Part shown: one piece after another, positions 1 through 64,000 of the stretch | Layout: the number at the start of each line of letters is the position of its first letter | How positions within the stretch are numbered: the stretch's first letter is position 1 | Source of the DNA: Octopus bimaculoides | Taxonomy: Eukaryota | Assembly (NCBI RefSeq): GCF_001194135.2 | Contig: NC_068999.1 | Coordinates: forward strand, 50,177,926-50,241,925 | DNA: 64,000 nt | Reading direction: 5' to 3' | Made by a program: the position numbers and the translations under genes | The notes under the pieces: generated by a model | The model's input: only the letters and a program-made list of their open reading frames with translations | The model's database searches: none | Told to the model about the DNA's origin: nothing

Positions 1-297
1 GATGCCCTTCCTAACGCCAACCACTCCGAGAGTGTAGTGGGTGCTTTTACGTGCCACTGGCACAGGTGGTACTGGCAATGGTCACACTCAAAGTGGTGTA
101 TTTTATGTGTCACCTGCACAGGAGCCAGTCCAGTGGCACTGGCAATGACCTTGCTCGAATGCCTTTTCACGTGCCACCGGCACAAATGCCAGGAAGGTGA
201 TGCTGTTTTGTTTAAAGATATTAAGATTTGCATGTCGAGACAAATAAAATGGCAGATTGCGCAGGGAGGGGGATAAGAATAGAGCACCATTCTTTAC

Positions 298-469
298 CTT
301 CTAATGATCTCTTTCTCTTTGATTTGGAGGTTACCGTTATTGGATTGGTGCTGCATCTCTAAGAGAGCCGAGATAGCATCTGTAGAAGAATCATTGGTAT
401 ATGTGTTTGATTGGTCATCCGCGACATCATATTCAAACCACTCGTTGCTAGTGAGTGGCTGGGTGGAAA
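298..469 (-). CDS. EMSY: EMSY coding exon 13
   Basis: T-tract plus CAG acceptor; encodes STQPLTSNEWFEYDVADD...TDAISALLEMQHQ..., resembling the EMSY W-x-E-x-[DE] and I-x-ALLE-x-Q motifs. Ends either at the GTAAAG donor after 298 or at TAA 294-296. Confidence 0.78.
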
Positions 470-767
470 CTGAAAAAAAACCCCAAAAAACTATCAACAA
501 AATCACATGTTGTTATCATAATTAAGCTGATGTTTGAAATAAAACAAACATGAAACTTTAATGGCGGTTTTAATTCAGACCACTTTAAAACAGAGCGTTT
601 GTACCCCAGAACCAGCGGTGGTGTCAGGCAGGTTGGTATGAAAAGGGTGAACACAGAAACTAACTTGAAGAAATAAGACCGGAAAGAAGAAAAAACAAAG
701 CGATTTACAGGTTCAAAATTATCTTTCCAGGCTATTTATTTATGTCACACGTAATTAAAGTGTGGGG

Positions 768-1092
768 AGGCGCAATGGCCTAGTGGTTAGGGCAGCAGAC
801 TTGCGGTCATAGGATCTCGGTTTTGATTCCCAGACCGGGCGTTGTGAGTGTTTATTGAGCGAAAACACCTAAAGCTCCACGAGGCTCCAGCAGGATGGTG
901 GTGAACCCTGCTGTACTCTTTCGCCCCAACTTTCTCTGACGCTTACTTCCTGTTTCTGTTGTGCCTGTAATTTAAAGGGTCAGCCTTGTCACACTGTGTT
1001 ATGCTGAATATCACCGAGAACTACGTTAAGGGTACACGTGTCTGTGGAGTGCTCAGCCACTTGCACGTTAATTTCACGAGCAGGCTGTTCCG
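768..1092 (+). mobile_element. tRNA-derived SINE (truncated by gap), same family as 21021-21400
   Basis: A-box/B-box-like head (TGGCCTAGTGGTTAGG...GATTCCC); colinear and highly similar to 21021-21350. Confidence 0.85.
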
Positions 1093-1340
1093 NNNNNNNN
1101 NNNNNNNNNNNNNNNNNNNNNNNNNNNNNNNNNNNNNNNNNNNNNNNNNNNNNNNNNNNNNNNNNNNNNNNNNNNNNNNNNNNNNNNNNNNNNNNNNNNN
1201 NNNNNNNNNNNNNNNNNNNNNNNNNNNNNNNNNNNNNNNNNNNNNNNNNNNNNNNNNNNNNNNNNNNNNNNNNNNNNNNNNNNNNNNNNNNNNNNNNNNN
1301 NNNNNNNNNNNNNNNNNNNNNNNNNNNNNNNNNNNNNNNC

Positions 1341-1505
1341 AGCAGCGATAGCAACATCAGTAATTGCTATAGTAGAAGAAGTCTGCTGTGAGTCAGCAGA
1401 ATGAGTGTCTGGCAGGATACCAGCGGCTTGAATGAGTTCTGCCAGCAATGTAGAAGTCTTCCCGCCAGCACTGTCAACATCTGTGATTCGAGCCTGTTGC
1501 TGACG
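1341..1505 (-). CDS. EMSY: EMSY coding exon 12 (3' end lost in N gap)
   Basis: Phase 0 CAG acceptor (one of several tandem CAGs); encodes RQQQARITDVDSAGGKTSTLLAELIQAAGILPDTHSADSQQTSSTIAITDVAIAA and runs into the gap at 1093-1340. Confidence 0.7.
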
Positions 1506-2612
1506 CTGTTCATGTGGATACAATGGATGAGTGAGAGACGGAGCAAAAGAAAATAGAAAAGTAAAACATATTAATATTTAAAAAATACAACAAAGAAACT
1601 TTGTTGTGCCTAGGGAGGGTCATAATGCCAATATTATTAACACACACACACAATGGTTCAATTCCACTCCTTTGTTATTAATCAATTGGTTAAATATTCA
1701 ACTAACTAATCGATTGTTTAATATGGTTAAGCAATAAGTCATTTGTTTTGTTTTTGTTTGTCAAAACTCTTCCATTGTTACTTGCAACCCTTTCAATCAC
1801 TTTTGACGTAGTCAGTTATGGAGGCCATGTTTGCTAGAGATCTTGTGTGCATGTATGTGTGTACCAGTGTGTGTGTGCGTGTGTATATCAATATTATCAA
1901 CACACACACACTGGTTCAATTCTGGTCCTTTATCATTAGTCAGTGCGTATGCTAATAATAATGGTACAATGACTCTCCCTAGACACAACAAAATTTGTTT
2001 CAACACACAAATTCACATAAAGAACATTGCAAACCACATACAAAAACGAAACAAACTGTTTTACATTTATTTTTCTACACTTACATGGTTTTTGTTTATT
2101 ATTTTTGTTATAGTTGATTGCCCCTTCTACTACTAACCACAAAAATGAAAATTTATAATAAAATCTGTTTTTTGTCACTCAGGCATACTTTGACAAACTA
2201 AATAATGTGCTTTGCTCAGGAAAAAAAACACCAAGCAAGGTAATATTTCCCCACTGTGCAGAATATTAGAAACTATAAACAATAACAGGATGACAAGACA
2301 AAGAAACACACACAATGGGTTTCTTCCAGTTTCCGTCCAACACATCCACTCACAAGGATCTTCTGACCTAAGCCTATCTATAACAGAAGACACTTGCCCA
2401 AGGTGCCACACAGTGGGGCTGAACCCGGAACCATGTGGTTGGGAAGCAAACCCCTTAACCACACAGCCACGCCTATTAACGTCTGTTATAGTAATGCTCG
2501 AACTCATCATAACTACACTAGCAACGATTCCCACAAGAAATTTAAAAACAAAAACACTTTCATTAATTGAGGCAAATAACAACAACAACAACAGCAACAA
2601 TAAAAGACTCAC

Positions 2613-2741
2613 TACCACTACCTTCAATGACTCTGGAACTGTTGTGGTTACAATTATCTTTTTCTCTAGAGGAGACTTCAAAGAAGATACTGGACTACTT
2701 CCTTGACGATTATCATGTTTATGAATGAAACTTACAAGTTC
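2613..2741 (-). CDS. EMSY: EMSY coding exon 11 (donor choice uncertain)
   Basis: TTTCAG acceptor; encodes ELVSFIHKHDNRQGSSPVSSLKSPLEKKIIVTTTVPESLKVVV; GTGAGT donor after 2613. Other in-frame GT donors follow 2622 and 2736. Confidence 0.7.
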
Positions 2742-3405
2742 CTGAAAGAAGGAAGACAAAAACCAAAAAAAAAAAAAAAGAGTAAATAAATGGAAAAAAG
2801 AAATAATGATTTCTGTTAGCAATTAATCAACGGGCACTTTAGTGCAATAGACACAGACATGTCTGTTTGGATACAGAGTACGCCTCCTAACTAAGTGGCT
2901 TTTGAGTTCTGTCTCATTGCATGACACATTCAGAAAAACATCTTCAGTAGATTCAGTGAGTGAAATTGGTAGACAGAAACTGTGTGGAAGCCAATCACAT
3001 ATGTAAATAGACATTCTTTTATTGTTTTGCTTGCTTCAGTCATTGGACTGCAGCCGTGTTGAGGCACCACCTTGAAGAGTTTAGTCAGTCAAACAAACCC
3101 CAGTATTTGTTTCTAAGTTTGATACTTATTCTCATCATCTGGCACAAAATCACATCCTCCAATGCCTCCTCCCCTCTCAAAGATTCCTTGGTGACCCTGC
3201 CAGTGCAGATGCCACGTAAAATGCATCCAGTCCACACTGTCAAGTGTGGACTGGATGCATTTATGTTTTTTTATGTTTTTACTGACAGAACATTGGACTT
3301 CAGTAAGAAAACAAGATCAAGACACAAGGTTAGATGCTCTGATAATATGAATTAGTAATGGTAAAATTAAGATTATGATGAAATTGTGAGATGAACTCTA
3401 CATAC

Positions 3406-3491
3406 CGTTCCTTTTGTGATGCTAGTGGAAATTGGGACTGGTGATCTTTTAGGTGGAGCTTTCGTCACCACAATAACATTAGGTCGGCTTA
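3406..3491 (-). CDS. EMSY: EMSY coding exon 10
   Basis: TTTAG acceptor and GTATGT donor; encodes (V)SRPNVIVVTKAPPKRSPVPISTSITKGT, matching the EMSY KPNVIVV motif; phase 1 to 0. Not in the ORF track. Confidence 0.88.
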
Positions 3492-5150
3492 CTAAAGACA
3501 GAAGAAAAAAAAACAAAAGTTAAATAGAAAAGAACTGAAATTTAAAAAATATAACCAGCAAAAAAAAAAGTAACTCATATTCTTAAATGACTAATATTTC
3601 AAATCAATAATTTTCAAGTCATGTGCAGTGTCCATTACCTGAATATTCAGTGAGTAACAAGTGAAATTTCAAAATGAAGCTGAAATCATATTCTAAGCAA
3701 CCAGCATATTACTATTTCCTATACAGAAAGATGCAAGTGTGGCTATGTGATTAAGAAGCTTGCTTCTCAACTATGTGGTCCTGGGTTCAGTCCCTCTGCG
3801 CAAGTGTCTTCTACTATAGCCCTGGGTCAACCAAAGCTTTTCGAGTGGATTTGATAGATGGAATTTAAAAGAAACCCATTGTGTGTATGGGGGAGGGGAG
3901 AGTGTTCCCTTGTCTTCACATCACATGATGTTTGTAAATAAGCGCATTGTATTTCACCAGCCTCTTGTGAAAAACATGTCTGGCCATGGGGAAACATTAC
4001 CATGATAAGAAATAGGTGAAGGTTAACAACAGGAAGGGCATCTGACCACAGAAAATATGCCTCAACAAATTCTGCCTGACCCATGCAAGCATGGAAAAGT
4101 GGACATATAATAATGATGATGTTGACACAGTCACACATGCAAACATACAGAACTGAAATCTAACACCAAAGAAGCAGACTTTCTTTTCAACCTCCTGCAG
4201 CCAAAGAAAGGTCCACAGTTAAAGCCATCATAAATACCACTACTACCACTACTACCACTACTACCAGTAATTCGGTTACTCCATTCATGGCAGTGTTTCC
4301 ACTGCTACAACACCACTGCCATCATCATCCTTTTAATGCCCACTTTTCCATGTGTCAGACTGATCTTCTACAATCAGATGCCCTTTCTGTCATCAACCTG
4401 TACCTGTTTCCAAGTGAAGTAATGTTTCTCCCATGACCAAACATGTTTTCAAGGACAACTGGAAGTGAAAGACTGCATGATGGTGACATTTGTTTACAAT
4501 TATCAGATGAAGTTAAGGCATGGAGATATCATCACCATCATCATCCTTTAATGTTCATTTTCCATGCTGGCATGGGTTGGACAGTTTGGCAAGTTAGAGA
4601 GCTGCACTAGGTTCCAGTCTGATTTGGCTTGGTTCCTATGGTTGGATGCCCCTCCTAATACCAACCACTTTACAGTGTGTGCTGAGTGCTTTTAACATGG
4701 CACCAGCATAAATGAAAGGTTTCTTTCAGTTTGACTACCAAATCCATAGGCTTTGGTTGACCAAGGATAATAGCAGAAGACAGTGACCCTAAGTACCACA
4801 CAGTGGGATTGAGCCCAAAACTACATAGTATACACATACACACATAAATATATACAAAAAATGCATGCATGCACACACACACACACACAAACATGGTTCT
4901 GACTATACAGCCACAAATTAAGATAGCAACTTCACCCACAAAAACTAGAGCCAGCAATAACGATTCTGCCAGTAATTTTGAGGGGAGGGGGAAAGTTGAT
5001 TACACTAACCCCTCCCCCTCCCCCGAACTAACTCACTGCCCTATCAACAAGTACAGCAGCAACAACAACAAACTCTAACAAACACAAAAGAAAATAATTA
5101 TTGGGGGGAAAAAAGGGGGAGGAAAAAAAAAAGCATGATTGCAAACTAAC

Positions 5151-5294
5151 CAGTTCCACCGGTGCTGGATTTGACTGCTGTTAGATGCAAAGTTTTGGGA
5201 TTCACAGTCACTACATTAGCTGTCTTTGTCGTTGTAATCACCTTCCCACCTGGAGCATTGATGTTCAGGATTTTGCTGTTGCCTGCTTGGCTCA
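5151..5294 (-). CDS. EMSY: EMSY coding exon 9
   Basis: Pyrimidine tract plus CAG acceptor, GTTAGT donor; encodes VSQAGNSKILNINAPGGKVITTTKTANVVTVNPKTLHLTAVKSSTGGT; phase 1-1. Confidence 0.82.
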
Positions 5295-7034
5295 CTGCCG
5301 CAAAGTGGAATGGAATAGAAAAGCGGTAGGGGGAGAAAGAAAAAAGGTGAAAAAAAAAGGAGAAAAATAAAGACAAGGGAAACACAGGTACAGAATGTGT
5401 GAGACAAAGAGGAAAATAAAAAATAGAAAATTACTTTCTGGTGGAAATTGTACCATTTTGTTTTTATTTATATTTTCAACCCTTTCGCATTCAGATTACT
5501 CTGTCAAATGTAATGCTTATTTATTTGCATTGTTTTTGAATTAATTATGCATTACCTTGTACCTTCAAGATTTCCATGATGTGATTGTTTATTTTTAGAA
5601 TGACAATTGTGGGGTAGATATATGAGAGGCCAGATATGGCTGGTTTGACAATAAAACAGGCAGAATATCTGAGCCAGATACAACTGGTTTAAACTGCTAA
5701 CAAGTTAAATATGGTTTCCTGGTCTAACATGAGACCATTGGGATTTCAAATTCAAACTTCTAATCCTGTTAATTATGAAGAAATGATTATCTCGCTTGTA
5801 CTAACACCTCCATGTGTTAGATTTCTTTTTGTACTTTTGTGTAAAAACCAGAGAAACTATTACACTAAGATTTTTCATTTTTTCAAAAGAAAAAAAGGCA
5901 TGGTTGCATGGTTTTTGCAAGACATCAAACAAAAAGAAACTATGATTCATACATGGGTCGCTGCAAGTCTCTGCATTCTATATTAATAACTCAAGACTGG
6001 GACTGCCAGCAAAGTAGACTGAGTGTTTTCCATAAAACTAGGCATCTGTCATATCAAATAGTGGTGGTGGTGGTGGTGGTGGTGGGGTCACTTCCACCTG
6101 TCTGTGTTAACAAAAAACAGTGACGCCATGCAGAGGAAGGTATAGCAGAAAAGTTGTACATCTAAATATCCAAATAAGTGATTTTCAGATCTTCAGAGCT
6201 AAATACTGATTGTGAAACAGAAGTTCAATCTGCTGACAACCAGGTAGACTGAAGTAAATATAATTATGTACCTTGTTTAGGAATGTGGTACTTGGAACTG
6301 AGGTAAAATGGAAAAATATTAAGACTATGTAGTCGGCAGTGTGGTAAATTAACATCATAGCTATCCGTGCCTCATATGAACCCATACCATACTAAAGAAC
6401 AACCTCAGGAAGCTGAACCTTTCAGATGAAATAGCAAAGGAGCGAGATACCTGACACCTAACTGTACTCAAAGAGAACTATACCCTGCAGCAGAAGTGTT
6501 AAGACTGATCCTTCAGCTGGTGTAAAGAACTTGTAGCAGTGCAACATAAAAACGCCCAAGTGGTGCACATGTGTGGCGTCACGTATAAGTGTTTATGCGG
6601 TGCCATGTAAAAGGCTTGAACATTTCCACAGGATTATAGGGGGGAGAAGTGGAGGTTATTGGGAGTGGGGAAGCACAGTGACCTGTGAGTTTTAATTGTC
6701 TCCGTTTGACATCCTTAGTATTTGAACTAAAGATATAACGACATAACACAAGGCATTTCCTCTGACAGACTACCAGTTCTGCTAACCAACTGCCAGCATA
6801 GCAACAAAAAAGGGAGTCACAAAGGTAGCTATAGACAGAATGGAACGATAAATCTGAGTCCTGCAAATGTGAAGTTTAGATGGTATTGATGCTCCTACAG
6901 CTCTACATAACTAAGCACTGAAAAGTAAACAAGGTCTGAAATCAAGAGTAATTAAGGCACCTTGTTTCTTGATTTACTAATTTGTACTCTTTATTGAGAT
7001 AGAAAGAAAGTTAAAAAGAGCGTTGATGAAATAC

Positions 7035-7193
7035 CTGAAATAGTGGACACAGGCCTAGTCACCATAGAAACTGTAGTGGCAGTAGTAGTTGTGGAGACTC
7101 CACTAACAACTACCACTGGTGTCCCAGATTGGGTTGGCTTGGGTAATATTTTACTACCAGTGGGTGGGACACTCTGGGTTATTATCTTCATGC
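7035..7193 (-). CDS. EMSY: EMSY coding exon 8
   Basis: TAG acceptor and GTATTT donor; encodes (G)MKIITQSVPPTGSKILPKPTQSGTPVVVVS..., matching the EMSY KIITQ and SKILPKP motifs; phase 1-1. Confidence 0.88.
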
Positions 7194-7316
7194 CTAGGGA
7201 TAAATGGACAAATAAATAAATATTAGATAAAATATAAAGAGAGGTTTATATACACACACACACATACACAAAGAGAAAAGAATCATGTATGTATACATAT
7301 TGGCCCAATAGCTTAC

Positions 7317-7449
7317 CTCCTTCATGCTTAATCTGGATTGCTGACTTTGTGGTTGGTTTTATTTGGATACTCTGTACAGACTGGTTTCCTTGGGGAGAAT
7401 GTAATGGTTGCTGGCCAACAGGGATCACAACGCCAGGTTTTTGACCAAA
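7317..7449 (-). CDS. EMSY: EMSY coding exon 7
   Basis: CACAG acceptor and GTAAGC donor; encodes FGQKPGVVIPVGQQPLHSPQ...SAIQIKHEG; phase 0 to 1. Confidence 0.87.
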
Positions 7450-7658
7450 CTGTGAAAATATTAAGAGAAGCATAACAGTAAAAGATAACATGCAAAACAC
7501 AACATTTACTGATATGACTGGTACTTTATTTAGGATGATCTAGTGGGAGACAGAGGACATGACAATACCAGTGCCTCAAGCCATATTGGCTTAATGCATT
7601 TTAACCATTTAATGCACACAAGTTTGTCACATTAATATTATATTAAAATTCCCTTTAA

Positions 7659-7877
7659 CCTTTCAGCATGCAGATTATTTTATCAAACGTAATGCTTATT
7701 CATTCATATGGTTTTGAATTAATCATATATTTATCTTGTAGTTTTGAGATTTGGGTGATTGATTGTTTATTTTTAGAATGACATTGCAGGATAGGTGAGA
7801 AAAACCAGATCTGACCACTTTGAACATAAAAAAGTAGAATATTTGGGTCGGATATGGCTGGTTTAAATGCTAAAGGG
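7659..7877. mobile_element. piggyBac-type MITE
   Basis: CC(C)TTT..AAAGGG termini flanked by TTAA on both sides; related copies near 5465-5710 and 35750-35956. Confidence 0.75.
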
Positions 7878-7947
7878 TTAAATAATTTAAATGCATTGGG
7901 GCCTTTCAGTGTCCTTCTACAATCTGTTCACAGGTACTTAGTTAAAA

Positions 7948-7997
<50 letters not shown>

Positions 7998-8057
7998 CAA
8001 TTTAATCAAATAATAAGAGAGATAAAAGATTATAAGCAAATAAATAAAATAGTTTAC

Positions 8058-8167
8058 CTGAGGGAGCTTCTGTCTTGGAACTGATTTTGGTCTGGGTTTA
8101 GAAATGTTTATAGATGATGGTAAAAATGCTGCAGAAGGAGTACCAAGAACAGCAGTTGTATTTGTTG
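8058..8167 (-). CDS. EMSY: EMSY coding exon 6
   Basis: TTTTCAG acceptor and GTAAAC donor; encodes ATNTTAVLGTPSAAFLPSSINISKPRPKSVPRQKLPQ; phase 1 to 0. Confidence 0.82.
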
Positions 8168-8305
8168 CTGAAAACAAAATAGAAATTTCTATTCAGAGAG
8201 AGAGAGAGAGAAGGAAAATAAAGAGAAAAAAGAGGATTCAAGAAAAAAGAAAAAAAAAAAAAGACACTGATAGAGCAATCAGCAAATAATACTGCAGAAA
8301 CTCAC

Positions 8306-8549
8306 AGGTAGACTTTGAAGACGTATTTGATGTAGTGACCACAGTGATGATGTTTCCAAGGTTACCATTGGAGATGGAAACACTTCCAGGACTTGTGTTT
8401 GTGCTAGGCATCACAATGGACATCTTTGGATGACCACTGCCACTGGTCGTCATTGTTGGGATTGTTTTAACAAGAGGCAAAGAAATGGACTTTGGTAATA
8501 CATTAGGGCCAGTGCTTGAACCAGAACCAGAAGTGGACACCAATATCAC
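8306..8549 (-). CDS. EMSY: EMSY coding exon 5
   Basis: CAG acceptor and GTGAGT donor; encodes VILVSTSGSGSSTGPNVLPKS...; the junction reads TQK|VILV as in EMSY; phase 0 to 1. Confidence 0.88.
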
Positions 8550-9658
8550 CTGTAGGATGGGAAAAATAAAAATTAGGCCTCTAAGAACATAGAATGTTCT
8601 ACAAAGAAATGGTACATCACAAGCATATTCTAAAATGGCCTGATATATATTTCCAACAGCTAAGTGAAGTCATTGTTGTTTTAGCATTTACTTTTTCACA
8701 CCTGCATGGGTCAGACAGAACTTGATAAGGCAAATTTCCTTGGCTGGATGCTCTTCTTGTCATCAACGGTTACCTGTTTCTCAGCAAGGTAGTATTTCAG
8801 CATGGAAAACAGGAACTGCACAACATTACTTCTATGACAGTGATGCCCATTTACGGTCATCACACGGAGTGGAGGCAAGAGTACACACAATACACGTGTA
8901 TAGGATGAACTTCTTTTAGATTCTGTCAACCAAGTCCCCTCACAAGGTTTTGCTCAATCTGGGACTATGGTAGAATACACTTGCCCAAGGTGCTGTGCAG
9001 TGGGACTGAACCCTAGATCACATGGCTGAGAAGAAGCCATACCTGCACCTAGTAAGATGTGAAATTACATGAGTTATCCAGAAACTTAATGGGCATAACT
9101 GCATCACACATGAACAACCTTTGTACTCTTGAGTCCCATTGTCTATAAGGCTACGTTGCCTCAGTGTATCAACAGTTGAGGAACAGGTAATTCATAAATG
9201 AAAAGCAGGTAAATTTATCATCAAATTGTTTCTTAAACAAGTTAAAGTTTCTGTAATTAGGATCAACTCAGCATGCAAGTGATAGAAAATGGGGAAGAAT
9301 TTACTAAAACAACAGAGAATTTTTGACAATCTTGAGGTATAATTAAGATAAGACAAATAAAATATGCAGGCATTTCATGAAAGGACATCAACAACAATAC
9401 GAGACATAACATTTCTCTTTCAATAGAGTATGCTGACACACCTAATGTTCTACAGACTGTATTTCAAATATGCTACCAACAGACTAAATGACATTAATGT
9501 AGATACTAAGTGGCACTGTTGTGGACACAAATTAGCACAAATGTAGATAATGTACAAGTAAGAAAGGCTAAGTTTCACAACCACACATCTCTGTGCTTGT
9601 ACACACATAAACACCTTTCTCTCTAAGCTAAAAAAAAAAAAAAGAGTAACGTCCTTAC

Positions 9659-9897
9659 TTTTTGGGTTTGCGTTGCAACAGCGCTGGTGTTTTGGCTTCT
9701 TGTCTGAGAGTTCTTGCTGATGGTGATCTTGACGGGAGACATACCTTGCAGGGTGTTTGATGACGTTGAAGAGGAGGCGGATGCAGTGGTAGCACGGGGT
9801 GTCTGGGTTCCAGCACAGACTGAACTTATATTATCCACCGACATGCTTCTTTTCTTCCGACTGCACGTTTCTTCTTCATCTTCAGGAATAACACCCC
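9659..9897 (-). CDS. EMSY: EMSY coding exon 4
   Basis: Encodes GVIPEDEEETCSRKKRSMS...MSPVKITISK...TQTQK; the DEE/RKKR and MSPVKIT motifs are EMSY-like. AAG acceptor after a pyrimidine tract, GTAAGG donor; phase 1 to 0 fits both neighbours. Confidence 0.85.
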
Positions 9898-10199
9898 CTT
9901 GTAAAAGATAATAGAAGCAATATTGGTTAACATAAACAAACAACAAATATATATTTTTATCTTTTATTAGTTTCAGTCATTAGACTGTGGGCATGTTGGG
10001 GCACCATCTTGAAGAACCTTTCAGTCGAATGTATCAGCCCCAGTAGTTATATTTCTTCTAAGCATGGCACTTATTTTCTCAGTCTCTTTTGCTGAACTGC
10101 TATATTACAGGGCTGTAAACACACCAGCACCAATTGCCAGGCAGTAATGGGGAACACACAAACACACACATATATATATAATGCTGCTCCTCTAAATGG

Positions 10200-10390
10200 A
10201 AACCTTACCTGTCATTGTGGTTTTGTGGCACAAAGCAAAGCAGGCCTTGCCATCCACTCAAGAAAACACATAATAAATGATCCACAAGCACTCAAGCAAA
10301 CTGAGTCCTCTACTTGTTCCATTTACCAAACGGTTTGCATGGCACCAGTAGGCCTCAAGAGACCCATTTGTGTCCATAGAACATGATTAC
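10200..10390 (+). mobile_element. LINE 3' end with degenerate C-terminal zinc-finger-like repeats
   Basis: CHCGFVAQSKAGLAIHSRKH followed by a second decayed copy resembles the CxxC..S..GL..H.R.H tail of RTE-X/L2-type ORF2. Confidence 0.45.
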
Positions 10391-11154
10391 CACTTCAGTT
10401 CAGTTCCACTACATGGCACCTTGGACTGACCAAAGCCTTGTGAGTGGATTTGGTAGACGGAAACTGAAAGAAGCCTGTCATATGTATGTGTGTGTTTGAT
10501 CTATCCCCACACCGATTGACAACCTGTGCTGGTGTGTTTACACCCCCTTAACTTAGCAATTCAGCAAAGAAACTGATGGAATAAGCACCAGGCTTAAAAA
10601 AAACAAAAAATACAGGGTTGATACATTCAACTAAAAATTCTTCAAGATGGTGCCCCAGCATGGTCGTAGTTGAATGACTGAAACAAGTAAAAGATAAAAG
10701 TCACACCAATGAAATCTCAAAGCTAGAAGATAATGTATGCTTAATTCAAAGCAATCATCATCATCATCATCATTATTTAACATCTGCTTTCCATGCTGGC
10801 ATGGGTTGGACAGTTTGACAGGAGCTGGCCAAGTAGAAGACAGCATCAGACTGTCTGTTTTGGTATGGGTTTTACAGCTGGATGCCTTTCCAAACACCAA
10901 CCACCCCAAAGAGTGGACTGAGTGCTTTTTACATGGCACCAGCACAGGCGAGGTCAGTTTTGGCATGGTTTTTACAGCTGGATGCCCTTCCAAGTGCTAA
11001 CTTCACAGTGTAGACTGGATGCTTTTTTTTACAATGTCAATAAATAAGCATTACAACTGACTGAGTAATCTGAATGCTAAAGGGTTAATTACTGGTGCTG
11101 AGCAAGAAAGCATTTTGCATATGAAAAGAAAAAGGGGAAAAGATATTGACTTAC

Positions 11155-11330
11155 AATCTTTGTTACCAGTGTGCATAGGATTGGGCATTGCAGCATTCTT
11201 CTCCACCTGTAGGTTAACTGCTTGATTAGCAGTGACAGTGAAAGCCGTCTGTGGGACTAAGCGAGGCATCAAAGGGATAAGACGCCGGCCTTCAATCAGC
11301 CAGTCAGCATCTGTACTTGGCCCACACATT
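11155..11330 (-). CDS. EMSY: EMSY coding exon 3 (contains RLIPLMPRLVPQTAF motif)
   Basis: TTTCAG acceptor and GTAAGT donor; encodes MCGPSTDADWLIEGRRLIPLMPRLVPQTAFTVTANQAVNLQVEKNAAMPNPMHTGNKD; phase 2 to 1. Confidence 0.95.
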
Positions 11331-12436
11331 CTGAAATACAAGGAGGAAAAGAAATTAGTGCAACTAACTACAAAACAATAATGGTGGTAGCAGCTGCTAC
11401 TGTTACTGCAAAAGTCAAGACTGATTCTACTCGCGGTCGGCATCACCACCGAGATGATGGCCTTTCGATCGCACCAACGGCTGTGTGTTCGCTGCTGATC
11501 GCTCGCTCGCTTCTTTCTCACTGCTACGACTCACTCGACCAACTCATCATCCGTCGACCGNNNNNNNNNNNNNNNNNNNNNNNNNNNNNNNNNNNNNNNN
11601 NNNNNNNNNNNNNNNNNNNNNNNNNNNNNNNNNNNNNNNNNNNNNNNNNNNNNNNNNNNNNNNNNNNNNNNNNNNNNNNNNNNNNNNNNNNNNNNNNNNN
11701 NNNNNNNNNNNNNNNNNNNNNNNNNNNNNNNNNNNNNNNNNNNNNNNNNNNNNNNNNNNNNNNNNNNNNNNNNNNNNNNNNNNNNNNNNNNNNNNNNNNN
11801 NNNNNNNNNNNNNNNNNNNNNNNNNNNNNNNNNNNNNNNNNNNNNNNNNNNNNNNNNNNNNNNNNNNNNNNNNNNNNNNNNNNNNNNNNNNNNNNNNNNN
11901 NNNNNNNNNNNNNNNNNNNNNNNNNNNNNNNNNNNNNNNNNNNNNNNNNNNNNNNNNNNNNNNNNNNNNNNNNNNNNNNNNNNNNNNNNNNNNNNNNNNN
12001 NNNNNNNNNNNNNNNNNNNNNNNNNNNNNNNNNNNNNNNNNNNNNNNNNNNNNNNNNNNNNNNNNNNNNNNNNNNNNNNNNNNNNNNNNNNNNNNNNNNN
12101 NNNNNNNNNNNNNNNNNNNNNNNNNNNNNNNNNNNNNNNNNNNNNNNNNNNNNNNNNNNNNNNNNNNNNNNNNNNNNNNNNNNNNNNNNNNNNNNNNNNN
12201 NNNNNNNNNNNNNNTATATATATCATACATGTATGTATATATGTATTAGATTGGAGATGAACACTGATGCTCTATGTAATAGGCTTGATAATTGTTACAG
12301 GCTTCTTTAACATGAAACCAAAGCTAGTTTTATCCCATAAATACAGACTCTTTAGCCATCAATACAGCACTGAGCACCCATTCTCATTGTTTGATATTTA
12401 CTTGGATATGTACCTAAGTAGAAAGGTAGATCGGTT

Positions 12437-12470
<34 letters not shown>

Positions 12471-12517
12471 CAGACAGGAAGGCAGGCAGACAGACAGACA
12501 TGATATGATATACTCAC

Positions 12518-12592
12518 TTATCTGCTATTGTTGCTAACTGTTCATCGTTGACGGCTCTTCGCACCTCAGCACGGTGCCGCTCTGTAGATATG
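12518..12592 (-). CDS. EMSY: EMSY coding exon 2 (ENT domain)
   Basis: CAG acceptor and GTGAGT donor; phase 2-2; encodes (S)ISTERHRAEVRRAVNDEQLATIAD(K), nearly identical to EMSY. Too short for the ORF track. Confidence 0.95.
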
Positions 12593-13372
12593 CTGCAATA
12601 AGGAAATGACATTCATGAATATATCTCTTCCTCAGTTAAAATTTTAAAAGTTGAGAAATACGGAAATACAAAAAGATAGACATACATACAGATGCACCTA
12701 TGTACATAAACATGTGTAGCTATCTCACCTACATATTTAATATAATTTGGGAAAGACACAAACACTGTGACTTTTAAATTAAATTTCTACATGGTGACTT
12801 GACCTGCTAAAAATAAAACCCAAATCTCTCTCAAGTCACACCCTACAGTCTTAAAAAAAATTAATAAGAAAATGGATAATGGAGTCTGAGACATTCTATA
12901 GCAGGGGAAGTGCATTGTTGATCCTTAAGGGATGACTTGGGGTTAAACAACAATAACTCCTGCCCCTTGAAATAAAAAAGGTTAACCACATAAAGATGAC
13001 CACTACTGATCATTAAGGGTTAATGGTTATGAAGTAAATTACATCATTTACCATCATAGTTTTAATGTCCACTCTTCCATGCTCGCATGGGTTGGATGGA
13101 ATTTATTGAGGTATATTTTCTACAGCTGGATGTCCTTCCTGCCAACAACCCTCATCCATTTCTGGATGGGATAATATTCCCCAATGGCTAGACGTGTTTT
13201 CACAAAATATTGGAAATGAATGACATTTACAACAAATCACACCATGTCAAAACAAGGAAATATAAACATACACAAAGGCACAAAATTACATACATCTATA
13301 CATTATACACACACACAAACAAACATAAATAAAAATATATATATAATGTTTGTTCGTGTGTGTATATATATG

Positions 13373-13422
<50 letters not shown>

Positions 13423-13696
13423 TATCAATAGGCTTCTTTCAGTTTTTTCCAACCAAATCTACTCACAAACCTTTGGTTGGTCTGTGTTTACAATAGAAGA
13501 CATGCCCAAAGTGCCACACAAGGTGGGACTGAACCTGGAACCATGTGGCTGGGAAGCAAATTAACCACACACCCACACACAAATAGGAATACATCTTCAA
13601 GGAACATTTAGGCATACAAGAATTATTTTATTTCAAATAGCAAAACCAAAACCAACACAATAACAAAACAGGAATTAACACTGGTTTGGCACAAAC

Positions 13697-13857
13697 CTCA
13701 AAGCATGCTGTAGGTCTTTGAGTATCTTTTTCTTATCTTTGGTGAGAATTCCTTGTGCTCTGAATGCAGAGATGAGGGAAGAATAGGCTTCAAGCTCCAG
13801 GCGGCGTAGAATCCGTTTAGACTCATCCCGAGATAAGTCCAGTAACAATGGCCACAT
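13697..13857 (-). CDS. EMSY: EMSY coding exon 1 (ENT domain N-terminal half)
   Basis: Translates MWPLLLDLSRDESKRILRRLELEAYSSLISAFRAQGILTKDKKKILKDLQHAL, closely matching the remembered vertebrate EMSY N-terminus (WPTLLDLSRDECKRILRKLELEAY). GTTTGT donor follows 13697 (phase 2). An in-frame TGA lies upstream if the AAG acceptor near 13921 is used. Confidence 0.93.
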
Positions 13858-14574
13858 ACTGCCACCAGCTGCTGCCACCTGGTGCAGGTTACTGAAAGTT
13901 TGGATGGAACATCATGAGAGCTTTAGGAAATAAATGAAAAAAAAAAAAGATAATTTATATAAAAATTAAAATTAAACAATGCACAGTATATAACAACATA
14001 AAAATATTTTTTTTAATTTTAAGTTTTTAATACTAATTGTTTAAACAACGTTTTCATTCCTTCATTATAAATATGTGTGTGTATTCTTGAACTGTATAAA
14101 TCAGAAATTCATATCCCATGACCAAGTGGAACAGCTTGTTAGGGCAGTGGGGAATTTATGAATAATATTTATTTAGCAGTATCAGCACTAAGTAGTGTTC
14201 AGGCGTATGCGAAATTTAGGTGTTTGTGACATATTTCAACGTCTAAAGACAAATTCGCTGCAGTTACTCTATCTGCCCAGTGCAGCTCGTTATTGGATTC
14301 CCAGATGTGTTTCTATCTCTTTAGCCATTATCCATGGGATATACTGAAGGGAGGTAAGTAAGTCTAGGCAGAATCTTAAAACTGTAACTTTAACTAAAAC
14401 ACTGAATTGTGCCATGGAAACAGCCAGGTCAGAAGAATCCCAGCAGTATTAGTAGTGCCAAGCAGTGCTTAGGCACATATGAACTTTAGGGGAGTCGAAA
14501 TATACTTGTGACACATTTCAATTTCTGAAGGCAAAAAACTGAGGGAAGCTTTCGAAAGAGGAATATTCCTATAC

Positions 14575-14975
14575 CAGGGATGTGCTGCCTAGGTAGGCAA
14601 GGTAGGAAGTGACTACCTTGAATAAAATAGATCAATAGCAACATTTTCTTCCCATGGCAAAATATGCACCTAATTCAATATAATTATGAAGGTTAGTCTG
14701 ATTATTATGCATAAAATGCAAAATGTTTTATTTTTTTGTAAATTAGGTAGGCATTATTCACCCCTGCTTTTCAATCTCAGTATTTAAGCTATGCATAATA
14801 ATGCTGTAGTACACGTGCTGCATACATTTCTACAACACTTATAAAAGTAGAAACAGATCTGCCTTCAACTCAGTTGCGTGCCCGTGTTTTTCTTTTTTTC
14901 TTTTTTTTCTGCGTGTTTTACTAGATAAAGGTCGTCAACTGCCTACCCTGAGTAATTACTGACAGCTCGTGCCTG
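14575..14975. mobile_element. Non-autonomous hAT element
   Basis: CAGG...CCTG imperfect TIRs; perfect 8-bp TSD TCCTATAC at 14567-14574 and 14976-14983. Confidence 0.85.
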
Positions 14976-17228
14976 TCCTATACATTAAAACATAGAATGG
15001 CAAATCCTTAACAGAAAGTCAAATTCTTTTCCTTCAAGTCAGTCCTTCTATATCAAATGGTCAGATGAATGCTCTTCTGTTCTGGTTATCTTTGAAACAT
15101 AAACATAACTGAAATCTTCATTTACTTTCAGAAAAATCTTAATGGCACAACTAAAGCTAAGTCTTTATCAAGCGAGAGATATGTTTACCAATTTCTATTA
15201 GTGAATCCATTTCCCTTTTCTGTTTCAAACAGGTGCTTTATTTGTTCATTTGTTCATTTAGTATGCTTTTCCATATAAGTTGACAATAACAGTAATGAAG
15301 GCATTTTTTTTACAGCTAGATGCTCTTCTCGTTGCTAATCCTTAGCTGTATTTCAAGTAAGAGATTTTTCTTCCACGTACCATCAAAAGTGCTGAGTTAC
15401 AAGACAATGTGTTGACAGGAAATTGTCAACATAACTTTACAGCTTTTGCTCAAGTAATTTCCTATGAAGACATCAAAGAATATAAATATTCACATCACCA
15501 CCACTTTAACATCCAGTTTTCCACGCTTGCATGGGTCTGACAGTCTTTTATCAAAGCAGGGTTTCTACAGCCAGATGCCCTTCCTGTCGTCAACCACTAG
15601 CTGTTTCTAAACACAGTAATATTTTCCCGTGGTCAGACATGTTTCTGCAGTATACTAGAAATGACATTCGTTTACGGCAACCACACAACATTAAGACAAA
15701 GTGACATAAACACACATACGCATATATAGGGCAGAAACTAACTTCACTCACAAAGCTTTTGTTAGCCGAGGACTATTGAAAACACTAGGCCAGGTTGCCA
15801 CACAATAGGATTGAACCTGAAACCATGTGGTCGGGGGGGGGGGACTCCTTCCACACAACCCACCTGCACCTATATATTTATGTGTGTGTGCGCATGCACA
15901 CGCATTAACACACACAAATATGGATCCCACCACCCCCCAGAGGTAAAAATAGGCTTGTGCAGGGCCAACACGCCTATCTAGGAAAAAGTAAAGTTACAGA
16001 GTTATACAAAAGTGTTGATGACAATTCAAAACTATCAAGGCCTGGAAGAGGGGAACCATCCCTCAAGGACAGAGAGGTTGTATCCTCCCAGAGTCAAGGA
16101 CAGTATAGAAAAATTCATAAATGGCCTATATTCCATGGGGGAATAAATAAGAAATTACAATTTAGTAATACTGAATATTTTTATAATCTATTCAAAATCT
16201 AATTACAACATTTTTTTGTTTTTTTAAATGTCATTCCTTCTTCATGCAAGTCTGAACAGTACCAGGTTATCGATGTCTGAAAGTGAGAGGAGAGGACATT
16301 TGGAATCATCTCAGAAAATTACTAAGTGAAACACAGGTCGTTCACCTTGATGCTATCTGGCAGAGACCACATAGGCACTGGAGCTTGGCTAAATAGATTC
16401 AGAAAAGCTTGCAGCTGTTATATGTGCTTGTATATCTGCTCTACTTGGGCTTCAGTCTTAACACAGTGAGCATGAATCCTCTCTCTTTCTCAGTATGTTG
16501 ACTCCGTCTAAGGCAAAAAAAAAAAAAGTTCAGTGACATTTGTGTACGTTGGCAACTGTAAAACATTCTCCTTACTATCCTCCATGAAGTTAAGTGTCCA
16601 ACTGATAGGCAGAGAGAGAGACGAGGAAGTTTAGCTCGTATCATATAAAAAGAAGGACATGGCTGTGTAATCAAAAATATACTATGTTTGAGGATTGGGG
16701 GAAGGATGGGCTGATTAGAACTGAGAAAGATTTGGTACACAGGTCTCTTTGACCAGATCTGATCTTAGGGCTAAACTGCACACACGCAAACACACACACA
16801 CACACAGACACATACACACGTGAGCAGCAAACAGCATGTCTGTCAGCCTACTACTCCTCAACGTTAGAGAGAGAGAGAGAGAGGAAACTGCTATTCATCA
16901 TATATATTGTTTACAGGCTACCTGCTAAACTTAGGTGTGNNNNNNNNNNNNNNNNNNNNNNNNNNNNNNNNNNNNNNNNNNNNNNNNNNNNNNNNNNNNN
17001 NNNNNNNNNNNNATGTCTATAAATACATCCTATTCTGGTCTACTTAGTAAAAATGTTAAAAACTGGCCAAATTTCAAATTTAACTTTATAAAATTTTAAC
17101 GCATAATATGCCAATTGGCTGTTCGGATCTCTTCAAAAACACACGCAATTTTCTATATCATCATTATCAATTTATTTATTTTTTGCAAAATTTTAAATAA
17201 TGCCATGGCAATTTTCTGTCTACTACAA

Positions 17229-17260
<32 letters not shown>

Positions 17261-19335
17261 TAATCATGGTTTCAAATTTTGGCACAAGGCCAGCAATTTT
17301 AGGAGACGGGTGTAGTTGATTACATCAACACCAATATTTAACTGGTACTTTATTTTATCATCCTCAAAAGGATGAAAGGCAAGGTTGACGGCTGAATTTG
17401 AACTCCAAACATTAAACACCAGAAGAAATGCAGCTAAGCATTTTGTCTGGCATGTAAATGATACTGCTCATTCGTTGCCTTAATAATAATAATAATAATA
17501 ATCTTTTCTAAGAAAGGCACAAGGTCTGAAATTTAGGAGGAGGGGGCTAGTCGATTACATCAACACGAGAAGGATGGAAGGTAAAGTTGACCGCCTCGGA
17601 ATTTGAATTCAGAACATAAAGACAGACGAAATGTCGTTAGCATTTTGTCCAGTATGCAGTGGTCCTACTCCTTTCAATGCCTCAATAAATGAATAAATAA
17701 ATAAGCAATAATAACAACAACAACAATCATGATTTCTCTTTATTAACCTCTACAGGTTTACAAAGAGATCGAGGATGATACAATACAAAATAATAATGAT
17801 AATAATCGGAGTAGTAATGGAAATAGAAGACGTATTACAAAAAAGGAAAAAAAAAAGTCTCACTTCAAATGACCACTAAAAAAAACAAAAAAACAATGGA
17901 CTAGATAGCAATCTCGCCTTTTATTCTGCATTCTTCTATATTTTGTTTGATCAGAGAAATCTAACTCCATTTGGCGACTAAAAGGGAAAGCAAAAAAAAA
18001 AAAAAAAAATTCATAAAAGAGTCTCTGAAATACTGCGAACCTACAACTAACTCATATCAACATAGGACTAGCAGAAGCAATACATGTGCTAGTTAGTGCT
18101 GATCATAGTAGTAGTAGAAGTAGTAGTAGCAGCAGCAGTGATATGGAACCAGTGATGACTTTTGCATGAAGTGAGTCTGCCTGCAACGGAGACTCACAAG
18201 CAGGTTGTTGCAGCTGTGAATGTTGGGAGTGCTGTGGTTTATAGCCCCAGGCCAGCTGTGATAGAGCAGCTGTGATCAAAGACCTGACATGCAAAGCCAA
18301 ATAAATGCATAAGAGTATTAAGTGATAGAGCACTGTGATGAGCGAAGTAGCTGCGGCAACAGTAGTCAAATATACATAAGGAGACTATGTGAAAAAAGGT
18401 ACTACTTCAAGATTTATATAATGTATCTTTTATCTTTTACTTCTTCCAGTCATTAGACTGCGGCCATGCTGGAGCTTCAAGAATTTTAGTCGAGTATGTT
18501 CGAGGGAGCTTATACATGCCACCAGCACGGGAGCCAGTCATGGGGCACTGGCATCAACCACGTTCACATGGTGATTTTTATGTGCTACCGGCACGAGGAG
18601 CCAGTCAGGCAGCAGTAGCATTGACCCATGCTCGAATGGTGCTTATTGCGTGCCACCTGCATGGACATAAATAAATAAGCTTTACATTTGACAAAGTAAT
18701 CTGAATGCTAAAGGGTTACACAGACACTTAATGCATCCCTGGTTGTGATGCAGAAGTCATGGCAACAATGGACAAAAGAATTGGGTTGACAAGTATTTGG
18801 CTTTCATACAGAGGAGAGTTGATTTTAGCCCCAGGTCAACCTTGAAGCAGATTGGTGACAGACTAAAGGTATTCCACCCATGATGATCGTGCCTTTTCCC
18901 AATGGCTACATATCCTACACTTATGTTTTTGAGACAACATTGAAAGTCAAGGGATATTTGGCTATTATTTCCAGCAGCAAGAGTAACCGCATAGAAGCAA
19001 ATTTGCTGGTTCCAGTAGAGATGTATGGTGGGCAGAAATTAGTAGTAGGTAAATGCAAATATTAACATACAAGTAAAACCATTAGCGACTTAATAGCGAC
19101 AATGGCTGTTCTTTTATCAAAAGAATATACTGTTGCTAGGTTGCTAGGTAATAGTTTATCACTAAGTATAGTCATAACTAGCTGAAACCAAATATTGATG
19201 GTGATAACATTTATGTGCTTTTGTACTAAGAACACCCACTCTCTTGGTGGCACAGTCTTACTAGCTTAAAACTGCTACTACAGGCATTAATTCTATTAGA
19301 CCAGTAGTTGGTGCTATTTTAGTTTTGAAATATAT

Positions 19336-19724
19336 AGGCGTAGGAGTGGCTGTGTGGTAAGTAGCTTGTTTATCAACTACATGGTTCTGGGTTCAGTCCC
19401 ACTGCATGGTACCTTGGGCAAGTGTCTTCTACTATAGCCTCGGGCCAACTAAAGCCTTGTCAGTGGATTTGGTAGACAGAAACTGAAAGAAGCCTGTCAT
19501 GTGTGTGTGTATATATATATGTATGTATATGTTTGTGTGTCTGTGTTTGTCACCCTAACATCACTTGACAACTGATGCTGGTGTGTTTACGTCCCTGTAA
19601 CTTAGCGGTTCGGCAAAAGAGACCGATAGAATAAGTACTAGGCTTACAAAGAATAAATCCTGGGGTTGATTTGCTCGACTAAAGGCGGTGCTCCAGCAAG
19701 GCCGCAGTCAAATGACTGAAACGA
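19336..19724 (+). mobile_element. Abundant tRNA-derived SINE with internal (TA/TG)n; other copies at 47204-47660, 29563-29660 (minus), 58380-58600 (minus) and elsewhere
   Basis: Recurrent GGTTCAGTCCCACTG...GGGCAAGTGTCTTCTACTATAGCC...GTGGATTTGGTAGAC sequence in dozens of copies across the window. Confidence 0.85.
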
Positions 19725-19898
19725 GGTTGCCATNNNNNNNNNNNNNNNNNNNNNNNNNNNNNNNNNNNNNNNNNNNNNNNNNNNNNNNNNNNNNNNNNNN
19801 NNNNNNNNNNNNNNNNNNNNNNNNNNNNNNNNNNNNNNNNNNNNNNNNNNNNNNNNNNNNNNNNNNNNNNNNNNNNNNNNNNNNNNNNNNNNNNNNNC

Positions 19899-20560
19899 AA
19901 CCTTTGTTTTGAGTTGAAGAATTGGCTGAGTGCCAATCTTGCAGCGAGAACGTTGATCATGATCCCTTTTCTAAAAGCCCCATCTAACATTTTGACTAGA
20001 CCTGCCTCTACTTTGTTTCTTTCTACTGCTAGTCCTCTGCCAAACCTTACTGATTCAATTCTAATTGCCCTTTTCAGAGCAAACCATCATTTATTGTTGA
20101 TTATTGCCCCCTTCAATGCCCCCTTAACTAGTTCACTAATCTGCTCACTGACATCTTTACGCGTCAGCAACATGTTCAGCTTCCAGTAACTGGGTCCCTG
20201 TCTATGAAGCCTATCTAAGTTGACTGTACAGATCACAAATTTGTAGTCTATGTAGTAGACTACTTTAAACCGTGGACAATTTATGCTATCCTTATCTGCT
20301 ATTCAACAGAATACCCTATCTAGATATGATCTGGATATCCCGATGCAGTTTGACCAGGTCCACACTGGCACATCCAGGAAATCCAGTCGATACCTGTCAG
20401 ACAGTTGGAATTGTCTGTCTGAAGTCCGTGTTGTTATTTGACAGACAGCACAAACCCCAGGTAGACAAAATATCGTCAATCAACGTCACGATATTGTATA
20501 CTGTGCAACGTCTGCACATGGGTAGTCATGATGGGTATACTGGGCTTCGTATATTTTACC
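19899..20560 (-). mobile_element. L1/Tx1-clade LINE ORF2 fragment (end of APE endonuclease and linker), degraded
   Basis: Minus-strand translation gives YLDRVF...IDYKFVICTVNLDRLHRQGPSYWKLNMLL; the YWKLN..L motif is typical of L1/Tx1 ORF2. Internal stops. Confidence 0.7.
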
Positions 20561-20585
20561 CCAGTGTCACTTTGATGGCATGCAC

Positions 20586-20619
<34 letters not shown>

Positions 20620-21020
20620 CAATATCTAGAGTGACATGCTAACTTTAAAGCAAATGAGAGATCATTAAAAAGTGGTTAACATAAACATTTCAAGAGAATG
20701 AAGAAAAATTTTTTTAAAGAAGACGAAAGAAGACATAATTCAATAAATACAAAAAAAAAAACTGGTGTTAAAGTAGCTAATTGACAAAAGAAAAACACTA
20801 GAAGAAAGCCAATTAATTCAAGTGTTCGGTGGGGAGGAAAACAAAAGACAAAAACAAACACAAACAAAACCAATAGAGAAGGAGCAATGAAGTTTGTATA
20901 AGCTTCATCAGATTAAAGTGGGTTGTTACAGTCAGCTAAGAGAATAAATTGGACTGTTGCTGAATGCAATGGCTGCATGGCAGATTTAGTGTTTCAGTGA
21001 TAATACTACTTCTAATAGTG

Positions 21021-21400
21021 GAGGCGCAATAGCCCAGTGGTTAGGGCAGCGGACTCGGAGTCATAGGATCGCAGTTTTGATTCCCAGACCGGGCGTTGTA
21101 AGTGTTTATTGAGTGAAAACACCTAAAGCTCCACAAGGCTCCAGCAGGGGATGGTGGTGAACCCTGCTGTACTCTTTCACCACAACTTTCTCTCACTTTT
21201 ACTTCCTGTTTCTGTTGTACCTGTAATTCAAAGGGTCAGCCTTGTCACAGTCTGTGTCAAGCTGAATATCTCCGAGAACTACATTAAGGGTACACGTGTC
21301 TGTGGAGTGCTCAGCCACTTGCACGTTAATTTCACGAGCAGGCTGTTCCGTTGATGGGATCAACTGGAACCCTCGACGTCGTTAGCGACGGAGTGCCAAC
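21021..21400 (+). mobile_element. Full-length tRNA-derived SINE with conserved central domain
   Basis: tRNA-like head, central AAGGGTCAGCCTTGTCAC...CTCAGCCACTTGCACG core, (AC)n tail. Confidence 0.85.
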
Positions 21401-24349
21401 ACACACACACTACTATTAATAATAATAATAGGGATGATGATTTCTTTTATTGGCCACAAGGGCCCAAGGCATGGCAGACAATATCAAAGGACAAAGATAC
21501 AACACACAAAAACAGGTGGGGTTTACATCAACCAAAGGGAGACACTATAACATTAAAGGATATATAAATAGAAGTTAGAGGAATAAATGATTAATAAACA
21601 AATAATAAAAATTCTACTATAGACACTCTCCTGTAAACATAAGGCCTGAAACTTCAGGGGAGGGTACTAGTTGATTACACTGACCCCTGTGCTCAACTGG
21701 TACTTATTTTATCGACCCTGGAAGAACGAAAGGCAAAGTCAACCCCAGCAGAATATAATGATAATTCTTTCTACTATAGGTACAAGGCCTGAAATTTTGG
21801 GGGAAGGGGACTAGTTGATTACATCGACCCCAGTGTTTCACTGGTACTTAATTTTATCAACCCTGAAAAGATGAAAGGCAAAGTCAATCTCGGTGGAATT
21901 TGAACTCAGAACGTAAAGACAGAGGAAACGCCACTAAGCATTTTGCCCAGCATGCTAACAATTCTGCCAGCTCACTGCCATAAAAATAATAATTTTTTTA
22001 TTAGCTAGAGAGGGGAGGGGCGCATCATAAAGACAGACAACAATGTTTCGAAAACTCCCTAAGTTCTAATAATACATTTCAGACAGATTCAGAGCCAAAG
22101 TGCTCAAGCAGAAATACTTTTATAGCTAATATTCTGCTCAATACCACAGATTTGCTTGTCAGTTGCTTGATCATAACCACTTGAGCTTGTCCTTCAGTGG
22201 CCGACAATATGTGCATCTCTGATCATAAGCAGGAGTAGGGAGGGAGCATCATAGCTACATGTTAAGAGGGATTCTTTGGGATTTGAGTAACACAACAAAA
22301 GCAAAGTTTGAAGAAAATATAAGCCATTCTTCATACTTACCAGTGGTAAGCAAATAGACAATAACAGTTGTTATCCAAGGGCAAAATTTGTGTTACACAG
22401 GGTAATAACAGTTTTATTGTGGGGATTAAAGACAGTCAATATTTAATTTCTGATTTCACTGATACTTGTATTCTATCAACTTCAAACATTTTGTCATGTC
22501 ACTAGACATTATATGTTAATATACAAAATACACCTTTACTATTAGGGAATAAATATCAGCTCCATTGTGAATGGTATCTGTAGAAAGCCAACATCTGATA
22601 AAGATCATTCTGTTAACCACTTTAGATAATCCTCAACCATTTTTTACCTACTGACTCCTTTGATTACTATTTTACACTGGTGGACCCTGCATAGCTTCCT
22701 GATGTTTAAAAACTAGTTTTATAGATACTTCTTTCAACATTCCTATATTGTTCTTCAAACAATATAGGAATTATGTAAAACATTTGAAAAAGAAACCTTG
22801 CTGTTTCTTCCAATAGGTACATCTAAATCAAAATTTTTTCATGAACCCTTAATATACTAATGTGGGCCCAGATTTACTACTTTGCTTGCATGGTCTCCTA
22901 AAAATCTTATATGGACCCCCCCCCCAGGGGTCATACAGACCCCAGTTGAGAATCACTGGTTATGACCTATTCTGTAACCTCCAAATCCTAAAATGTGATG
23001 CTGGTGAATTAGCAAGCAGTTGCCATTCAGAATCTATCATTTCCCTATTAAAAAAAGAAAAAAAAAGCAAACAATAAAACACTAAAATGTTTGAAATTTT
23101 GGAAAATCTCTAAAAATCTTAAAAGCCCCAGTTCTGGTACCACATAAAAAGCACCCATTACACTTAATAAAGTGGTTGGCATTAGGAATGGCATCCAGCA
23201 GTAGTGGCCATGCCCAAACAGACAATGGAGCCTGTCTCCCCCACCCCCGCCAGCCTTACCAGCTCCTGTTAAACTGTCTACAAGCCATGCCAACATGGAA
23301 AACGGATGAATGATGATGATGATGATGATGATCCAATAAATCTTCAAAATAGTTTTGGTTGTTTAATGAAAATTCGATTTGGTTGTTATGTTTTTGGAGT
23401 ATGATTCTCATAAAATTCCAACCATTTTGCTTCCATGTTTCTCAACCTAAATTGAAAATGGGAATAGATAATCTTGCATACATATGCGTCTTACTTGCTT
23501 CTAATCAATGAATGAAAAAAAAAAACAAAAAAAAACCCCTAAGCTAGTGATCTCAAATTATGTATTATTTCTATTCTAACTCCCTCAAACACATATATAC
23601 TTATAACTTCAGTAATATATTTAAGCAAGCATTTGTTGGGAAAGGAATTCTGATAGTCTGCCAGCGGTGAAGATTCATAGTTGTATTGTGTACACACTGG
23701 TCACCCATTTTCAGCTTGCACAGGATGCATACACTAATTTTTCCACCACTGAATAAAATATGTGTCAGTTTGAGTGTAAATAAAAATAATAATACATATT
23801 TCATAATCGAATTATTTGCTCGACTTAATTGTGAAGAACATCAGGAAGAGAAAATCTTACTTTTCAATCATGAAATTGAATTATAGGCGAGTATATATAC
23901 ACACATACAACACACTGACATATCACGTAAAGGTTACTGAATTAGACAGCAAAACAAAACTATAGTGATTTTTAGAAGTTGGGTGAGGCCTTCTTTGATG
24001 ATACGAGCCTAAAAAAATAGACAATTAGGAGAGGAGACTGTTATGACAAGTTTACAACACACTTCAGGCAAAATTAAACAAACTTTGCAAACGACCACAA
24101 ACAACAATTGCACAAAATTTCATGTCAAACCTATATATTTGAATGTTTTATTCTTTTATTTTGCGTATGTATATGATACTTAAAATCTAATTCTGTTTTG
24201 TTATTGTTCCAACAGTAAGACACACTAAAAGAAAACACAGATTCACATTGATAAACAAATGTTCAAATCGAATTCTGCAACATCCACTCATACATAAGCC
24301 ACTTCATTAAGCTCCAGATGAGGGGGAAAAGGAAAAAAAAAAACTTTAC

Positions 24350-24430
24350 CTATGACTGAGTTAACTTCTCCTTAATTCATCTTTTCCATTTTCCAACTCA
24401 CGCGCGCACAGCTCCCTCTCTCTCTCATCT
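24350..24430 (-). other. EMSY: Candidate non-coding 5' exon of EMSY (5' boundary approximate)
   Basis: TAG|GTAAAG donor after 24350, preceded by a local GC-rich patch (GCGCGCGTGAG) and AAAATGG. It is the only convincing minus-strand donor I found in an otherwise repeat-free region upstream of the coding exons. Confidence 0.45.
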
Positions 24431-26199
24431 AAATTTATATATCTATATATATATAACGTGTTTTCCACTGACTATTCTTTTATTCTTTTTCCAGAATACG
24501 TTTCAAAGATGAGGTACAAGGAACAGGCATAAATATATTTATTTTTTTTTAAATGAAAAGTAGACAGAAAAAAGATATATATATATACACACACAAAACA
24601 TATTGCCAAAAGGAAGGAAGAAGGTTCATATCTGATCAAATAAAATAAGGTTTGAAAAATATTTAAAAAATAAAGATGAAATATATCAATTCATTATGTT
24701 CAAAGATTGTGATTTAAGCCTTAAGAAATTAGTTAACATCAATTGATTCCACAAAGGGCTAAGATGAAAGTGATCAAAGCAAAAACAAAAGGCTGTATTC
24801 TTCAATATTTAGAATGTTGAAGGAATGATGTTACAACAAAATGGAATAACTAATAATGTTTAATATTAAAATGGGGAGATAAGTGATGTAGAGAGTAAGA
24901 CAAGCCTTTTATAGGTCCGCTTCGTAAATGGATATTTAAAAGATGTGTTAGTTGTGAAGAACAGGAAGATTTCATATCCTGACAGATGTTTAAAGAAACT
25001 ATTTTGGGAAGAATCCGTTTGAAATATTTCTAGAGAACTAAAAACAATAAGAAACCACAAAGAAAAATAACCTTATATAGAATTATATTAATATAAAATC
25101 CACAATGCAAATTTCAAACCTATTCCTTGGTAGTTGTGTTCTTTTTTTTTTTATAAGTAAAACAAAATAAGTCAAGAAACATGACATATTAAAATAATTG
25201 ACAAAAAAAAAAGCAATAACTTTATAAATTTACAGCTGTTGGGTGGAATTCGAATATAATGCTTGAGAATAAATCTCATATCGGAGAAACTGATGTGATA
25301 TTTGAAAAAAAAAATAATAATAATCAGGTAATCTCCAGCAAAAATTCAAACAAAAAGCTGATCGAATTGTGAAGAAAAAACGTAACAAAAACAAAAGAAA
25401 ATTTCAAACTAAACATTACTTATATCAAGACGCAGACTAATTATAAGATATTTAAAGGAAAGAAGACAACAGTTCATGGAGACAAAAAATAAAAATAGGA
25501 ATCCTCATAGCTAAGTTGAAATTTTGCTCCTTTTTCTTTTAATTTTTAAGATGCAAAAGAAAAAAAAACTCGGGACAGGCTAAAAGCAGATTTCAGAGTA
25601 ATAAAAATCAGGCGAAACATTTTTCATGAGAACACTTTAGAAATTAAACAAGAACGATTTTAGCGATCAAAAATACTCAAGGTTTCGAGTAAGTTTAATA
25701 TTAAATTTTGTTGTCTTTTCCAAGCTGCCTTTTTTGTCTTCTTTTTGTTGAAGATGCAGAAAACTCTGCAATGACACAGTACTGATGCTTGATTGAATCA
25801 GAATAAAATCATAATAGTTACATTATTTTACATGAAATAATCGGTAATCTATATTGAGAAATCTACCAAAAAGCCAATCTAATTCTTTGGAAAACATTTT
25901 AATAAATATGTAATAGAAAAAAGAAAGAAAAAGGCGAGAAAACATGACACTTTGTGTCTTGTTTTCTCATTTCACAGAGCTGAAGAGACCTCATTTTTTT
26001 TTTACAATCAACGAATTCTCAATTTATAATCATTGGCTGCAGAAAATATCTACATGATACATTAATACAGTAGTAGAAATTTTGTCTCTGTACCTTATAT
26101 AGTGATGAGTTGTTCAATTTGACTGTATAAAATGAATTTTCAACTTGCCAAGATAAAAGGGAAATCACACAAGCGCCATAATATCATAAGGCGGGTTTG

Positions 26200-26481
26200 A
26201 GTACGCATGACAGAAGATAGACAAAACTAAGGAAACGATAAAATGACATTTGGAGAAAAAATCTTTTTTACAAATTCTAATGAATTATTATGTAAGCAAT
26301 ATACTTACATTAAATTATAAAACTATTCATTTTGAGTAAATTTTTTTCTAAAATTGATTAAAAGTAGATTGTATAAGATGATATAGATTAGTTAGTTCTG
26401 ACAAATGCCAGTAATCGTTGCTACGCATGCGTTAAGTTTACTGTTTCAACATGGTTGGCAAGTTGACCCTAACAAGTAAGT
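26200..26481. promoter_or_regulatory. Candidate (bidirectional) promoter region and CEP19 first exon
   Basis: CpG-enriched and repeat-free; palindromic ACGCATGCGT (NRF1-like) at about 26423-26432; plus-strand AA|GTAAGT donor after 26475; lies between divergently oriented EMSY and CEP19. Confidence 0.4.
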
Positions 26482-27935
26482 ACAGATAGATTTTAATGTT
26501 TAATTCTCGACTTAAAATAATTTTCCGATTCTTCTGTAACTGAAATTATTGGAAAAAATAAAGATACACCAGATACTACTTGTCAAATTATTTTTTACTT
26601 TTAATTCCATCTCTAAAACATTGTTTTTTTATGTCGAATGTTGCTACTTAGCATAACTTTGCAATGTATGGAGATCTAACCTTTCTTTCTCGTTGTGTCG
26701 TATTTTTGTCGCGATACGTCTGTTACTTTTCCCCGCCTGCAAAAAGTTAGAAATATATAATCATGGAATTTTAAGGATATGTCATTACTTCATAACTAAT
26801 TTGTGTGGTCGGACCATCGCTGAAAACTTCGTCTTGAGGTGTCGATTGCATGGGAATAGCAGTTTCTTTCTTCTCCGAGTCAACATGGGGATTGTTCAAC
26901 TCGACTCTTAAAAAGTGACAAAACACTCTCTATTGTTTATAGTGCACAGGTGAATTGAGCTGTTGAAAGTCAAATGGGTTTTTCTTTCTTGAGAACACCT
27001 CACAGCATCGATCGGAAAATGCTGGATGCGAAATGTCGACCCTTCGGCCAGGAAGCCATGATCAGTGCCACTTGCGGGTCAACTTCATCTCGCCTTACAG
27101 AATATTAATGGAATATAAGTATGTATAGTGTTCATACCTTCATGGAGGACTTTTGCAGAATTCACGAAGTGTTTCAGCAAAGAGTTCATTTTCTCTTAAA
27201 CTTAAATGCTGTATATTGCTGTTAATGTAATACCAGTTATGATAAGAATTCTGCATCACAGTCTTGGAAACATTCAGAATACAATAAAAATATGGCATTC
27301 CATAAATAGCACCATTGTCTTCCTGTCTGTCTTGGAATATCCAATTACTGTGTCCCGTGCACTAATGTGTGTCTCCTAGTAACTGAACATGTGATGTATC
27401 TGGACTGGCACCTTCATTTGACAAGATTCTTGTGATTTTCCAAAAAATTTTTTCTTAAGTGAGATATTATTTTGCCAAAACACCCCACCCATCTATGAAT
27501 ATAATATAGAAGTCGGTAAAAACCTGTTTGTAGATATTTTGTGTTTATTATCTAATCTGTCGACTCAAACGCACACCAATCAGGACATATTGTGTAAATT
27601 ATTTTCACCTTGGCGAAAAGAAGTTCGGAATTCGTCTTCCATTGAACTACTGATGTATTTGGTACATTTATTATAACTATGTTATTGTGTAAGAAATCTG
27701 CTTACAGCACGGTGGAAAATGGTATGAAAAAATGATCATCAGAAAACACACAAGTCATCCTGTTAAAGCTATAAAAATAGGTTTTGTTACAAAGAAAAAG
27801 AAATAAATTATTAGATGATGTGTTTTCCTTTTTATTTATATCTATATAGATTATCAAAATATTGGGATTATACAAAACAGATAAAGTCACTGAAACATGT
27901 AAACCCTTAAACAGTTCAAAGAAATATGTGGATTG

Positions 27936-28078
27936 GGTTACTGCTTTTAATATGCCAGTTTGTCTTTTCAACTTGTATTTTGTCATATCACCTCCAATAT
28001 ATCATGTGCGCCTTGCTCCTTATTGAAATGACAAAATACAAGTTTAAAAGACAAACTGGCATATTAAAAGCAGTAACC
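27936..28078. repeat. 51-bp inverted repeat (1 mismatch) with 41-nt loop
   Basis: 27936-27986 is the reverse complement of 28028-28078. Confidence 0.9.
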
Positions 28079-29803
28079 AAGTTCGTATAAGCATGGAGAA
28101 AATGGGTGTCAAATATTAAGAGAGGGGAGCTATTTAGTCTCAGAAGCAATTTTATTTTTCTCTGCTGCCCATTGTACAGTCTTGTACATTTACTTTGTGA
28201 TTCTTTTGTCATTACTTCAACAAGTACAGTAGTATCTATACTTCACTGAGGAGGTGTAGTACAACTAAAGCATGTCAGAGGTGTTTCCCATACTTGCTGA
28301 AATAATTAAAATAATGTCAGTCATTGATTAATTTTTACTACATGATTATTTCCAGTTCTTTAATGCTCTTTGCAGCATTAAATATGTTAGCACCAAGTAG
28401 CTAATTTACAATTTGAAAAAAAAGATAATGCTGCTTTAAGAAAGAATTAAAATATTTTAGACAAGGCCTAATTAAAGTATGTGAAGGAACATGGCCTATT
28501 GGTTAGGATGTTGCATTCAAAATCCTGGTTTCACTCCCCAGACCAAGTGGTGCATTATGTTATTGAGCAAAACACTTCATGTTGCTCTAGTCCATTCAGC
28601 TATCAATGAACAGCATTTATATGCCATAGAAACTAGATGACGAGCTCTAATAGTCCCAGGACTCGATAGTAGTGTCCCAAGGACTTACTTTACTTTTTAT
28701 TTACCTAAAGAATAAGTGCCAAGCAAAATCCAAAATTAAATAATTAGCAGGTGATTGCCAATTTTAGAATCCTTTCTTATATCTAAATTGTTAAAAAGAA
28801 AATAGAGTTTGTTATTAACATAGCTGTTAAGGTACTTGCCAAATTATCAATGTCTTATATCCTATCACTAGCACAGCCTAGTGTTTCTTCTAAGTATACT
28901 AAGGCCTTGATTGAGTTCATTTCACTATAAGTAGATAACTAATAAAATATACAGTTCACAAGTATGATCAACTGGATATGAGATTATTGTGTATTAGGAA
29001 AACACTTTGTTTACTGGTCTTGCTGAACTCAGAATTCTGTCATGGGCCTGAAGAAGTTTGTCAGTCGCTAAAACAAAATATTAGAATGGTGGAATGTTAG
29101 TGATTGTTATGTTTAGTCTTGTTTCACACTCTAAACCTTGCCAGAATCCACTTACCATCTAATCATTTACTGAGATTATTTCAATCAACTATGTCATTTC
29201 CTGTACAAGTCTTTAATGTTGTATCAATGTAAGGAGATCGTTGCTAGCATTTAAGTTGTTAGGCCTATCAGAAAGTGAGCTGCCATCATGATGTGATTGG
29301 CAGTAATATTTACAGGTTTTTTTGTCATGTAATACTAGTGAATAGGTCTCTGAATATGCTACACCATGTTATTTTTGGTCTTGCTTCTCTGATGCTTACA
29401 GTTTGACATTACGATTTGTATTGCAGTCTTTGAATGTTATTGATTTGGTAAGATCGAGTTGTATCTATCCAAGTATATGCTATACTTTGTTGTCATAGTT
29501 TCAAAGAAAGAAATATATTAAAAAAATAGAAAGAAAGAAAACATGCACAAGAATAGAATCTGCTACAAACCTTGTACTAACATCTCTATAGTTGTGGTTA
29601 GAAGCTTGCTTCCCAACCACATGGTTTCTGGTTCAGTCCCACTCCATGACACCATGGGCAAGTGTCTTCTACTATAGTCTTGGCCAGCCAAAGCTTTGTC
29701 AGTGGATTTGGTAGGCAGAAACTGAAAGATGCCCATCATATATACATACATATAAAGTCAGTAAATAGTGGGGTTGTGTTAACCGCACGTGGAGAAATAA
29801 TAG

Positions 29804-30559
29804 GAAAATGAAGAATAAGGCAGAATGCTAAATTGGAAGCATGTTTTAATAAAGATTTCAAATTGGAAACATGTTTTGATAAAGGTTTCTAACCGGCTTT
29901 CATTGCGAAGCAAATTTTCAAGAAGGAGAATGAAAATGTTTTTTACAAAGAAGTACAAAATGAAGAAAATAATATATAAAAAAATAACTATACCAATACA
30001 TTATATTGTCTTTGAGCTTTTGAAGTTCAATGGTAATCCATGTATATAATGGTTGGAAAAATAAGGACNNNNNNNNNNNNNNNNNNNNNNNNNNNNNNNN
30101 NNNNNNNNNNNNNNNNNNNNNNNNNNNNNNNNNNNNNNNNNNNNNNNNNNNNNNNNNNNNNNNNNNNNNNNNNNNNNNNNNNNNNNNNNNNNNNNNNNNN
30201 NNNNNNNNNNNNNNNNNNNNNNNNNNNNNNNNNNNNNNNNNNNNNNNNNNNNNNNNNNNNNNNNNNNNNNNNNNNNNNNNNNNNNNNNNNNNNNNNNNNN
30301 NNNNNNNNNNNNNNNNNNNNNNNNNNNNNNNNNNNNNNNAATATAATGTATTGGTATAGTTATTTTTTTTATATATTATTTTTTTATATATTATTTTCTT
30401 CATTTTGTACTTCTTTGTAAAAAGCATTTTCATTCTCCTTCTTGAAAACTTGCTTCGCAATGAAAGCCGGTTAGAAACCTTTATTAAAACATGCTTCCAA
30501 TTTGAAATCTTTATTAAAACATGCTTCCAGTTTAGCATTCTGCCTTATTCTTCATTTTC
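29804..30559. mobile_element. Foldback/MITE-like element with about 200-bp inverted arms around an N gap
   Basis: 29804-30006 is the reverse complement of about 30340-30559; each arm contains a 30-bp tandem duplication. Confidence 0.7.
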
Positions 30560-30560
30560 T

Positions 30561-30602
<42 letters not shown>

Positions 30603-32564
30603 TATATGTCAGTGTCTCCCACCCACCGCTTGACAACCGGTGTTGGTGTGTTTACATCACTATAACTTAATTTGGCAAAAGAGACCAATAAAATAAGGTA
30701 CCAGGTTTTAAAAAATAAGTTATGGTGTCGATTCATTTGATAAAAAAATTCTTCATGGGGGTGTCCCAGCATGGCCACGGTCTAATGACTGAAATAAGTA
30801 AAAGATAAAAGTTATTCACTGCATAAACAAAAAACATGTTGGAAGAATTTGCAAGAGATATAATAGACATTCTGATCACGAATAACATTTTGTTTTTCTT
30901 TACTTAAAGTTTGATGTGTCTGCATGAAGTCAGACATTTCCATAACCACTGAAATTAGGGTGGTGGGGACCATGTTTGTCACTGTTTGAATAACTGGCTA
31001 GATTTAAGCAGAAATCTAATTTTTCATCTTGCTGTGAAAAGAACAGCTTGGGACATCTTTAGAACAGCTAGTGATATATTTGGAATTCAAAAATAAAATT
31101 TGTTTTAAAAAATATGCTGCCTGAAAAAACACCATTTTGAGCATGGCCACTGCCAGTATTGTGAGAGGGGTGTATGAAAGGAGCACTCAATATTCTAGCA
31201 CCCACTACACTCTCGGAGTGGTTGGCGTTAGGAAGGGCATCCAGCTGTAGAAACTCTACCAAATCAGATTGGAGCCTGGTGTAGCCATCTGGTTTCANNN
31301 NNNNNNNTCTACCAAATCAGATTGGAGCCTGGTGTAGCCATCTGGTTTCACCAGTCCTCAGTCAAATCGTCCAAACCATGCTAGCATGGAAAGCGGACTT
31401 TAAACGACGACGACGATAATGATGACGGATAGATGAAAGAAACTGATGTGACCTAAGGGATAGTTTAATGACAGAGGTTCAGGATGTGTGGGAGAAAAGG
31501 AATGAGTAATGCTGGCGGAGAGAATAACAGAAAGTGATGAAAGGCAGTACAGGGGTGGAGATGAAGGTAGAATGAACTGGATACGTGATCCTATGTAGTC
31601 ACTCGCGCATAATCTATGAGATGATCCAGAAGGATTGAGTGATGGGGATGGTGGAATGGCAAATGGTAAGTAAGTGGGTCCTATACTTGTGAGCAACACA
31701 AGGAGTAATAGAGAGTGTCAGAATTGTTGCTGTGGCATTTTTTTATTTTGTTACAGTGACTGGAAGCATAATACAGTGAGAATTGAGAAGTGACTTAGAG
31801 ACCAGCAATAGGGCATGAGTAAACGAATGCAATGGATGACAAGCAGTAGACGAGAAATAAAAAAAACATGAGCGAGAGAGAGAACAATGTGTGGCAAAGA
31901 GAAAAGAGATGCACTGCAGTGCAGTTCATAAGAGGAGGGAGTGATGAAGAGATGAGTAATGGGAAGCAGGAGAGATAGAGTGTAATATGAAGGGTAAGCA
32001 TTAGGAATACTAGTTGGGTATGAGGCTGTAAAGGGGTCAATGATGTAGACTAGGCCATAGGCAGACATGCATGGATACTTATATACAAACATGCATATAT
32101 GTGTATATATATATGTATGTCAATTTAATACACAACCAAAAGAACTACTATGTGAAGAAGGTTGATTCGAAAAAATGGAATGAAAAAGACGAAACGAAAC
32201 CAAGAAAATTAAGATCTCTGTTTTCCCTGATTGTGGAAGCCACAATTAATACAGCAAGTATAGAAAAAAAAATAGCAGGAAATATGCCAAAGTTTGTGAG
32301 GCAGCAGCAACTCAAACCTTCTCATTTTTTCCATGTTTTTTCTTATTTTCTTACTGTCCAGCATCCTTTATTTTTAAAATATATCTAACGCATAAACAGA
32401 GCCTGAAAGATTGCCGTATTTTATAAACATGCCTCGTTAAATTATCGTAAAAGCATGAAAGTATTAGTAGCTCTTTTGGTTGTGCATTAAATTGATATTT
32501 CTCACTGGATGGAGTACTTCTTTTGTTGATTTTACCTATATTGGATCTATAAGTTCTCCCCCAC

Positions 32565-32597
<33 letters not shown>

Positions 32598-33869
32598 GCT
32601 ATATGTTTATATACATACATTGCATGATTTTATCATCAATTGTGCCACACCCAGGCAGGCAAGTGAGTCTTCATACAGGTTACTGCCAGTCAGCACAGTC
32701 CTTTGTCATCTCCTCCATGAGGTATAACAAATTTAGGTCTCTCTTCACCATGTCATCTGATTCCTCTTCCATTTAGTTTTTCTCTCAGTTCATTTGTGCT
32801 CTGTCATTTGTACACATTTAGTACTAGATGTCCAGCAGAGCATGCTTGCTTTATTTGTGGTCTAACCTTTCGCAGCACCTCTGCATTCAAGGCCTACATT
32901 TCACTACCTTAGCATTGCACTTCACATGAAGCAACATACAATCAGCTCTTCATTCTGACGGAGAGAAACCCCCAAAATATTTCCAACCTGTTCTTACTCT
33001 GGCTACTATGTTCTGAGCATATGTCCCCTTATTACTGCAGTTACAAGGGAACTGCCAGGACATTAGATGGAGGCTATTTTTTATGTATTTCTAGTATGTA
33101 TTACTCCTGTCACTTCTGCATTTATTGTATACTCTCCACTACTGTCATCTTGATAGGCATACACCCAGCGGAGAGCTTACCATGAGTTATCTTTGATCCT
33201 TTGAATCCTTATTCCTGCTCTATGTGTATTTGTGTGTATATACTATTGGATTCCGTACAGTTTCCATTTATTAAATTCCCCTCAAATCATTGGTCAATTC
33301 TAGCTACTGTAGAAGTATCTAAGGTGATGTACAGAGGAATCCCCCACAGCCAGACATGTTTTTGCAGAATGTTGGAAATGACTGATACTGCTTGTATGAT
33401 AGTAACACTCATTTACAACTGCCATGCGATATCATCTGTCAAATCCACTCAGTGCTTTGGTCAGACCAAGGCTTTATGCAGGAGTGTGATACACAAAATG
33501 TCACACAGTGGGACTGAACCCAAAGCCACATAACTGGGGAGCTGACTGCTTAATTACACACACACACTGTTCTTTGACTAGTCTCAGTCATTTGACTGGT
33601 TGTACTAGGGTACCTCCTTCTTGAACAAAGTCAATTACATTGACCCTTGTTACTTGATATTACTGAGTTCAATGAGGATGAAAGGTGAAAGGCAAAATGA
33701 ATCTGGGTAGCATCTTGATCTGAGGACCCAAAGAGATAAGCAAATATTCCAAGGTATTTCATCTGATACTCTATCAATTCAGTATCCACCTGACATATAT
33801 TATATACTATTAATTTCTGGTTTTCTTCTTTTACAGAGTAAAAACAAACAACAAAATTTGGTTTTCAAA

Positions 33870-34577
33870 ATGGAAGATCATGATGTGGTGTGCCACAAGT
33901 GTGGGATACGGATACATCCACCGGCACTTATTATAACTTATTCTTATTCTTCAAGTGAGAAAATCAGACGAAGAACTATGCCTCTGCGCTTTTTCAATGC
34001 TAATTCCAAAATAGAGACCATCTCCGAAGAACTATTGAACAACCCACGCCATCAAAAGTTTGTCAAGAAACTTCCCCGCACACAGCTTGAAAACTTACTC
34101 AACATGCTAAAAGAATGCTTGAACGGTTCCACAATCAAAGAGTGTCTTCAAAGAAAGCAATTGGAAAAGAGTTTATTAATTAATCCCAACGAAGACTTAA
34201 ACAAGCTTGGGGATGAAGAGCTGAATGCAAGGAAAGCCATCATGAACAAACTGTTTGAGAAGAACGCAACGAAGCCAACCGACGAAGATTTCATTTACGA
34301 TATTCAGATCGAATATAGCAACTCAGATGCCGAGCCTTGTAGCTGGGACTGTATATATGATGCCGATGCTGTATCTGTTATTGTAGGAACTAATAAAGAT
34401 ATTGGAAGTGATGATGAATTTGGTGGTAGTGGGGGGAGTGATGGTGACATTAAAAGGCATGACAGTGATGATGTTGTCAACTATGACACTGGTGATGATG
34501 ATTATGATCTCGACGATGAAGATGATATCGATGATAAGGATGAGGATTCTGCTGCCAATGCTGATGATGAAACTTAA
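33870..34577 (+). CDS. CEP19: Centrosomal protein of 19 kDa, single coding exon, 235 aa
   Basis: Hallmark CEP19 motifs: KCGIRIHPPALIITY, RRRTMPLR, NNPRHQKF, INPNEDLNKLGDEEL, KAIMNKLFEKN, FIYDIQIEY, CSWD. TTTTACAG acceptor at 33836; ATG at 33870. Confidence 0.95.
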   Translation: MEDHDVVCHKCGIRIHPPALIITYSYSSSEKIRRRTMPLRFFNANSKIETISEELLNNPRHQKFVKKLPRTQLENLLNMLKECLNGSTIKECLQRKQLEKSLLINPNEDLNKLGDEELNARKAIMNKLFEKNATKPTDEDFIYDIQIEYSNSDAEPCSWDCIYDADAVSVIVGTNKDIGSDDEFGGSGGSDGDIKRHDSDDVVNYDTGDDDYDLDDEDDIDDKDEDSAANADDET

Positions 34578-34891
34578 GCTGTATGTTATTGCAAGCAAGT
34601 CAATAGGCATGGGTTTTTTTTTTCATTTTATCTCGTCTTTTATGTATACTATTGTAGATGAAAAAAAACACATCAATTATTTACAAGGAAAAGAAAAAAA
34701 TACAACTTATTTATTTCAAAGTATGTCTTGATGTTGTTATATATTGAATTTTTTCTTTTTTTTTCCATTTTTTTTTTACTTTTTAAAAAAATGTTTTATT
34801 TTAAACTCTTGTGTGGATGATGCCAGTGCTGCCTGACTGGCACGTGTGCCGGTGGCACTTAAAAAATCAACCACTTGAGCATGGTCAATAC

Positions 34892-35060
34892 CAGTGCCAC
34901 CTGACTGGCACCCATGCCAGTGGCATGTAAAAAGCTCTATTCAAGCATGGCTGATGTCAGTGCCACCTGACTGGCTCCCGTGCCAGTGGCATGTAAAAAG
35001 CTCTATTCAAGCATGGCTGATGTCAGTGCCACCTGACTGGCTCCCGAGTCAGTGGCACAT
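34892..35060. repeat. 66-bp tandem repeat (about 2.6 copies) inside a SINE
   Basis: Unit CAGTGCCACCTGACTGGC...GCATGGCTGATGT starts at 34892, 34958 and 35024. Confidence 0.9.
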
Positions 35061-35275
35061 AAAAGGTATCCAGCTGTAGAAACCTTGCCAAATCAGATTG
35101 GAGTCTGGTGCCAATCCTCAGTCAAACCATCCAACCCATGCCAGCATGGAAAGCAGATGCTAAACAATGATGATGATGATGATTGTCACTGTATTTCTCT
35201 TGAAGTAAACTGCCATTGTTTCAATTAATCTTGAAAATAATGAAGACTTTAGTAAAACAACATCGACATTATTAA

Positions 35276-35493
35276 CCCTTTAGTGTTTAAACCGGCTATA
35301 TCCGGCCCAAATATTCTACTCATTTTATGCTCAAACTGGCCAGAACCAGTATCTCACATCTACTCTGCAATGTCATTCTAAAAATAAACAATTACATCTC
35401 TCAAATCTTGAAGTTACAAGATAATACCAGATTAATTTTTTAAAGTGTACATGAATAAGGATTACTTTTGACATTAATTTGAACACTAAAGGG
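35276..35493. mobile_element. piggyBac-type MITE
   Basis: TTAA|CCCTTTAGTGTT ... AACACTAAAGGG|TTAA: perfect 12-bp TIR with TTAA TSD. Confidence 0.85.
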
Positions 35494-36039
35494 TTAAGCT
35501 GGTGTTTGCAACATTAATCTGAAATTTTAATGGACAGTTTCAATTTATATTACATTAGCATTTAAACCAGCCATTTCTGTCCAAAATACTCTGTTTTATG
35601 TTCAAACTGGCCAGATCTGATCTTTCACCCCAGCCCTACAATATCATTCTAAACTTAACAGTTACTTCTTCAAAATGTCAATGCTGTTAGCAGGTGACTG
35701 CCATCAAACCCTACCAGTGATCTGTAAAGGAATAAAAACCATCTTTGCCTTAACCTTTTAGCATTTAAACTGGCTATATCCAGCCAAAATATTCTTCCTG
35801 CTTTGTATTCAAACTAGCCAGATCCAACCTCTCACACCTACCCTACAATGTTGGTCTAAAAGACATATAGTCACCAAGGTTACAAGATAATGCAGGATAA
35901 ATTCAAATCAATGTGAATAAGCATTACTTTTGACAATAATCTGAATGCTAAAGGGTTAGATCATCATCAGACTGGACCAGAATTAACCCTTTAGCACTCA
36001 GATTAATCTATCAACTGGAATGCTCATTTGACCACATTG

Positions 36040-37150
36040 CTTCAAATGATTTTGACGATGTGATTGTGGGCAGCTGGATTTGGGAGGAGAAGGGAGAGTC
36101 TTAAAGATGACCTAATTAGGGACACCCTAATTGTGAGAGCAGGAAGATCTATAGACATGTAATATAGAGGACAAATGGAAGTTTCTACAGGACAACTTGC
36201 TGAGTGCCACAGGCCAAATCTGTGGGTGGTGCAAAGTCCCAACCAAACCAGGAATGATGTGGTGGTGGAACGGTGCTGTAGACAAGGCCACTAGAGTGAA
36301 AGACAAACCTGGATGAATGGTGGTAATAGACAAGCAATGTCTAGAATCAAAGGGTTTTCGGCATAATTTAGCAATGACCAAAATCGTAGTAAGAAAACAG
36401 ACAAATCACAGATCTCTTCAGGGAGATGGCCCTGTGTAGAAAAGGTGTCAGTAGAAACTCCATTCAATGTATCCTGTGCAAGCTATAGGCACATAAGAGA
36501 TATGGCAGTATCACTGGAAGATTAATAGAGAAAATAGACTTTACAAGTGGCAGATACATTAAACACTAGGAATGCACAGAAAATAGACTCCCTATGTCCA
36601 GGGAGAAGTCCTTAGAAGTAGTAGACAGTTTTCATTACATAAGAGACTGAGTTAGCAATGGTAGAGGTTGTTCCAAAAGTATAGCTGTTAGAATAAGAAT
36701 GGGCTGGGCAAAGTTCAGAGAGTTACTAACTGTTAGTAAGAAAGGGACTCTCCCTGAGTGAAAGGCAGATTGCATGGTGTCTGTGTATGAATAGTTATGC
36801 TACATGGTAGTGAGACATGAGCTGTGACAATAAGATGTGAAGGCATGAAAGAAATGAAGCCAGCATGCTCCACTGGATGTATATACTATAGAATGTGATT
36901 TGAAAGAAAAACTGGGTATATGAGGCATTAGATGTGGTATGTAAGGGAGAAAACTGCACTGGTATGGTCACGTGATGAATATGGATGAGGACGGGGAGCA
37001 TCAAGAAGTGCTGATCTCTAATTGTGGAGGGAATGTGATGAAGGGGTACACCCAGGAAAACGTGGGACAAATAATCTTGAAATGTTGGGCCTCACAGAAG
37101 GGATGACAGGGGACCAAGACTTCCGACGGTTTGCTGTGCTTGAGAAGACA
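36040..37150 (+). mobile_element. Degraded RTE-clade LINE (RT 3' part, internally deleted)
   Basis: Fragments LESKGFRHNLAMTKIVV, RIRMGWAKFRELL, LHGSET and EMLGLTEGMTGDQDFRRFAVLEKT; many stops and frameshifts. Confidence 0.75.
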
Positions 37151-38552
37151 TTAAGCAAACTAAAATTGTGGTTGTACTCACATGCATGTATGTCCCCAGT
37201 ATTACATGTCAGCTGATCAATGTTAGTGCCATGTAAAAAAACATGTACCAGTGCTGAGTAAAAAACACCCAGTACACTGGTTGGTATTAGGAGGGCATCA
37301 AACTGTAGAAACCCTGGAAAATCATACCAATGGCATCCAGGCAGCTCCTATGAAACTGTTAAACCCATGTCAGTATAGAAAACAGACATTAAATAATGAT
37401 GATGATGATGATACCACACACATATGATGGGCTGCCACACAGTTTCCAGCAACCAAATTTAACCACAAGGCTCAGTTCAGGGCCGCAGCAGAAGATATTT
37501 ACCCAAGATGCCATGCAGTTGGGACTGACCCTGAAACCACGTGGTTGCAAGCTTCATAACCACACAGCCATGCCTGCAACAGGAAAACACACACAAAAAA
37601 AAAAGAAAAATCTAAGAGTGACCCCCCCCCCAAAAAAAAAATCCTGTTGTCCGAAGAGGACATCAGTCTTAGCCTCTGACCCACAACTTCAAAGAATGAG
37701 AGAAAAAAATAAAAAAATAAAAAAACAAAACAAAAAACATCATAGAAAATACTTTTTTTTTTATTTAAGGCAAATCCAAAGCAAAGTTTATCAAGATTTA
37801 ATGTTCCTCGAATGTAGATTTTTTTAGTATTGTGTTGTTCTCTTTGTTCAGCATGAAAGTTGTAAGTGAGGCTTGAGAAGACTGTCATATATTACATGTA
37901 ATATATATACATATATATAAATTTAAAGGGTAAAGGTTTATCAATTTATTAATTTATTAATAAATCAACAATTAATAATTTTTACCAAGCCCTTCGGTAT
38001 GTAAACACCATTATCAGTGGAAAACTTATTTAAAAGTTCTTATACATTTATAAACATAATTAAGGGATCAGCAAACATTTGCTTCACCACATACCGAAGT
38101 TCAGAAATAGCAGCTAAAAAAGCTGAGACTCCAACATATAGCATTACTTGTAACTCACAAAGGCAAAAACAAGAAGTGGTGAAGCAAATGCTTGCTGATC
38201 CCTTAATTATGTGTATACATACATATATATATCTGTACTATGATGGTTGTCTAATCATTAGTCGGGTATGACTCCCTTCAACAACAAAACTGACAGAATA
38301 ATAAAATAGTGGAATGGTTGTATGGAGATCACTGTGGAACATAGCCTCAGTTACTTTTAAAATATTATTATATACACTGGAATGTTTAACTGCTTTTCCA
38401 TTTTTACAATATATACCAGTCCCCAGTCAAATCGTCCAGCCCATGCTAGCATGGAAAGCGGACGTCAAATGATGATGATGAATTCCAGGCAGTGCTTTGA
38501 ATACATAATATCAACAAAAAAGTAGTTTGGGAATGAGAAGCCAGGGTTGAGT

Positions 38553-39150
38553 TTAAGAGTGAAATTCAGGATTTCTCGGTTTTCTGAGAAGCAATTTTGA
38601 TAAAACTTTTCCCAGTTGGTTTGCACACTATGGCAACACCATTGTTATGTTTTCATTATTCTATGTAATATCCTTTCTCTATTATTTCAGATTCTTCAGT
38701 TTTGGGGTGAACCACACTATTAGCATCTCTCCCCCTCAAAGAACAATGGGATGTAGAAGAGGCCTTCACGATGAAGAAAAGTCTGTAATCATCAAGGAAA
38801 GTGCTGAAGGTGCTTCTCATCATGAAAGGTGAAAGGTTGATGATGTATTTGCCAGCATCCATGGATCTCAACCCTATCGAAAATCTTTGGTCCATCATTA
38901 AACAAGATGTTTATACTGATGGATGCCAATTTACATAGAAAGATGTCTTATGGGCGACCATGGAAGCTGCAGCAGAGGCAGTCCAACCTGCTACTATTAA
39001 GAAATTGACAGATTCTATGACTAAAGGGATTTTGAAGTTATCTGTTGAAATGGCACGCATGTGGCCAAATAATTCATTATGTCAATAAATGTTATAATAT
39101 TATTATGGTTTTCTGTTAAATATATACTCAATGTATGCTTAATATGTACC
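38553..39150 (+). mobile_element. Internally deleted Tc1-like element
   Basis: MGCRRGLHDEEKSVIIKESAEG (N-terminal HTH start) joined to KDVLWATMEAAAEAVQPATIKKLTDSM (Tc1 C-terminus). The left end is repeated in inverted orientation at 39880-40047. Confidence 0.65.
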
Positions 39151-40225
39151 ATTCAAGGGTGGCTCATAGATAAAATTAGTGGGGGTGCTGCTTCAGAAAA
39201 TGTTTAGCTGTTGTTTAATATTGTGTAAAAAGAAACAAACATATAAAAAGAATATGTATACATAAACAGGGTTGGTTTGCGTTTTAGCCACTGCCAGGCA
39301 GCGTGTTTAATTTGTTCACTGAAAACCACCATGAATTCCACCGTTTTCCAAAAGTCCCCCCCCCTCTAAATCACAAAATAAGGAAGGAAAATCTGCCCTA
39401 TTTTTCAAATCCTGGCAGTAACACTAAAGCTGGAAGCAGGATAATCATCTAATTATCACATTCAAGAATATAAACATGTTTTTAAGTACAAAACATGCTG
39501 AGTCATCATCAGCACTGCGTGAACGACAGTGCTTTCTCTCTCTAGCATGAAGCTTCCTATCTCAGACATGTGAGCATGCACACAACAGCCAAACACTGTG
39601 TCGCTGGAACTGTAAAGTGCATAGTTCTATACAAGGATTTTTATATTTTTTTCATAAACTAAGGGATGGCTACTGACATTAAGCTTAAGGATTATATAAT
39701 GTACAAGTATAAAGAAAGAATTCAAGAAAAAAAGACTCATTATATTGAACGTTATCGATAATATCGAGTGGAAATTAGTGGGTGCTGCAGTGCCTATACA
39801 TGAGCTGCCACTGGTACCATTACCCTTCATTATCTGAAGGAAAAAAAAAAAGTCTAGATGGGCTATTTTCATTCGAAAGCTACTAGCATGGTTTACCCCA
39901 AAACTGAAGAATCTGAAATAAAAAAAGAAGGTTACATAGAATAATGAAAACATAATGATTTTGCCATAGTGTGCAGACTAGCTGGGAAAAAGTTTCATCA
40001 AAATCGATTCACAGAAAACAAAGAAATCCTAAATTTCACTCCTAAGCTATTAGTTTAGTTCTGAGTGGATATACGAGTTTCTTTGTTTCCCTCTACCAAA
40101 TCCACTCAGAAAGCCCTGGTCCGCCTGAGACCATGTATGCATGCGTGTGTCTTTGTCTCCTTGATATGCCTCCATATTGCTCAACAACTGGCATTCATTT
40201 ATTTATGTCCCCATAGCTTTGTCGT

Positions 40226-40363
40226 TCAACGAAAGATACGAAAAGCATAATTACGAGATTTCAGAATAATATTGATGCTCAGTTGTTCAACTAAATCCTT
40301 CAAGGCAGGTAATATATTTTGTTCTTCATCTTCAGCAGTTTTAGAGTGAATATGTTTAAAGAC
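40226..40363 (-). CDS. Unrecognised gene A, probable terminal coding exon
   Basis: TTTTTTCTTCATTTTAG acceptor; phase 0 matches the previous exon; encodes VFKHIHSKTAEDEEQNILPALKDLVEQLSINIILKSRNYAFRIFR then TGA; AATAAA about 25 nt downstream. Confidence 0.6.
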   Translation of the reverse strand, partial: VFKHIHSKTAEDEEQNILPALKDLVEQLSINIILKSRNYAFRIFR

Positions 40364-40717
40364 CTAAAATGAAGAAAAAAATAATATATATATTTTATTA
40401 CTTCTACATTTCACAAAAAAGAAAAACAGTCTTTGCTTTTGGTACTTTTTGTTTTTTTGAAGTAGGAAAGAAGAAATAAAGTACTTACAAGCCAAAGACC
40501 ATTGAAATACTGTGAGCTGGGTTATTTCTTTTCATACTTAATAGTTATGGTATGTTTTTTTTCATTTAGCTGTCATAAAAGAAAAGTAATTTTATTATGA
40601 CTGCATTTGTAAGAAGAGGGATTAGTCAGAAAGAAAAAATGAGATGTTTAATAAGTAAATATCAATTAGACAAACTGGTTCATTCATAAATACACTCACA
40701 CAAAGAAGCTTCTACAT

Positions 40718-41037
40718 CAGGTCTGGCCAACCTGAGGCCCAAGGCTGCATGCAAACTTGTATCTTGCAGATCACTTGATGCTTTCTTGAAATTGGCTTAT
40801 TTAAACAAACATTTCAAAAATTTTATCAAAAATTAAAAATTGTAATGAAAAATAAAAAAGAAAGATACCACTGTTTTTGCAACGATAATATTTTATGTTG
40901 AATCAACGATCATTCATTCATTCATTATAATAATAGCAAGAGAAAGCAAAATGTTTTCAATTCTGTCAGTTTACAAGTGGCCCTCAAAAGATTGTAACTG
41001 AAGTGGCCTGCAATGTAATTTAAGTTCACCTGGCCTG
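40718..41037. mobile_element. Charlie-like hAT MITE
   Basis: CAGGTCTGGCCAAC / AAGTTCACCTGGCCTG termini; TSD TTCTACAT / CTCTACAT (7 of 8 match). Confidence 0.75.
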
Positions 41038-42951
41038 CTCTACATATCAACTCAACTTACTAGAAATAGCAGCCAAATCTCCTTCAAATATACCTCTTAA
41101 TATCTTACTGCAGTTCTATATAAATTTTGTCTAAATAAAAGGTGAGTTGGTCATTGTTGGATTGTTTCTCATGATAGATTTGCTTGATCAAACCCGACTT
41201 GAGACAAACAACAACAACAATAATAAACATATATGCACTTACACTTTCATAGTCTTTCACAGTTCACTGGACCAGTGCTTATCTCCAGTTTCCATGGTGA
41301 TAAGTAGATGAAAGCTAAATAAATGTTACAGTGGATAGGACCCAGTCATATCCAAAAGACTTTCCCAGCAGGTGCAACTGAACTCCTACCCACAAACTCA
41401 TACTAAACAAAATTTGCTTTCAGATGGTTTAAACAGAAGGGTGGATCATAGCCCCACAACATTCTCGGTAAGGCTTCTGAAACTAATTGTAGAAAGAGTG
41501 AATGAAACCAAAATTTACAGAACATTGCAATAGGAAGGAATATATCCTAATATCAAGGCATACTCTGACCAGAGTCATGGTCAAGAAGCTTGGAATAGAA
41601 TACAAATGGGCTAAAGACACCCAAGGGACAGGTTGTAGTATTAAATCAATGGTTAGATTTAAGCTTACATACACACACACAACCTTTAATCTAGTGATAA
41701 GAAAATGAGAGACAAATTTAACCCTAGGTAAAAACACTGGTCTATTGCAAGTCATCATCATCTTTTCTATGCCCACCTTTCCATGCAGTGTTTTTGTATT
41801 AAGGTTAGATATGCTCTTCCTGTTGCCAATCTTTTCTTTTTTCCACCCTTTAGCATAACATCCACAGCGATACAGTTTGTGAGTCGGTATGTTTGTCTCC
41901 TTGACTTGACATTGCATGATAGTTGCAAGTGGGTATCTCTGTCACACAAGTAGTGTTATATATTTCCAACATTATGCAAGAACATGTGTGGCCATGGGGA
42001 AATATTACTTTGCTTGGAATCAAGGGTTGGTGACAGGAGGGGTATCAGGCCACAGAAAATCTGCCTCAATAAACTTGTCTGATCCAGACAAGCATGATAG
42101 CGTGCACATTAAAACAATGATGATGATGGGGTCTTTACATAGGTGTCTAATCTGCTAGAAATAGCAGCCAAATTTCCATCAAATCAACTCCCACCTGCAC
42201 CCAAGTGAGAAGATACATAAAATAATGTAGTCCTAGATACAGTATTGGTGACAAACTAGTAGAAACATTTGAACATTGAATAGAAAGGCTTGGTGTTAGG
42301 AAGGGCATCCAGCCATAAAAGCCCTGCCAGGACAGACACAAGTCTGGTGCAGGTTCCTGCCTGGCTGACTCCTGTCAAACTGTCCAGCCCAAGCCAGCAT
42401 GGAAGACAGACATTAAATGATGATAAAGATGATGATATATATATTATACATACATAAATTTACATATATATGTGTGTGCATATATATATATTGCCAGTGC
42501 CCCTGGACTGGCTTGTGTGGGTGGCACATAAAAGACACCATTTCGAGCGTGGCCGTTGCCAGTATCGCCTGACTGGCCTTCGTGCAGGTGACACGTAAAA
42601 GCACCTACTACACTCTCTGGGTGGTTGGCGTTAGGAAGGTTATCCAGCTGTAGAAACTCTGCCAAATTTAGATTGGAGCCTGGTGTTGCCATCCGGTTTC
42701 ACCAGTCCTCAGTCAAATCGTCCAACCCATGCTAGCATGGAAAGCGGACGTTAAACAATGATGATATATATAATTTTTCCATTTACCAACTCCACTCACA
42801 AGTCTTGGTCTACAGAGCTTGGGATTGAAGTAGAAGATATTTTTTGTCCAAGTTGCCATGCAGTGGGACTGAACCTGCAGCCAAATAGTTGTTGAGCAAG
42901 TTTCTACATAGCCATGCATAACTACAACATAAAAATAATAAGAATACTTAC

Positions 42952-43051
42952 TGTTGGTATCGCTTTATAACCCTGCTTAAGCTCTACTTCCAAATCACGT
43001 CGGTAATATTTCACTTCTCCAGCAATTTCAAGTGTACCAATGAGATCAGTC
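42952..43051 (-). CDS. Unrecognised gene A, 100-nt variable coding exon
   Basis: TTTTACAG acceptor and GTAAGT donor; only one frame is open: TDLIGTLEIAGEVKYYRRDLEVELKQGYKAIPT (phase 2 to 0). The paralogous exon keeps the same length, frame and splice sites. Confidence 0.75.
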
Positions 43052-44158
43052 CTGTAAAATGAATTATGAATCTGACAAACACTGGAATCATATTCATCAT
43101 CATTTTAATGCCTGCTTTTTCCATATTAATCAGAGATTTATTGAGGCAGGTTCTTCTACAACTGAATGCTCTCCCTGTCATTAACCCTTCTTTGATTCTG
43201 AATATTATTTTCATTTTTTCTGAATGAGATGCTAATCCATCACAGAGTTAATAATCCCTAAGTACCACTGACAAACATTCTCAGCTGAGTGTGCTGGAAT
43301 AATGTGAAATGAAGTGCCTTGCTCAAGAACACAATGTAATGGCTGGGCTGAGAACTGAACATACAATCCAACAACCATCCTAACTATTAGGCNNNNNNNN
43401 NNNNNNNNNNNNNNNNNNNNNNNNNNNNNNNNNNNNNNNNNNNNNNNNNNNNNNNNNNNNNNNNNNNNNNNNNNNNNNNNNNNNNNNNNNNNNNNNNNNN
43501 NNNNNNNNNNNNNNNNNNNNNNNNNNNNNNNNNNNNNNNNNNNNNNNNNNNNNNNNNNNNNNNNNNNNNNNNNNNNNNNNNNNNNNNNNNNNNNNNNNNN
43601 NNNNNNNNNNNNNNNNNNNNNNNNNNNNNNNNNNNNNNNNNNNNNNNNNNNNNNNNNNNNNNNNNNNNNNNNNNNNNNNNNNNNNNNNNNNNNNNNNNNN
43701 NNNNNNNNNNNNNNNNNNNNNNNNNNNNNNNNNNNNNNNNNNNNNNNNNNNNNNNNNNNNNNNNNNNNNNNNNNNNNNNNNNNNNNNNNNNNNNNNNNNN
43801 NNNNNNNNNNNNNNNNNNNNNNNNNNNNNNNNNNNNNNNNNNNNNNNNNNNNNNNNNNNNNNNNNNNNNNNNNNNNNNNNNNNNNNNNNNNNNNNNNNNN
43901 NNNNNNNNNNNNNNNNNNNNNNNNNNNNNNNNNNNNNNNNNNNNNNNNNNNNNNNNNNNNNNNNNNNNNNNNNNNNNNNNNNNNNNNNNNNNNNNNNNNN
44001 NNNNNNNNNNNNNNNNNNNNNNNNNNNNNNNNNNNNNNNNNNNNNNNNNNNNNNNNNNNNNNNNNNNNNNNNNNNNNNNNNNNNNNNNNNNNNNNNNNNN
44101 NNNNNNNNNNNNNNNNNNNNNNNNNNNNNNNNNNNNNNNNNNNNNNNNNNNNNNNNNN

Positions 44159-44197
<39 letters not shown>

Positions 44198-44428
44198 CTG
44201 TGTGTGTTTGTATTTGTCCACCACCACTGCTTGAAATAAGAAATAAGATAGATAATGGTGAATTAAACAAAAATAACAAAAAGACAAAAAGCAGCAAAGA
44301 AGGTAGAGATACAGCAATTAACAAAGAAAGAAGTGAAGGAATGCAAAGAAGGAAGGAAGGAAGCTGGAAGGATGCAAAAAAGCAAACAAGCGAAAAAAAA
44401 AGGGAAGATGTATATATTTAAGAGTTAC

Positions 44429-44462
44429 CAGAATCAAATGAATAATAGGAACGGCCAGCCAT
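44429..44462 (-). CDS. Unrecognised gene A, first coding exon (whole exon 44429-44482), MAGRSYYSFDS
   Basis: Strong pyrimidine tract plus CAG acceptor; upstream in-frame stop; GTGATGG start context; GTAACT donor (phase 1). The coding sequence is identical in the inverted copy at 56556-56589. Confidence 0.6.
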
Positions 44463-44584
44463 CACACAGGTCTATTAATGAGCTGATTGGGGAAAAAAAC
44501 AAATACAATATAAGTCAATAAGCACAAAAAGAAGACAACACAGGAGGGAGATGTTTTAACAAAGGGATAGACATTATTCTAACT

Positions 44585-44815
44585 CAGTGGTTCTCAAACA
44601 TTTTTCATCTGTGAACCCTTTTGGTACTTATTTTATTTGGATAGACCACCATAGCCATTCGATGTGTGTAAAAAAGAAGATCCAAATGTATTTTTATAAA
44701 ATATTATTAGGGATTATATAAAAAAAATATTTTGTGTATAGTAGAAGTACAGCCAATTTATTGCAGATAAATTTTAACAAGAAAACCTTATATGGATCCT
44801 GTTTGAGAACCCCTG
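44585..44815. mobile_element. hAT-type MITE
   Basis: CAGTGGTTCTCAAAC / GTTTGAGAACCCCTG TIRs; TSD not recognisable. Confidence 0.65.
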
Positions 44816-46547
44816 ACCTGTTTCAATACAGTTTCAACAATAATAGTTTGTATATATACACATAGTATTATATATATATATATATATCATCTGTATGTAT
44901 ACATACATGCATGTCTCGTTTCTGTTTTTTTCGTTGTTCGAAAAAAGTTCGTTTTTTGTCCTCGTCTTTATGTTTTCGTTTCTCATTGTGTTTAACGTTT
45001 TCTGTGATGTCCTGTACCCATATATGCATGTATGTATACATATAGATGTCAGTATGTACATACATGTATGGATATTTGCATATAATTATATATTATATAT
45101 GTTATTATATGATCGAACGCCACGCACTGTCTCCAAAACACGAGGCAGCTTTCTTTACTCATAACTTTTACAAAAATGGGTCATTTTTAATGAAATTTTC
45201 CATAAATATCTGGCATAACTACAGAGTTGTAAGCTCTATAAGTGAGGAATACGTACACCCAGTGTTTCGGGTTAGGGTTTTTATTACGCCGAAAACGGGT
45301 GGTATCCGTATTCTTTACCTTCGCTCAATTTTCTACAAATACTTTACAGGATGTGTAAATTACGAGTATATTGAAATTTGAATGTGTAAAGGAAAACAGT
45401 GAGCACTTACATACTGACACTCCTCAATTTATTTCGAAATTTCAACTACCATTTTGAATATAGGATGTGTTGCTATGTATGTGTACGAGCCCACTAATTT
45501 TCTATTTTCATATTAAGTTTAAATTTCGATATTATCTTAATCTACATAATCTGAAAGGTATTTGGCATAACTAGAGTTGTACGCCCCAGACTTTGGAAGG
45601 TCATAACTTTAAGAAAAATGAATATTTTTAAATGAAATTTTCTATGCATATAGTATTTATTATGTAGATTCCGAATATACAAACATTTCCGGTGAAAGTG
45701 TTTTGGAATGGGGATGGGGGACAATTTTCGGAAATTCCAACACAGTCCACTTAAATTCTTCTTAACTTCCAGGAAAATTAATATTTTTTCGTGAAATTTT
45801 CTACAAATATACCTTGATATGGCATATATATANNNNNNNNNNNNNNNNNNNNNNNNNNNNNNNNNNNNNNNNNNNNNNNNNNNNNNNNNNNNNNNNNNNN
45901 NNNNNNNNNNNNNNNNNNNNNNNNNNNNNNNNNNNNNNNNNNNNNNNNNNNNNNNNNNNNNNNNNNNNNNNNNNNNNNNNNNNNNNNNNNNNNNNNNNNN
46001 NNNNNNNNNNNNNNNNNNNNNNNNNNNNNNNNNNNNNNNNNNNNNNNNNNNNNNNNNNNNNNNNNNNNNNNNNNNNNNNNNNNNNNNNNNNNNNNNNNNN
46101 NNNNNNNNNNNNNNNNNNNNNNNNNNNNNNNNNNNNNNNNNNNNNNNNNNNNNNNNNNNNNNNNNNNNNNNNNNNNNNNNNNNNNNNNNNNNNNNNNNNN
46201 NNNNNNNNNNNNNNNNNNNNNNNNNNNNNNNNNNNNNNNNNNNNNNNNNNNNNNNNNNNNNNNNNNNNNNNNNNNNNNNNNNNNNNNNNNNNNNNNNNNN
46301 NATATATATATATATAAGATAAACAAGAGTGAAATATACATCCAACTACGTGCATCCACATACCAACTTTCTCACACCTTTATATATATATATATATATG
46401 TGTGTGTGTATGTATATATAACAAGCGCACGTGATTATATGCATGTATATGTACTGCTTACTCGTATCTAGTAATAAATTATACGATTCAAAACCTTTAT
46501 GCAGCTGTGTTTTTTGTAGAAATAAAAGAAGTGATAATACACGATAC

Positions 46548-46650
46548 CTGTCCAAAGAACGACCAGCATCAAGCGACCACCGGATGCTTAATTGCCACTG
46601 TGCTCTGTGACGAGCTGAGGGAGGAGGAGCGAAAGGGCCACTCGATGGCT
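46548..46650 (-). other. Unrecognised gene A, non-coding exon 1 (5' boundary approximate)
   Basis: CTTTGGACAG|GTATCG donor. The exon and the following about 110 nt of intron align in inverted orientation with 53300-53560. Confidence 0.55.
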
Positions 46651-48909
46651 ACTTGTAAGTGGTGGAGGTGAGAGATGCTAAAGCAGGCGCAAGACGATAG
46701 TGAGAAAAGAGTAAAGTAACAAATGAATATGAAATTAAATATTTATCATCATTTTCACACACTATGAGGCATATATATTACATAGAATAAAATTTCATCG
46801 ATCCAAAAAATGTAATTAAACATATGCGCGCGCAAACACATTTCTGCATTCACACACACGCATATGTATGCCCTTACATAGATGTACATATGTATTATTT
46901 CTTTACTACGCACAAGGGGCTACACACAGAGGGGACAAACAGATTAAGTCGATCATATCGACGCCAGTGCATAACTGGTACTTATTTAATCGACCCCGAA
47001 AGGATGAAAGGCAAAGTCGACCTCGGCGGAATTTGAACTCAGAATGTAGCGGCAGACGAAATACCGGTAAGCATTTCGCCCGGCGTGCTAACCACTCTGC
47101 CAGCTCGTATATATGTCCCAACAGAGTGGTTAGATGTGTATCATGGTAAACAGAGGCAAAAGGAATGTGTATGCCTTTGAAGATTGTTTTCAGAATAGGA
47201 AACGGCGTAGGAGTAGTTTTGTGGTAAGTAGCTTGTTTACGAACCACATGGTTCCGGGTTCAGTCCCACTGCGTGGCACCTTGGGCAAGTGTCTTCCACT
47301 ATAGCCTCGGGTCGACCAAAGCTTTGTGAGTGGATTTGGTAGACGGAAACTGAAAGAAGCCCGTTGTATTTATGTATGTATATNNNNNNNNNNNNNNNNN
47401 NNNNNNNNNNNNNNNNNNNNNNNNNNNNNNNNTATATATATATATATATATGTCTGTGTGTTTGTGTGTCTGTTCCCCCACCATCGCTTGACAACCGATG
47501 CTGGTGTGTACACGTCCCCGTAACTTAGCGGTTCGGCAAAAAGAGGCCAATAGAATAAGTACTAGGCTTACAAAGAATAAGTCCTGGGGGCGATTTATTC
47601 GACTAAAGGCGGTGCTCCAGCATGGCCGCAGTCAAATGACGGAAACAAGTAAAAGAGTAAAAGAATAACACAAGAGATTGCCATCCTAATCTAATGTTAC
47701 TATTAATAACAGTACTACCCACTGTTCACTTTAATCTGAATGTATACCTCACAGCTCCATGGCAACTCTACCATCTGTAAATAAAACAAAATTATGAATA
47801 CATGAAACCCTGAATTATTCCATTATTCTCAGCACGAGAGACTATACATATGCAGTGACTGTAAATTCGCCCATTTACCTGGAATGAGACGCACACTCCA
47901 TAAAGCAATGTCAGCCAACTGCAAGCAAGACATCTTACTCTACCACTACCATTAAATGCTAAATCACACTCAATAATTTCTACACATGTAACCTGGAATC
48001 CTAAAATCTGTTGCCATTCCCAACACAATAGATTATATATGATGTGTGACTGTCCCTTCAATCATCTTTCAGAGACTCGACGCACTAGTAAAAACATGAC
48101 ACCAAACCACCACTAAATCCGCAATAAAAATTTCCCTTACAATGGCCATGTTGGTGCAGACTTTCATTGAAACCCAGAGAGTCACCCAGATACACAGGGT
48201 ACAATAGTAAAATCAACAGCTGTAAACCGTATAACTATAACCATATTCAACAGTACAACTACATCAACTCCAGACAACAGCTCCTTCCAAAACAAAAAAA
48301 ACAAAAAATTTAGCTATGATGAATTAGGCAAAAGAAGTAATAAAAAAAAAAAAGACTTCTTATTCTCACACTGCACCAAACACTGCTATTGCCCCCGTGC
48401 ACAACCACACCACTGTTGCCATTAATCCACAAAATCAGCTCTACAATATGCTGAACGTACAAGGTCTTTTGCACTTCGCAAATTGAACAGATGTATCATA
48501 TCTGCCAGTAAAACCCAAAATTACCTTCAATATTTTTTTTATAATTTGACCCACTTATTGGTGAGTCATGTTTCAAACAGCCTGCATTACGAAAGAAGGT
48601 TGCCCACACCAGTTTTAGACAATGTAACCTTATATGCAGATAAATAATTTCCTTCCTTCGATTCACTCATTGATCAGGGTTGATCTAGGACTGATATATG
48701 CTATGAACCACCCTAGGCAATAAACAGCGCTTATATTCTTTCTACTCAAATAACAGCTGGTCCCCGATCTTCCTATTTTGTTACATTGTTGTAATTAAAG
48801 CTTTTTTTACCTCATGTTACCACTTAATATTGAATTCCTTATTTAGTGTGTATGTGTGTGCGTGCGTGTATACATAAAGATACACATATCCAATCATTCA
48901 CACATGTAC

Positions 48910-49235
48910 ATCATCATCGTCGTTTAACGTCCGCTTTCCATGCTAGCATGGGTTGGACGATTTGACTGAGGACTGATGAAACCGGATGGCAACACCAGCC
49001 TCCAATCTGATTTGGCAGAGTTTCTACAGCTGGATGCCCTTCCTAACGCCAACCACTCAGAGAGTGTAGTGGGTGCTTTTACGTGTCACCCGCACGAAGG
49101 CCAGTCAGGCGGTACTGGCAACGGCCACGCTCAAAATGGTGTATTTTATGTGCCACCCGCACAAGAGCCAGTCCAGGGGCACTGGCAACGATCTCGCTCG
49201 AAAATCCTACGACGGCCAATCAGGCGGTACTGGTA
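48910..49235 (-). mobile_element. SINE/LINE-tail repeat family ending in (GAT)n; other copies at 1-190, 31180-31410, 34820-35180, 42490-42765
   Basis: Shared GGATGCCCTTCCTAACGCCAACCACTC...GTGCCAC core and CATCATCAT tail. Confidence 0.8.
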
Positions 49236-49304
49236 CATATATACACATAACTGGGCCTCTCTATATCCATATATATATATATACCTCAATGTGTATATAC
49301 ATAT

Positions 49305-49630
49305 ATAGGGGTAGACAAAATAATGGAAACACCTTAAAATTTCAAACAAATTTATTCTAATATGGAACTGGACCGCCTTTGGCAGTAATTACAGCTTGAA
49401 TTCTATGAGGTATGGACTCGTAGAAAGTTTGATTTGTTTCCAAAAGAATTTTTGTTCATTCTTCAGCTAAAACAGTCTCCAGTTCTTGTAGTGATGATGC
49501 TGGAGGATATCGACTCCTTATTTTTTCTAAAATGCACCATAAATGTTCAATAATATTGAGATCTAGGGATTGTGGTGGCCAGATAAGATGTTCAACTTCA
49601 CTAGAATGTTCCTCATGCTATTCAGTAACA
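49305..49630 (-). mobile_element. Tc1 transposase C-terminal fragment with terminal repeat
   Basis: VEHLIWPPQSLDLNIIEHLWCIL...ESIPHRIQAVITAKGGPVPY* (WPxxSPDLNxIE motif); TA-flanked end AGGGGTAGACAAAATAATGGAAACACC. Confidence 0.85.
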
Positions 49631-52600
49631 AATTTAGCTGTGTGAATTGGTGTGTAGTAACGCTGTGCGCATGCGTAGTTTCACGCATGCGTGGAATTCA
49701 ACAACCAAGCTTTCCCCCGACGTCGCCAAGTTTCAACAGGACATCATTACCACCGTCAATATCATTACCACCACACATACAGAACAGCTATATTACAGTT
49801 CCTCCGCCGACGTCTTCACCATCAATGTACTGTCTACCACAATGTCGTGCGCCAACAACCCCACCACCAGGGACACACCATATAAACACACTCGGTTTTA
49901 TCTTCACTGTGGAGTGGAATTTATCCACTCACGCACAACAGTCAGAGCTAGCCGAATTGGATATTCCGTNNNNNNNNNNNNNNNNNNNNNNNNNNNNNNN
50001 NNNNNNNNNNNNNNNNNNNNNNNNNNNNNNNNNNNNNNNNNNNNNNNNNNNNNNNNNNNNNNNNNNNNNNNNNNNNNNNNNNNNNNNNNNNNNNNNNNNN
50101 NNNNNNNNNNNNNNNNNNNNNNNNNNNNNNNNNNNNNNNNNNNNNNNNNNNNNNNNNNNNNNNNNNNNNNNNNNNNNNNNNNNNNNNNNNNNNNNNNNNN
50201 NNNNNNNNNNNNNNNNNNNNNNNNNNNNNNNNNNNNNNNNNNNNNNNNNNNNNNNNNNNNNNNNNNNNNNNNNNNNNNNNNNNNNNNNNNNNNNNNNNNN
50301 NNNNNNNNNNNNNNNNNNNNNNNNNNNNNNNNNNNNNNNNNNNNNNNNNNNNNNNNNNNNNNNNNNNNNNNNNNNNNNNNNNNNNNNNNNNNNNNNNNNN
50401 NNNNNNNNNNNNNNNNNNNNNNNNNNNNNNNNNNNNNNNNNNNNNNNNNNNNNNNNNNNNNNNNNNNNNNNNNNNNNNNNNNNNNNNNNNNNNNNNNNNN
50501 NNNNNNNNNNNNNNNNNNNNNNNNNNNNNNNNNNNNNNNNNNNNNNNNNNNNNNNNNNNNNNNNNNNNNNNNNNNNNNNNNNNNNNNNNNNNNNNNNNNN
50601 NNNNNNNNNNNNNNNNNNNNNNNNNNNNNNNNNNNNNNNNNNNNNNNNNNNNNNNNNNNNNNNNNNNNNNNNNNNNNNNNNNNNNNNNNNNNNNNNNNNN
50701 NTTTCTTGCTGGCCAGCGATTGAGCAAGGACGTGTTTAGCTGCCTCTCTCCATCTTTCGAACTTACGCTAGACGGCTCGCTCACATCTACATACCAACGT
50801 CCCAACAACCATGCTCACACACACAGAAGACGTCTCAACAAACAAGAGCTAAAGATGTATATATTCCACCTTGAATAAATGTTGTTTGTGTTGATAGTCT
50901 GGAGTTCAGCGTTCCGTTAATTCTTGATTTTATATAGGAAAGTCAGGTATACATCTAATGATGTATAACCCACTTTCCACTAAAGGTGCATTAATCACTG
51001 GCATATTCAATACTGTACACTGTATCTGAATCAATTCACTAGCATTACTACCTCAGCCTTGCAAGCTCTATTGCATACATGCACATGCATCTCTATTATG
51101 CATCTACCGCCTTGTTTTGCAACACGTCTGCGCCAGCTCAATTCTTCTCCCGACTCAAAGCACGTCGGATGTTCACATGCTCTGCGCTCATGTTTAGACA
51201 TAATTTCTCCCTGTTAGACCCCCGTTTGGTCACGTAATTAACAGAGAAAATTATCTGTCTTCTGCATCACCCCAGCATGCTACACTCTCGTTCTTGCTAA
51301 CTCAGCAATTAACCACGACAACAGCACCAGACGCATTTCACACACTGCAACCCTGCAGGAAGATCTTTCGTATCACGGATTGAGAATACACGCACTCACT
51401 CGCTCACCTCAGCTTATTTGACAGACAATTTCGAAACGTGCACCTGCACTCCTGTATACGCCGTCACGCGCTTATTTGCTGTACTGCTCAGTCACTGACT
51501 GCATACATTTTGGCGCGCAAAGCGACACCGATATTCGTATTAATCTGAATAGAAAACTCCTCTCACCTGATATGCAAAATTTCTCCTCAGCGATGCGCTT
51601 CTTTTGTCTCCTTCGATCGTTCGTTTTCTTTCCCAGAACCTCACTGCCGAGGGGAGTGATGTAGTGGACCTTGCAAGCATGAAGTGGATTCGATCCACCA
51701 TAGCCAAATTTAAATTAACTGTTCAACAGAATGTTTCTCACGGTGGAACAATGGTTATTCTTTGACAGCAGTTTTACATTTGCCAGATTGCCTTAGCTAG
51801 GCCGGAATAATATCTTGACCCTTATAACTTCTTCTACTTCACCAAAAGCTAGAATAGAGATATCATAGTACCACCAACGAAGCCCATTGTTCTCAACGAT
51901 TTGTCTATCCTTCTGAATAGTTATAAAAACAAGAACCCGAAAGCAAAAGAAAGTCACTTCGGTAACAACTCAGTGAGAACGAAGTCTGGCTGACCAGCTA
52001 GAACCTTGGTCAGAGGGAGAAATGAAGTTTACTGTCAGCAACTGTAAGACAACCCTACAACTCTAGCTCTAATTCTGTTCTATTACATCATTCTATCTCT
52101 CTCTGTAATTACTACTAAACAATGAAGAGGACACAAACACTAACTTTACTTCGCATGCTTTTGGATTTATCATAACCTGCCCGTCGGACATAGTGGATAA
52201 CAGCTAGCCTTCGGCCGTACCTTTGTACCCTGTTGTGTTCACCACTCTGATTGGTTGGTATTGGCGCAATTTGTCTCTTGCTCTATTGCGCGCCAAGATG
52301 CAACCCAACCAATCGTGGGACAGTCTTTTTTGAACCCCAGTTTGAGATGACAGTATGTTATAAATAGCGAGCCTCTCACCGTCACAGTTTGTCAGTCTTT
52401 CGGCTCAAGACCTTCTGGCACCTGTACTCATCCTAACCTTTTTCCTTCCATGAACTATGTATGGAATTGTGAAGCACCCAGCAAGTGAAAATCATCATTT
52501 TCCTACAAATTTCACCCGTTACAAACGAAATACACACCGCCGATAGTTGTTGACAAACAACAGCAGTAATTTTAGCCAGCTGAATACACGTCATTGATTG

Positions 52601-53299
52601 GTTGAAATCACCGAAATACGACAACTTTAACACGAAATAACTTCGTGAATAGAATTTTTTCTAACAACGCTAAGAGTAAAAGATGTTCTATATGACACGT
52701 TCTACCAGTATACGAAGTTTCAAAGTGTTTAGTTAAAGAAAATTAATTAATCGAGCTGCCCATGAAAAGGAAAAGATCCTTTTTCTTCGTATTTCGCCAA
52801 AAATATTTCTAAAATAAGTGAAAAATCAAGAAATTAGTGTGGGGTTAAATTCGTATTAAGATTTTGAAAACGTGTTCCTAGTATGTCAGGTTTTCCATTT
52901 AGGAACTNNNNNNNNNNNNNNNNNNNNNNNNNNNNNNNNNNNNNNNNNNNNNNNNNNNNNNNNNNNNNNNNNNNNNNNNNNNNNNNNNNNNNNNNNNNNN
53001 NNNNNNNNNNNNNNNNNNNNNNNNNNNNNNNNNNNNNNNNNNNNNNNNNNNNNNNNNNNNNNNNNNNNNNNNNNNNNNNNNNNNNNNNNNNNNNNNNNNN
53101 NNNNNNNNNNNNNNNNNNNNNNNNNNNNNNNNNNNNNNNNNNNNNNNNNNNNNNNNNNNNNNNNNNNNNNNNNNNNNNNNNNNNNNNNNNNNNNNNNNNN
53201 NNNNNNNNNNNNNNNNNNNNNNNNNNNNNNNNNNNNNNNNNNNNNNNNNNNNNNNNNNNNNNAAAAAAAAAAAAAATCCTAAAGTGGGTGTGGGTCTTT

Positions 53300-53444
53300 A
53301 CCTCCGCCTCGGTTCGTCCTATCCCTCCTCCCCCTTACGTAACAGCGTTCATTAGGCGTTCTGTTGTCGGTTGGTCTTGGTTGTGCTTTGGACAGTCTTC
53401 ATACGAAGTACCTTCCAAGTCAATTCTCTTCGAAAAGATTAAAG
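53300..53444 (+). other. Unrecognised gene B, non-coding exon 1 (5' boundary approximate)
   Basis: Inverted homolog of 46548-46650; AAAG|GTAACA donor; carries 49 extra nt (53396-53444) relative to gene A. Confidence 0.55.
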
Positions 53445-53588
53445 GTAACATGTATTATCACTTTGTTATTTCTACAAAAACAGCTACATAAAAGTTTTGA
53501 GTCGTGTAGTGTGTTACTAGATACGAGTAAGTTGCACATATACACACATAATCATGTGTGTGTGTATACATACATATATATGTGCGTG

Positions 53589-53652
<64 letters not shown>

Positions 53653-53810
53653 CTGATGTGTTTGTGTAGACACTATAATATACAATTCTTCTATCTCTCA
53701 CTCACGCTGTTCATAAATCTTTTTAACTTTGATCATTTTATTTATTATTCAGTCATGTTTCCTTTTTTTTTTCCAGCGTCGGTTTTCAAACTTGTTAGAT
53801 ATATAACACA

Positions 53811-53936
53811 GGCACTATCATGCTATTAACTGTCAGAAGTGAAAGTGCTCACTGCCTGCTAGTGAAGTATCTGTCTGTGACAGACATATAGCTCGCTCCG
53901 GCCAGCACTTCTGACAGCTAATAGCATGATAGTGCC
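53811..53936. mobile_element. Merlin-type MITE (126 bp)
   Basis: 31-bp TIRs with 1 mismatch starting GGCAC; perfect 8-bp TSD ATAACACA at 53803-53810 and 53937-53944. Confidence 0.85.
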
Positions 53937-54377
53937 ATAACACAAATTCATGATTTTCAAAATATTTTCATACCCCACGAAATGATGGCTAATCAATCAA
54001 AAACACTCATTAACATTTAGTGTTATACTTGCTGTTGTTTTGGATCCGTGTGGAGTTTCTGATAATTCACACAACTCGAATTTGACGCTTAATTGTAAAA
54101 AAAAAAAAAGAAAAAAAGAAAATGGAAAAATATATACAAATTAAACGAAGTATGCAAAAAATTACGAAGATTCATTTATTTTTAAATGTTTTATACTACA
54201 AAATAAAACAAACGGAAAACGGGCACTTGCTAATATAAACACATGTTGCACGATACAAGGGGCGGTAACTTACTTTTACCGGTCAGGTATTATTAATGAT
54301 ACGAGGGGCCCGACAATATCACCAGCGAATTGTTCACAATCTTTTTTTCTTAAAATTCAGTTTATAACTAATATAGA

Positions 54378-55300
54378 ATGTCATATTTTGTGCCTGAACG
54401 TGGAATTTTTAATGTTATGACCTTATTTCGTCTCGGAAGAGATTTGGGAACAACGGAAAAGGCCATTGACTGGTGTAGAAAATTTGGATTAGTATAAAGA
54501 CAAGAAATTTGTTGAGGAGTACCTTGTGTTAATGGAAGTTATATACCCATTCAATTGATAGAATAACTTGGAGATGTACTGTTTGTCGCAAAACTATAAG
54601 CATGCAGAAAGGCTCGTTTTTTGAAAAAAGTCAGTTGGAAATCTGGCAAATAATAGCTTTTATTCATTTATGGTGCATCAGTGTTGGAAAAGAAAGAGAT
54701 CTTAGTAGTGAAGCAGGAATTGCGCAATGTGAGATAACCTCATCCACAACATATGCAGACTGGAATCAGTTCTGTCATGATGTTTGTGTAGCTCATTTTC
54801 TAAAATATCTCCCCCCCCCCAAAAAAAAAATAGGTGGTACACAGGTTATTGTGGAAATTGATGAAACAATGATGCAAAACATCAGTGAACATCAGTGGGT
54901 ATTTGGAGAACACTCCCCCTCACAAAATCTTGGTTTTTTAGTACCAGTTAAAGACCAAACTGCCGAAACATTGCTCCCAATTATCAATGAATTCATATTG
55001 TCAGGAAGCATTAAATATTCTGATAACGGAAAGCATATCAAAGTTTGTCACAAAAGACATTATATAAACATTTGACGGTAAACCATACCATTAATTTTGT
55101 TGATCCACTGTCACACTGTACCACAAACCATGTTGATTAAATGTGGTCTTCATGCAAAAACAAAATAAAATCAACTCATGAAGTACATAGTAATGATTTG
55201 GTTGATTTCTTAGCAGAATTTATGTGGAGTCAGCAATTTGGATATGAACCATTTTTCAACTTTTGGACCCAAATAGCCACTGAGTTATATGTTATATAAG
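54378..55300 (+). pseudogene. Degraded Merlin (IS1595/ISXO2-like) DDE transposase
   Basis: IGGTQVIVEIDET, WVFG, VPVKDQTAETLLPIINEFILSGSIKYSD, then a frameshifted TVNHTINFVDP...FLAEFMW; stops and frameshifts. Confidence 0.88.
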
Positions 55301-55779
55301 TTTTCTCTGTAAACTGAAAACAAAAATGAAAGTTATAAAACTTGCATACGCCTTAAACATATGTACTCTATTGTTTTATAATTATTTCTGTTGTCTATCA
55401 CATCATAAAATGGGCGAAGGTAAAGCGAGTGCACACTGACTAACCATAATGCTAAAGTTTTAGTAGACAAAAACAGGTGTCTGTATTCAGACACACATAC
55501 TTGTGTGTGGCTTTTTATGGGTATATCTTTGTGTGTGTGTGTGTGATATCTACATATATATGGCTATGATCCTAGGAGTTTTTTCTTTCTCACCTGGGTG
55601 AGGAGCATTAACCAAGGTAGTTTAGGATATTAATTCACCTTTTGAAATCTGACCTGGAAGTCGTTTTCTATAAGCAAGTCAAGGACCTAAGATTTGCTCT
55701 TGATCTTGACAACAGCATTAGAATGGCAAATGTTGAGCTGTATCTTCATCTTGAGGAAGGGATGGAAGTCCGCAGGTGC

Positions 55780-56480
55780 CAAAATGGTGAAATGGGTGGG
55801 TGCAGAAATGATGCCATGTTGTGTTTGGCAAGAAACTCACAAGTGAGGCGAGCTTGGTGACAGGATGTGTTGTCATGCAGAATCTAATTCTTTGTGCTCC
55901 ACAGATCTGTTACTTTTGTCGAACGTCCTCCCTCGAATTCTTCCAAACATCACAGTAGAACTCTCAATTGATGGTCTGGCCCTGAGGGATGAATTCATGA
56001 AGCACAATATTGTGGAAGTTGAAAAAAAAAAGATGAGCATACTCTTGATTGAGCTGCGACTCTGTCGTGCCTTCTTCAGTTGTGGAGAAGAAGGGCTCTT
56101 CCATTGTGATGACTGCCTGCATCTTGGGGTTGTATCTATAGAACCAACTATTGTCACCAGTGATGACCCTTGACATGAAAGTTGGGTCATCAGTGGCATG
56201 GAGTCTGAACAGACTTGGATGCAATGTTCTTTCTGCTCAGTAATCAACAGGCAGGGGACATGCTTGGCATAAACAGACTGCATGTTCAATTCGGATGTTA
56301 GGATTGCCTGCACAAACACATACATCACAACAACAACAACATCAGCAATGTCGTTGACTGCCCTCCAACATTCCTCATGCACAAGCTGATGAATTTTACC
56401 CACATCTCTGGGGGTGACATTTGTGGTAGGTCTTTCAGATCACTCAGCCTTCGAAGCACCTCTGCCACTAGAAACATTAT
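55780..56480 (-). mobile_element. Degraded mariner transposase
   Basis: VYAKHVPCLLITEQK, DDPTFMSRVITGDNSWFYRYNP, KKARQSRSSIKSMLIFFF, HEFIPQGQTIN across several frames. Confidence 0.88.
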
Positions 56481-56555
56481 GTACAACTCATTTGTGTTTA
56501 TTGACTTATATTGTATTTGTTTTTCCCCCCATCAGCTCATTAAAAGACCTGTGTG

Positions 56556-56589
56556 ATGGCTGGCCGTTCCTATTATTCATTTGATTCTG
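56556..56589 (+). CDS. Unrecognised gene B, first coding exon (whole exon 56536-56589), MAGRSYYSFDS
   Basis: TTTTCCCCCCATCAG acceptor; upstream in-frame TAA; ATG at 56556; GTAACT donor at 56590. Confidence 0.6.
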
Positions 56590-56828
56590 GTAACTCTTAA
56601 ATATATACATCTTCCCTTTTTTTTTCGCGTGTTTGCTTTTTTGCATCCTTCCAGCTTCCTTCCTTCCTTCTTTGCATTCATTCACTTCTTTCTTTGTTAA
56701 TTGCTGTATCTCTTCCTTCTTTGGTGCTTTTTGTCTTTTTGTTATTTTTGTTTAATTCACCATTATCTATCTTATTTCTTATTTCAAGCAGTGGTGGTGG
56801 ACAAATACAAACACACACAGATATATAT

Positions 56829-56865
<37 letters not shown>

Positions 56866-57925
56866 CACACATGTATGCACAGACACATATGTGATAGGCT
56901 ACTTTCTGCATCCATCTAATNNNNNNNNNNNNNNNNNNNNNNNNNNNNNNNNNNNNNNNNNNNNNNNNNNNNNNNNNNNNNNNNNNNNNNNNNNNNNNNN
57001 NNNNNNNNNNNNNNNNNNNNNNNNNNNNNNNNNNNNNNNNNNNNNNNNNNNNNNNNNNNNNNNNNNNNNNNNNNNNNNNNNNNNNNNNNNNNNNNNNNNN
57101 NNNNNNNNNNNNNNNNNNNNNNNNNNNNNNNNNNNNNNNNNNNNNNNNNNNNNNNNNNNNNNNNNNNNNNNNNNNNNNNNNNNNNNNNNNNNNNNNNNNN
57201 NNNNNNNNNNNNNNNNNNNNNNNNNNNNNNNNNNNNNNNNNNNNNNNNNNNNNNNNNNNNNNNNNNNNNNNNNNNNNNNNNNNNNNNNNNNNNNNNNNNN
57301 NNNNNNNNNNNNNNNNNNNNNNNNNNNNNNNNNNNNNNNNNNNNNNNNNNNNNNNNNNNNNNNNNNNNNNNNNNNNNNNNNNNNNNNNNNNNNNNNNNNN
57401 NNNNNNNNNNNNNNNNNNNNNNNNNNNNNNNNNNNNNNNNNNNNNNNNNNNNNNNNNNNNNNNNNNNNNNNNNNNNNNNNNNNNNNNNNNNNNNNNNNNN
57501 NNNNNNNNNNNNNNNNNNNNNNNNNNNNNNNNNNNNNNNNNNNNNNNNNNNNNNNNNNNNNNNNNNNNNNNNNNNNNNNNNNNNNNNNNNNNNNNNNNNN
57601 NNNNNNNNNNNNNNNNNNNNNNNNNNNNNNNNNNNNNNNNNNNNNNNNNNNNNNNNNNNNNNNNNNNNNNNNNNNNNNNNNNNNNNNNNCAGCTGAGAAT
57701 GTTTGTCAGTGGTACTTAGGGATTATTAACTCTGTGATGGATTAGCATCTCATTCAGAAAAAATGAAAATAATATTCAGAATCAAAGAAGGGTTAATGAC
57801 AGGGAGAGCATTCAGTTGTAGAAGAACCTGCCTCAATAAATCTCTGATTAATATGGAAAAAGCAGGCATTAAAATGATGATGAATATGATTCCAGTGTTT
57901 GTCAGATTCATAATTCATTTTACAG

Positions 57926-58025
57926 GACTGATCTCATTGGTACAATTGAAGTTAATGAAGAAGTGAGATATTACCGACTTGACTTGAGTAGACAGCTTGA
58001 CGAAGGTTATCGACCGACCTTAACA
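57926..58025 (+). CDS. Unrecognised gene B, 100-nt variable coding exon
   Basis: TTTTACAG acceptor and GTAAGT donor; open frame TDLIGTIEVNEEVRYYRLDLSRQLDEGYRPTLT; 18 of 33 aa identical to the gene A exon. Confidence 0.75.
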
Positions 58026-58629
58026 GTAAGTATTCTTATTATTTTTATGTTGTAGTCATGCGTGGCTGTGTAGTTAAGAAACTTGGTCAACAACATTTTG
58101 GCTTCAGGTTCAAACCAACTGTGTGGCACCTTGGGCAAATGTCTTCTTCTTTAGCTCCAGACTCTGTAGAGCAAGACTTGTGAGTGGAGTTGGTAGATGG
58201 GAAATTAATATATATATATATATATTCTTTTTAGTCATTTGACTGCGGCCATGCTGGAGCACTGCCTTTAATCAAATAAACCGACCCCAGGACTTATTCT
58301 TTGTAAACCTAGTACTTATTCTATCAGTCTCTTTTTCCAAACCGCTAAGTTACAGAGACTTATACATATCAACATTGGTTGTCAAGCAATGGTGGGAGAC
58401 AAATACAGACACACAAACACACACATATATATATACATACAAACATAAATACATACATACATACGACAGGCTTCATTCAGTTTCTGTCTACCAAATCCAC
58501 TCAAGGCTTTGGTCCATCTGAGGCTATACTAGAAGTCACTTGCCCAAGGTGCCATGCAGTGGGACTGAACTTGGAACCATGTGGTTGGTAAGCAACTAGA
58601 GGCAGGGCAGAGCAGGGTTCACCTAATTA

Positions 58630-60010
58630 GACTTAGTTGACTTTTACCCATCTATATCACAAGAGTTACTGATCAAAGTACTTTCCTTTGCTCAGGGCTT
58701 CACTGATATTAATGATAGAGACATAGATGCCATCTTACATGCCAGGAAAATAGTGCTGTTCAATAAAGGTTGACCTGGGTCAAACAGTCTGACCCCGAGG
58801 ATTCCTTCATTATGGTGATAGGAGCCTATGACAGTGCTGACATTTCTGACCTCATTAGGCTATACATTCTGAATACCTTAGGATAGAAGTTCCTTTTAGT
58901 CCTCTTTGGACTCTGGCCATCTCTACAGGAACCAATGGGCACACCCTTGATAAACTTAGAAAGGACCTGTCTAGCACCCTAGGCTCCATGGGACTCAAAA
59001 TAACAACTGACACCAACCTCACTATCGTAAACTTCATAGATGTCACACTAAACTTGGGCGCCAGTGCATACAAGCCCTACTGCAATCCAAACAAAAGGCT
59101 GCCCTACATCAACACAGCATTCTGCCACCCACCTATCATGTTCAGGAATCTAGTGAAGGGTGTCAGCAAAAATATCTTGAACTTGTCCTCAAATCAAGAA
59201 ATTTTGGCTGCTATGGCTCCCTATTACAGCGAGCCTCTAGCATACAGTAGGCTTAAGAACCACATCTCTTATATACTGAGCCCTAGCACTCACAAAAGGA
59301 AGCACCTTGGGAATGTCATTTGGTTTGACCCACCCTTCTCACTCAACGTTAAACCTTATGTGGGAAGAATGTTCCTTATGTTTTGTAGACAAGCCCTTCA
59401 CACACACGCTCGAGTATGGATGTTTGTTCAAGAGGCCTAACCTCAGAGTTTCCTTTAGTTATGCACCCAACATGGAAAGAATATTGACACACAGCCACGA
59501 GATGCAAGAGGCTGGTTGCTCATGCAAGAAATACAATGACTGCTTAGTGCAGAGACCAACATGAGGCTAAGGGAGTTGTATATGAGGTTGTGGTAGTATC
59601 CAGCACTAACAACTAGAGCAATAGCAGCAGAATTAACAGCACCAACAATAGCCATGACACCTCCAGCAACAGTAGCAGCAACATCAACACTGTGGCTGAA
59701 GGTGGCTACTACAATAGCAATGACAACAGCAGCATTGCCGGACTCATACCCCTGTGATAACAACACTGATGGTAAATCCAACAACAGCAACAACTTCTTC
59801 ACACCCAGGCAATGGAGAAAACATGAGAGGCAATAACAGCTAAAACTCAGGTTCAGAGATACATTGGCTTGGCTAGAACTACCTTTAAGTGACACCTGTA
59901 CAACCACAGGTCCTCTTTTAGGGTCCCAGAAAAACATTACATTATGTCATTGGCCATCCATGTATGGTACCTTGAGGATGAAGGAATTTCATACGAAATT
60001 AAATGGAGGA
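58630..60010 (+). mobile_element. Degraded Penelope-like element (RT plus GIY-YIG endonuclease)
   Basis: DFYPSI..., VNFIDVTLNL...YKPY...YINTAFCHPP, VIWFDPPFS, CSC/C linker, then YIGLARTTFK*HLYNHRSSF...WYLEDEGISYEIKWRII. Confidence 0.85.
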
Positions 60011-63000
60011 TAATTGAACAGAACATTTGAGGTCCTATATAAATGAAAGTGGATGAACCCTTAATGACTTGATTAACCTGGGAATTTTTTGATATTCAAG
60101 ACACAAATTATATTGCCCTTGCCTGCATTTCAGGCACTACCTACTGCAGACATAGGACTACCTGTTCGCTGATTAGGGCTGTATAGAATATTTGCAGACT
60201 GGACCCAACCTAGAAGTGGAGATTCCATCTGGTTTGCCAGTCCTCAGTCAAAGCGTCCAACCCATGCTAGCATGGAAAGCGGATGTTAAACGACGATGAT
60301 GATGATATCATTATCATTTATTTAACATCCCTTTGTTCTTGTTGGCATGGGTTGGACAGTTTGGCAGGAACCAGTGAGCCAGATGACTGTACTTAACTCC
60401 ACTGTCTACTTTGGCATGGTTTCTACAGCCCTTCATAAAACCAACCACTTCACAGTGTAGCTGTGTGTTCCTTTGTCTTGAATTTGCACATTGATTGTAA
60501 ATGTGCATCACAATCTGTCAAAAATGTGCTTGGCCTTGAGCAAACATAACCTCTGTATGGTCTAGAGGGAATTTGCTGTTAGGTTTTGGCCATAGCTTAA
60601 GCAGGTACAGCGCCTTCAGATGTAACCCAGCCTGAAAGTTGATGCTGCAAGAGAACCTGAGAGGTAAGTGAATCACACCTTGTCCCTCATACTACATTTC
60701 CTGACTCATTACTCTTCTCACAAATGTATTCATAGTACATAAGGTTACTTTTTCTTTCATGGCAGCTAAATAAAAGAAAACATACCATAACTCTTAAGTA
60801 TGGATCTAGGTGCATGCTTTTTTAATTGTAAGTAGTTTCTTTCTTCTTTCCTACTAAAAAAAAATATATCAAAAGCAAAGACCCTCATTGCCATCATTAG
60901 AGCTTCATCAGCAATATGCCAGCTCCCACCCCCAATCGATGTCTTGACAAATTGGTAGAATCATTAGAATGTCAGACAAACTGTTATGTTTTAGTTTCAA
61001 ATTACACTGAGGTCAGTTTGGCCTTTCATCATTTGAGGGGCAGAGGTGGGTGGGGTGTGTGTGTGTGTGATATAATTGACCTTTCTCAATCCACAGACTT
61101 TTGGCTTTGAGTCTATGTTAGAAGTTACTGTTATAAACTTAGGTGGCAAGCTGGTGGAATTGTTAGTGTGTTGGACAAAATGCTTAGTGGTACTTCATCC
61201 TGTTCTTTACATTCTCAGTTCAAATTCTGCTGGGGTTGGCTTTGCCTTTCATTCTTTTGGGATCAGTAAAATGAATACCTGTTAGATACTGAGGTTGTTA
61301 TAACCAACTTACTCTCCCCTGAATTTGCTGAGCTTGTGCCTAACTTTAAAGCTATTAAGGCAGCAGGCTGCCAGAATTGTTGGCTCATCAGACGAAATGT
61401 TTAATGGCATTTCTTTTGGCTCTTTACGTTCTGAGGTCAACTTTGCCCTTCGTCCTTTCAACGTCAAGAAAATAAGTACCAGTTGAGCACTGGGGCTGTT
61501 GTCATCAACTTACTTTTCCCCTAAAATTGCTGACTTTGTGCCAAAATTTGAAACCATCAAGGATTAGTAGAATTGTTGGAATATAAAACAAAATAACATA
61601 TTTGTTCTGGATCTGTACATTCTGAGTTCAAATCTTGTTGACATCAATTTTAGATTCATCTTTCTGAGCCAATAAAATAAAGTAGTAGTTTGAACATTCC
61701 ATTTAAATACTGGATTCAATATAATCAACTATTTTTCACCCACTAAATTTCAGCTCTTTTTACGTTCTGGGTTCAAATCCCATCAACGTTCAATTTGCCT
61801 TTTATCCTTTCGGGGGTTGATAAAATAAAGTACCAGTCAAACACTGGGGATCGATGTAATCGACTTGCCCCCTCTTGCCAATCCATCACAAGGTTACACA
61901 TTTACAACTGAGTACCAATGTGAAACGAAGCGTTTTGCTCAAGAACACAACTGACCGCCTCGTCTGGGATTCAAAACCATAATCTTACGATCCTGAGTGC
62001 AACACCCTAACCACTAAATATCTATTCAGCAGGAGTGTAATTTATTTTTACTCTGAAGAGGAGAAGTAGTGTTCATGCATGGCCTCTGTACACTCCTCCA
62101 AGACTATTCCTATTGATGAGGTTCTTTATGTTCAGTGTTAGAAGGAAAATGTTGGTTTGGAGGAAATTCCTTTGGGTTACAGATGTGCGATGCAGGTATG
62201 GTTAAGGAGTTAAAATATTTGTTTTGAGATTGCAAGATCCTGGATTTGATCCCACTGAGTGGCATTGGGGGAAAATGTTCTTTACTCTAGATTCATGTTG
62301 ATCCAAAGCCTTGGGAATGAAATTGGTGAAGCAGGAATTTATGTGGAATCTTGTCAGGTGGATTGTACCCATAATCTAAGGGTCCTGCCTTGTCACATAT
62401 TCTTATGCTGATTCAGTTTGGAATTATGTAAAGGGTAGATCATGTCTATGGAATACTCAGCCACTGACATTACAGTTCTATAATTCAATGAGTCATGTGT
62501 GCATTTAATTGAACAATTATATTGTCCAAAACAATGTAGGCTATAGATATCATCCAACTATTTCATTTGTGGTCTTCCTTTTGCTCTCCCGCCAGTTGAA
62601 CTTCACCATAAAATTTGTGCTGTGATTCTTTTCTCAGATGTTGTAACCATATGGCCATGTTATTAGATCTGAGACCTCTCCATGCAGGGGGGTAGTGGCT
62701 TAACCTGGAGTAATTCTCTAATCTTCAAGCTATGCATTCACATTATTGTGTAACATCATTTGGTAAAAAAGAAAAAAAAAATTGATAATTTCCATATATT
62801 TTATCTTTTTCTTGTTTCAGACATTAGACTGTAGCTAATCTGGGGCACTGCCCTGAAGAATAAATTGACCTCAGTTATCTTATTTTAAAGCCTGGTACTT
62901 ATTCCATTGGTCTCTTTTTCCCAGATGCTTAGTTTGGTGGGGAGAGAGTAAACAGACTGCCACTGGGTGTCAAGTAGTGGTGGGGAGACAAACACAGATG

Positions 63001-63289
63001 CAAAGACACACACACACTCACACACGTGTATGTATGTATATATATATATATATATATATNNNNNNNNNNNNNNNNNATATATATGAAACAAGAAAACTGA
63101 CAGGTCTTTACCTTCCTCAGGTAGGTGGCCTTGTTTGATTTGTAGGAAGGAACGTGTAAGCTATGGATACACAAGTGTTGAAATAGATTAACTAGAAAGT
63201 TATCAGGGAAGATAGTGTTTATATGTGAAAGATGCACAGAATTCATAAAAATTTTAGAAACTGGTGGCTCATTAGGGGTAATAGATAAC

Positions 63290-63830
63290 TTCTACTAGCT
63301 AGGGGGACTAAATTAGTTGTTGGGGACGATGCACAGAGAATGTGATAGCTAGAATAAGAATAGGATGGTGGAAATTCAGAGAACTGTTATTTCTGTTGGC
63401 TACAAAATGTTTCTCTGTCCAAGTGAAAGAAAGATTGTATGATTCATATATACAATTCTACATGGTAGTGATACATGGGCACTGAATGTAGAGGACATGT
63501 GACGGTTAGAAAGCAATGAGCCTATAATGCTCTGCTGGATGTGAAGTTTAAGTGTATGTGTTCAACAGATTACTAGTGTTCTGAGAGAGAGAAGTTAGGT
63601 ATAAGAGGAACTGGTTGCTGTGTACAAGAGAGAAGACTACACTGGTTTGATCATGTGATGCAGATGGATGCTGACAGTTCCGTAAAGTGGATGGAATGTG
63701 TGGAAGTGGGAGACCCAGAAAGACATGGGATGACGTACTGAAGCAGGATCTCAGGAAGCTGAACCTTTCATCCGAGATGACAAAGGACCGAGATAGCTGG
63801 CATCTGGCCATACTCAAGAAGACCTATACT
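63290..63830 (+). mobile_element. RTE-clade LINE 3' fragment (related tail at 6380-6490)
   Basis: LHGSDTWAL, ERRLHWFDHVMQMD, KTWDDVLKQDLRKLNLSSEMTKDRDSWHLAILKKT. Confidence 0.8.
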
Positions 63831-63863
63831 CTGTAGCCTCTGGTGGTGTAAAGCACTTCTGGT

Positions 63864-64000
63864 AGTGCCACATGAAAGTACCCATGCAGTGCCACATGAA
63901 AGTACCCATGCAGTGCCACATGAAAGTACCCATGCAGTGCCACATGAAAGTACCCATGCAGTGCCACATGAAAGTACCCATGCAGTGCCACATGAAAGTA
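63864..64000. repeat. Perfect 24-bp minisatellite (at least 5.7 copies, runs off window)
   Basis: Unit AGTGCCACATGAAAGTACCCATGC repeated without mismatch. Confidence 0.95.

Follow-up and report, generated by a model that had tools for sequence, protein, structure and literature searches.

Two gene copies in inverted arms near CEP19

The analyzed window, a 64,000-nucleotide stretch of the Octopus bimaculoides genome, contains two divergent copies of a small Octopus-only gene. Both copies are unannotated in this species, and no gene is called in the O. bimaculoides record over the minus-strand copy, gene A. Gene A would span approximately positions 46700 to 40198, and gene B, on the plus strand, would extend from approximately 53300 to past the end of the window. 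Each gene is predicted to comprise a non-coding exon 1, a 54-nt exon carrying the ATG, an exon 3 of ~80 nt, a 100-nt exon 4, an optional 32-nt cassette, and a terminal exon (Table 1). The predicted products measure ~80 to 115 amino acids, with a polar N terminus and no recognizable domain. We consider it probable, from sequence comparison, that the window carries two genuine paralogues belonging to a family restricted to Octopus, positioned head-to-head and both protein-coding as modeled.

Table 1. Predicted gene features, inverted blocks, and conversion tracts in the window, with the O. vulgaris family proteins
Feature	Position or accession	Strand	Remarks
Window	O. bimaculoides chromosome CM046619.1 (GCA_001194135.2)		near CEP19
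Gene A exon 1, non-coding	46548..46700	-	5' end not defined; donor AG/GTATCG after 46548
Gene A exon 2, 54 nt	44429..44482	-	ATG at 44462, MAGRSYYSFDS; ends in phase 1
Assembly gap, gene A exon 3 expected inside (~79-82 nt, phase 1 to 2)	43393..44158	-	flanks align to L005
Gene A exon 4, 100 nt, TDLIGTLEIAGEVKYYRRDLEVELKQGYKAIPT	42952..43051	-	orthologous to O. vulgaris A-type exon 4 (L005 12272-12371)
Gene A alternative cassette exon, 32 nt	40538..40569	-	acceptor cag, donor gtatga; inside fourth inverted block
Gene A terminal exon	40198..40363	-	CDS 40363-40226 (VFKHIHSKTAEDEEQ...IFR, stop), TGA; AATAAA 40203-40198
Gene B exon 1, non-coding	53300..53444	+	donor AAG/GTAACA after 53444; 5' end may enter gap 52908-53262
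Gene B exon 2, 54 nt	56536..56589	+	ATG at 56556, MAGRSYYSFDS
Assembly gap, gene B exon 3 expected inside	56921..57689	+	flanks align to L004
Gene B exon 4, 100 nt, TDLIGTIEVNEEVRYYRLDLSRQLDEGYRPTLT	57926..58025	+	acceptor acag, donor gtaagt
Gene B copy of 32-nt cassette exon	60766..60797	+	AG/GT intact
Inverted block	42764-43287 / 58215-57690		89% identity
Inverted block (exon 2)	44159-44528 / 56859-56491		~96.5-96.7% identity
Inverted block	46381-46549 / 53610-53443		78% identity
Fourth inverted block	40429-40632 / 60882-60698		72% identity
Exon-2 conversion tract, arm A side	44159..44528	-	~70% identical to either O. vulgaris copy
255-nt 100%-identical stretch, arm A side	43033..43287	-	partner 57690-57944
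SINE just 3' of exon 4, common to all four copies	42764..42920	-	arm B 58060-58215; groups by paralogue
O. vulgaris A-type, hypothetical protein, two isoforms	CAI9736933 (P0014) / CAI9736934 (P0007)		UniProt A0AA36BMN3 / A0AA36BN06
O. vulgaris B-type, hypothetical protein	CAI9736931 (P0012)		UniProt A0AA36BNZ2

An earlier sequence-only reading had proposed three inverted homology blocks with matching splice signals, reconstructing a non-coding exon 1 and exons of 54 and 100 nt. These blocks are real, collinear, and contain the exons described: in both copies, the 54-nt exon is bounded by cag and gtaac and the 100-nt exon by acag and gtaagt, and the gene models of Octopus vulgaris agree on the ATG and 100-nt exons. 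A fourth block, overlooked in that reading, is collinear with the other three, and a spacer of ~6.9 kb separates the exon 1 copies. The GT donor of exon 1 is conserved in both O. bimaculoides genes (ObA and ObB) and in the O. vulgaris A-type gene (OvA). The exon 1 region of gene A is homologous to O. vulgaris L005 (~5900-6051) and, compared with ObB and OvA, has lost 49 nt. The terminal exon proposed for gene A, with its stop codon and AATAAA, was confirmed, and its acceptor is also used by OvA (L005 17885). No terminal exon of gene B was found within the window, where homology to the O. vulgaris B-type gene (OvB) ends at 62561; OvB has an unannotated exon homologous to the gene A terminal exon (L004 ~17758).

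Only ~1.3 kb of the ~6 kb of each arm can be aligned, at 72 to 100% identity, and near-identity along the whole arm length was not observed. An assembly artefact, in which two haplotypes of one gene were joined head-to-head, would fit the gap-rich short-read scaffold, the mirrored gaps of 766 and 769 N, and the 100%-identical tract bordering a contig edge. However, the arms are mostly unalignable and differ in intron 1 ORF content, and a gap-free O. vulgaris assembly holds both copies, each orthologous to one arm. Allelic misassembly was rejected on these grounds and appears extremely improbable. The same applies to the idea that the exons are chance pseudo-exons and that a dispersed repeat or large transposon, present in two copies, harbors them. 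The arms are indeed rich in SINEs, and the third proposed block is partly SINE-derived. SINE parts recur in the window, but the exon-bearing parts are found there just twice, and L004 and L005 each contain them once. Each copy has a single syntenic orthologue in O. vulgaris, whose proteome includes only two family proteins, so this idea was likewise rejected.

Orthologues in O. vulgaris and the exon expected in the gaps

A full HMMER scan of 1.84 billion representative proteins with the joined peptide yielded a phmmer match to O. vulgaris CAI9736934 (E = 1.7e-10) and no matches outside Octopus, consistent with the lineage-specific family proposed earlier. Four further matches (P0008-P0011) were repeat proteins aligned via several repeated stretches and were judged spurious. 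The O. vulgaris proteome contains only two family proteins, which share the N terminus MAGRxYYSFD and the exon 4 motif DLIGxxEI.GEVKYYRxDL..QGY with the window genes. The description of the genes as unrecognized thus holds in part: no homologue was found among the O. bimaculoides and O. sinensis proteins in the databases searched, but the O. vulgaris counterparts are annotated as hypothetical proteins. A word-indexed protein search with the joined peptide returned nothing, and the family motif was not found on the CEP19 contig L003. For the O. sinensis CEP19 locus (L002), the 10-kb flank covered ends short of the gene positions.

The gene structures of the two species correspond closely. The O. 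vulgaris paralogues and the window genes match in exons 2 and 4, the cassette, and the terminal acceptor, with equal phases and canonical splice sites. The CDS of CAI9736934/CAI9736933 opens with the orthologue of gene A exon 2, and the gene A cassette is orthologous to an exon of isoform P0014 (LNVKKHTITIK). Exon 4 identity equals 70% between ObA and OvA and 58% between ObB and OvB. In addition, collinearity exceeds 10 kb for gene A with L005 and for gene B with L004, non-converted sequence groups A with A and B with B, and the order B, A, CEP19 is common to both species, with A and B head-to-head and A and CEP19 convergent. Similarity, structure, synteny, and grouping all identify the window genes as the orthologue pair of CAI9736933/CAI9736934 (A) and CAI9736931 (B). 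The divergent arrangement proposed for the pair is therefore also found in O. vulgaris. The notion of a palindromic pair stands as far as this orientation is concerned, but the tight spacing is not kept: the A and B ATGs are 12.1 kb apart in O. bimaculoides, with 5.6 kb between A and CEP19, compared to spacers of ~96 kb in O. vulgaris.

In the O. vulgaris annotation pipeline, alternative forms arise only via PASA transcript updates from Iso-Seq and RNA-seq data (PMC10700109), so the two annotated A-type isoforms support transcription in that species. The orthologues are uncharacterized and hence uninformative on function. The O. vulgaris models themselves are likely wrong in places, namely, in the last exon assigned to the B-type gene and in the one terminal exon left unannotated. 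Conservation does not extend to the C-terminal tail contributed by the terminal exon: in OvA the frame is shifted and the stop comes earlier, and the last exon annotated for OvB lies far downstream. This tail appears to be unconstrained and varied by alternative splicing.

The sequence-only reading had postulated a phase 1-to-2 exon hidden in the two N gaps, and in O. vulgaris an exon of this phase sits exactly there (82 nt in OvA, L005 10934-11015; 79 nt in OvB, L004 10944-11022). The gap flanks are collinear with gap-free O. vulgaris sequence, namely, L005 10528-10670 and 12088-12564 for gene A and L004 10557-10737 and 11807-12250 for gene B. Since the loci align collinearly on both sides, the missing exon 3 is expected to lie inside the gaps. 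This supports continuous order and orientation across both, exon 3 of O. bimaculoides itself being unread. The gap sizes of 766 and 769 N compare to ~1.4 and ~1.1 kb for the corresponding O. vulgaris stretches. Joining exon 2 directly to exon 4 was rejected as the main ORF, as both copies then run into a stop after 24 codons. Reading raw sequence can thus predict an exon concealed in an assembly gap, and the O. bimaculoides reference would gain two missing gene models.

Gene conversion and the age of the duplication

Comparison of the four copies (ObA, ObB, OvA, and OvB) reveals a mosaic of groupings. The exon-2 block and intron 3, which precedes exon 4, group by species. Identity in the exon-2 block amounts to 96.7% between ObA and ObB and 95.7% between OvA and OvB, compared to ~70% between species, and an O. 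vulgaris-specific SINE in this block is present in both OvA and OvB. In contrast, nucleotides 20 to 100 of exon 4, the downstream SINE (orthologues, 92 to 94%; paralogues, 80 to 82%), and the cassette block (orthologues, 87 to 93%; paralogues, 70 to 77%) group by paralogue. In these alignments, the paralogue-wise grouping shows that the inverted duplication is older than the split between O. bimaculoides and O. vulgaris. The species-wise grouping points to gene conversion, and the comparison shows the 5' part (the exon-2 block and part of intron 3) to have been homogenized after the split, independently in each species. The exon-2 block and intron 3 hence display concerted evolution, with lineage-specific SINEs in both paralogues.

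The 255-nt identical stretch combines the tail of a lineage-specific SINE with intron 3 and the opening 19 nt of exon 4. It is a recent conversion tract that ends 19 nt into exon 4, which accounts for the pattern of an identical intron next to a divergent exon. The arm B end of this 100%-identical tract abuts a contig edge beside the gap and could be an assembly artefact.

In the ampliconic palindromes of mammalian X and Y chromosomes, each inverted arm carries a paralogue, and the arms undergo arm-to-arm conversion and show >99.9% identity. The octopus locus is similar in having one paralogue per arm and in the inter-arm exchange reflected by species-wise clustering. However, its arms are short, mostly decayed, and of mosaic identity (72 to 100%), and the spacer between them matches them in length. 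Moreover, conversion is limited to the 5' part and goes on in O. vulgaris despite the 96-kb spacing.

Divergence of exons 3 and 4

The same alignments show that exons 3 and 4 stay paralogue-specific and are more diverged than the adjacent introns. In O. vulgaris, the paralogues differ at 13/79 positions of exon 3 compared to 42/1217 in introns (p = 1e-5) and at 24/100 positions of exon 4 compared to 26/269 (p = 5e-4). In O. bimaculoides, exon 4 shows 25/100 differences and the intron 0/236. Between orthologues, exon 4 divergence reaches 18.5%, against 9 to 10% in neutral flanks (p = 0.008 and 0.02), part of which excess could reflect small paralogue-conversion patches rather than positive selection. 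The dN/dS ratios range from 0.93 to 2.1 in six pairwise comparisons; at values of ~1 or more, no purifying selection on residues is detectable in this set.

Paralogue introns that are more alike than the exons, together with a CT-rich exon 1, could also characterize host genes of intronic small RNAs (snoRNA or miRNA), in which the introns are functional and the exons free to vary. However, the introns are 88 to 91% identical between species, which corresponds to the neutral level of 9 to 10% divergence, so the intron identity between paralogues reflects conversion and not constraint. The window contains no Rfam family or tRNA, and what resembles a C-box is a species-variable (ATG)n microsatellite. 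The snoRNA-host idea was rejected on the neutral intron divergence and the lack of an Rfam family, and hosting of small RNAs is considered very unlikely.

A less remote, though still unlikely, alternative holds that the locus is transcribed and spliced and that its ORF has no protein function, representing a young proto-gene or a pair of lncRNAs drifting neutrally. This agrees with the dN/dS of ~1 to 2 in all six comparisons, the frameshifted OvA tail, and a product with no domain, no confident fold, and no match outside Octopus. However, drift predicts equal divergence of exons and introns, whereas the exons diverge 2 to 5 times more. In addition, exon 4 is open solely in the frame initially proposed, in both copies, and each copy and exon that can be read preserves the ORF, phases, ATG context, and splice sites, the sole coding indel measuring 3 nt. 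By rough estimate, the chance of encountering no stop and no frameshift under neutrality is ~0.03 x 0.035 (~1e-3). We infer that the ORF is translated. In O. bimaculoides, intactness of the genes refers to the readable exons, exon 3 of both copies and the gene B terminal exon being unread.

The claim that the product has no recognizable domain was borne out by Pfam, which gave only sub-threshold noise for the joined peptide and the O. vulgaris proteins, and by a PDB profile search, which gave no match. An AF2 model from a 6-row alignment is of low confidence (pLDDT 48), and its best Foldseek match in the PDB, at an E value of 0.49, is too weak to interpret. By inspection, the N terminus is polar rather than a signal peptide, as had been suggested, and the predicted proteins probably reside inside the cell and contain abundant beta strands. 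The gene B intron 1 ORFs, considered as ISXO2-like and mariner-like transposases, gave just a weak DDE_Tnp_IS1595 match (E = 0.043), and this assignment was not confirmed.

Within the preferred reading of two protein-coding genes, the exon 3 and 4 patches appear to be under diversifying selection or under selection that keeps the paralogues distinct and resists homogenization. Tentatively, and with more doubt than confidence, we propose repeated homogenization of the introns and the N-terminal exon by conversion, with selection keeping these patches different and fast-evolving. If true, this would be a compact invertebrate case of concerted evolution plus diversifying selection and would suggest a role in recognition or in an arms race (reproduction, defence). 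As a guess, the product could be a fast-evolving binding or recognition module, as is typical of orphan genes linked to reproduction or defence. Taxonomically restricted (orphan) genes of cephalopods exist as a category rather than a family, and the octopus pair resembles them in being small, domain-less, and without a match outside the genus among the 1.84 billion representative proteins. With its clear conversion mosaic and exon-specific acceleration, this lineage-restricted pair is a tractable case for the upkeep and diversification of young genes in cephalopods.

Accelerated exons combined with conserved introns are known from snake-venom PLA2, three-finger toxins, and conotoxins. Similarly, the octopus paralogues have diverged more in their coding exons than in the introns beside them, at dN/dS values of 1 or more. 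Unlike the toxin genes, the pair has no apparent signal peptide or cysteine framework, and nothing points to secretion or toxicity. As the intron similarity is explained by conversion in the octopus pair, the resemblance concerns an evolutionary pattern and not family membership.

Inverted blocks and their relatives in Octopus vulgaris

Self-comparison of the window recovered, at essentially the same coordinates, the three inverted homology blocks from which the sequence-only reading had reconstructed a head-to-head pair of paralogous genes, gene A (minus strand) and gene B (plus strand). A fourth collinear inverted block, missing from that reading, pairs 40429-40632 with 60882-60698. The exon signals are as described. 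Exon-1 donors lie after 46548 in arm A and 53444 in arm B. The 54-nt exon 2, between cag and gtaac, carries a well-contexted ATG, encodes MAGRSYYSFDS and ends in phase 1; for the 100-nt exon 4, between acag and gtaagt, the proposed frame is the sole one of six open in both copies. In arm A, the terminal exon spans 40363-40226 with its TGA, and AATAAA lies at 40203-40198; no counterpart of this exon was found in arm B within the window.

A word-indexed protein search and Pfam yielded no relatives of the joined peptide, the conceptual product of the readable exons. The same peptide, run by HMMER in full against 1.84 billion representative proteins, matched one O. vulgaris protein, P0007, at an E value of 1.7e-10; the other four matches, repeat proteins aligned via several repeated stretches, were judged spurious. 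P0007 reads MAGRVYYSFDD-VSGTFPSKQTVKWSDMKTGSNPHAYIEG-NDLIGEIEIGGEVKYYRLDLGRHLAQGYKAIPT-VFKTYSV and contains, in order, exon 2, 28 residues absent from the window, exon 4 and the start of the terminal exon. The finding is real and its interpretation supported. The genes had been called unrecognised: they are uncharacterised and unstudied, but the family is already in databases as O. vulgaris "hypothetical predicted proteins," namely, P0007 (CAI9736934), its longer, 104-aa isoform P0014 (CAI9736933) and the 87-aa product of a second gene, P0012 (CAI9736931), all from chromosome OX597832.1. In the annotation pipeline of that genome, alternative splice forms entered only when PASA updated the annotation with assembled Iso-Seq and RNA-seq data (PMC10700109). 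Since the A-type gene has two isoforms, this pipeline description implies spliced transcripts there.

In both species, genes A and B lie head-to-head and A is convergent with CEP19, the synteny anchor. The divergent gene pair itself is old. The B-A and A-CEP19 spacers measure ~96 kb each in O. vulgaris versus 12.1 and 5.6 kb in the window. Hence, of the proposed palindromic pair, the head-to-head layout is shared, while the tight palindrome is particular to O. bimaculoides or its assembly. The synteny, together with the presence of only two copies in the long-read genome, contradicts two other explanations of the blocks, that they are pseudo-exons carried by repeats or a mis-assembly of haplotypes.

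Location of the paired genes, their synteny anchor and neighboring features
Feature	Sequence	Position	Strand	Remarks
CEP19	Window	33870-34577	+	Intact single-exon ORF, 235 aa; Pfam CEP19; 83% identity to O. sinensis CEP19; synteny anchor
Cassette exon, arm A	Window	40538-40569	-	32 nt; AG and GT intact
Cassette exon, arm B	Window	60766-60797	+	32 nt; AG and GT intact
ORFs of 150-176 aa (three), in the longer intron 1 of gene B and downstream	Window	54602-55075	+	
	Window	55873-56403	-	
	Window	58988-59440	+	
B-type gene, ATG	O. vulgaris OX597832.1	47,670,301	-	
A-type gene, ATG	O. vulgaris OX597832.1	47,766,642	+	
CEP19	O. vulgaris OX597832.1	~47,871,099-47,871,833	-	

The hidden exon and the labile 3' end

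The gap-free O. vulgaris loci L005 (A-type) and L004 (B-type) served as references for gene structure. The exon 2 acceptor, ATG and donor are those of the window, and exon 4 is again 100 nt long with matching splice sites. Between them lies an exon 3 of 82 nt (A) or 79 nt (B), which begins with TA after tcag, ends with GG before gtaggt, and is entered in phase 1 and left in phase 2. Non-coding blocks of L005 run collinear with arm A, starting upstream of exon 1 and reaching past the terminal exon, and those of L004 with arm B as far as 62561. For both large gaps, the bordering sequence aligns upstream and downstream of exon 3, which places this exon inside 43393-44158 and 56921-57689 and fits exactly the phase 1 to 2 exon that had been predicted to hide there. 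Order and orientation across both gaps are consistent, and the missing letters would include one exon per gene. The public chromosome assembly (GCA_001194135.2, CM046619.1) matches window 23870-44577 at every letter, N runs included, and therefore cannot close the gaps. Its record has no gene calls over the gene A exons besides CEP19.

Gene A and its O. vulgaris orthologue share the terminal-exon acceptor. The latter has one additional A, so that direct splicing of exon 4 to the terminal exon yields VFKTYSV and a stop, as in P0007. When a 32-nt cassette exon in the fourth inverted block is included, it offsets this 1-nt insertion and restores the frame, giving KHIRSKTAEDKEQDDIPAL and a stop (P0014). 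At the O. vulgaris B-type gene, an unannotated terminal-exon homologue with the same frame open lies at L004 ~17758 (17758-17880), and the annotated last exon (L004 27332-27379) is given as 15 kb further downstream. A distance of 26 nt separates the end of this model from a Glyco_transf_11 gene called immediately after it, and the model is probably a chimera. Homology between arm B and the O. vulgaris B-type gene ends at 62561, ~220 nt short of the expected terminal-exon position; the exon is either lost from arm B or displaced past 64000. The C-terminal tail is clearly labile, and the conserved core consists of exons 2 to 4 (~71-72 codons).

Gene conversion and divergence of the coding exons

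When the A and B genes of both species are compared four ways (ObA, ObB, OvA, OvB), they cluster by paralogue in the downstream SINE, in the cassette block and over nt 20-100 of exon 4; in the SINE, identity is 92-94% for orthologues and 80-82% for paralogues. This grouping indicates that the duplication and the SINE insertion are older than the species split. In the exon-2 block, by contrast, the copies cluster by species (ObA-ObB, 96.7%; OvA-OvB, 95.7%; ~70% between species), and a SINE found in OvA and OvB is absent from both O. bimaculoides copies. Over the stretch preceding exon 4, ObA and ObB are 100% identical; the SINE tail within it is unalignable with either O. vulgaris copy there. 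Such a mosaic is the hallmark of paralogues that have exchanged sequence by gene conversion since speciation, in each of the two lineages. In O. bimaculoides the tract extends 19 nt into exon 4 and then ends, accounting for the pattern of an identical intron beside a divergent exon, with the caveat that its arm B side starts at a contig edge.

In all six pairings compared over exons 2 and 4, dN/dS ranges from 0.93 to 2.1, and exon 4 of ObA and ObB differs by 15 replacement codons versus 1 silent. Between OvA and OvB, 13/79 sites differ in exon 3 versus 42/1217 in the nearly identical surrounding introns (p=1e-5), and 24/100 in exon 4 versus 26/269 (p=5e-4). Orthologous exon 4 sequences (nt 20-100) differ by 18.5%, versus 9.1% and 10.3% (p=0.008 and 0.02) in 3.2 kb of collinear non-coding sequence, taken as the neutral comparison. 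No stop or frameshift has arisen in the readable coding exons, for which the rough neutral expectation is ~0.03 and ~0.035, respectively; the sole coding indel is 3 nt. Taken together, dN/dS, the exon-specific divergence and the intact ORF argue for a translated ORF with diversifying variable patches. A transcribed ORF that drifts neutrally is rather unlikely. That the genes merely host an intronic small RNA is contradicted by intron divergence at the neutral level between species and by the absence of Rfam matches. Positive selection is what we infer here, short of proof; small conversion patches could also raise orthologous divergence. The invariant stretches MAGRxYYSFD, TVKWSDMKTGS, KYYRxDL and QGY may be under constraint, or merely homogenised.

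As the earlier reading had held, the protein has no recognisable domain (Pfam, PDB-sequence and Foldseek searches gave no match), and on inspection its N-terminus is polar. An AF2 model consists mainly of beta strands, at low confidence (pLDDT 48). Our working guess, taken solely from the evolutionary pattern, is a small intracellular binding module in arms-race-like evolution.

Repeats and spacers around the pair

The window has a G+C content of 37%, is SINE-rich and contains 13 N runs. The three ORFs in and near gene B are, by impression, possibly transposase- or TE-like; their sole Pfam support is a weak DDE_Tnp_IS1595 match (E=0.043) in 54602-55075. The spacer size difference (window 34577-56556 versus OX597832.1 47.67-47.87 Mb; loci L004, L005 and L006) could stem from large O. 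vulgaris insertions or from O. bimaculoides sequence having been deleted or collapsed; no N gap lies between A and CEP19 in the window. A repeat of ~0.5-0.7 kb at 36332-37068 and 63154-63751 also adjoins CEP19 in O. sinensis (L002 15835-16471) and the O. vulgaris A-type gene (L005 21446-22176), and may mark a breakpoint of the 90-kb size difference.

A low-copy element (75-80% identity) with CCAAT/ATTGG motifs at 52580-52779 has further copies in O. sinensis (L002 17778-17978) and O. vulgaris (L004 7504-7605 and 16073-16225; L005 8149-8258). CpG richness is highest in the central spacer (46.5-53.5 kb). A partly tandem, CpG-rich family of ~200-nt repeats (46896-47107, 61141-61884, 17246-17657 and 21634-21993), abundant at the O. 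sinensis and O. vulgaris loci too, has one copy ~250 nt upstream of gene A exon 1. Spacer segment 51662-51969 is 77-84% identical to L004 17878-18116, immediately downstream of the B-type terminal-exon homologue, and may be a relic of a rearrangement or of a third, partial copy.

Follow-up and report, generated by a model that had tools for sequence, protein, structure and literature searches.

Genes that lie in inverted repeats or palindromes, such as the palindromes of the primate Y chromosome, undergo gene conversion from arm to arm. A different pattern is known from venom genes such as those for snake PLA2 isozymes and conotoxins, in which accelerated evolution of exons is combined with conserved introns. 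[quoted passage not shown]

The locus described here is part of a stretch of 64,000 nucleotides from Octopus bimaculoides (assembly GCA_001194135.2, chromosome CM046619.1), the whole of which is called the window. It carries two genes, A on the minus strand and B on the plus strand, which form an inverted, head-to-head duplication about 12 kb apart and are both without annotation in O. bimaculoides. A sequence-only reading of the window had described one of their exons, here called exon 3, as hypervariable and had proposed diversifying selection on a binding surface. We assign a probability of about 0.8 to the explanation that A and B are a pair of orphan genes forming a conversion mosaic, in which a conversion tract ends inside exon 3. 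With this pattern, the locus appears to belong with paralogs in concerted evolution by non-allelic gene conversion.

As in the opsin and RH genes, non-allelic conversion apparently keeps the octopus paralogs similar in introns and in some of the coding sequence, certain exon segments are strongly diverged, and phylogenetic relationships are incongruent between parts of the gene; in the O. vulgaris/O. sinensis pair, peaks of this kind are seen at exons 1 and 2. In contrast to these systems, the octopus copies are inverted and not tandem, and exon 3 of O. bimaculoides lies at a tract end and is not an island, all 3' sequence standing at paralog divergence. Like palindrome arms, the inverted octopus copies on one chromosome reach 96.5-100% identity over 1.5-2 kb, presumably via intrachromosomal conversion, but the arms are short and only partly homogenised, the spacer measures 12 kb (52 kb in O. 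vulgaris), and apart from the homogenised parts the duplicates are old and have diverged. The likeness to venom genes consists in exons that exceed the adjacent non-coding DNA in divergence, in replacements that exceed silent changes, and in membership of a small multigene family. Unlike venom genes, the octopus family lacks a signal peptide, a framework of cysteines, and any known toxin fold, its omega is not significantly above 1, and much of the contrast comes from conversion of non-coding DNA. The closest relatives are orphan genes of Octopus itself, namely O. sinensis LOC115222236 and, in O. vulgaris, CAI9736933/34 and two other hypothetical proteins, which have exon structure, phases, motifs, and the head-to-head arrangement in common with A and B; the O. 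bimaculoides copies differ in being unannotated and in that their exon 2 is not visible.

Gene models, family and neighbourhood

A word-indexed protein search with the concatenated exon 3 peptides gave no match, but the resulting suspicion that exon 3 is not real was overturned by an exhaustive HMMER search, in which a 33-aa profile built from both exon 3 peptides matched three O. vulgaris proteins with E = 1e-12 to 3e-6. Altogether, the profile search yielded four proteins, all from Octopus; LOC115222236 comes from O. sinensis, and the other three are hypothetical proteins of O. vulgaris. A fifth family protein represents another isoform encoded by one of these O. vulgaris genes. The full gene structure was obtained from four gap-free loci, which are the V-type tandem copies of O. 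vulgaris (L002 and L003), O. sinensis LOC115222236 (L004), and the A-type gene of O. vulgaris (L005). The family proteins have 79-138 aa and are encoded by four coding exons with a conserved 72-codon frame across exons 1-3. Exon 3 is 100 nt long and in phase 1, and its length, phase, and splice sites are identical in six copies. The earlier assignment as a coding exon of two real paralogs was borne out by these homologs and by exons 1, 3, 4c, and 4d, all of which are present in the window and have kept their splice sites and phases. Exon 3 is evidently a real exon, and the four-exon gene to which it belongs is unannotated and restricted to Octopus. The features of the two genes are as follows.

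44429..44462 (minus): gene A exon 1, ATG at 44462, MAGRSYYSFDS plus 1 nt, donor GTAACT
44159..44528 (minus): gene A homogenised 5' block, 96.5% identical to 56491-56859
43393..44158 (no strand): assembly gap in gene A, 766 N, expected site of exon 2 (about 82 nt, ..TVKWSDMKTGS..AYIEG)
43052..43287 (minus): gene A 3' end of intron 2, 100% identical to 57690-57925 with 0/236 mismatches
42952..43051 (minus): gene A exon 3, G + TDLIGTLEIAGEVKYYRRDLEVELKQGYKAIPT, closest relative O. vulgaris A-type L005 (24/33 aa)
43032..43033 (minus) in A and 57944/57945 in B: breakpoint of the presumed conversion tract, between nt 19 and nt 20 of exon 3
42984..42990 (minus): compensated 2-nt frameshift in gene A exon 3, nt 62-68
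42764..42918 (minus): SINE-like repeat in gene A intron 3, used as neutral yardstick
40538..40569 (minus): gene A exon 4c, LNEKKHTITI plus 2 nt, followed by a GT donor; the read-through stop ends at 40522
40229..40363 (minus): gene A terminal exon resembling exon 4d, VFKHIHSKTAEDEEQNILPALKD..., with a homolog in the last exon of O. sinensis LOC115222236
56556..56589 (plus): gene B exon 1, MAGRSYYSFDS
56921..57689 (no strand): assembly gap in gene B, 769 N, expected site of exon 2
57690..57925 (plus): gene B 3' end of intron 2, equal to that of gene A and starting exactly at the gap edge
57926..58025 (plus): gene B exon 3, G + TDLIGTIEVNEEVRYYRLDLSRQLDEGYRPTLT, which from nt 20 onward groups with the V-type genes of O. 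sinensis and O. vulgaris
58058..58215 (plus): SINE-like repeat in gene B intron 3, an ancestral insertion common with gene A
60766..60825 (plus): gene B exon 4c, LNKRKHTITLKYGSRCMLF followed by a stop, 15/19 identical to the O. vulgaris P0003 tail

Exon 1 shows the family feature MAG..YSFD (34 nt, donor GTAACT) in both genes; in gene A it fits the family N-terminus MAGR.YYSFD and is nucleotide-identical to exon 1 of gene B. The surrounding 5' block of gene A contains the promoter-proximal region, exon 1, and the start of intron 1, and its mismatches to gene B fall on 12 of 335 non-coding nt and on none of the 34 nt of exon 1. The exon 2 motif TVKWSDMKTGS...AYIEG was not found in any frame of the window. 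In the loci of O. vulgaris and O. sinensis, which are free of gaps, exon 2 follows exon 1 at a distance of about 0.9 kb and precedes exon 3 by 1.0-1.3 kb, and judged by this spacing the second exons of A and B are expected to lie hidden in the two N gaps. Both genes are probably unannotated because exon 2 of each is in an assembly gap. When the arms were compared with each other by tblastx and sensitive blastn, exon 3 was the only shared coding block detected, since exons 1 and 4c are too short to register.

The 3' end of the family is more variable. The ortholog of gene A exon 4c is found at L005 15431-15462, and exon 4d of gene B was looked for and not found. A GT donor follows exon 4c in A (40537-40536), B (60798-60799), and L005; O. 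sinensis has TT at this place (L004 15750-15752), which fits the RefSeq model omitting exon 4c. The reading frame of exon 4d varies among copies, and the C-terminal exons switch splice donor and frame. With donor loss at exon 4c and frame changes in 4d, the C-terminal tail of the family is evolutionarily labile.

Neither the two 33-aa peptides nor the family matched a Pfam domain, a profile search of the PDB with the family gave no match, and an AlphaFold2 model from a 6-sequence alignment was not confident (pLDDT 39). No hydrophobic signal sequence was seen by inspection of the N-terminus MAGRSYYSFDS. The analogy with toxin or immune genes thus finds no support in the features tested, which were a signal peptide, a Pfam domain, and a PDB match, and like the proposed binding surface it is speculative. 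A literature search for LOC115222236 found no paper.

The ortholog of gene A is O. vulgaris CAI9736933/CAI9736934 (locus L005), and the 3' part of gene B is orthologous to O. sinensis LOC115222236 and to both O. vulgaris tandem copies. The split between A and B is older than the divergence of O. bimaculoides and O. vulgaris. On the same O. vulgaris chromosome, L005 lies on the strand opposite to L002 and L003, and the head-to-head arrangement is therefore ancestral. L002 and L003 themselves (O. vulgaris OX597832.1, about 47.64-47.74 Mb) arose by a recent tandem duplication of a unit of about 44 kb and are 98.5% identical over 11.3 kb of the gene region; a Glyco_transf_11 (fucosyltransferase-like) gene is located just downstream of L003. 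In L003, the 66 nt of exon 2 (10946-11011) contain 7 substitutions, of which 6 are replacements and 1 is silent, together with an in-frame deletion of 3 nt, although the 11 kb around them are 99.5% identical to L002; only one of these changes matches the A-type paralog, and no donor was found among the sampled copies. In L002, exon 1 (24746-24778) has a 1-nt deletion (33 vs 34 nt) that breaks the frame into exon 2, and the deposited annotation uses an upstream first exon of 58 aa instead (L002 10001-10174).

The only annotated gene within 23870-44577 (20.7 kb) of the window is CEP19 (33870-34577, plus strand), which is intact and intronless, encodes 235 aa (PF14933, E = 2.5e-44), and lies about 6 kb past the 3' end of gene A. 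Three transposon-like ORFs of 150-176 aa were recognized by eye between and within the arms at 54602-55075 (plus), 55873-56403 (minus), and 58988-59440 (plus); none of them had a Pfam match at E <= 0.01, and for the first and third no annotated gene was found. An Rfam scan of the window from 40 to 61 kb gave no match. Interspersed repeat families recur in the window at 42491-42765, 58226-58595, 47204-47649, 19337-19725, and other places, and one of them is the SINE-like element with the core ...GGTTCAGTCCCACTGC.TGGCA.CTTGGGCAA... Just past the common SINE the arms carry differing insertions, and the duplication is therefore old. A mis-assembly of haplotypes was ruled out, as transposon insertions differ between the arms and the distal divergence amounts to 15-30%.

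A mosaic with a breakpoint inside exon 3

Upstream of nt 20 of exon 3, A and B do not differ at any of 255 positions, which comprise 236 nt of intron 2 and the first 19 nt of exon 3. When the two genes are compared with a V-type sequence (V), sites at which A and B agree against V and sites at which B and V agree against A occur in a proportion of 55:0 on the 5' side and of 13:36 on the 3' side (Fisher p = 2.4e-17). The site pattern thus switches at exon 3 nt 19/20, which is therefore a recombination breakpoint. A four-taxon comparison of A and B with O. vulgaris L005 (P) and O. sinensis L004 (V) gives the following site patterns and distances (d).

Upstream of exon 3 nt 20: A with B against P with V, 14 sites; A with P against B with V, 0 sites; d(A,B) 0; A and B about 22% from P and V (d(A,P) 0.236)
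Exon 3 nt 20-100: A with P against B with V, 6 sites; A with B against P with V, 0 sites; d(A,P) 0.185, d(B,V) 0.185, d(A,B) 0.309
Downstream non-coding DNA including the SINE: A with P against B with V, 14 sites; A with B against P with V, 2 sites; d(A,P) 0.068, d(B,V) 0.067, d(A,B) 0.154, d(P,V) 0.156

Past nt 20 of exon 3, A and B each cluster with their respective ortholog, which for A is the O. vulgaris gene. The two sides show the pattern of concerted evolution, in that the paralogs are closer to each other within the species in the 5' part and the orthologs group together in the 3' part. The SINE in intron 3 is inserted at one and the same junction in A, B, L005, and L002-L004, all of which also have derived changes in common, and other copies of its family are found elsewhere in the window. 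Independent insertions of the SINE into each arm were ruled out, since junction and derived changes are shared, also by the other species.

A similar mosaic is seen in the relatives. In O. vulgaris and O. sinensis, the identity between A-type and V-type genes amounts to about 96.6% over a region that begins upstream of exon 1 and includes exon 2; about 100 nt past exon 2, homology is lost. Exon 1 of L003 is nucleotide-identical to exon 1 of L005 (5/5 diagnostic sites), although the rest of L003 is 99.5% identical to L002. Homogenisation of the 5' half evidently is a real feature of the family and not only an effect of assembly.

The mechanism that we propose starts from an old, inverted pair of an A-type and a V-type gene, which preceded speciation. 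Non-allelic gene conversion between the inverted copies, which is presumably the mechanism rather than another kind of recombination, would have repeatedly homogenised the 5' half of the gene. The latest tract in O. bimaculoides would extend from the exon 1 block (96.5%) through intron 2 (100%) and end at exon 3 nt 19/20, and 3' of this breakpoint the copies retain the old paralog divergence. Exon 3 would then look hypervariable because conversion wiped out the differences just upstream of it. In contrast to the described orphan genes, gene B would be a chimera of an A-type 5' part and a V-type 3' part; in the upstream sequence common to A and B, 19 sites match P alone and 15 match V alone, which does not fix the donor and the direction of conversion.

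Conversion alone does not account for all of the divergence. Against it stands the divergence of exon 3 nt 20-100, which in both ortholog pairs amounts to 18.5% as compared with 7-10% for non-coding DNA. Conversion alone is without explanation for this excess, and an extra force acts on the coding patches; it also fails for exons 1 and 2, which in the O. vulgaris/O. sinensis pair show a four-fold excess over the homogenised non-coding DNA.

Divergence and possible selection in the coding patches

In both genes, exon 3 has 100 nt, is preceded by an acceptor ending in ttttacag and followed by the donor gtaagtattctt; a single frame is open in both. Direct comparison confirms the counts of the sequence-only reading, with 25 nt and 15 of 33 aa differing between A and B, no stop, the same splice sites, and GAT/GAC as the sole purely synonymous codon. 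In the ungapped alignment all 25 differences per 100 nt fall on nt 20-96; they are distributed over the three codon positions as 11:9:5 and consist of 14 transitions and 11 transversions. A bias due to A-to-I editing was ruled out, as transitions and transversions (14 vs 11) show no bias.

The absence of an indel, which had also been noted, applies to the net length only. At nt 62-68, A has GAAGTAGAG and B has AGTAGACAG, which represents a compensated frameshift of +2/-2. The gain of the gapped alignment exceeds that of more than 99% of random-substitution simulations (p = 0.01) and is robust to a gap-open penalty of -10. The frameshift is specific to A, which has EVE at the place of S/G-R-Q/H in every other member. 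Polarisation of the 25 differences with four taxa assigns about 6 to ancient paralog divergence, 10 to A, 5 to B, and about 4 to multiple hits; 5-6 of the 10 A-specific differences derive from the frameshift, to which six of the 25 are credited. Since A and B are old paralogs, ordinary divergence between paralogs accounts for most of the 25 differences.

In line with the earlier statement, the exon is more diverged between A and B than the downstream intron, with 0.25 overall and 0.31 for nt 20-100 vs 0.146-0.154. In the ungapped comparison with the adjacent intron, 25/100 stand against 27/185 (p = 0.037); with the frameshift treated as indels, the substitution rate of exon 3 is 0.156-0.19 vs 0.146 for the intron, which is non-significant. 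The Nei-Gojobori counts (Sd 4.2, Nd 20.8) match the earlier count by hand and give a pS of 0.18, a pN of 0.275, and an omega of 1.66, so that the claimed pN/pS above 1 holds as an estimate but is not significant (Fisher p = 0.42). The proposed fixed scaffold was recovered at some positions, with LIG, YYRxDL, L, G, and T conserved across all six family members.

Estimates from the ortholog pairs, for which wider non-coding baselines are 0.092 (A-P) and 0.099 (B-V), are as follows.

A-P, exon 3 codons 7-33: pN 0.168, pS 0.241, ratio 0.70
A-P, exon 3 codons 7-33 without frameshift codons: pN 0.091, pS 0.238, ratio 0.38; pN equals the intron rate (0.092)
B-V, exon 3 codons 7-33: pN 0.233, pS 0.010, with Nd 14.8 and Sd 0.2; N vs S p = 0.032
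Pooled orthologs, exon 3 and exon 4c: pN 0.159, pS 0.094, ratio 1.70; N vs S p = 0.28

An alternative to the conversion mosaic is that diversifying selection on the variable patches is the main reason why exons diverge more than introns, in exons 1-3 and throughout the family. The ratio of pN to pS is above 1 in most contrasts, with 1.53 for A-B and 1.28-1.66 for P-V in addition to the pooled value. In B-V, the pN of exon 3 exceeds non-coding divergence (p = 0.0024), as does the pooled ortholog pN (p = 0.006), although the latter is inflated by clustered events. The pS of the exons (0.094) is about equal to non-coding divergence (0.095), and replacement divergence is about 1.7 times this neutral yardstick. 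Across four lineages, the core of exon 3 (nt 43-61, KYYRxDL) is variable at 2/19 sites, the flanking patches at 32/62, and local non-coding DNA at 32-34/147; the patches exceed non-coding DNA with p = 3e-5 by sites and p = 0.013 with adjacent changes collapsed, the division into core and patches being post hoc. In the O. vulgaris/O. sinensis comparison (P-V4), exons 1 and 2 differ at 16/116 sites vs 40/1167 in the homogenised non-coding DNA (p = 1.4e-5). Selection would further agree with the burst in exon 2 of L003 (7 substitutions and the in-frame deletion), which separates this copy from its near-identical sister L002, with the maintenance of the ORF across the family, and with the acceptance of divergence peaks within converting duplicates as a signature of selection (PMC3924837).

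Several results weigh against selection as the main reason. The N vs S tests are non-significant for the pooled data (p = 0.28-1.0), and B-V exon 3 is the only contrast that reaches p = 0.032. In the A lineage, pN/pS is below 1, at 0.70, and falls to 0.38 when the frameshift codons are left out. Much of the excess resides in clustered multi-nucleotide events, namely the frameshift of A and a cluster of five nt in exon 3 that is specific to the V-type lineage of O. vulgaris and O. sinensis (nt 35-39 in L004/L002/L003, GAAGT to AGCAA, EV to SK); this second clustered change inflates the replacement counts. Such changes reportedly mimic positive selection, a point attributed to work by Venkat, Hahn and Thornton in 2018. 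Exon 1 of O. bimaculoides is wholly homogenised (0/34), so selection does not always resist conversion, and exon-sized conversion from other paralogs, which is seen in exon 1 of L003, could produce the same islands. Selection as the main cause thus appears rather unlikely. Of the diversifying selection proposed earlier, the observation stands that the patches outpace non-coding DNA, whereas omega is non-significant and the contrast comes largely from the conversion tract.

Diversifying selection on exon 3 is possible but unproven, and faster-than-neutral protein change in the family is likewise suggested but not proven by the sequence comparisons. Positions outside the core change at or somewhat above the neutral rate, which fits weak constraint with possible diversifying selection. 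A broader view, in which concerted evolution of the non-coding and 5' sequence of this Octopus orphan family is combined with faster-than-neutral, replacement-biased patches around invariant motifs and with bursts such as that in L003 exon 2, is doubtful in our judgement. If true, it would describe a new, rapidly diversifying cephalopod family of recognition type, in which selection works against or alongside gene conversion.

Reading frame, assembly and implications

Neutral decay of the homologs is not apparent from the frame, the integrity of which had been named as a check: exons 1-3 contain no stop in any copy examined, and the sole uncompensated frameshift is that in exon 1 of L002. About 78 substitutions in the exons have left the 72-codon frame intact in the visible exons of A and B and in L003, L004, and L005. 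Under neutrality, the probability of no stop is 0.012 and that of at most one uncompensated frameshift 0.015, the latter based on the non-coding rate of 0.105 indels per substitution. The reading frame evidently is kept beyond neutral expectation, and a protein is presumably made. These values oppose the alternative that the frame is non-functional, i.e. that the exons are neutrally decaying pseudo-exons or part of a non-coding transcript and that an omega of about 1 reflects lack of constraint. This alternative would agree with an omega statistically not distinguishable from 1, with the low pLDDT of 39 and the lack of Pfam and PDB matches, with the missing annotation in O. bimaculoides, with the C-terminal exons that vary in frame and splice donor between copies, and with the 1-nt deletion in L002. 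It is quite improbable, as the exon 2 indel of L003 is in frame and the frameshift of A is compensated 5 nt later, the motifs TVKWSDMKTGS and KYYRxDL are invariant among old paralogs, and splice sites and phases are conserved.

The gaps of 766 and 769 N have the same relative position in both inverted copies, where exon 2 is expected, and the symmetry centre of the inverted pair also lies in a gap (49970-50701). The near-identical inverted copies probably broke the short-read assembly, which cost both genes their annotation, and short-read mis-assembly could overstate the identity of the 100% tract at the gap edge. That the perfect upstream identity is altogether a short-read artefact, with the reads of one copy used twice near the gaps and true copies that are uniformly diverged, would agree with the identical tract of gene B beginning exactly at a gap edge, with the near-equal gaps, and with the gap at the symmetry centre, but it is very improbable, because the separate exon 1 contigs are 96.5% and not 100% identical and thus stem from two distinct, very similar copies, the 5' half is likewise homogenised, at about 96.6%, in gap-free long-read assemblies from O. 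vulgaris and O. sinensis, the gaps themselves were likely caused by near-identical inverted copies, and the conclusion of a mosaic holds even at a true identity of 96-97%.

The conversion mosaic illustrates that a conversion tract ending inside an exon can pass for a hypervariable exon and that a compensated frameshift inflates dN/dS, and both effects are cautions for paralog scans within a single genome. For O. bimaculoides, two genes missing from the annotation are recovered, and a lineage-restricted family is flagged in which coding patches may outpace the neutral rate. If confirmed in more octopod genomes, the family would provide a tractable case in which selection meets gene conversion in a young gene family.

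Follow-up and report, generated by a model that had tools for sequence, protein, structure and literature searches.

Probable arm-to-arm gene conversion in an inverted gene pair of Octopus bimaculoides, with a tract end inside a variable exon

What would make the two arms of an inverted repeat identical, base for base, through part of an intron and the first 19 nt of an exon, and leave the remainder of that exon at 69% identity? The question is raised by a locus on Octopus bimaculoides chromosome CM046619.1 (assembly GCA_001194135.2), of which we analysed a 64-kb stretch of DNA, here called the window, whose sequence is identical to that of the assembly. The original prediction was that conversion between the arms homogenises the N-terminal part of a gene and halts within its variable exon, which escapes. 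The evidence below, and above all a comparison with Octopus vulgaris, leads us to conclude with considerable confidence that the inverted duplication predates the split of the two species, that its 5' part has since been converted arm-to-arm in each of them separately, and that the rest has evolved apart.

Two head-to-head copies of an octopus gene

The window contains two paralogues of one small octopus gene, arranged head-to-head as an inverted duplication. The left copy, which is the left arm (40301..46650, minus strand), and the right copy, which is the right arm (53298..60896, plus strand), were located by tblastn of O. vulgaris proteins and are collinear with the O. vulgaris loci L003 and L004, respectively; the left is the orthologue of the gene for the O. 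vulgaris proteins P0010 and P0007, and the right of that for P0009. Reading from its 5' end, the left arm holds an exon-1-like block, exon A, a gap in which exon B is expected, and exons C, D and E. The arms are 6–7.5 kb long with many arm-specific transposon insertions, among them a right-arm-only insert between the blocks B1 and B2 described below (53605..56490), which carries degenerate transposase-like ORFs, is mariner-like by eye and returned no Pfam match; its presence in one arm indicates that the arms are old. No gene is annotated in GCA_001194135.2 over the left copy (window 23870-44577).

An exhaustive search with a profile of both exon peptides found four "hypothetical" proteins of O. 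vulgaris (CAI9736931-34), and tblastn maps their exons A, C, D and E to both O. bimaculoides arms, with exon B falling in gaps. This match to annotated proteins shows that the O. bimaculoides exons are real. Exon A of the left copy (44429..44482, minus strand) has its ATG at 44462, reads MAGRSYYSFDS and ends in phase 1, and it matches the MAGRVYYSFDD of P0007, P0008 and P0010; that of the right copy (56536..56589, plus strand; ATG at 56556) has the same coding part. Exon C, the "variable exon" of the original prediction, is 100 nt long on the left (42952..43051, minus strand), bounded by AG and GTAAGT, and encodes TDLIGTLEIAGEVKYYRRDLEVELKQGYKAIPT, of which 24 of 33 residues are those of P0010; on the right (57926..58025, plus strand) it encodes TDLIGTIEVNEEVRYYRLDLSRQLDEGYRPTLT, with 19 of 33 residues as in P0009. 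Exon D of the left copy (40538..40569, minus strand; LNEKKHTITIK) lies within a block that we call B4 (40429-40632). In the right copy (60766..60825, plus strand) its first 32 nt run up to a GTATGG donor, and reading through that donor gives LNKRKHTITLKYGSRCMLF followed by a stop, which resembles the C-terminus of P0009. Exon E of the left copy (40301..40363, minus strand) has KHIHSKTAEDEEQNILPAL as its conserved frame, with an A-run one base shorter than in O. vulgaris that causes a frameshift with the normal acceptor.

Exon B, which in O. vulgaris has 82 nt and 28 residues, is required by the reading frame, and we therefore place it in the assembly gaps of both arms: in 43393..44158 on the left, ~500 nt downstream of exon A, and in the mirror gap 56921..57689 on the right. 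A reading of the exons as probably spurious could point to the missing annotation, to an ATG frame of exon A that runs into a stop once it reaches exon C, and to 13 pseudo-exons of comparable quality elsewhere in the window. It is refuted by the O. vulgaris proteins, and an exon B within the gap resolves the frame problem.

The product is predicted to be an all-beta protein of ~80–140 residues. Its N-terminus, MAGR(S/V)YYSFD, is non-hydrophobic by eye. The profile search of the exon peptides found no relatives outside octopus, and the O. vulgaris proteins gave nothing above noise when compared with Pfam or with PDB sequences. Word-indexed protein searches returned no match for the two exon peptides joined or for a 67-aa ORF across the intron/exon boundary, exact-product look-ups of the window ORFs 54602-55075, 58988-59440, 43011-43214 and 57763-57966 no record, and one metagenome scan no match to a 27-mer at the exon start. 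An AlphaFold model of P0010 built on a 4-sequence alignment reached a pLDDT of 54.6, inadequate for a fold search.

Other identities for the locus were considered and set aside. A structured RNA in the identical tract is not suggested by folding z-scores of +1.1 and +0.1; the whole window contains no Rfam family and no tRNA gene, and its TE-like and other ORFs have no Pfam match. Nor are the arms the long terminal inverted repeats of a large DNA transposon, for the spacer is devoid of long ORFs and the arms consist of conserved genes with orthologues. Finally, we dropped the reading of the arms as mis-scaffolded haplotypes because their outer blocks are 72–79% identical and each arm has an orthologue of its own.

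Identity along the arms

The perfect tract covers 236 nt of intron and the first 19 nt of exon C on the left (43033..43287, minus strand) and starts at a gap edge on the right (57690..57944, plus strand); as assembled, the one is the reverse complement of the other at 255 of 255 positions. It had been predicted that 43052-43286 and the reverse complement of 57691-57925 are 100% identical and that identity continues through the first 19 nt of the variable exon, and both statements hold, with one further identical base at 43287/57690. When the mismatch positions were permuted 20,000 times, no run of this length arose, and the longest was 106 nt. Identity then falls, close to the ~70% foreseen, to 69% over nt 20–100 of the exon (42952-43032; 25 substitutions in 81 nt), all of the substitutions lying in a divergent core at 42956..43032 (minus strand; right partner 57945-58021). 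The boundary is in register: the alignment passes ungapped from 255/255 into 25/81 substitutions with no insertion junction. The tract offers few polarisable differences from which a GC bias might be read; its GC content is 0.34 and that of the exon core 0.40. Read from the alignment, the O. bimaculoides tract ends between nt 19 and 20 of exon C, an edge that can be placed within about ten bases.

On the far side of the core, a 35-nt run across the splice donor is again identical (42921..42955, minus strand; right partner 58022-58056; P=0.009 against the old background), and the divergent core is therefore an island. This run is almost invariant in all four sequences compared below, with a single TG/CA dinucleotide that groups by species. 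It is followed by a SINE fragment common to both arms (42764..42920, minus strand; right partner 58057-58215) with 78% identity.

Upstream of the gap lies block B2, comprising exon A and flanking intron (44159..44528, minus strand; right partner 56491-56859), which differs between the arms at 13 of 370 columns (96.5%, or ~97% identity, where 97–98% had been proposed for this "exon-2 block"). B2 is in part low-complexity and microsatellite sequence, and four of the 13 differences sit in the microsatellite. Identity along the block climbs gradually, from 92% in the first 50 nt to 96–100% further in. With 97% here and 100% beside exon C, more than one event or a gradient is implied. Farther out, B1 ("exon 1" and the start of its intron; 46381..46549, minus strand; right partner 53443-53604), a putative exon with an AGGTA donor-like motif in all four sequences, is 78.7% identical, so that the ~80% originally assigned to exon 1 and to the SINE agrees with our values for both. 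B4 (40429-40632 against 60698-60882) is 72% identical.

How far can the perfect step be trusted? On the right arm its first base, 57690, is precisely the edge of a gap. Mirror gaps interrupt both arms, the one in the right arm masking the upstream extent of the identity. The same assembly carries a gap-edge duplication artefact, 31255-31297 being equal to 31308-31350, an overlap of 43 nt left unmerged on the two sides of a 10-N gap. GCA_001194135.2 comprises 713,915 contigs (PMC10700109), and such fragmentation counts for the possibility that a short-read assembler or gap closer reused one consensus, the true right-arm intron being ~97% identical or less. Since the tract starts at a gap and gap-edge artefacts occur, both the exact 100% and the length given for the tract are provisional. 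We nevertheless regard a reused consensus as unlikely, for nine single-base differences were kept separate in the adjoining exon-A block despite identical stretches of up to 122 nt, the right contig is unbroken from the common tract into the right-specific exon core, and a homogenised 5' part of like kind, with exon islands, appears in an independent long-read assembly of O. vulgaris. Moreover, such an artefact would merely turn 100% into "very high" and would leave the conversion signal of B2 as it is.

Grouping of sites in two species

The decisive comparison involves four sequences from two species, both O. bimaculoides arms and their O. vulgaris orthologues (L003 and L004); the O. sinensis CEP19 locus with its 10-kb flank ends at the equivalent of ~36.9 kb in the window, short of the arms. 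The O. vulgaris assembly derives from long reads of the ONT type (PMC10700109). The three loci read in it contain no N; the same two genes are likewise head-to-head, and there are at least three copies, the third being either a paralogue or a haplotype of L004. We divided the alignment into a 5' part (exon-A block, intron before the variable exon, and nt 1–19 of exon C) and a 3' part (nt 20–100 of exon C, the SINE and the exon-D block). Of the informative sites, 38 in the 5' part group the sequences by species and none by orthology, and in the 3' part 40 group by orthology, one by species and one otherwise (Fisher p=4e-22 for the difference in pattern). That the arms should be more alike within than between species had been put forward as a check on conversion, and over the 5' part they are. 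The blocks taken singly give the same picture: B2 has 28 sites by species and none by orthology, with identities of 97.0% between the O. bimaculoides arms, 95.1% between the O. vulgaris arms and 85–87% between species, and orthology prevails in the exon C core (six sites to none), the SINE fragment 42764..42920 (15 to none), B4 (19, with one by species and one other) and, weakly, B1 (four, with one by species and one other). As the SINE fragment groups by orthology, it was in place before the species diverged and has escaped conversion since.

Structural changes tell the same story. A SINE of ~400 nt occupies one site of intron A-B in both O. vulgaris arms and is present in neither O. bimaculoides arm. 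Conversely, both O. bimaculoides arms have a junction at 43219/43220, equal to 57757/57758, that neither O. vulgaris copy has; the sequence that adjoins the conserved intron there (43220..43287, minus strand) is missing at this place from both O. vulgaris copies and lies ~480 nt further upstream, inverted, in the right-type one. Together with the site patterns (38:0 against 40:1), these changes common to both arms sustain the central proposal of arm-to-arm conversion halting inside the variable exon.

Might there have been no conversion at all, the introns being alike through strong purifying selection, for instance on splicing or regulatory elements, and the exons free to vary? Some sequence does behave in this way: the ~45 nt that precede exon C, the 35 nt that follow it and ~70 nt on each side of exon B are near-invariant in all copies of both species. 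Constraint leaves unexplained, however, why both paralogues have species-specific states at the 38 sites, with none by orthology, and why a lineage-specific SINE or rearrangement occurs in both arms; nor does it suit B2, which is partly microsatellite and low-complexity and is 95–97% identical within species but 85–87% between them. At the start of exon C, over its initial 19 nt, constraint is ruled out, because the two O. bimaculoides arms match at 19 of 19 positions and every other comparison at 14–15, leaving 4–5 that differ. Constraint is thus contradicted for the bulk of the tract and could still explain the short exon-flanking stretches; as a substitute for conversion we consider it exceedingly improbable.

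With 5' sites grouping by species and 3' sites by orthology, the duplication predates the split and conversion postdates it, and orthology outside the tract together with the conserved head-to-head layout likewise places the duplication before speciation. The course of events that we favour is as follows. The inverted duplication arose before the split of O. bimaculoides and O. vulgaris; the exon-1 block, the exon C core, the SINE and the exon-D block, which form its outer parts, are now 72–79% identical between the arms, each arm nearer to its own O. vulgaris orthologue. After the split, and independently in each species, the 5' part was overwritten from arm to arm by non-reciprocal homologous repair, that is, interlocus gene conversion. 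The segment homogenised in O. bimaculoides runs from about 44528/56491 to 43033/57944, or ~1.5 kb with the gap included, and 3' of its end the arms have evolved separately. By a rough local clock, the latest event may be younger than ~3 My and an older one ~4–7 My of age. The coding exons may stay different either because homogenised or unchanged variants are disfavoured, a form of diversifying selection, or because dense mismatches block the extension of heteroduplex.

The most recent O. vulgaris tract ends in intron B-C, short of exon C, from which it follows that the boundary is not fixed at the exon and that its position within the exon in O. bimaculoides may be incidental. Of the two halves of the prediction, homogenisation of the N-terminal part stands for exon A, exon B of O. 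bimaculoides being within the gaps. The escape of the variable exon stands in so far as its core follows orthology and does not stand as a claim of selection, the divergence of the core being about that of the old background and dN/dS not significantly above 1.

Exon islands and related systems

In each of three independent comparisons, divergence was higher in the exons than in the introns beside them. Between the O. vulgaris arms the introns are 96–98.6% identical and exons A, B and C 88.7%, 88.1% and 77%, respectively; in O. bimaculoides the exon C core is 69% identical beside an adjoining tract of 100%; and in O. vulgaris copies 2 and 3, exons A and B differ by 10% and everything else by 0.4%. 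Over 15 kb the latter two copies differ by 0.48% overall, with 73 mismatches, and exons A and B, with 116 coding nt between them, account for 12 of these (Fisher p=4e-13 for a 119-nt exon window). Most exon changes alter the amino acid. Selection on these exons is plausible, with no dN/dS value significantly above 1: dN/dS in exon C is 0.89–2.62 with one-sided p of 0.12–0.59, and in exon B pN is 0.11–0.16 against a pS of 0.05–0.16 (26–33 codons in each case). The substitutions in the exon C core number 11, 9 and 5 by codon position (p=0.33), and its divergence exceeds the old background modestly (p=0.02), with a dS of 0.27 that equals it. Exon C has retained its open frame and measures 100 nt in each of the four copies; of trials with random substitutions, 31% leave that frame open.

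Two alternatives to selection on these islands deserve weight. According to the first, conversion is real and the islands are neutral by-products, tracts ending at dense old mismatches through a mismatch-repair barrier or patchy repair of heteroduplex. The dS of the exon C core at the old background, the absence of a dN/dS significantly above 1, the unlike tract ends in the two species and the raised synonymous as well as non-synonymous proportions in exon B all speak for it. Against it, all three coding exons compared in O. vulgaris, each of 34–100 nt, are islands inside continuous intron of 96–99% identity, 12 of the 73 mismatches between O. vulgaris copies 2 and 3 are concentrated in exons A and B, and all four copies retain the frame and length of exon C. 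We hold such a neutral origin to be possible, if somewhat doubtful. According to the second, the divergent segments are patches copied from more distant family members, that is, mosaic conversion with third-party donors. O. vulgaris does have three or more copies, and the exon A of the third is left-type at five of the five sites at which it differs from its sister copy, in flanks that are right-type; but the exon C core groups by orthology between species at six sites to none, the changes in exon B of the third copy are found in neither of the two other copies known, and the 64-kb window holds no other copy of the gene. Third-party donors appear to us an improbable source of the islands.

Conversion of introns around islands of divergence kept by selection is familiar from the primate L/M opsins and MHC class I genes. 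The theory of concerted evolution by interlocus gene conversion among duplicated genes (PMC3924837), and the long-lasting mammalian gene pairs subject to it (PMC2720389), describe much of what is seen here: within-species paralogues are more alike than orthologues over one stretch and orthology prevails in the flanks, a sharp boundary in register separates the two, and short divergent segments lie inside or beside the homogenised stretch. The octopus copies differ from those cases in being inverted head-to-head rather than in tandem, in belonging to a family so far confined to octopus, and in having every coding exon as an island, on which selection is plausible. With the large palindromes of sex chromosomes, which also undergo arm-to-arm conversion (PMC8600007, PMC8327919, PMC8981503), the locus shares inverted arms around a spacer, one gene copy per arm and intrachromosomal conversion. 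However, sex-chromosome palindrome arms exceed ~10 kb and are more than 99% identical throughout, whereas the octopus arms, at 6–7.5 kb and 72–79% identity with ~1.5 kb homogenised, fall outside the class of large palindromes (arms above ~8–10 kb, more than 99% throughout), their successive blocks standing at 72%, 78%, 97%, 100%, 69% and 78%.

Fast-evolving exons among conserved introns also characterise conotoxins, snake-venom phospholipases A2 and three-finger toxins. As in those families, the octopus exons diverge beyond their flanking introns and most of their changes alter the amino acid. Unlike them, the octopus protein has an N-terminus that, by eye, is without a hydrophobic stretch like that of a signal peptide, its dN/dS is not significantly above 1, and the similarity of its introns stems at least partly from conversion rather than from slow intron evolution.

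It is tempting to speculate, and we do so tentatively, that this is an octopus-restricted family of small all-beta proteins in which each coding exon is a hypervariable island, kept distinct or driven apart by diversifying selection, and conversion keeps the introns and promoter-proximal DNA uniform, which would make it a cephalopod counterpart of recognition- or toxin-type families, possibly with exon-centred allelic polymorphism. What we describe is copy-correction of a known kind in a new, fast-changing octopus gene family, and as such a clean cephalopod case of concerted evolution that can be checked across species, the same 5' segment having been homogenised independently in both. It also brings out a gene that is unannotated over the O. 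bimaculoides left copy, together with a coding exon hidden in two gaps, and an uncharacterised family whose exons diverge far faster than its introns. If there is no selection on the islands, the locus would still be useful as a natural experiment, showing how conversion tracts are limited by the density of mismatches; if selection maintains them, recognition or conflict would be a candidate function for the family, in a group of animals in which few such families are known.

Identity profile and assembly quality

When the left arm of the inverted repeat, read on the minus strand, is aligned without gaps to the plus strand of the right arm, 255 of 255 nt are identical (43033-43287 and 57690-57944), a tract composed of 236 nt of intron and the opening 19 nt of the 100-nt variable exon C. 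Over the other 81 nt of the exon there are 25 substitutions (69% identity), and a second perfect run, of 35 nt (42921-42955; P=0.009 against the old background), spans the GTAAGT donor of exon C. The SINE fragment common to both arms (42764-42920) is 78% identical, the exon-A block (44159-44528 and 56491-56859) differs in 13 of 370 columns, including four within a microsatellite, and two outer blocks, 46381-46549 with 53443-53604 and 40429-40632 with 60698-60882, stand at 78.7% and 72%. Under permuted mismatch positions the longest identical run was 106 nt, against the 255 nt observed. The original prediction read this stepwise profile as arm-to-arm gene conversion that stops inside the variable exon, and its identity figures for the perfect tract, the rest of the exon, the exon-A block, the SINE and the outer exon-1 block (46381-46549) were right.

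Absent from that prediction is the point that the right-arm perfect tract begins exactly at an assembly-gap edge, as the right contig starts at 57690, where identity starts. The O. bimaculoides assembly is a Hi-C-scaffolded, short-read assembly of 713,915 contigs (PMC10700109), with which window positions 23870-44577 agree base for base (GCA_001194135.2, chromosome CM046619.1); the window holds 13 N runs, and the gaps at 43393-44158 and 56921-57689 are mirror-symmetric, one inside each arm. Gap-edge duplication is known in the same assembly, where 43 nt at 31255-31297 recur at 31308-31350 across ten N as an unmerged contig overlap, and the exact 100% identity might likewise be artificial. However, the assembler kept apart nine single-base differences in the exon-A block, the right contig continues unbroken into right-specific sequence, and the long-read assembly of O. 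vulgaris, a sister lineage, shows the same biology. We therefore consider an artefact improbable and, even if the 100% were artificial, the conversion signal would remain.

Several other features lie in the window. An inverted repeat (29797-29992 and 30372-30567), 96% identical in the assembly, lies on either side of the gap at 30069-30339. The right arm alone carries an insert (53605-56490) with two degenerate ORFs, 54602-55075 (+) and 55873-56403 (-), that by eye resemble transposase sequence and lack a Pfam match. Three Ser/Thr-rich minus-strand ORFs (8238-8549, 9623-9946 and 11051-11521), also with no Pfam match, could represent exons of another, unrelated gene, and a perfect 24-nt tandem repeat (63864-64000; 5.7 copies) runs past the window end.

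The gene and its relatives

No gene is annotated in the left arm, and a word-indexed protein search with the exon peptides and a 67-codon ORF returned no relatives. When the exon-A-like piece is read in its ATG frame, translation stops 13 codons into exon C; 13 segments of the window that look comparably exon-like pass a crude filter; the exon C substitutions fall 11, 9 and 5 at codon positions 1, 2 and 3, with no coding signature; and the exon C frame is still open in 31% of random-substitution trials. That the exons are spurious was nevertheless overturned by O. vulgaris protein matches and by an exon that restores the frame. An exhaustive profile search with two 33-residue exon peptides matched three O. 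vulgaris ‘hypothetical predicted proteins’ (E 1e-12 to 3e-6) which, together with a fourth isoform, have the consecutive accessions CAI9736931-34. These relatives contain query words such as GEVKYYR and QGYKAIPT, yet the word-indexed search missed them, and on its null result alone the verdict on the exons would have been wrong.

One of these proteins, P0010 (104 residues), reads by exon, A to E, MAGRVYYSFDD / VSGTFPSKQTVKWSDMKTGSNPHAYIEG / NDLIGEIEIGGEVKYYRLDLGRHLAQGYKAIPT / LNVKKHTITIK / CLKHIRSKTAEDKEQDDIPAL. With the O. vulgaris proteins as queries, tblastn places exon A at 44429-44462 (-) and 56556-56589 (+), exon C at 42952-43051 (-) and 57926-58025 (+), exon D at 40538-40569 (-) and from 60766 onward (+), and exon E at about 40301-40363 (-) in the left arm; exon E was not found by tblastn in the right. 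Exon B (28 residues) had no tblastn match in either arm, and its expected site, about 500 nt past exon A, falls within both arms' assembly gaps, which must conceal this one coding exon. Its phases, 1 and 2, settle the frame problem, and the predicted exon model is thus correct.

Sequence searches with the O. vulgaris proteins found no relatives of the family in Pfam or PDB, and AlphaFold, in a poor model (pLDDT 54.6), points to an all-beta product. In exon E of the left copy (40301-40363, minus strand) an A-run is one A shorter than in O. vulgaris, which with the normal acceptor shifts the conserved C-terminal frame (KHI.SKTAED.EQ...PAL); the cause could be a genuine frameshift, or an error in the homopolymer in one or the other assembly. 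The 67-codon ATG ORF, 43011-43214 (-) and 57763-57966 (+), runs from the intron into the opening 42 nt of exon C, with three residues differing between arms; it has no homologue, its exact product is not on record, and it is probably a chance ORF within conserved intron.

Conversion in two species

In O. vulgaris, whose assembly was made from ONT long reads (PMC10700109), the left orthologue (L003, collinear with the window from 47.4 to 36.7 kb on the minus strand) and the right orthologue (L004) both lie head-to-head on OX597832.1, and N is absent from all three loci read. CEP19, a single exon at 33870-34577 (+) with Pfam PF14933 and an acidic tail, lies ~5.7 kb from exon E (40301), which closes the left gene copy at its 3' end; its protein is 83% identical to O. 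sinensis CEP19, and its synteny is retained in O. sinensis and O. vulgaris.

Informative sites were scored on four-way alignments of two arms in two species. They group the arms by species at 28 sites in the exon-A block, 8 in the intron before exon C and 2 in exon C nt 1-19, with none by orthology or otherwise; they group by orthology at 6 sites in exon C nt 20-100 and 15 in the SINE, with none in either other class, and in the exon-D block at 19, with 1 by species and 1 other. Pooled, the 5' part gives 38:0 and the 3' part 1:41 (orthology 40, other 1; Fisher p=4e-22). Pairwise identities match this: the exon-A block is 97.0% identical between the O. bimaculoides arms and 95.1% between the O. 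vulgaris arms, against 85-87% between species, and in the SINE the four-way comparison gives 82.5% and 75.7% arm to arm against 94.8% and 86.6% between orthologues. Constraint as the cause of identity at exon C nt 1-19 is ruled out, since 19/19 positions match between the O. bimaculoides arms and only 14-15/19 in all other pairs.

Structural markers point the same way. A ~400-nt SINE in intron A-B occupies the same site in both O. vulgaris arms and is missing from both O. bimaculoides arms, and the junction at 43219/43220 (57757/57758) is common to both O. bimaculoides arms and missing from both O. vulgaris copies, of which the right-type one has the sequence joined there ~480 nt upstream and inverted. 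A lineage-specific structural change in both arms requires arm-to-arm transfer. Arms are thus more alike within than between species in the 5' part, and site patterns and the two markers together support gene conversion, as the original prediction proposed.

The inverted duplication is older than the split of the two species, ~34 My ago (PMC10700109). A local clock, rough because the collinear chain used contained one repeat hit, puts the old arm divergence at ~75 My, the exon-A block at ~4-7 My and the perfect tract at < ~3 My. The jump from 97% to 100% (no differences where 255 nt should show about 7), together with a gradient from 92% to 100% inside the exon-A block, implies nested tracts or more than a single event. 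The O. vulgaris high-identity tract spans exon A to 69 nt beyond exon B, and identity drops to 88% in the final 185 nt of the intron preceding exon C, so exon C is not a fixed end point of the tract: a stop inside the variable exon holds for O. bimaculoides (exon C nt 19/20) but not for O. vulgaris.

Divergent exons and a third copy

Every O. vulgaris coding exon is less alike between arms than its adjoining introns (exon A 88.7%, exon B 88.1%, exon C 77%; introns 96-98.6%, with no less than 97% over 35-70 nt next to every exon). In the O. bimaculoides exon C core dS is 0.27, equal to the old background, so the core retains divergence from before speciation and has not diverged recently; exon C dN/dS is 0.89-2.62 on counts too small for significance, and in exon B synonymous and non-synonymous proportions are both raised, also on small counts. 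Selection may disfavour homogenised exons, or mismatches may block the extension of heteroduplex, or patch conversion may have drawn on other family members as donors.

A third O. vulgaris member (L005; OX597832.1 47638432-47680301, reversed) is a duplicate, at least 19 kb long, of the right-type gene L004 and is 99.5% identical to it (73 mismatches in 15,229 columns). Exons A and B, with 116 coding nt, hold twelve of the 73 mismatches and a 3-nt indel (Fisher p=4e-13 for a 119-nt exon window), and most of these changes alter the amino acid; the third copy has a left-type exon A within right-type flanks. The two might be haplotypes of one locus. In the right-type gene exon A is damaged (L004 24746-24784; MAGHACYSFDR, one base lost before the donor), and the annotated protein P0009 starts instead ~14.5 kb upstream with an exon (L004 10001-10174) for which the O. 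bimaculoides window offers no match. The next gene past the third copy (L005 31896-35519) encodes a 322-residue Glyco_transf_11 (fucosyltransferase-type) protein.

We class the locus as interlocus gene conversion accompanied by partial concerted evolution, a process that PMC3924837 reviews and PMC2720389 documents in long-lived mammalian gene pairs; all four defining features tested were found: likeness within species, orthology outside the tract, structural changes in both arms and a sharp, in-register boundary. The octopus arms work like sex-chromosome palindromes (PMC8600007, PMC8327919) but are not of that type, because both arm length and whole-arm identity differ. In their pattern of conserved intron and fast exon the genes resemble toxin and recognition families, in which membership would be putative, as dN/dS is not significantly above 1 and there is no sign of secretion. 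The conversion mechanism is already known and the place is new; the gene family it has exposed is the more interesting lead.
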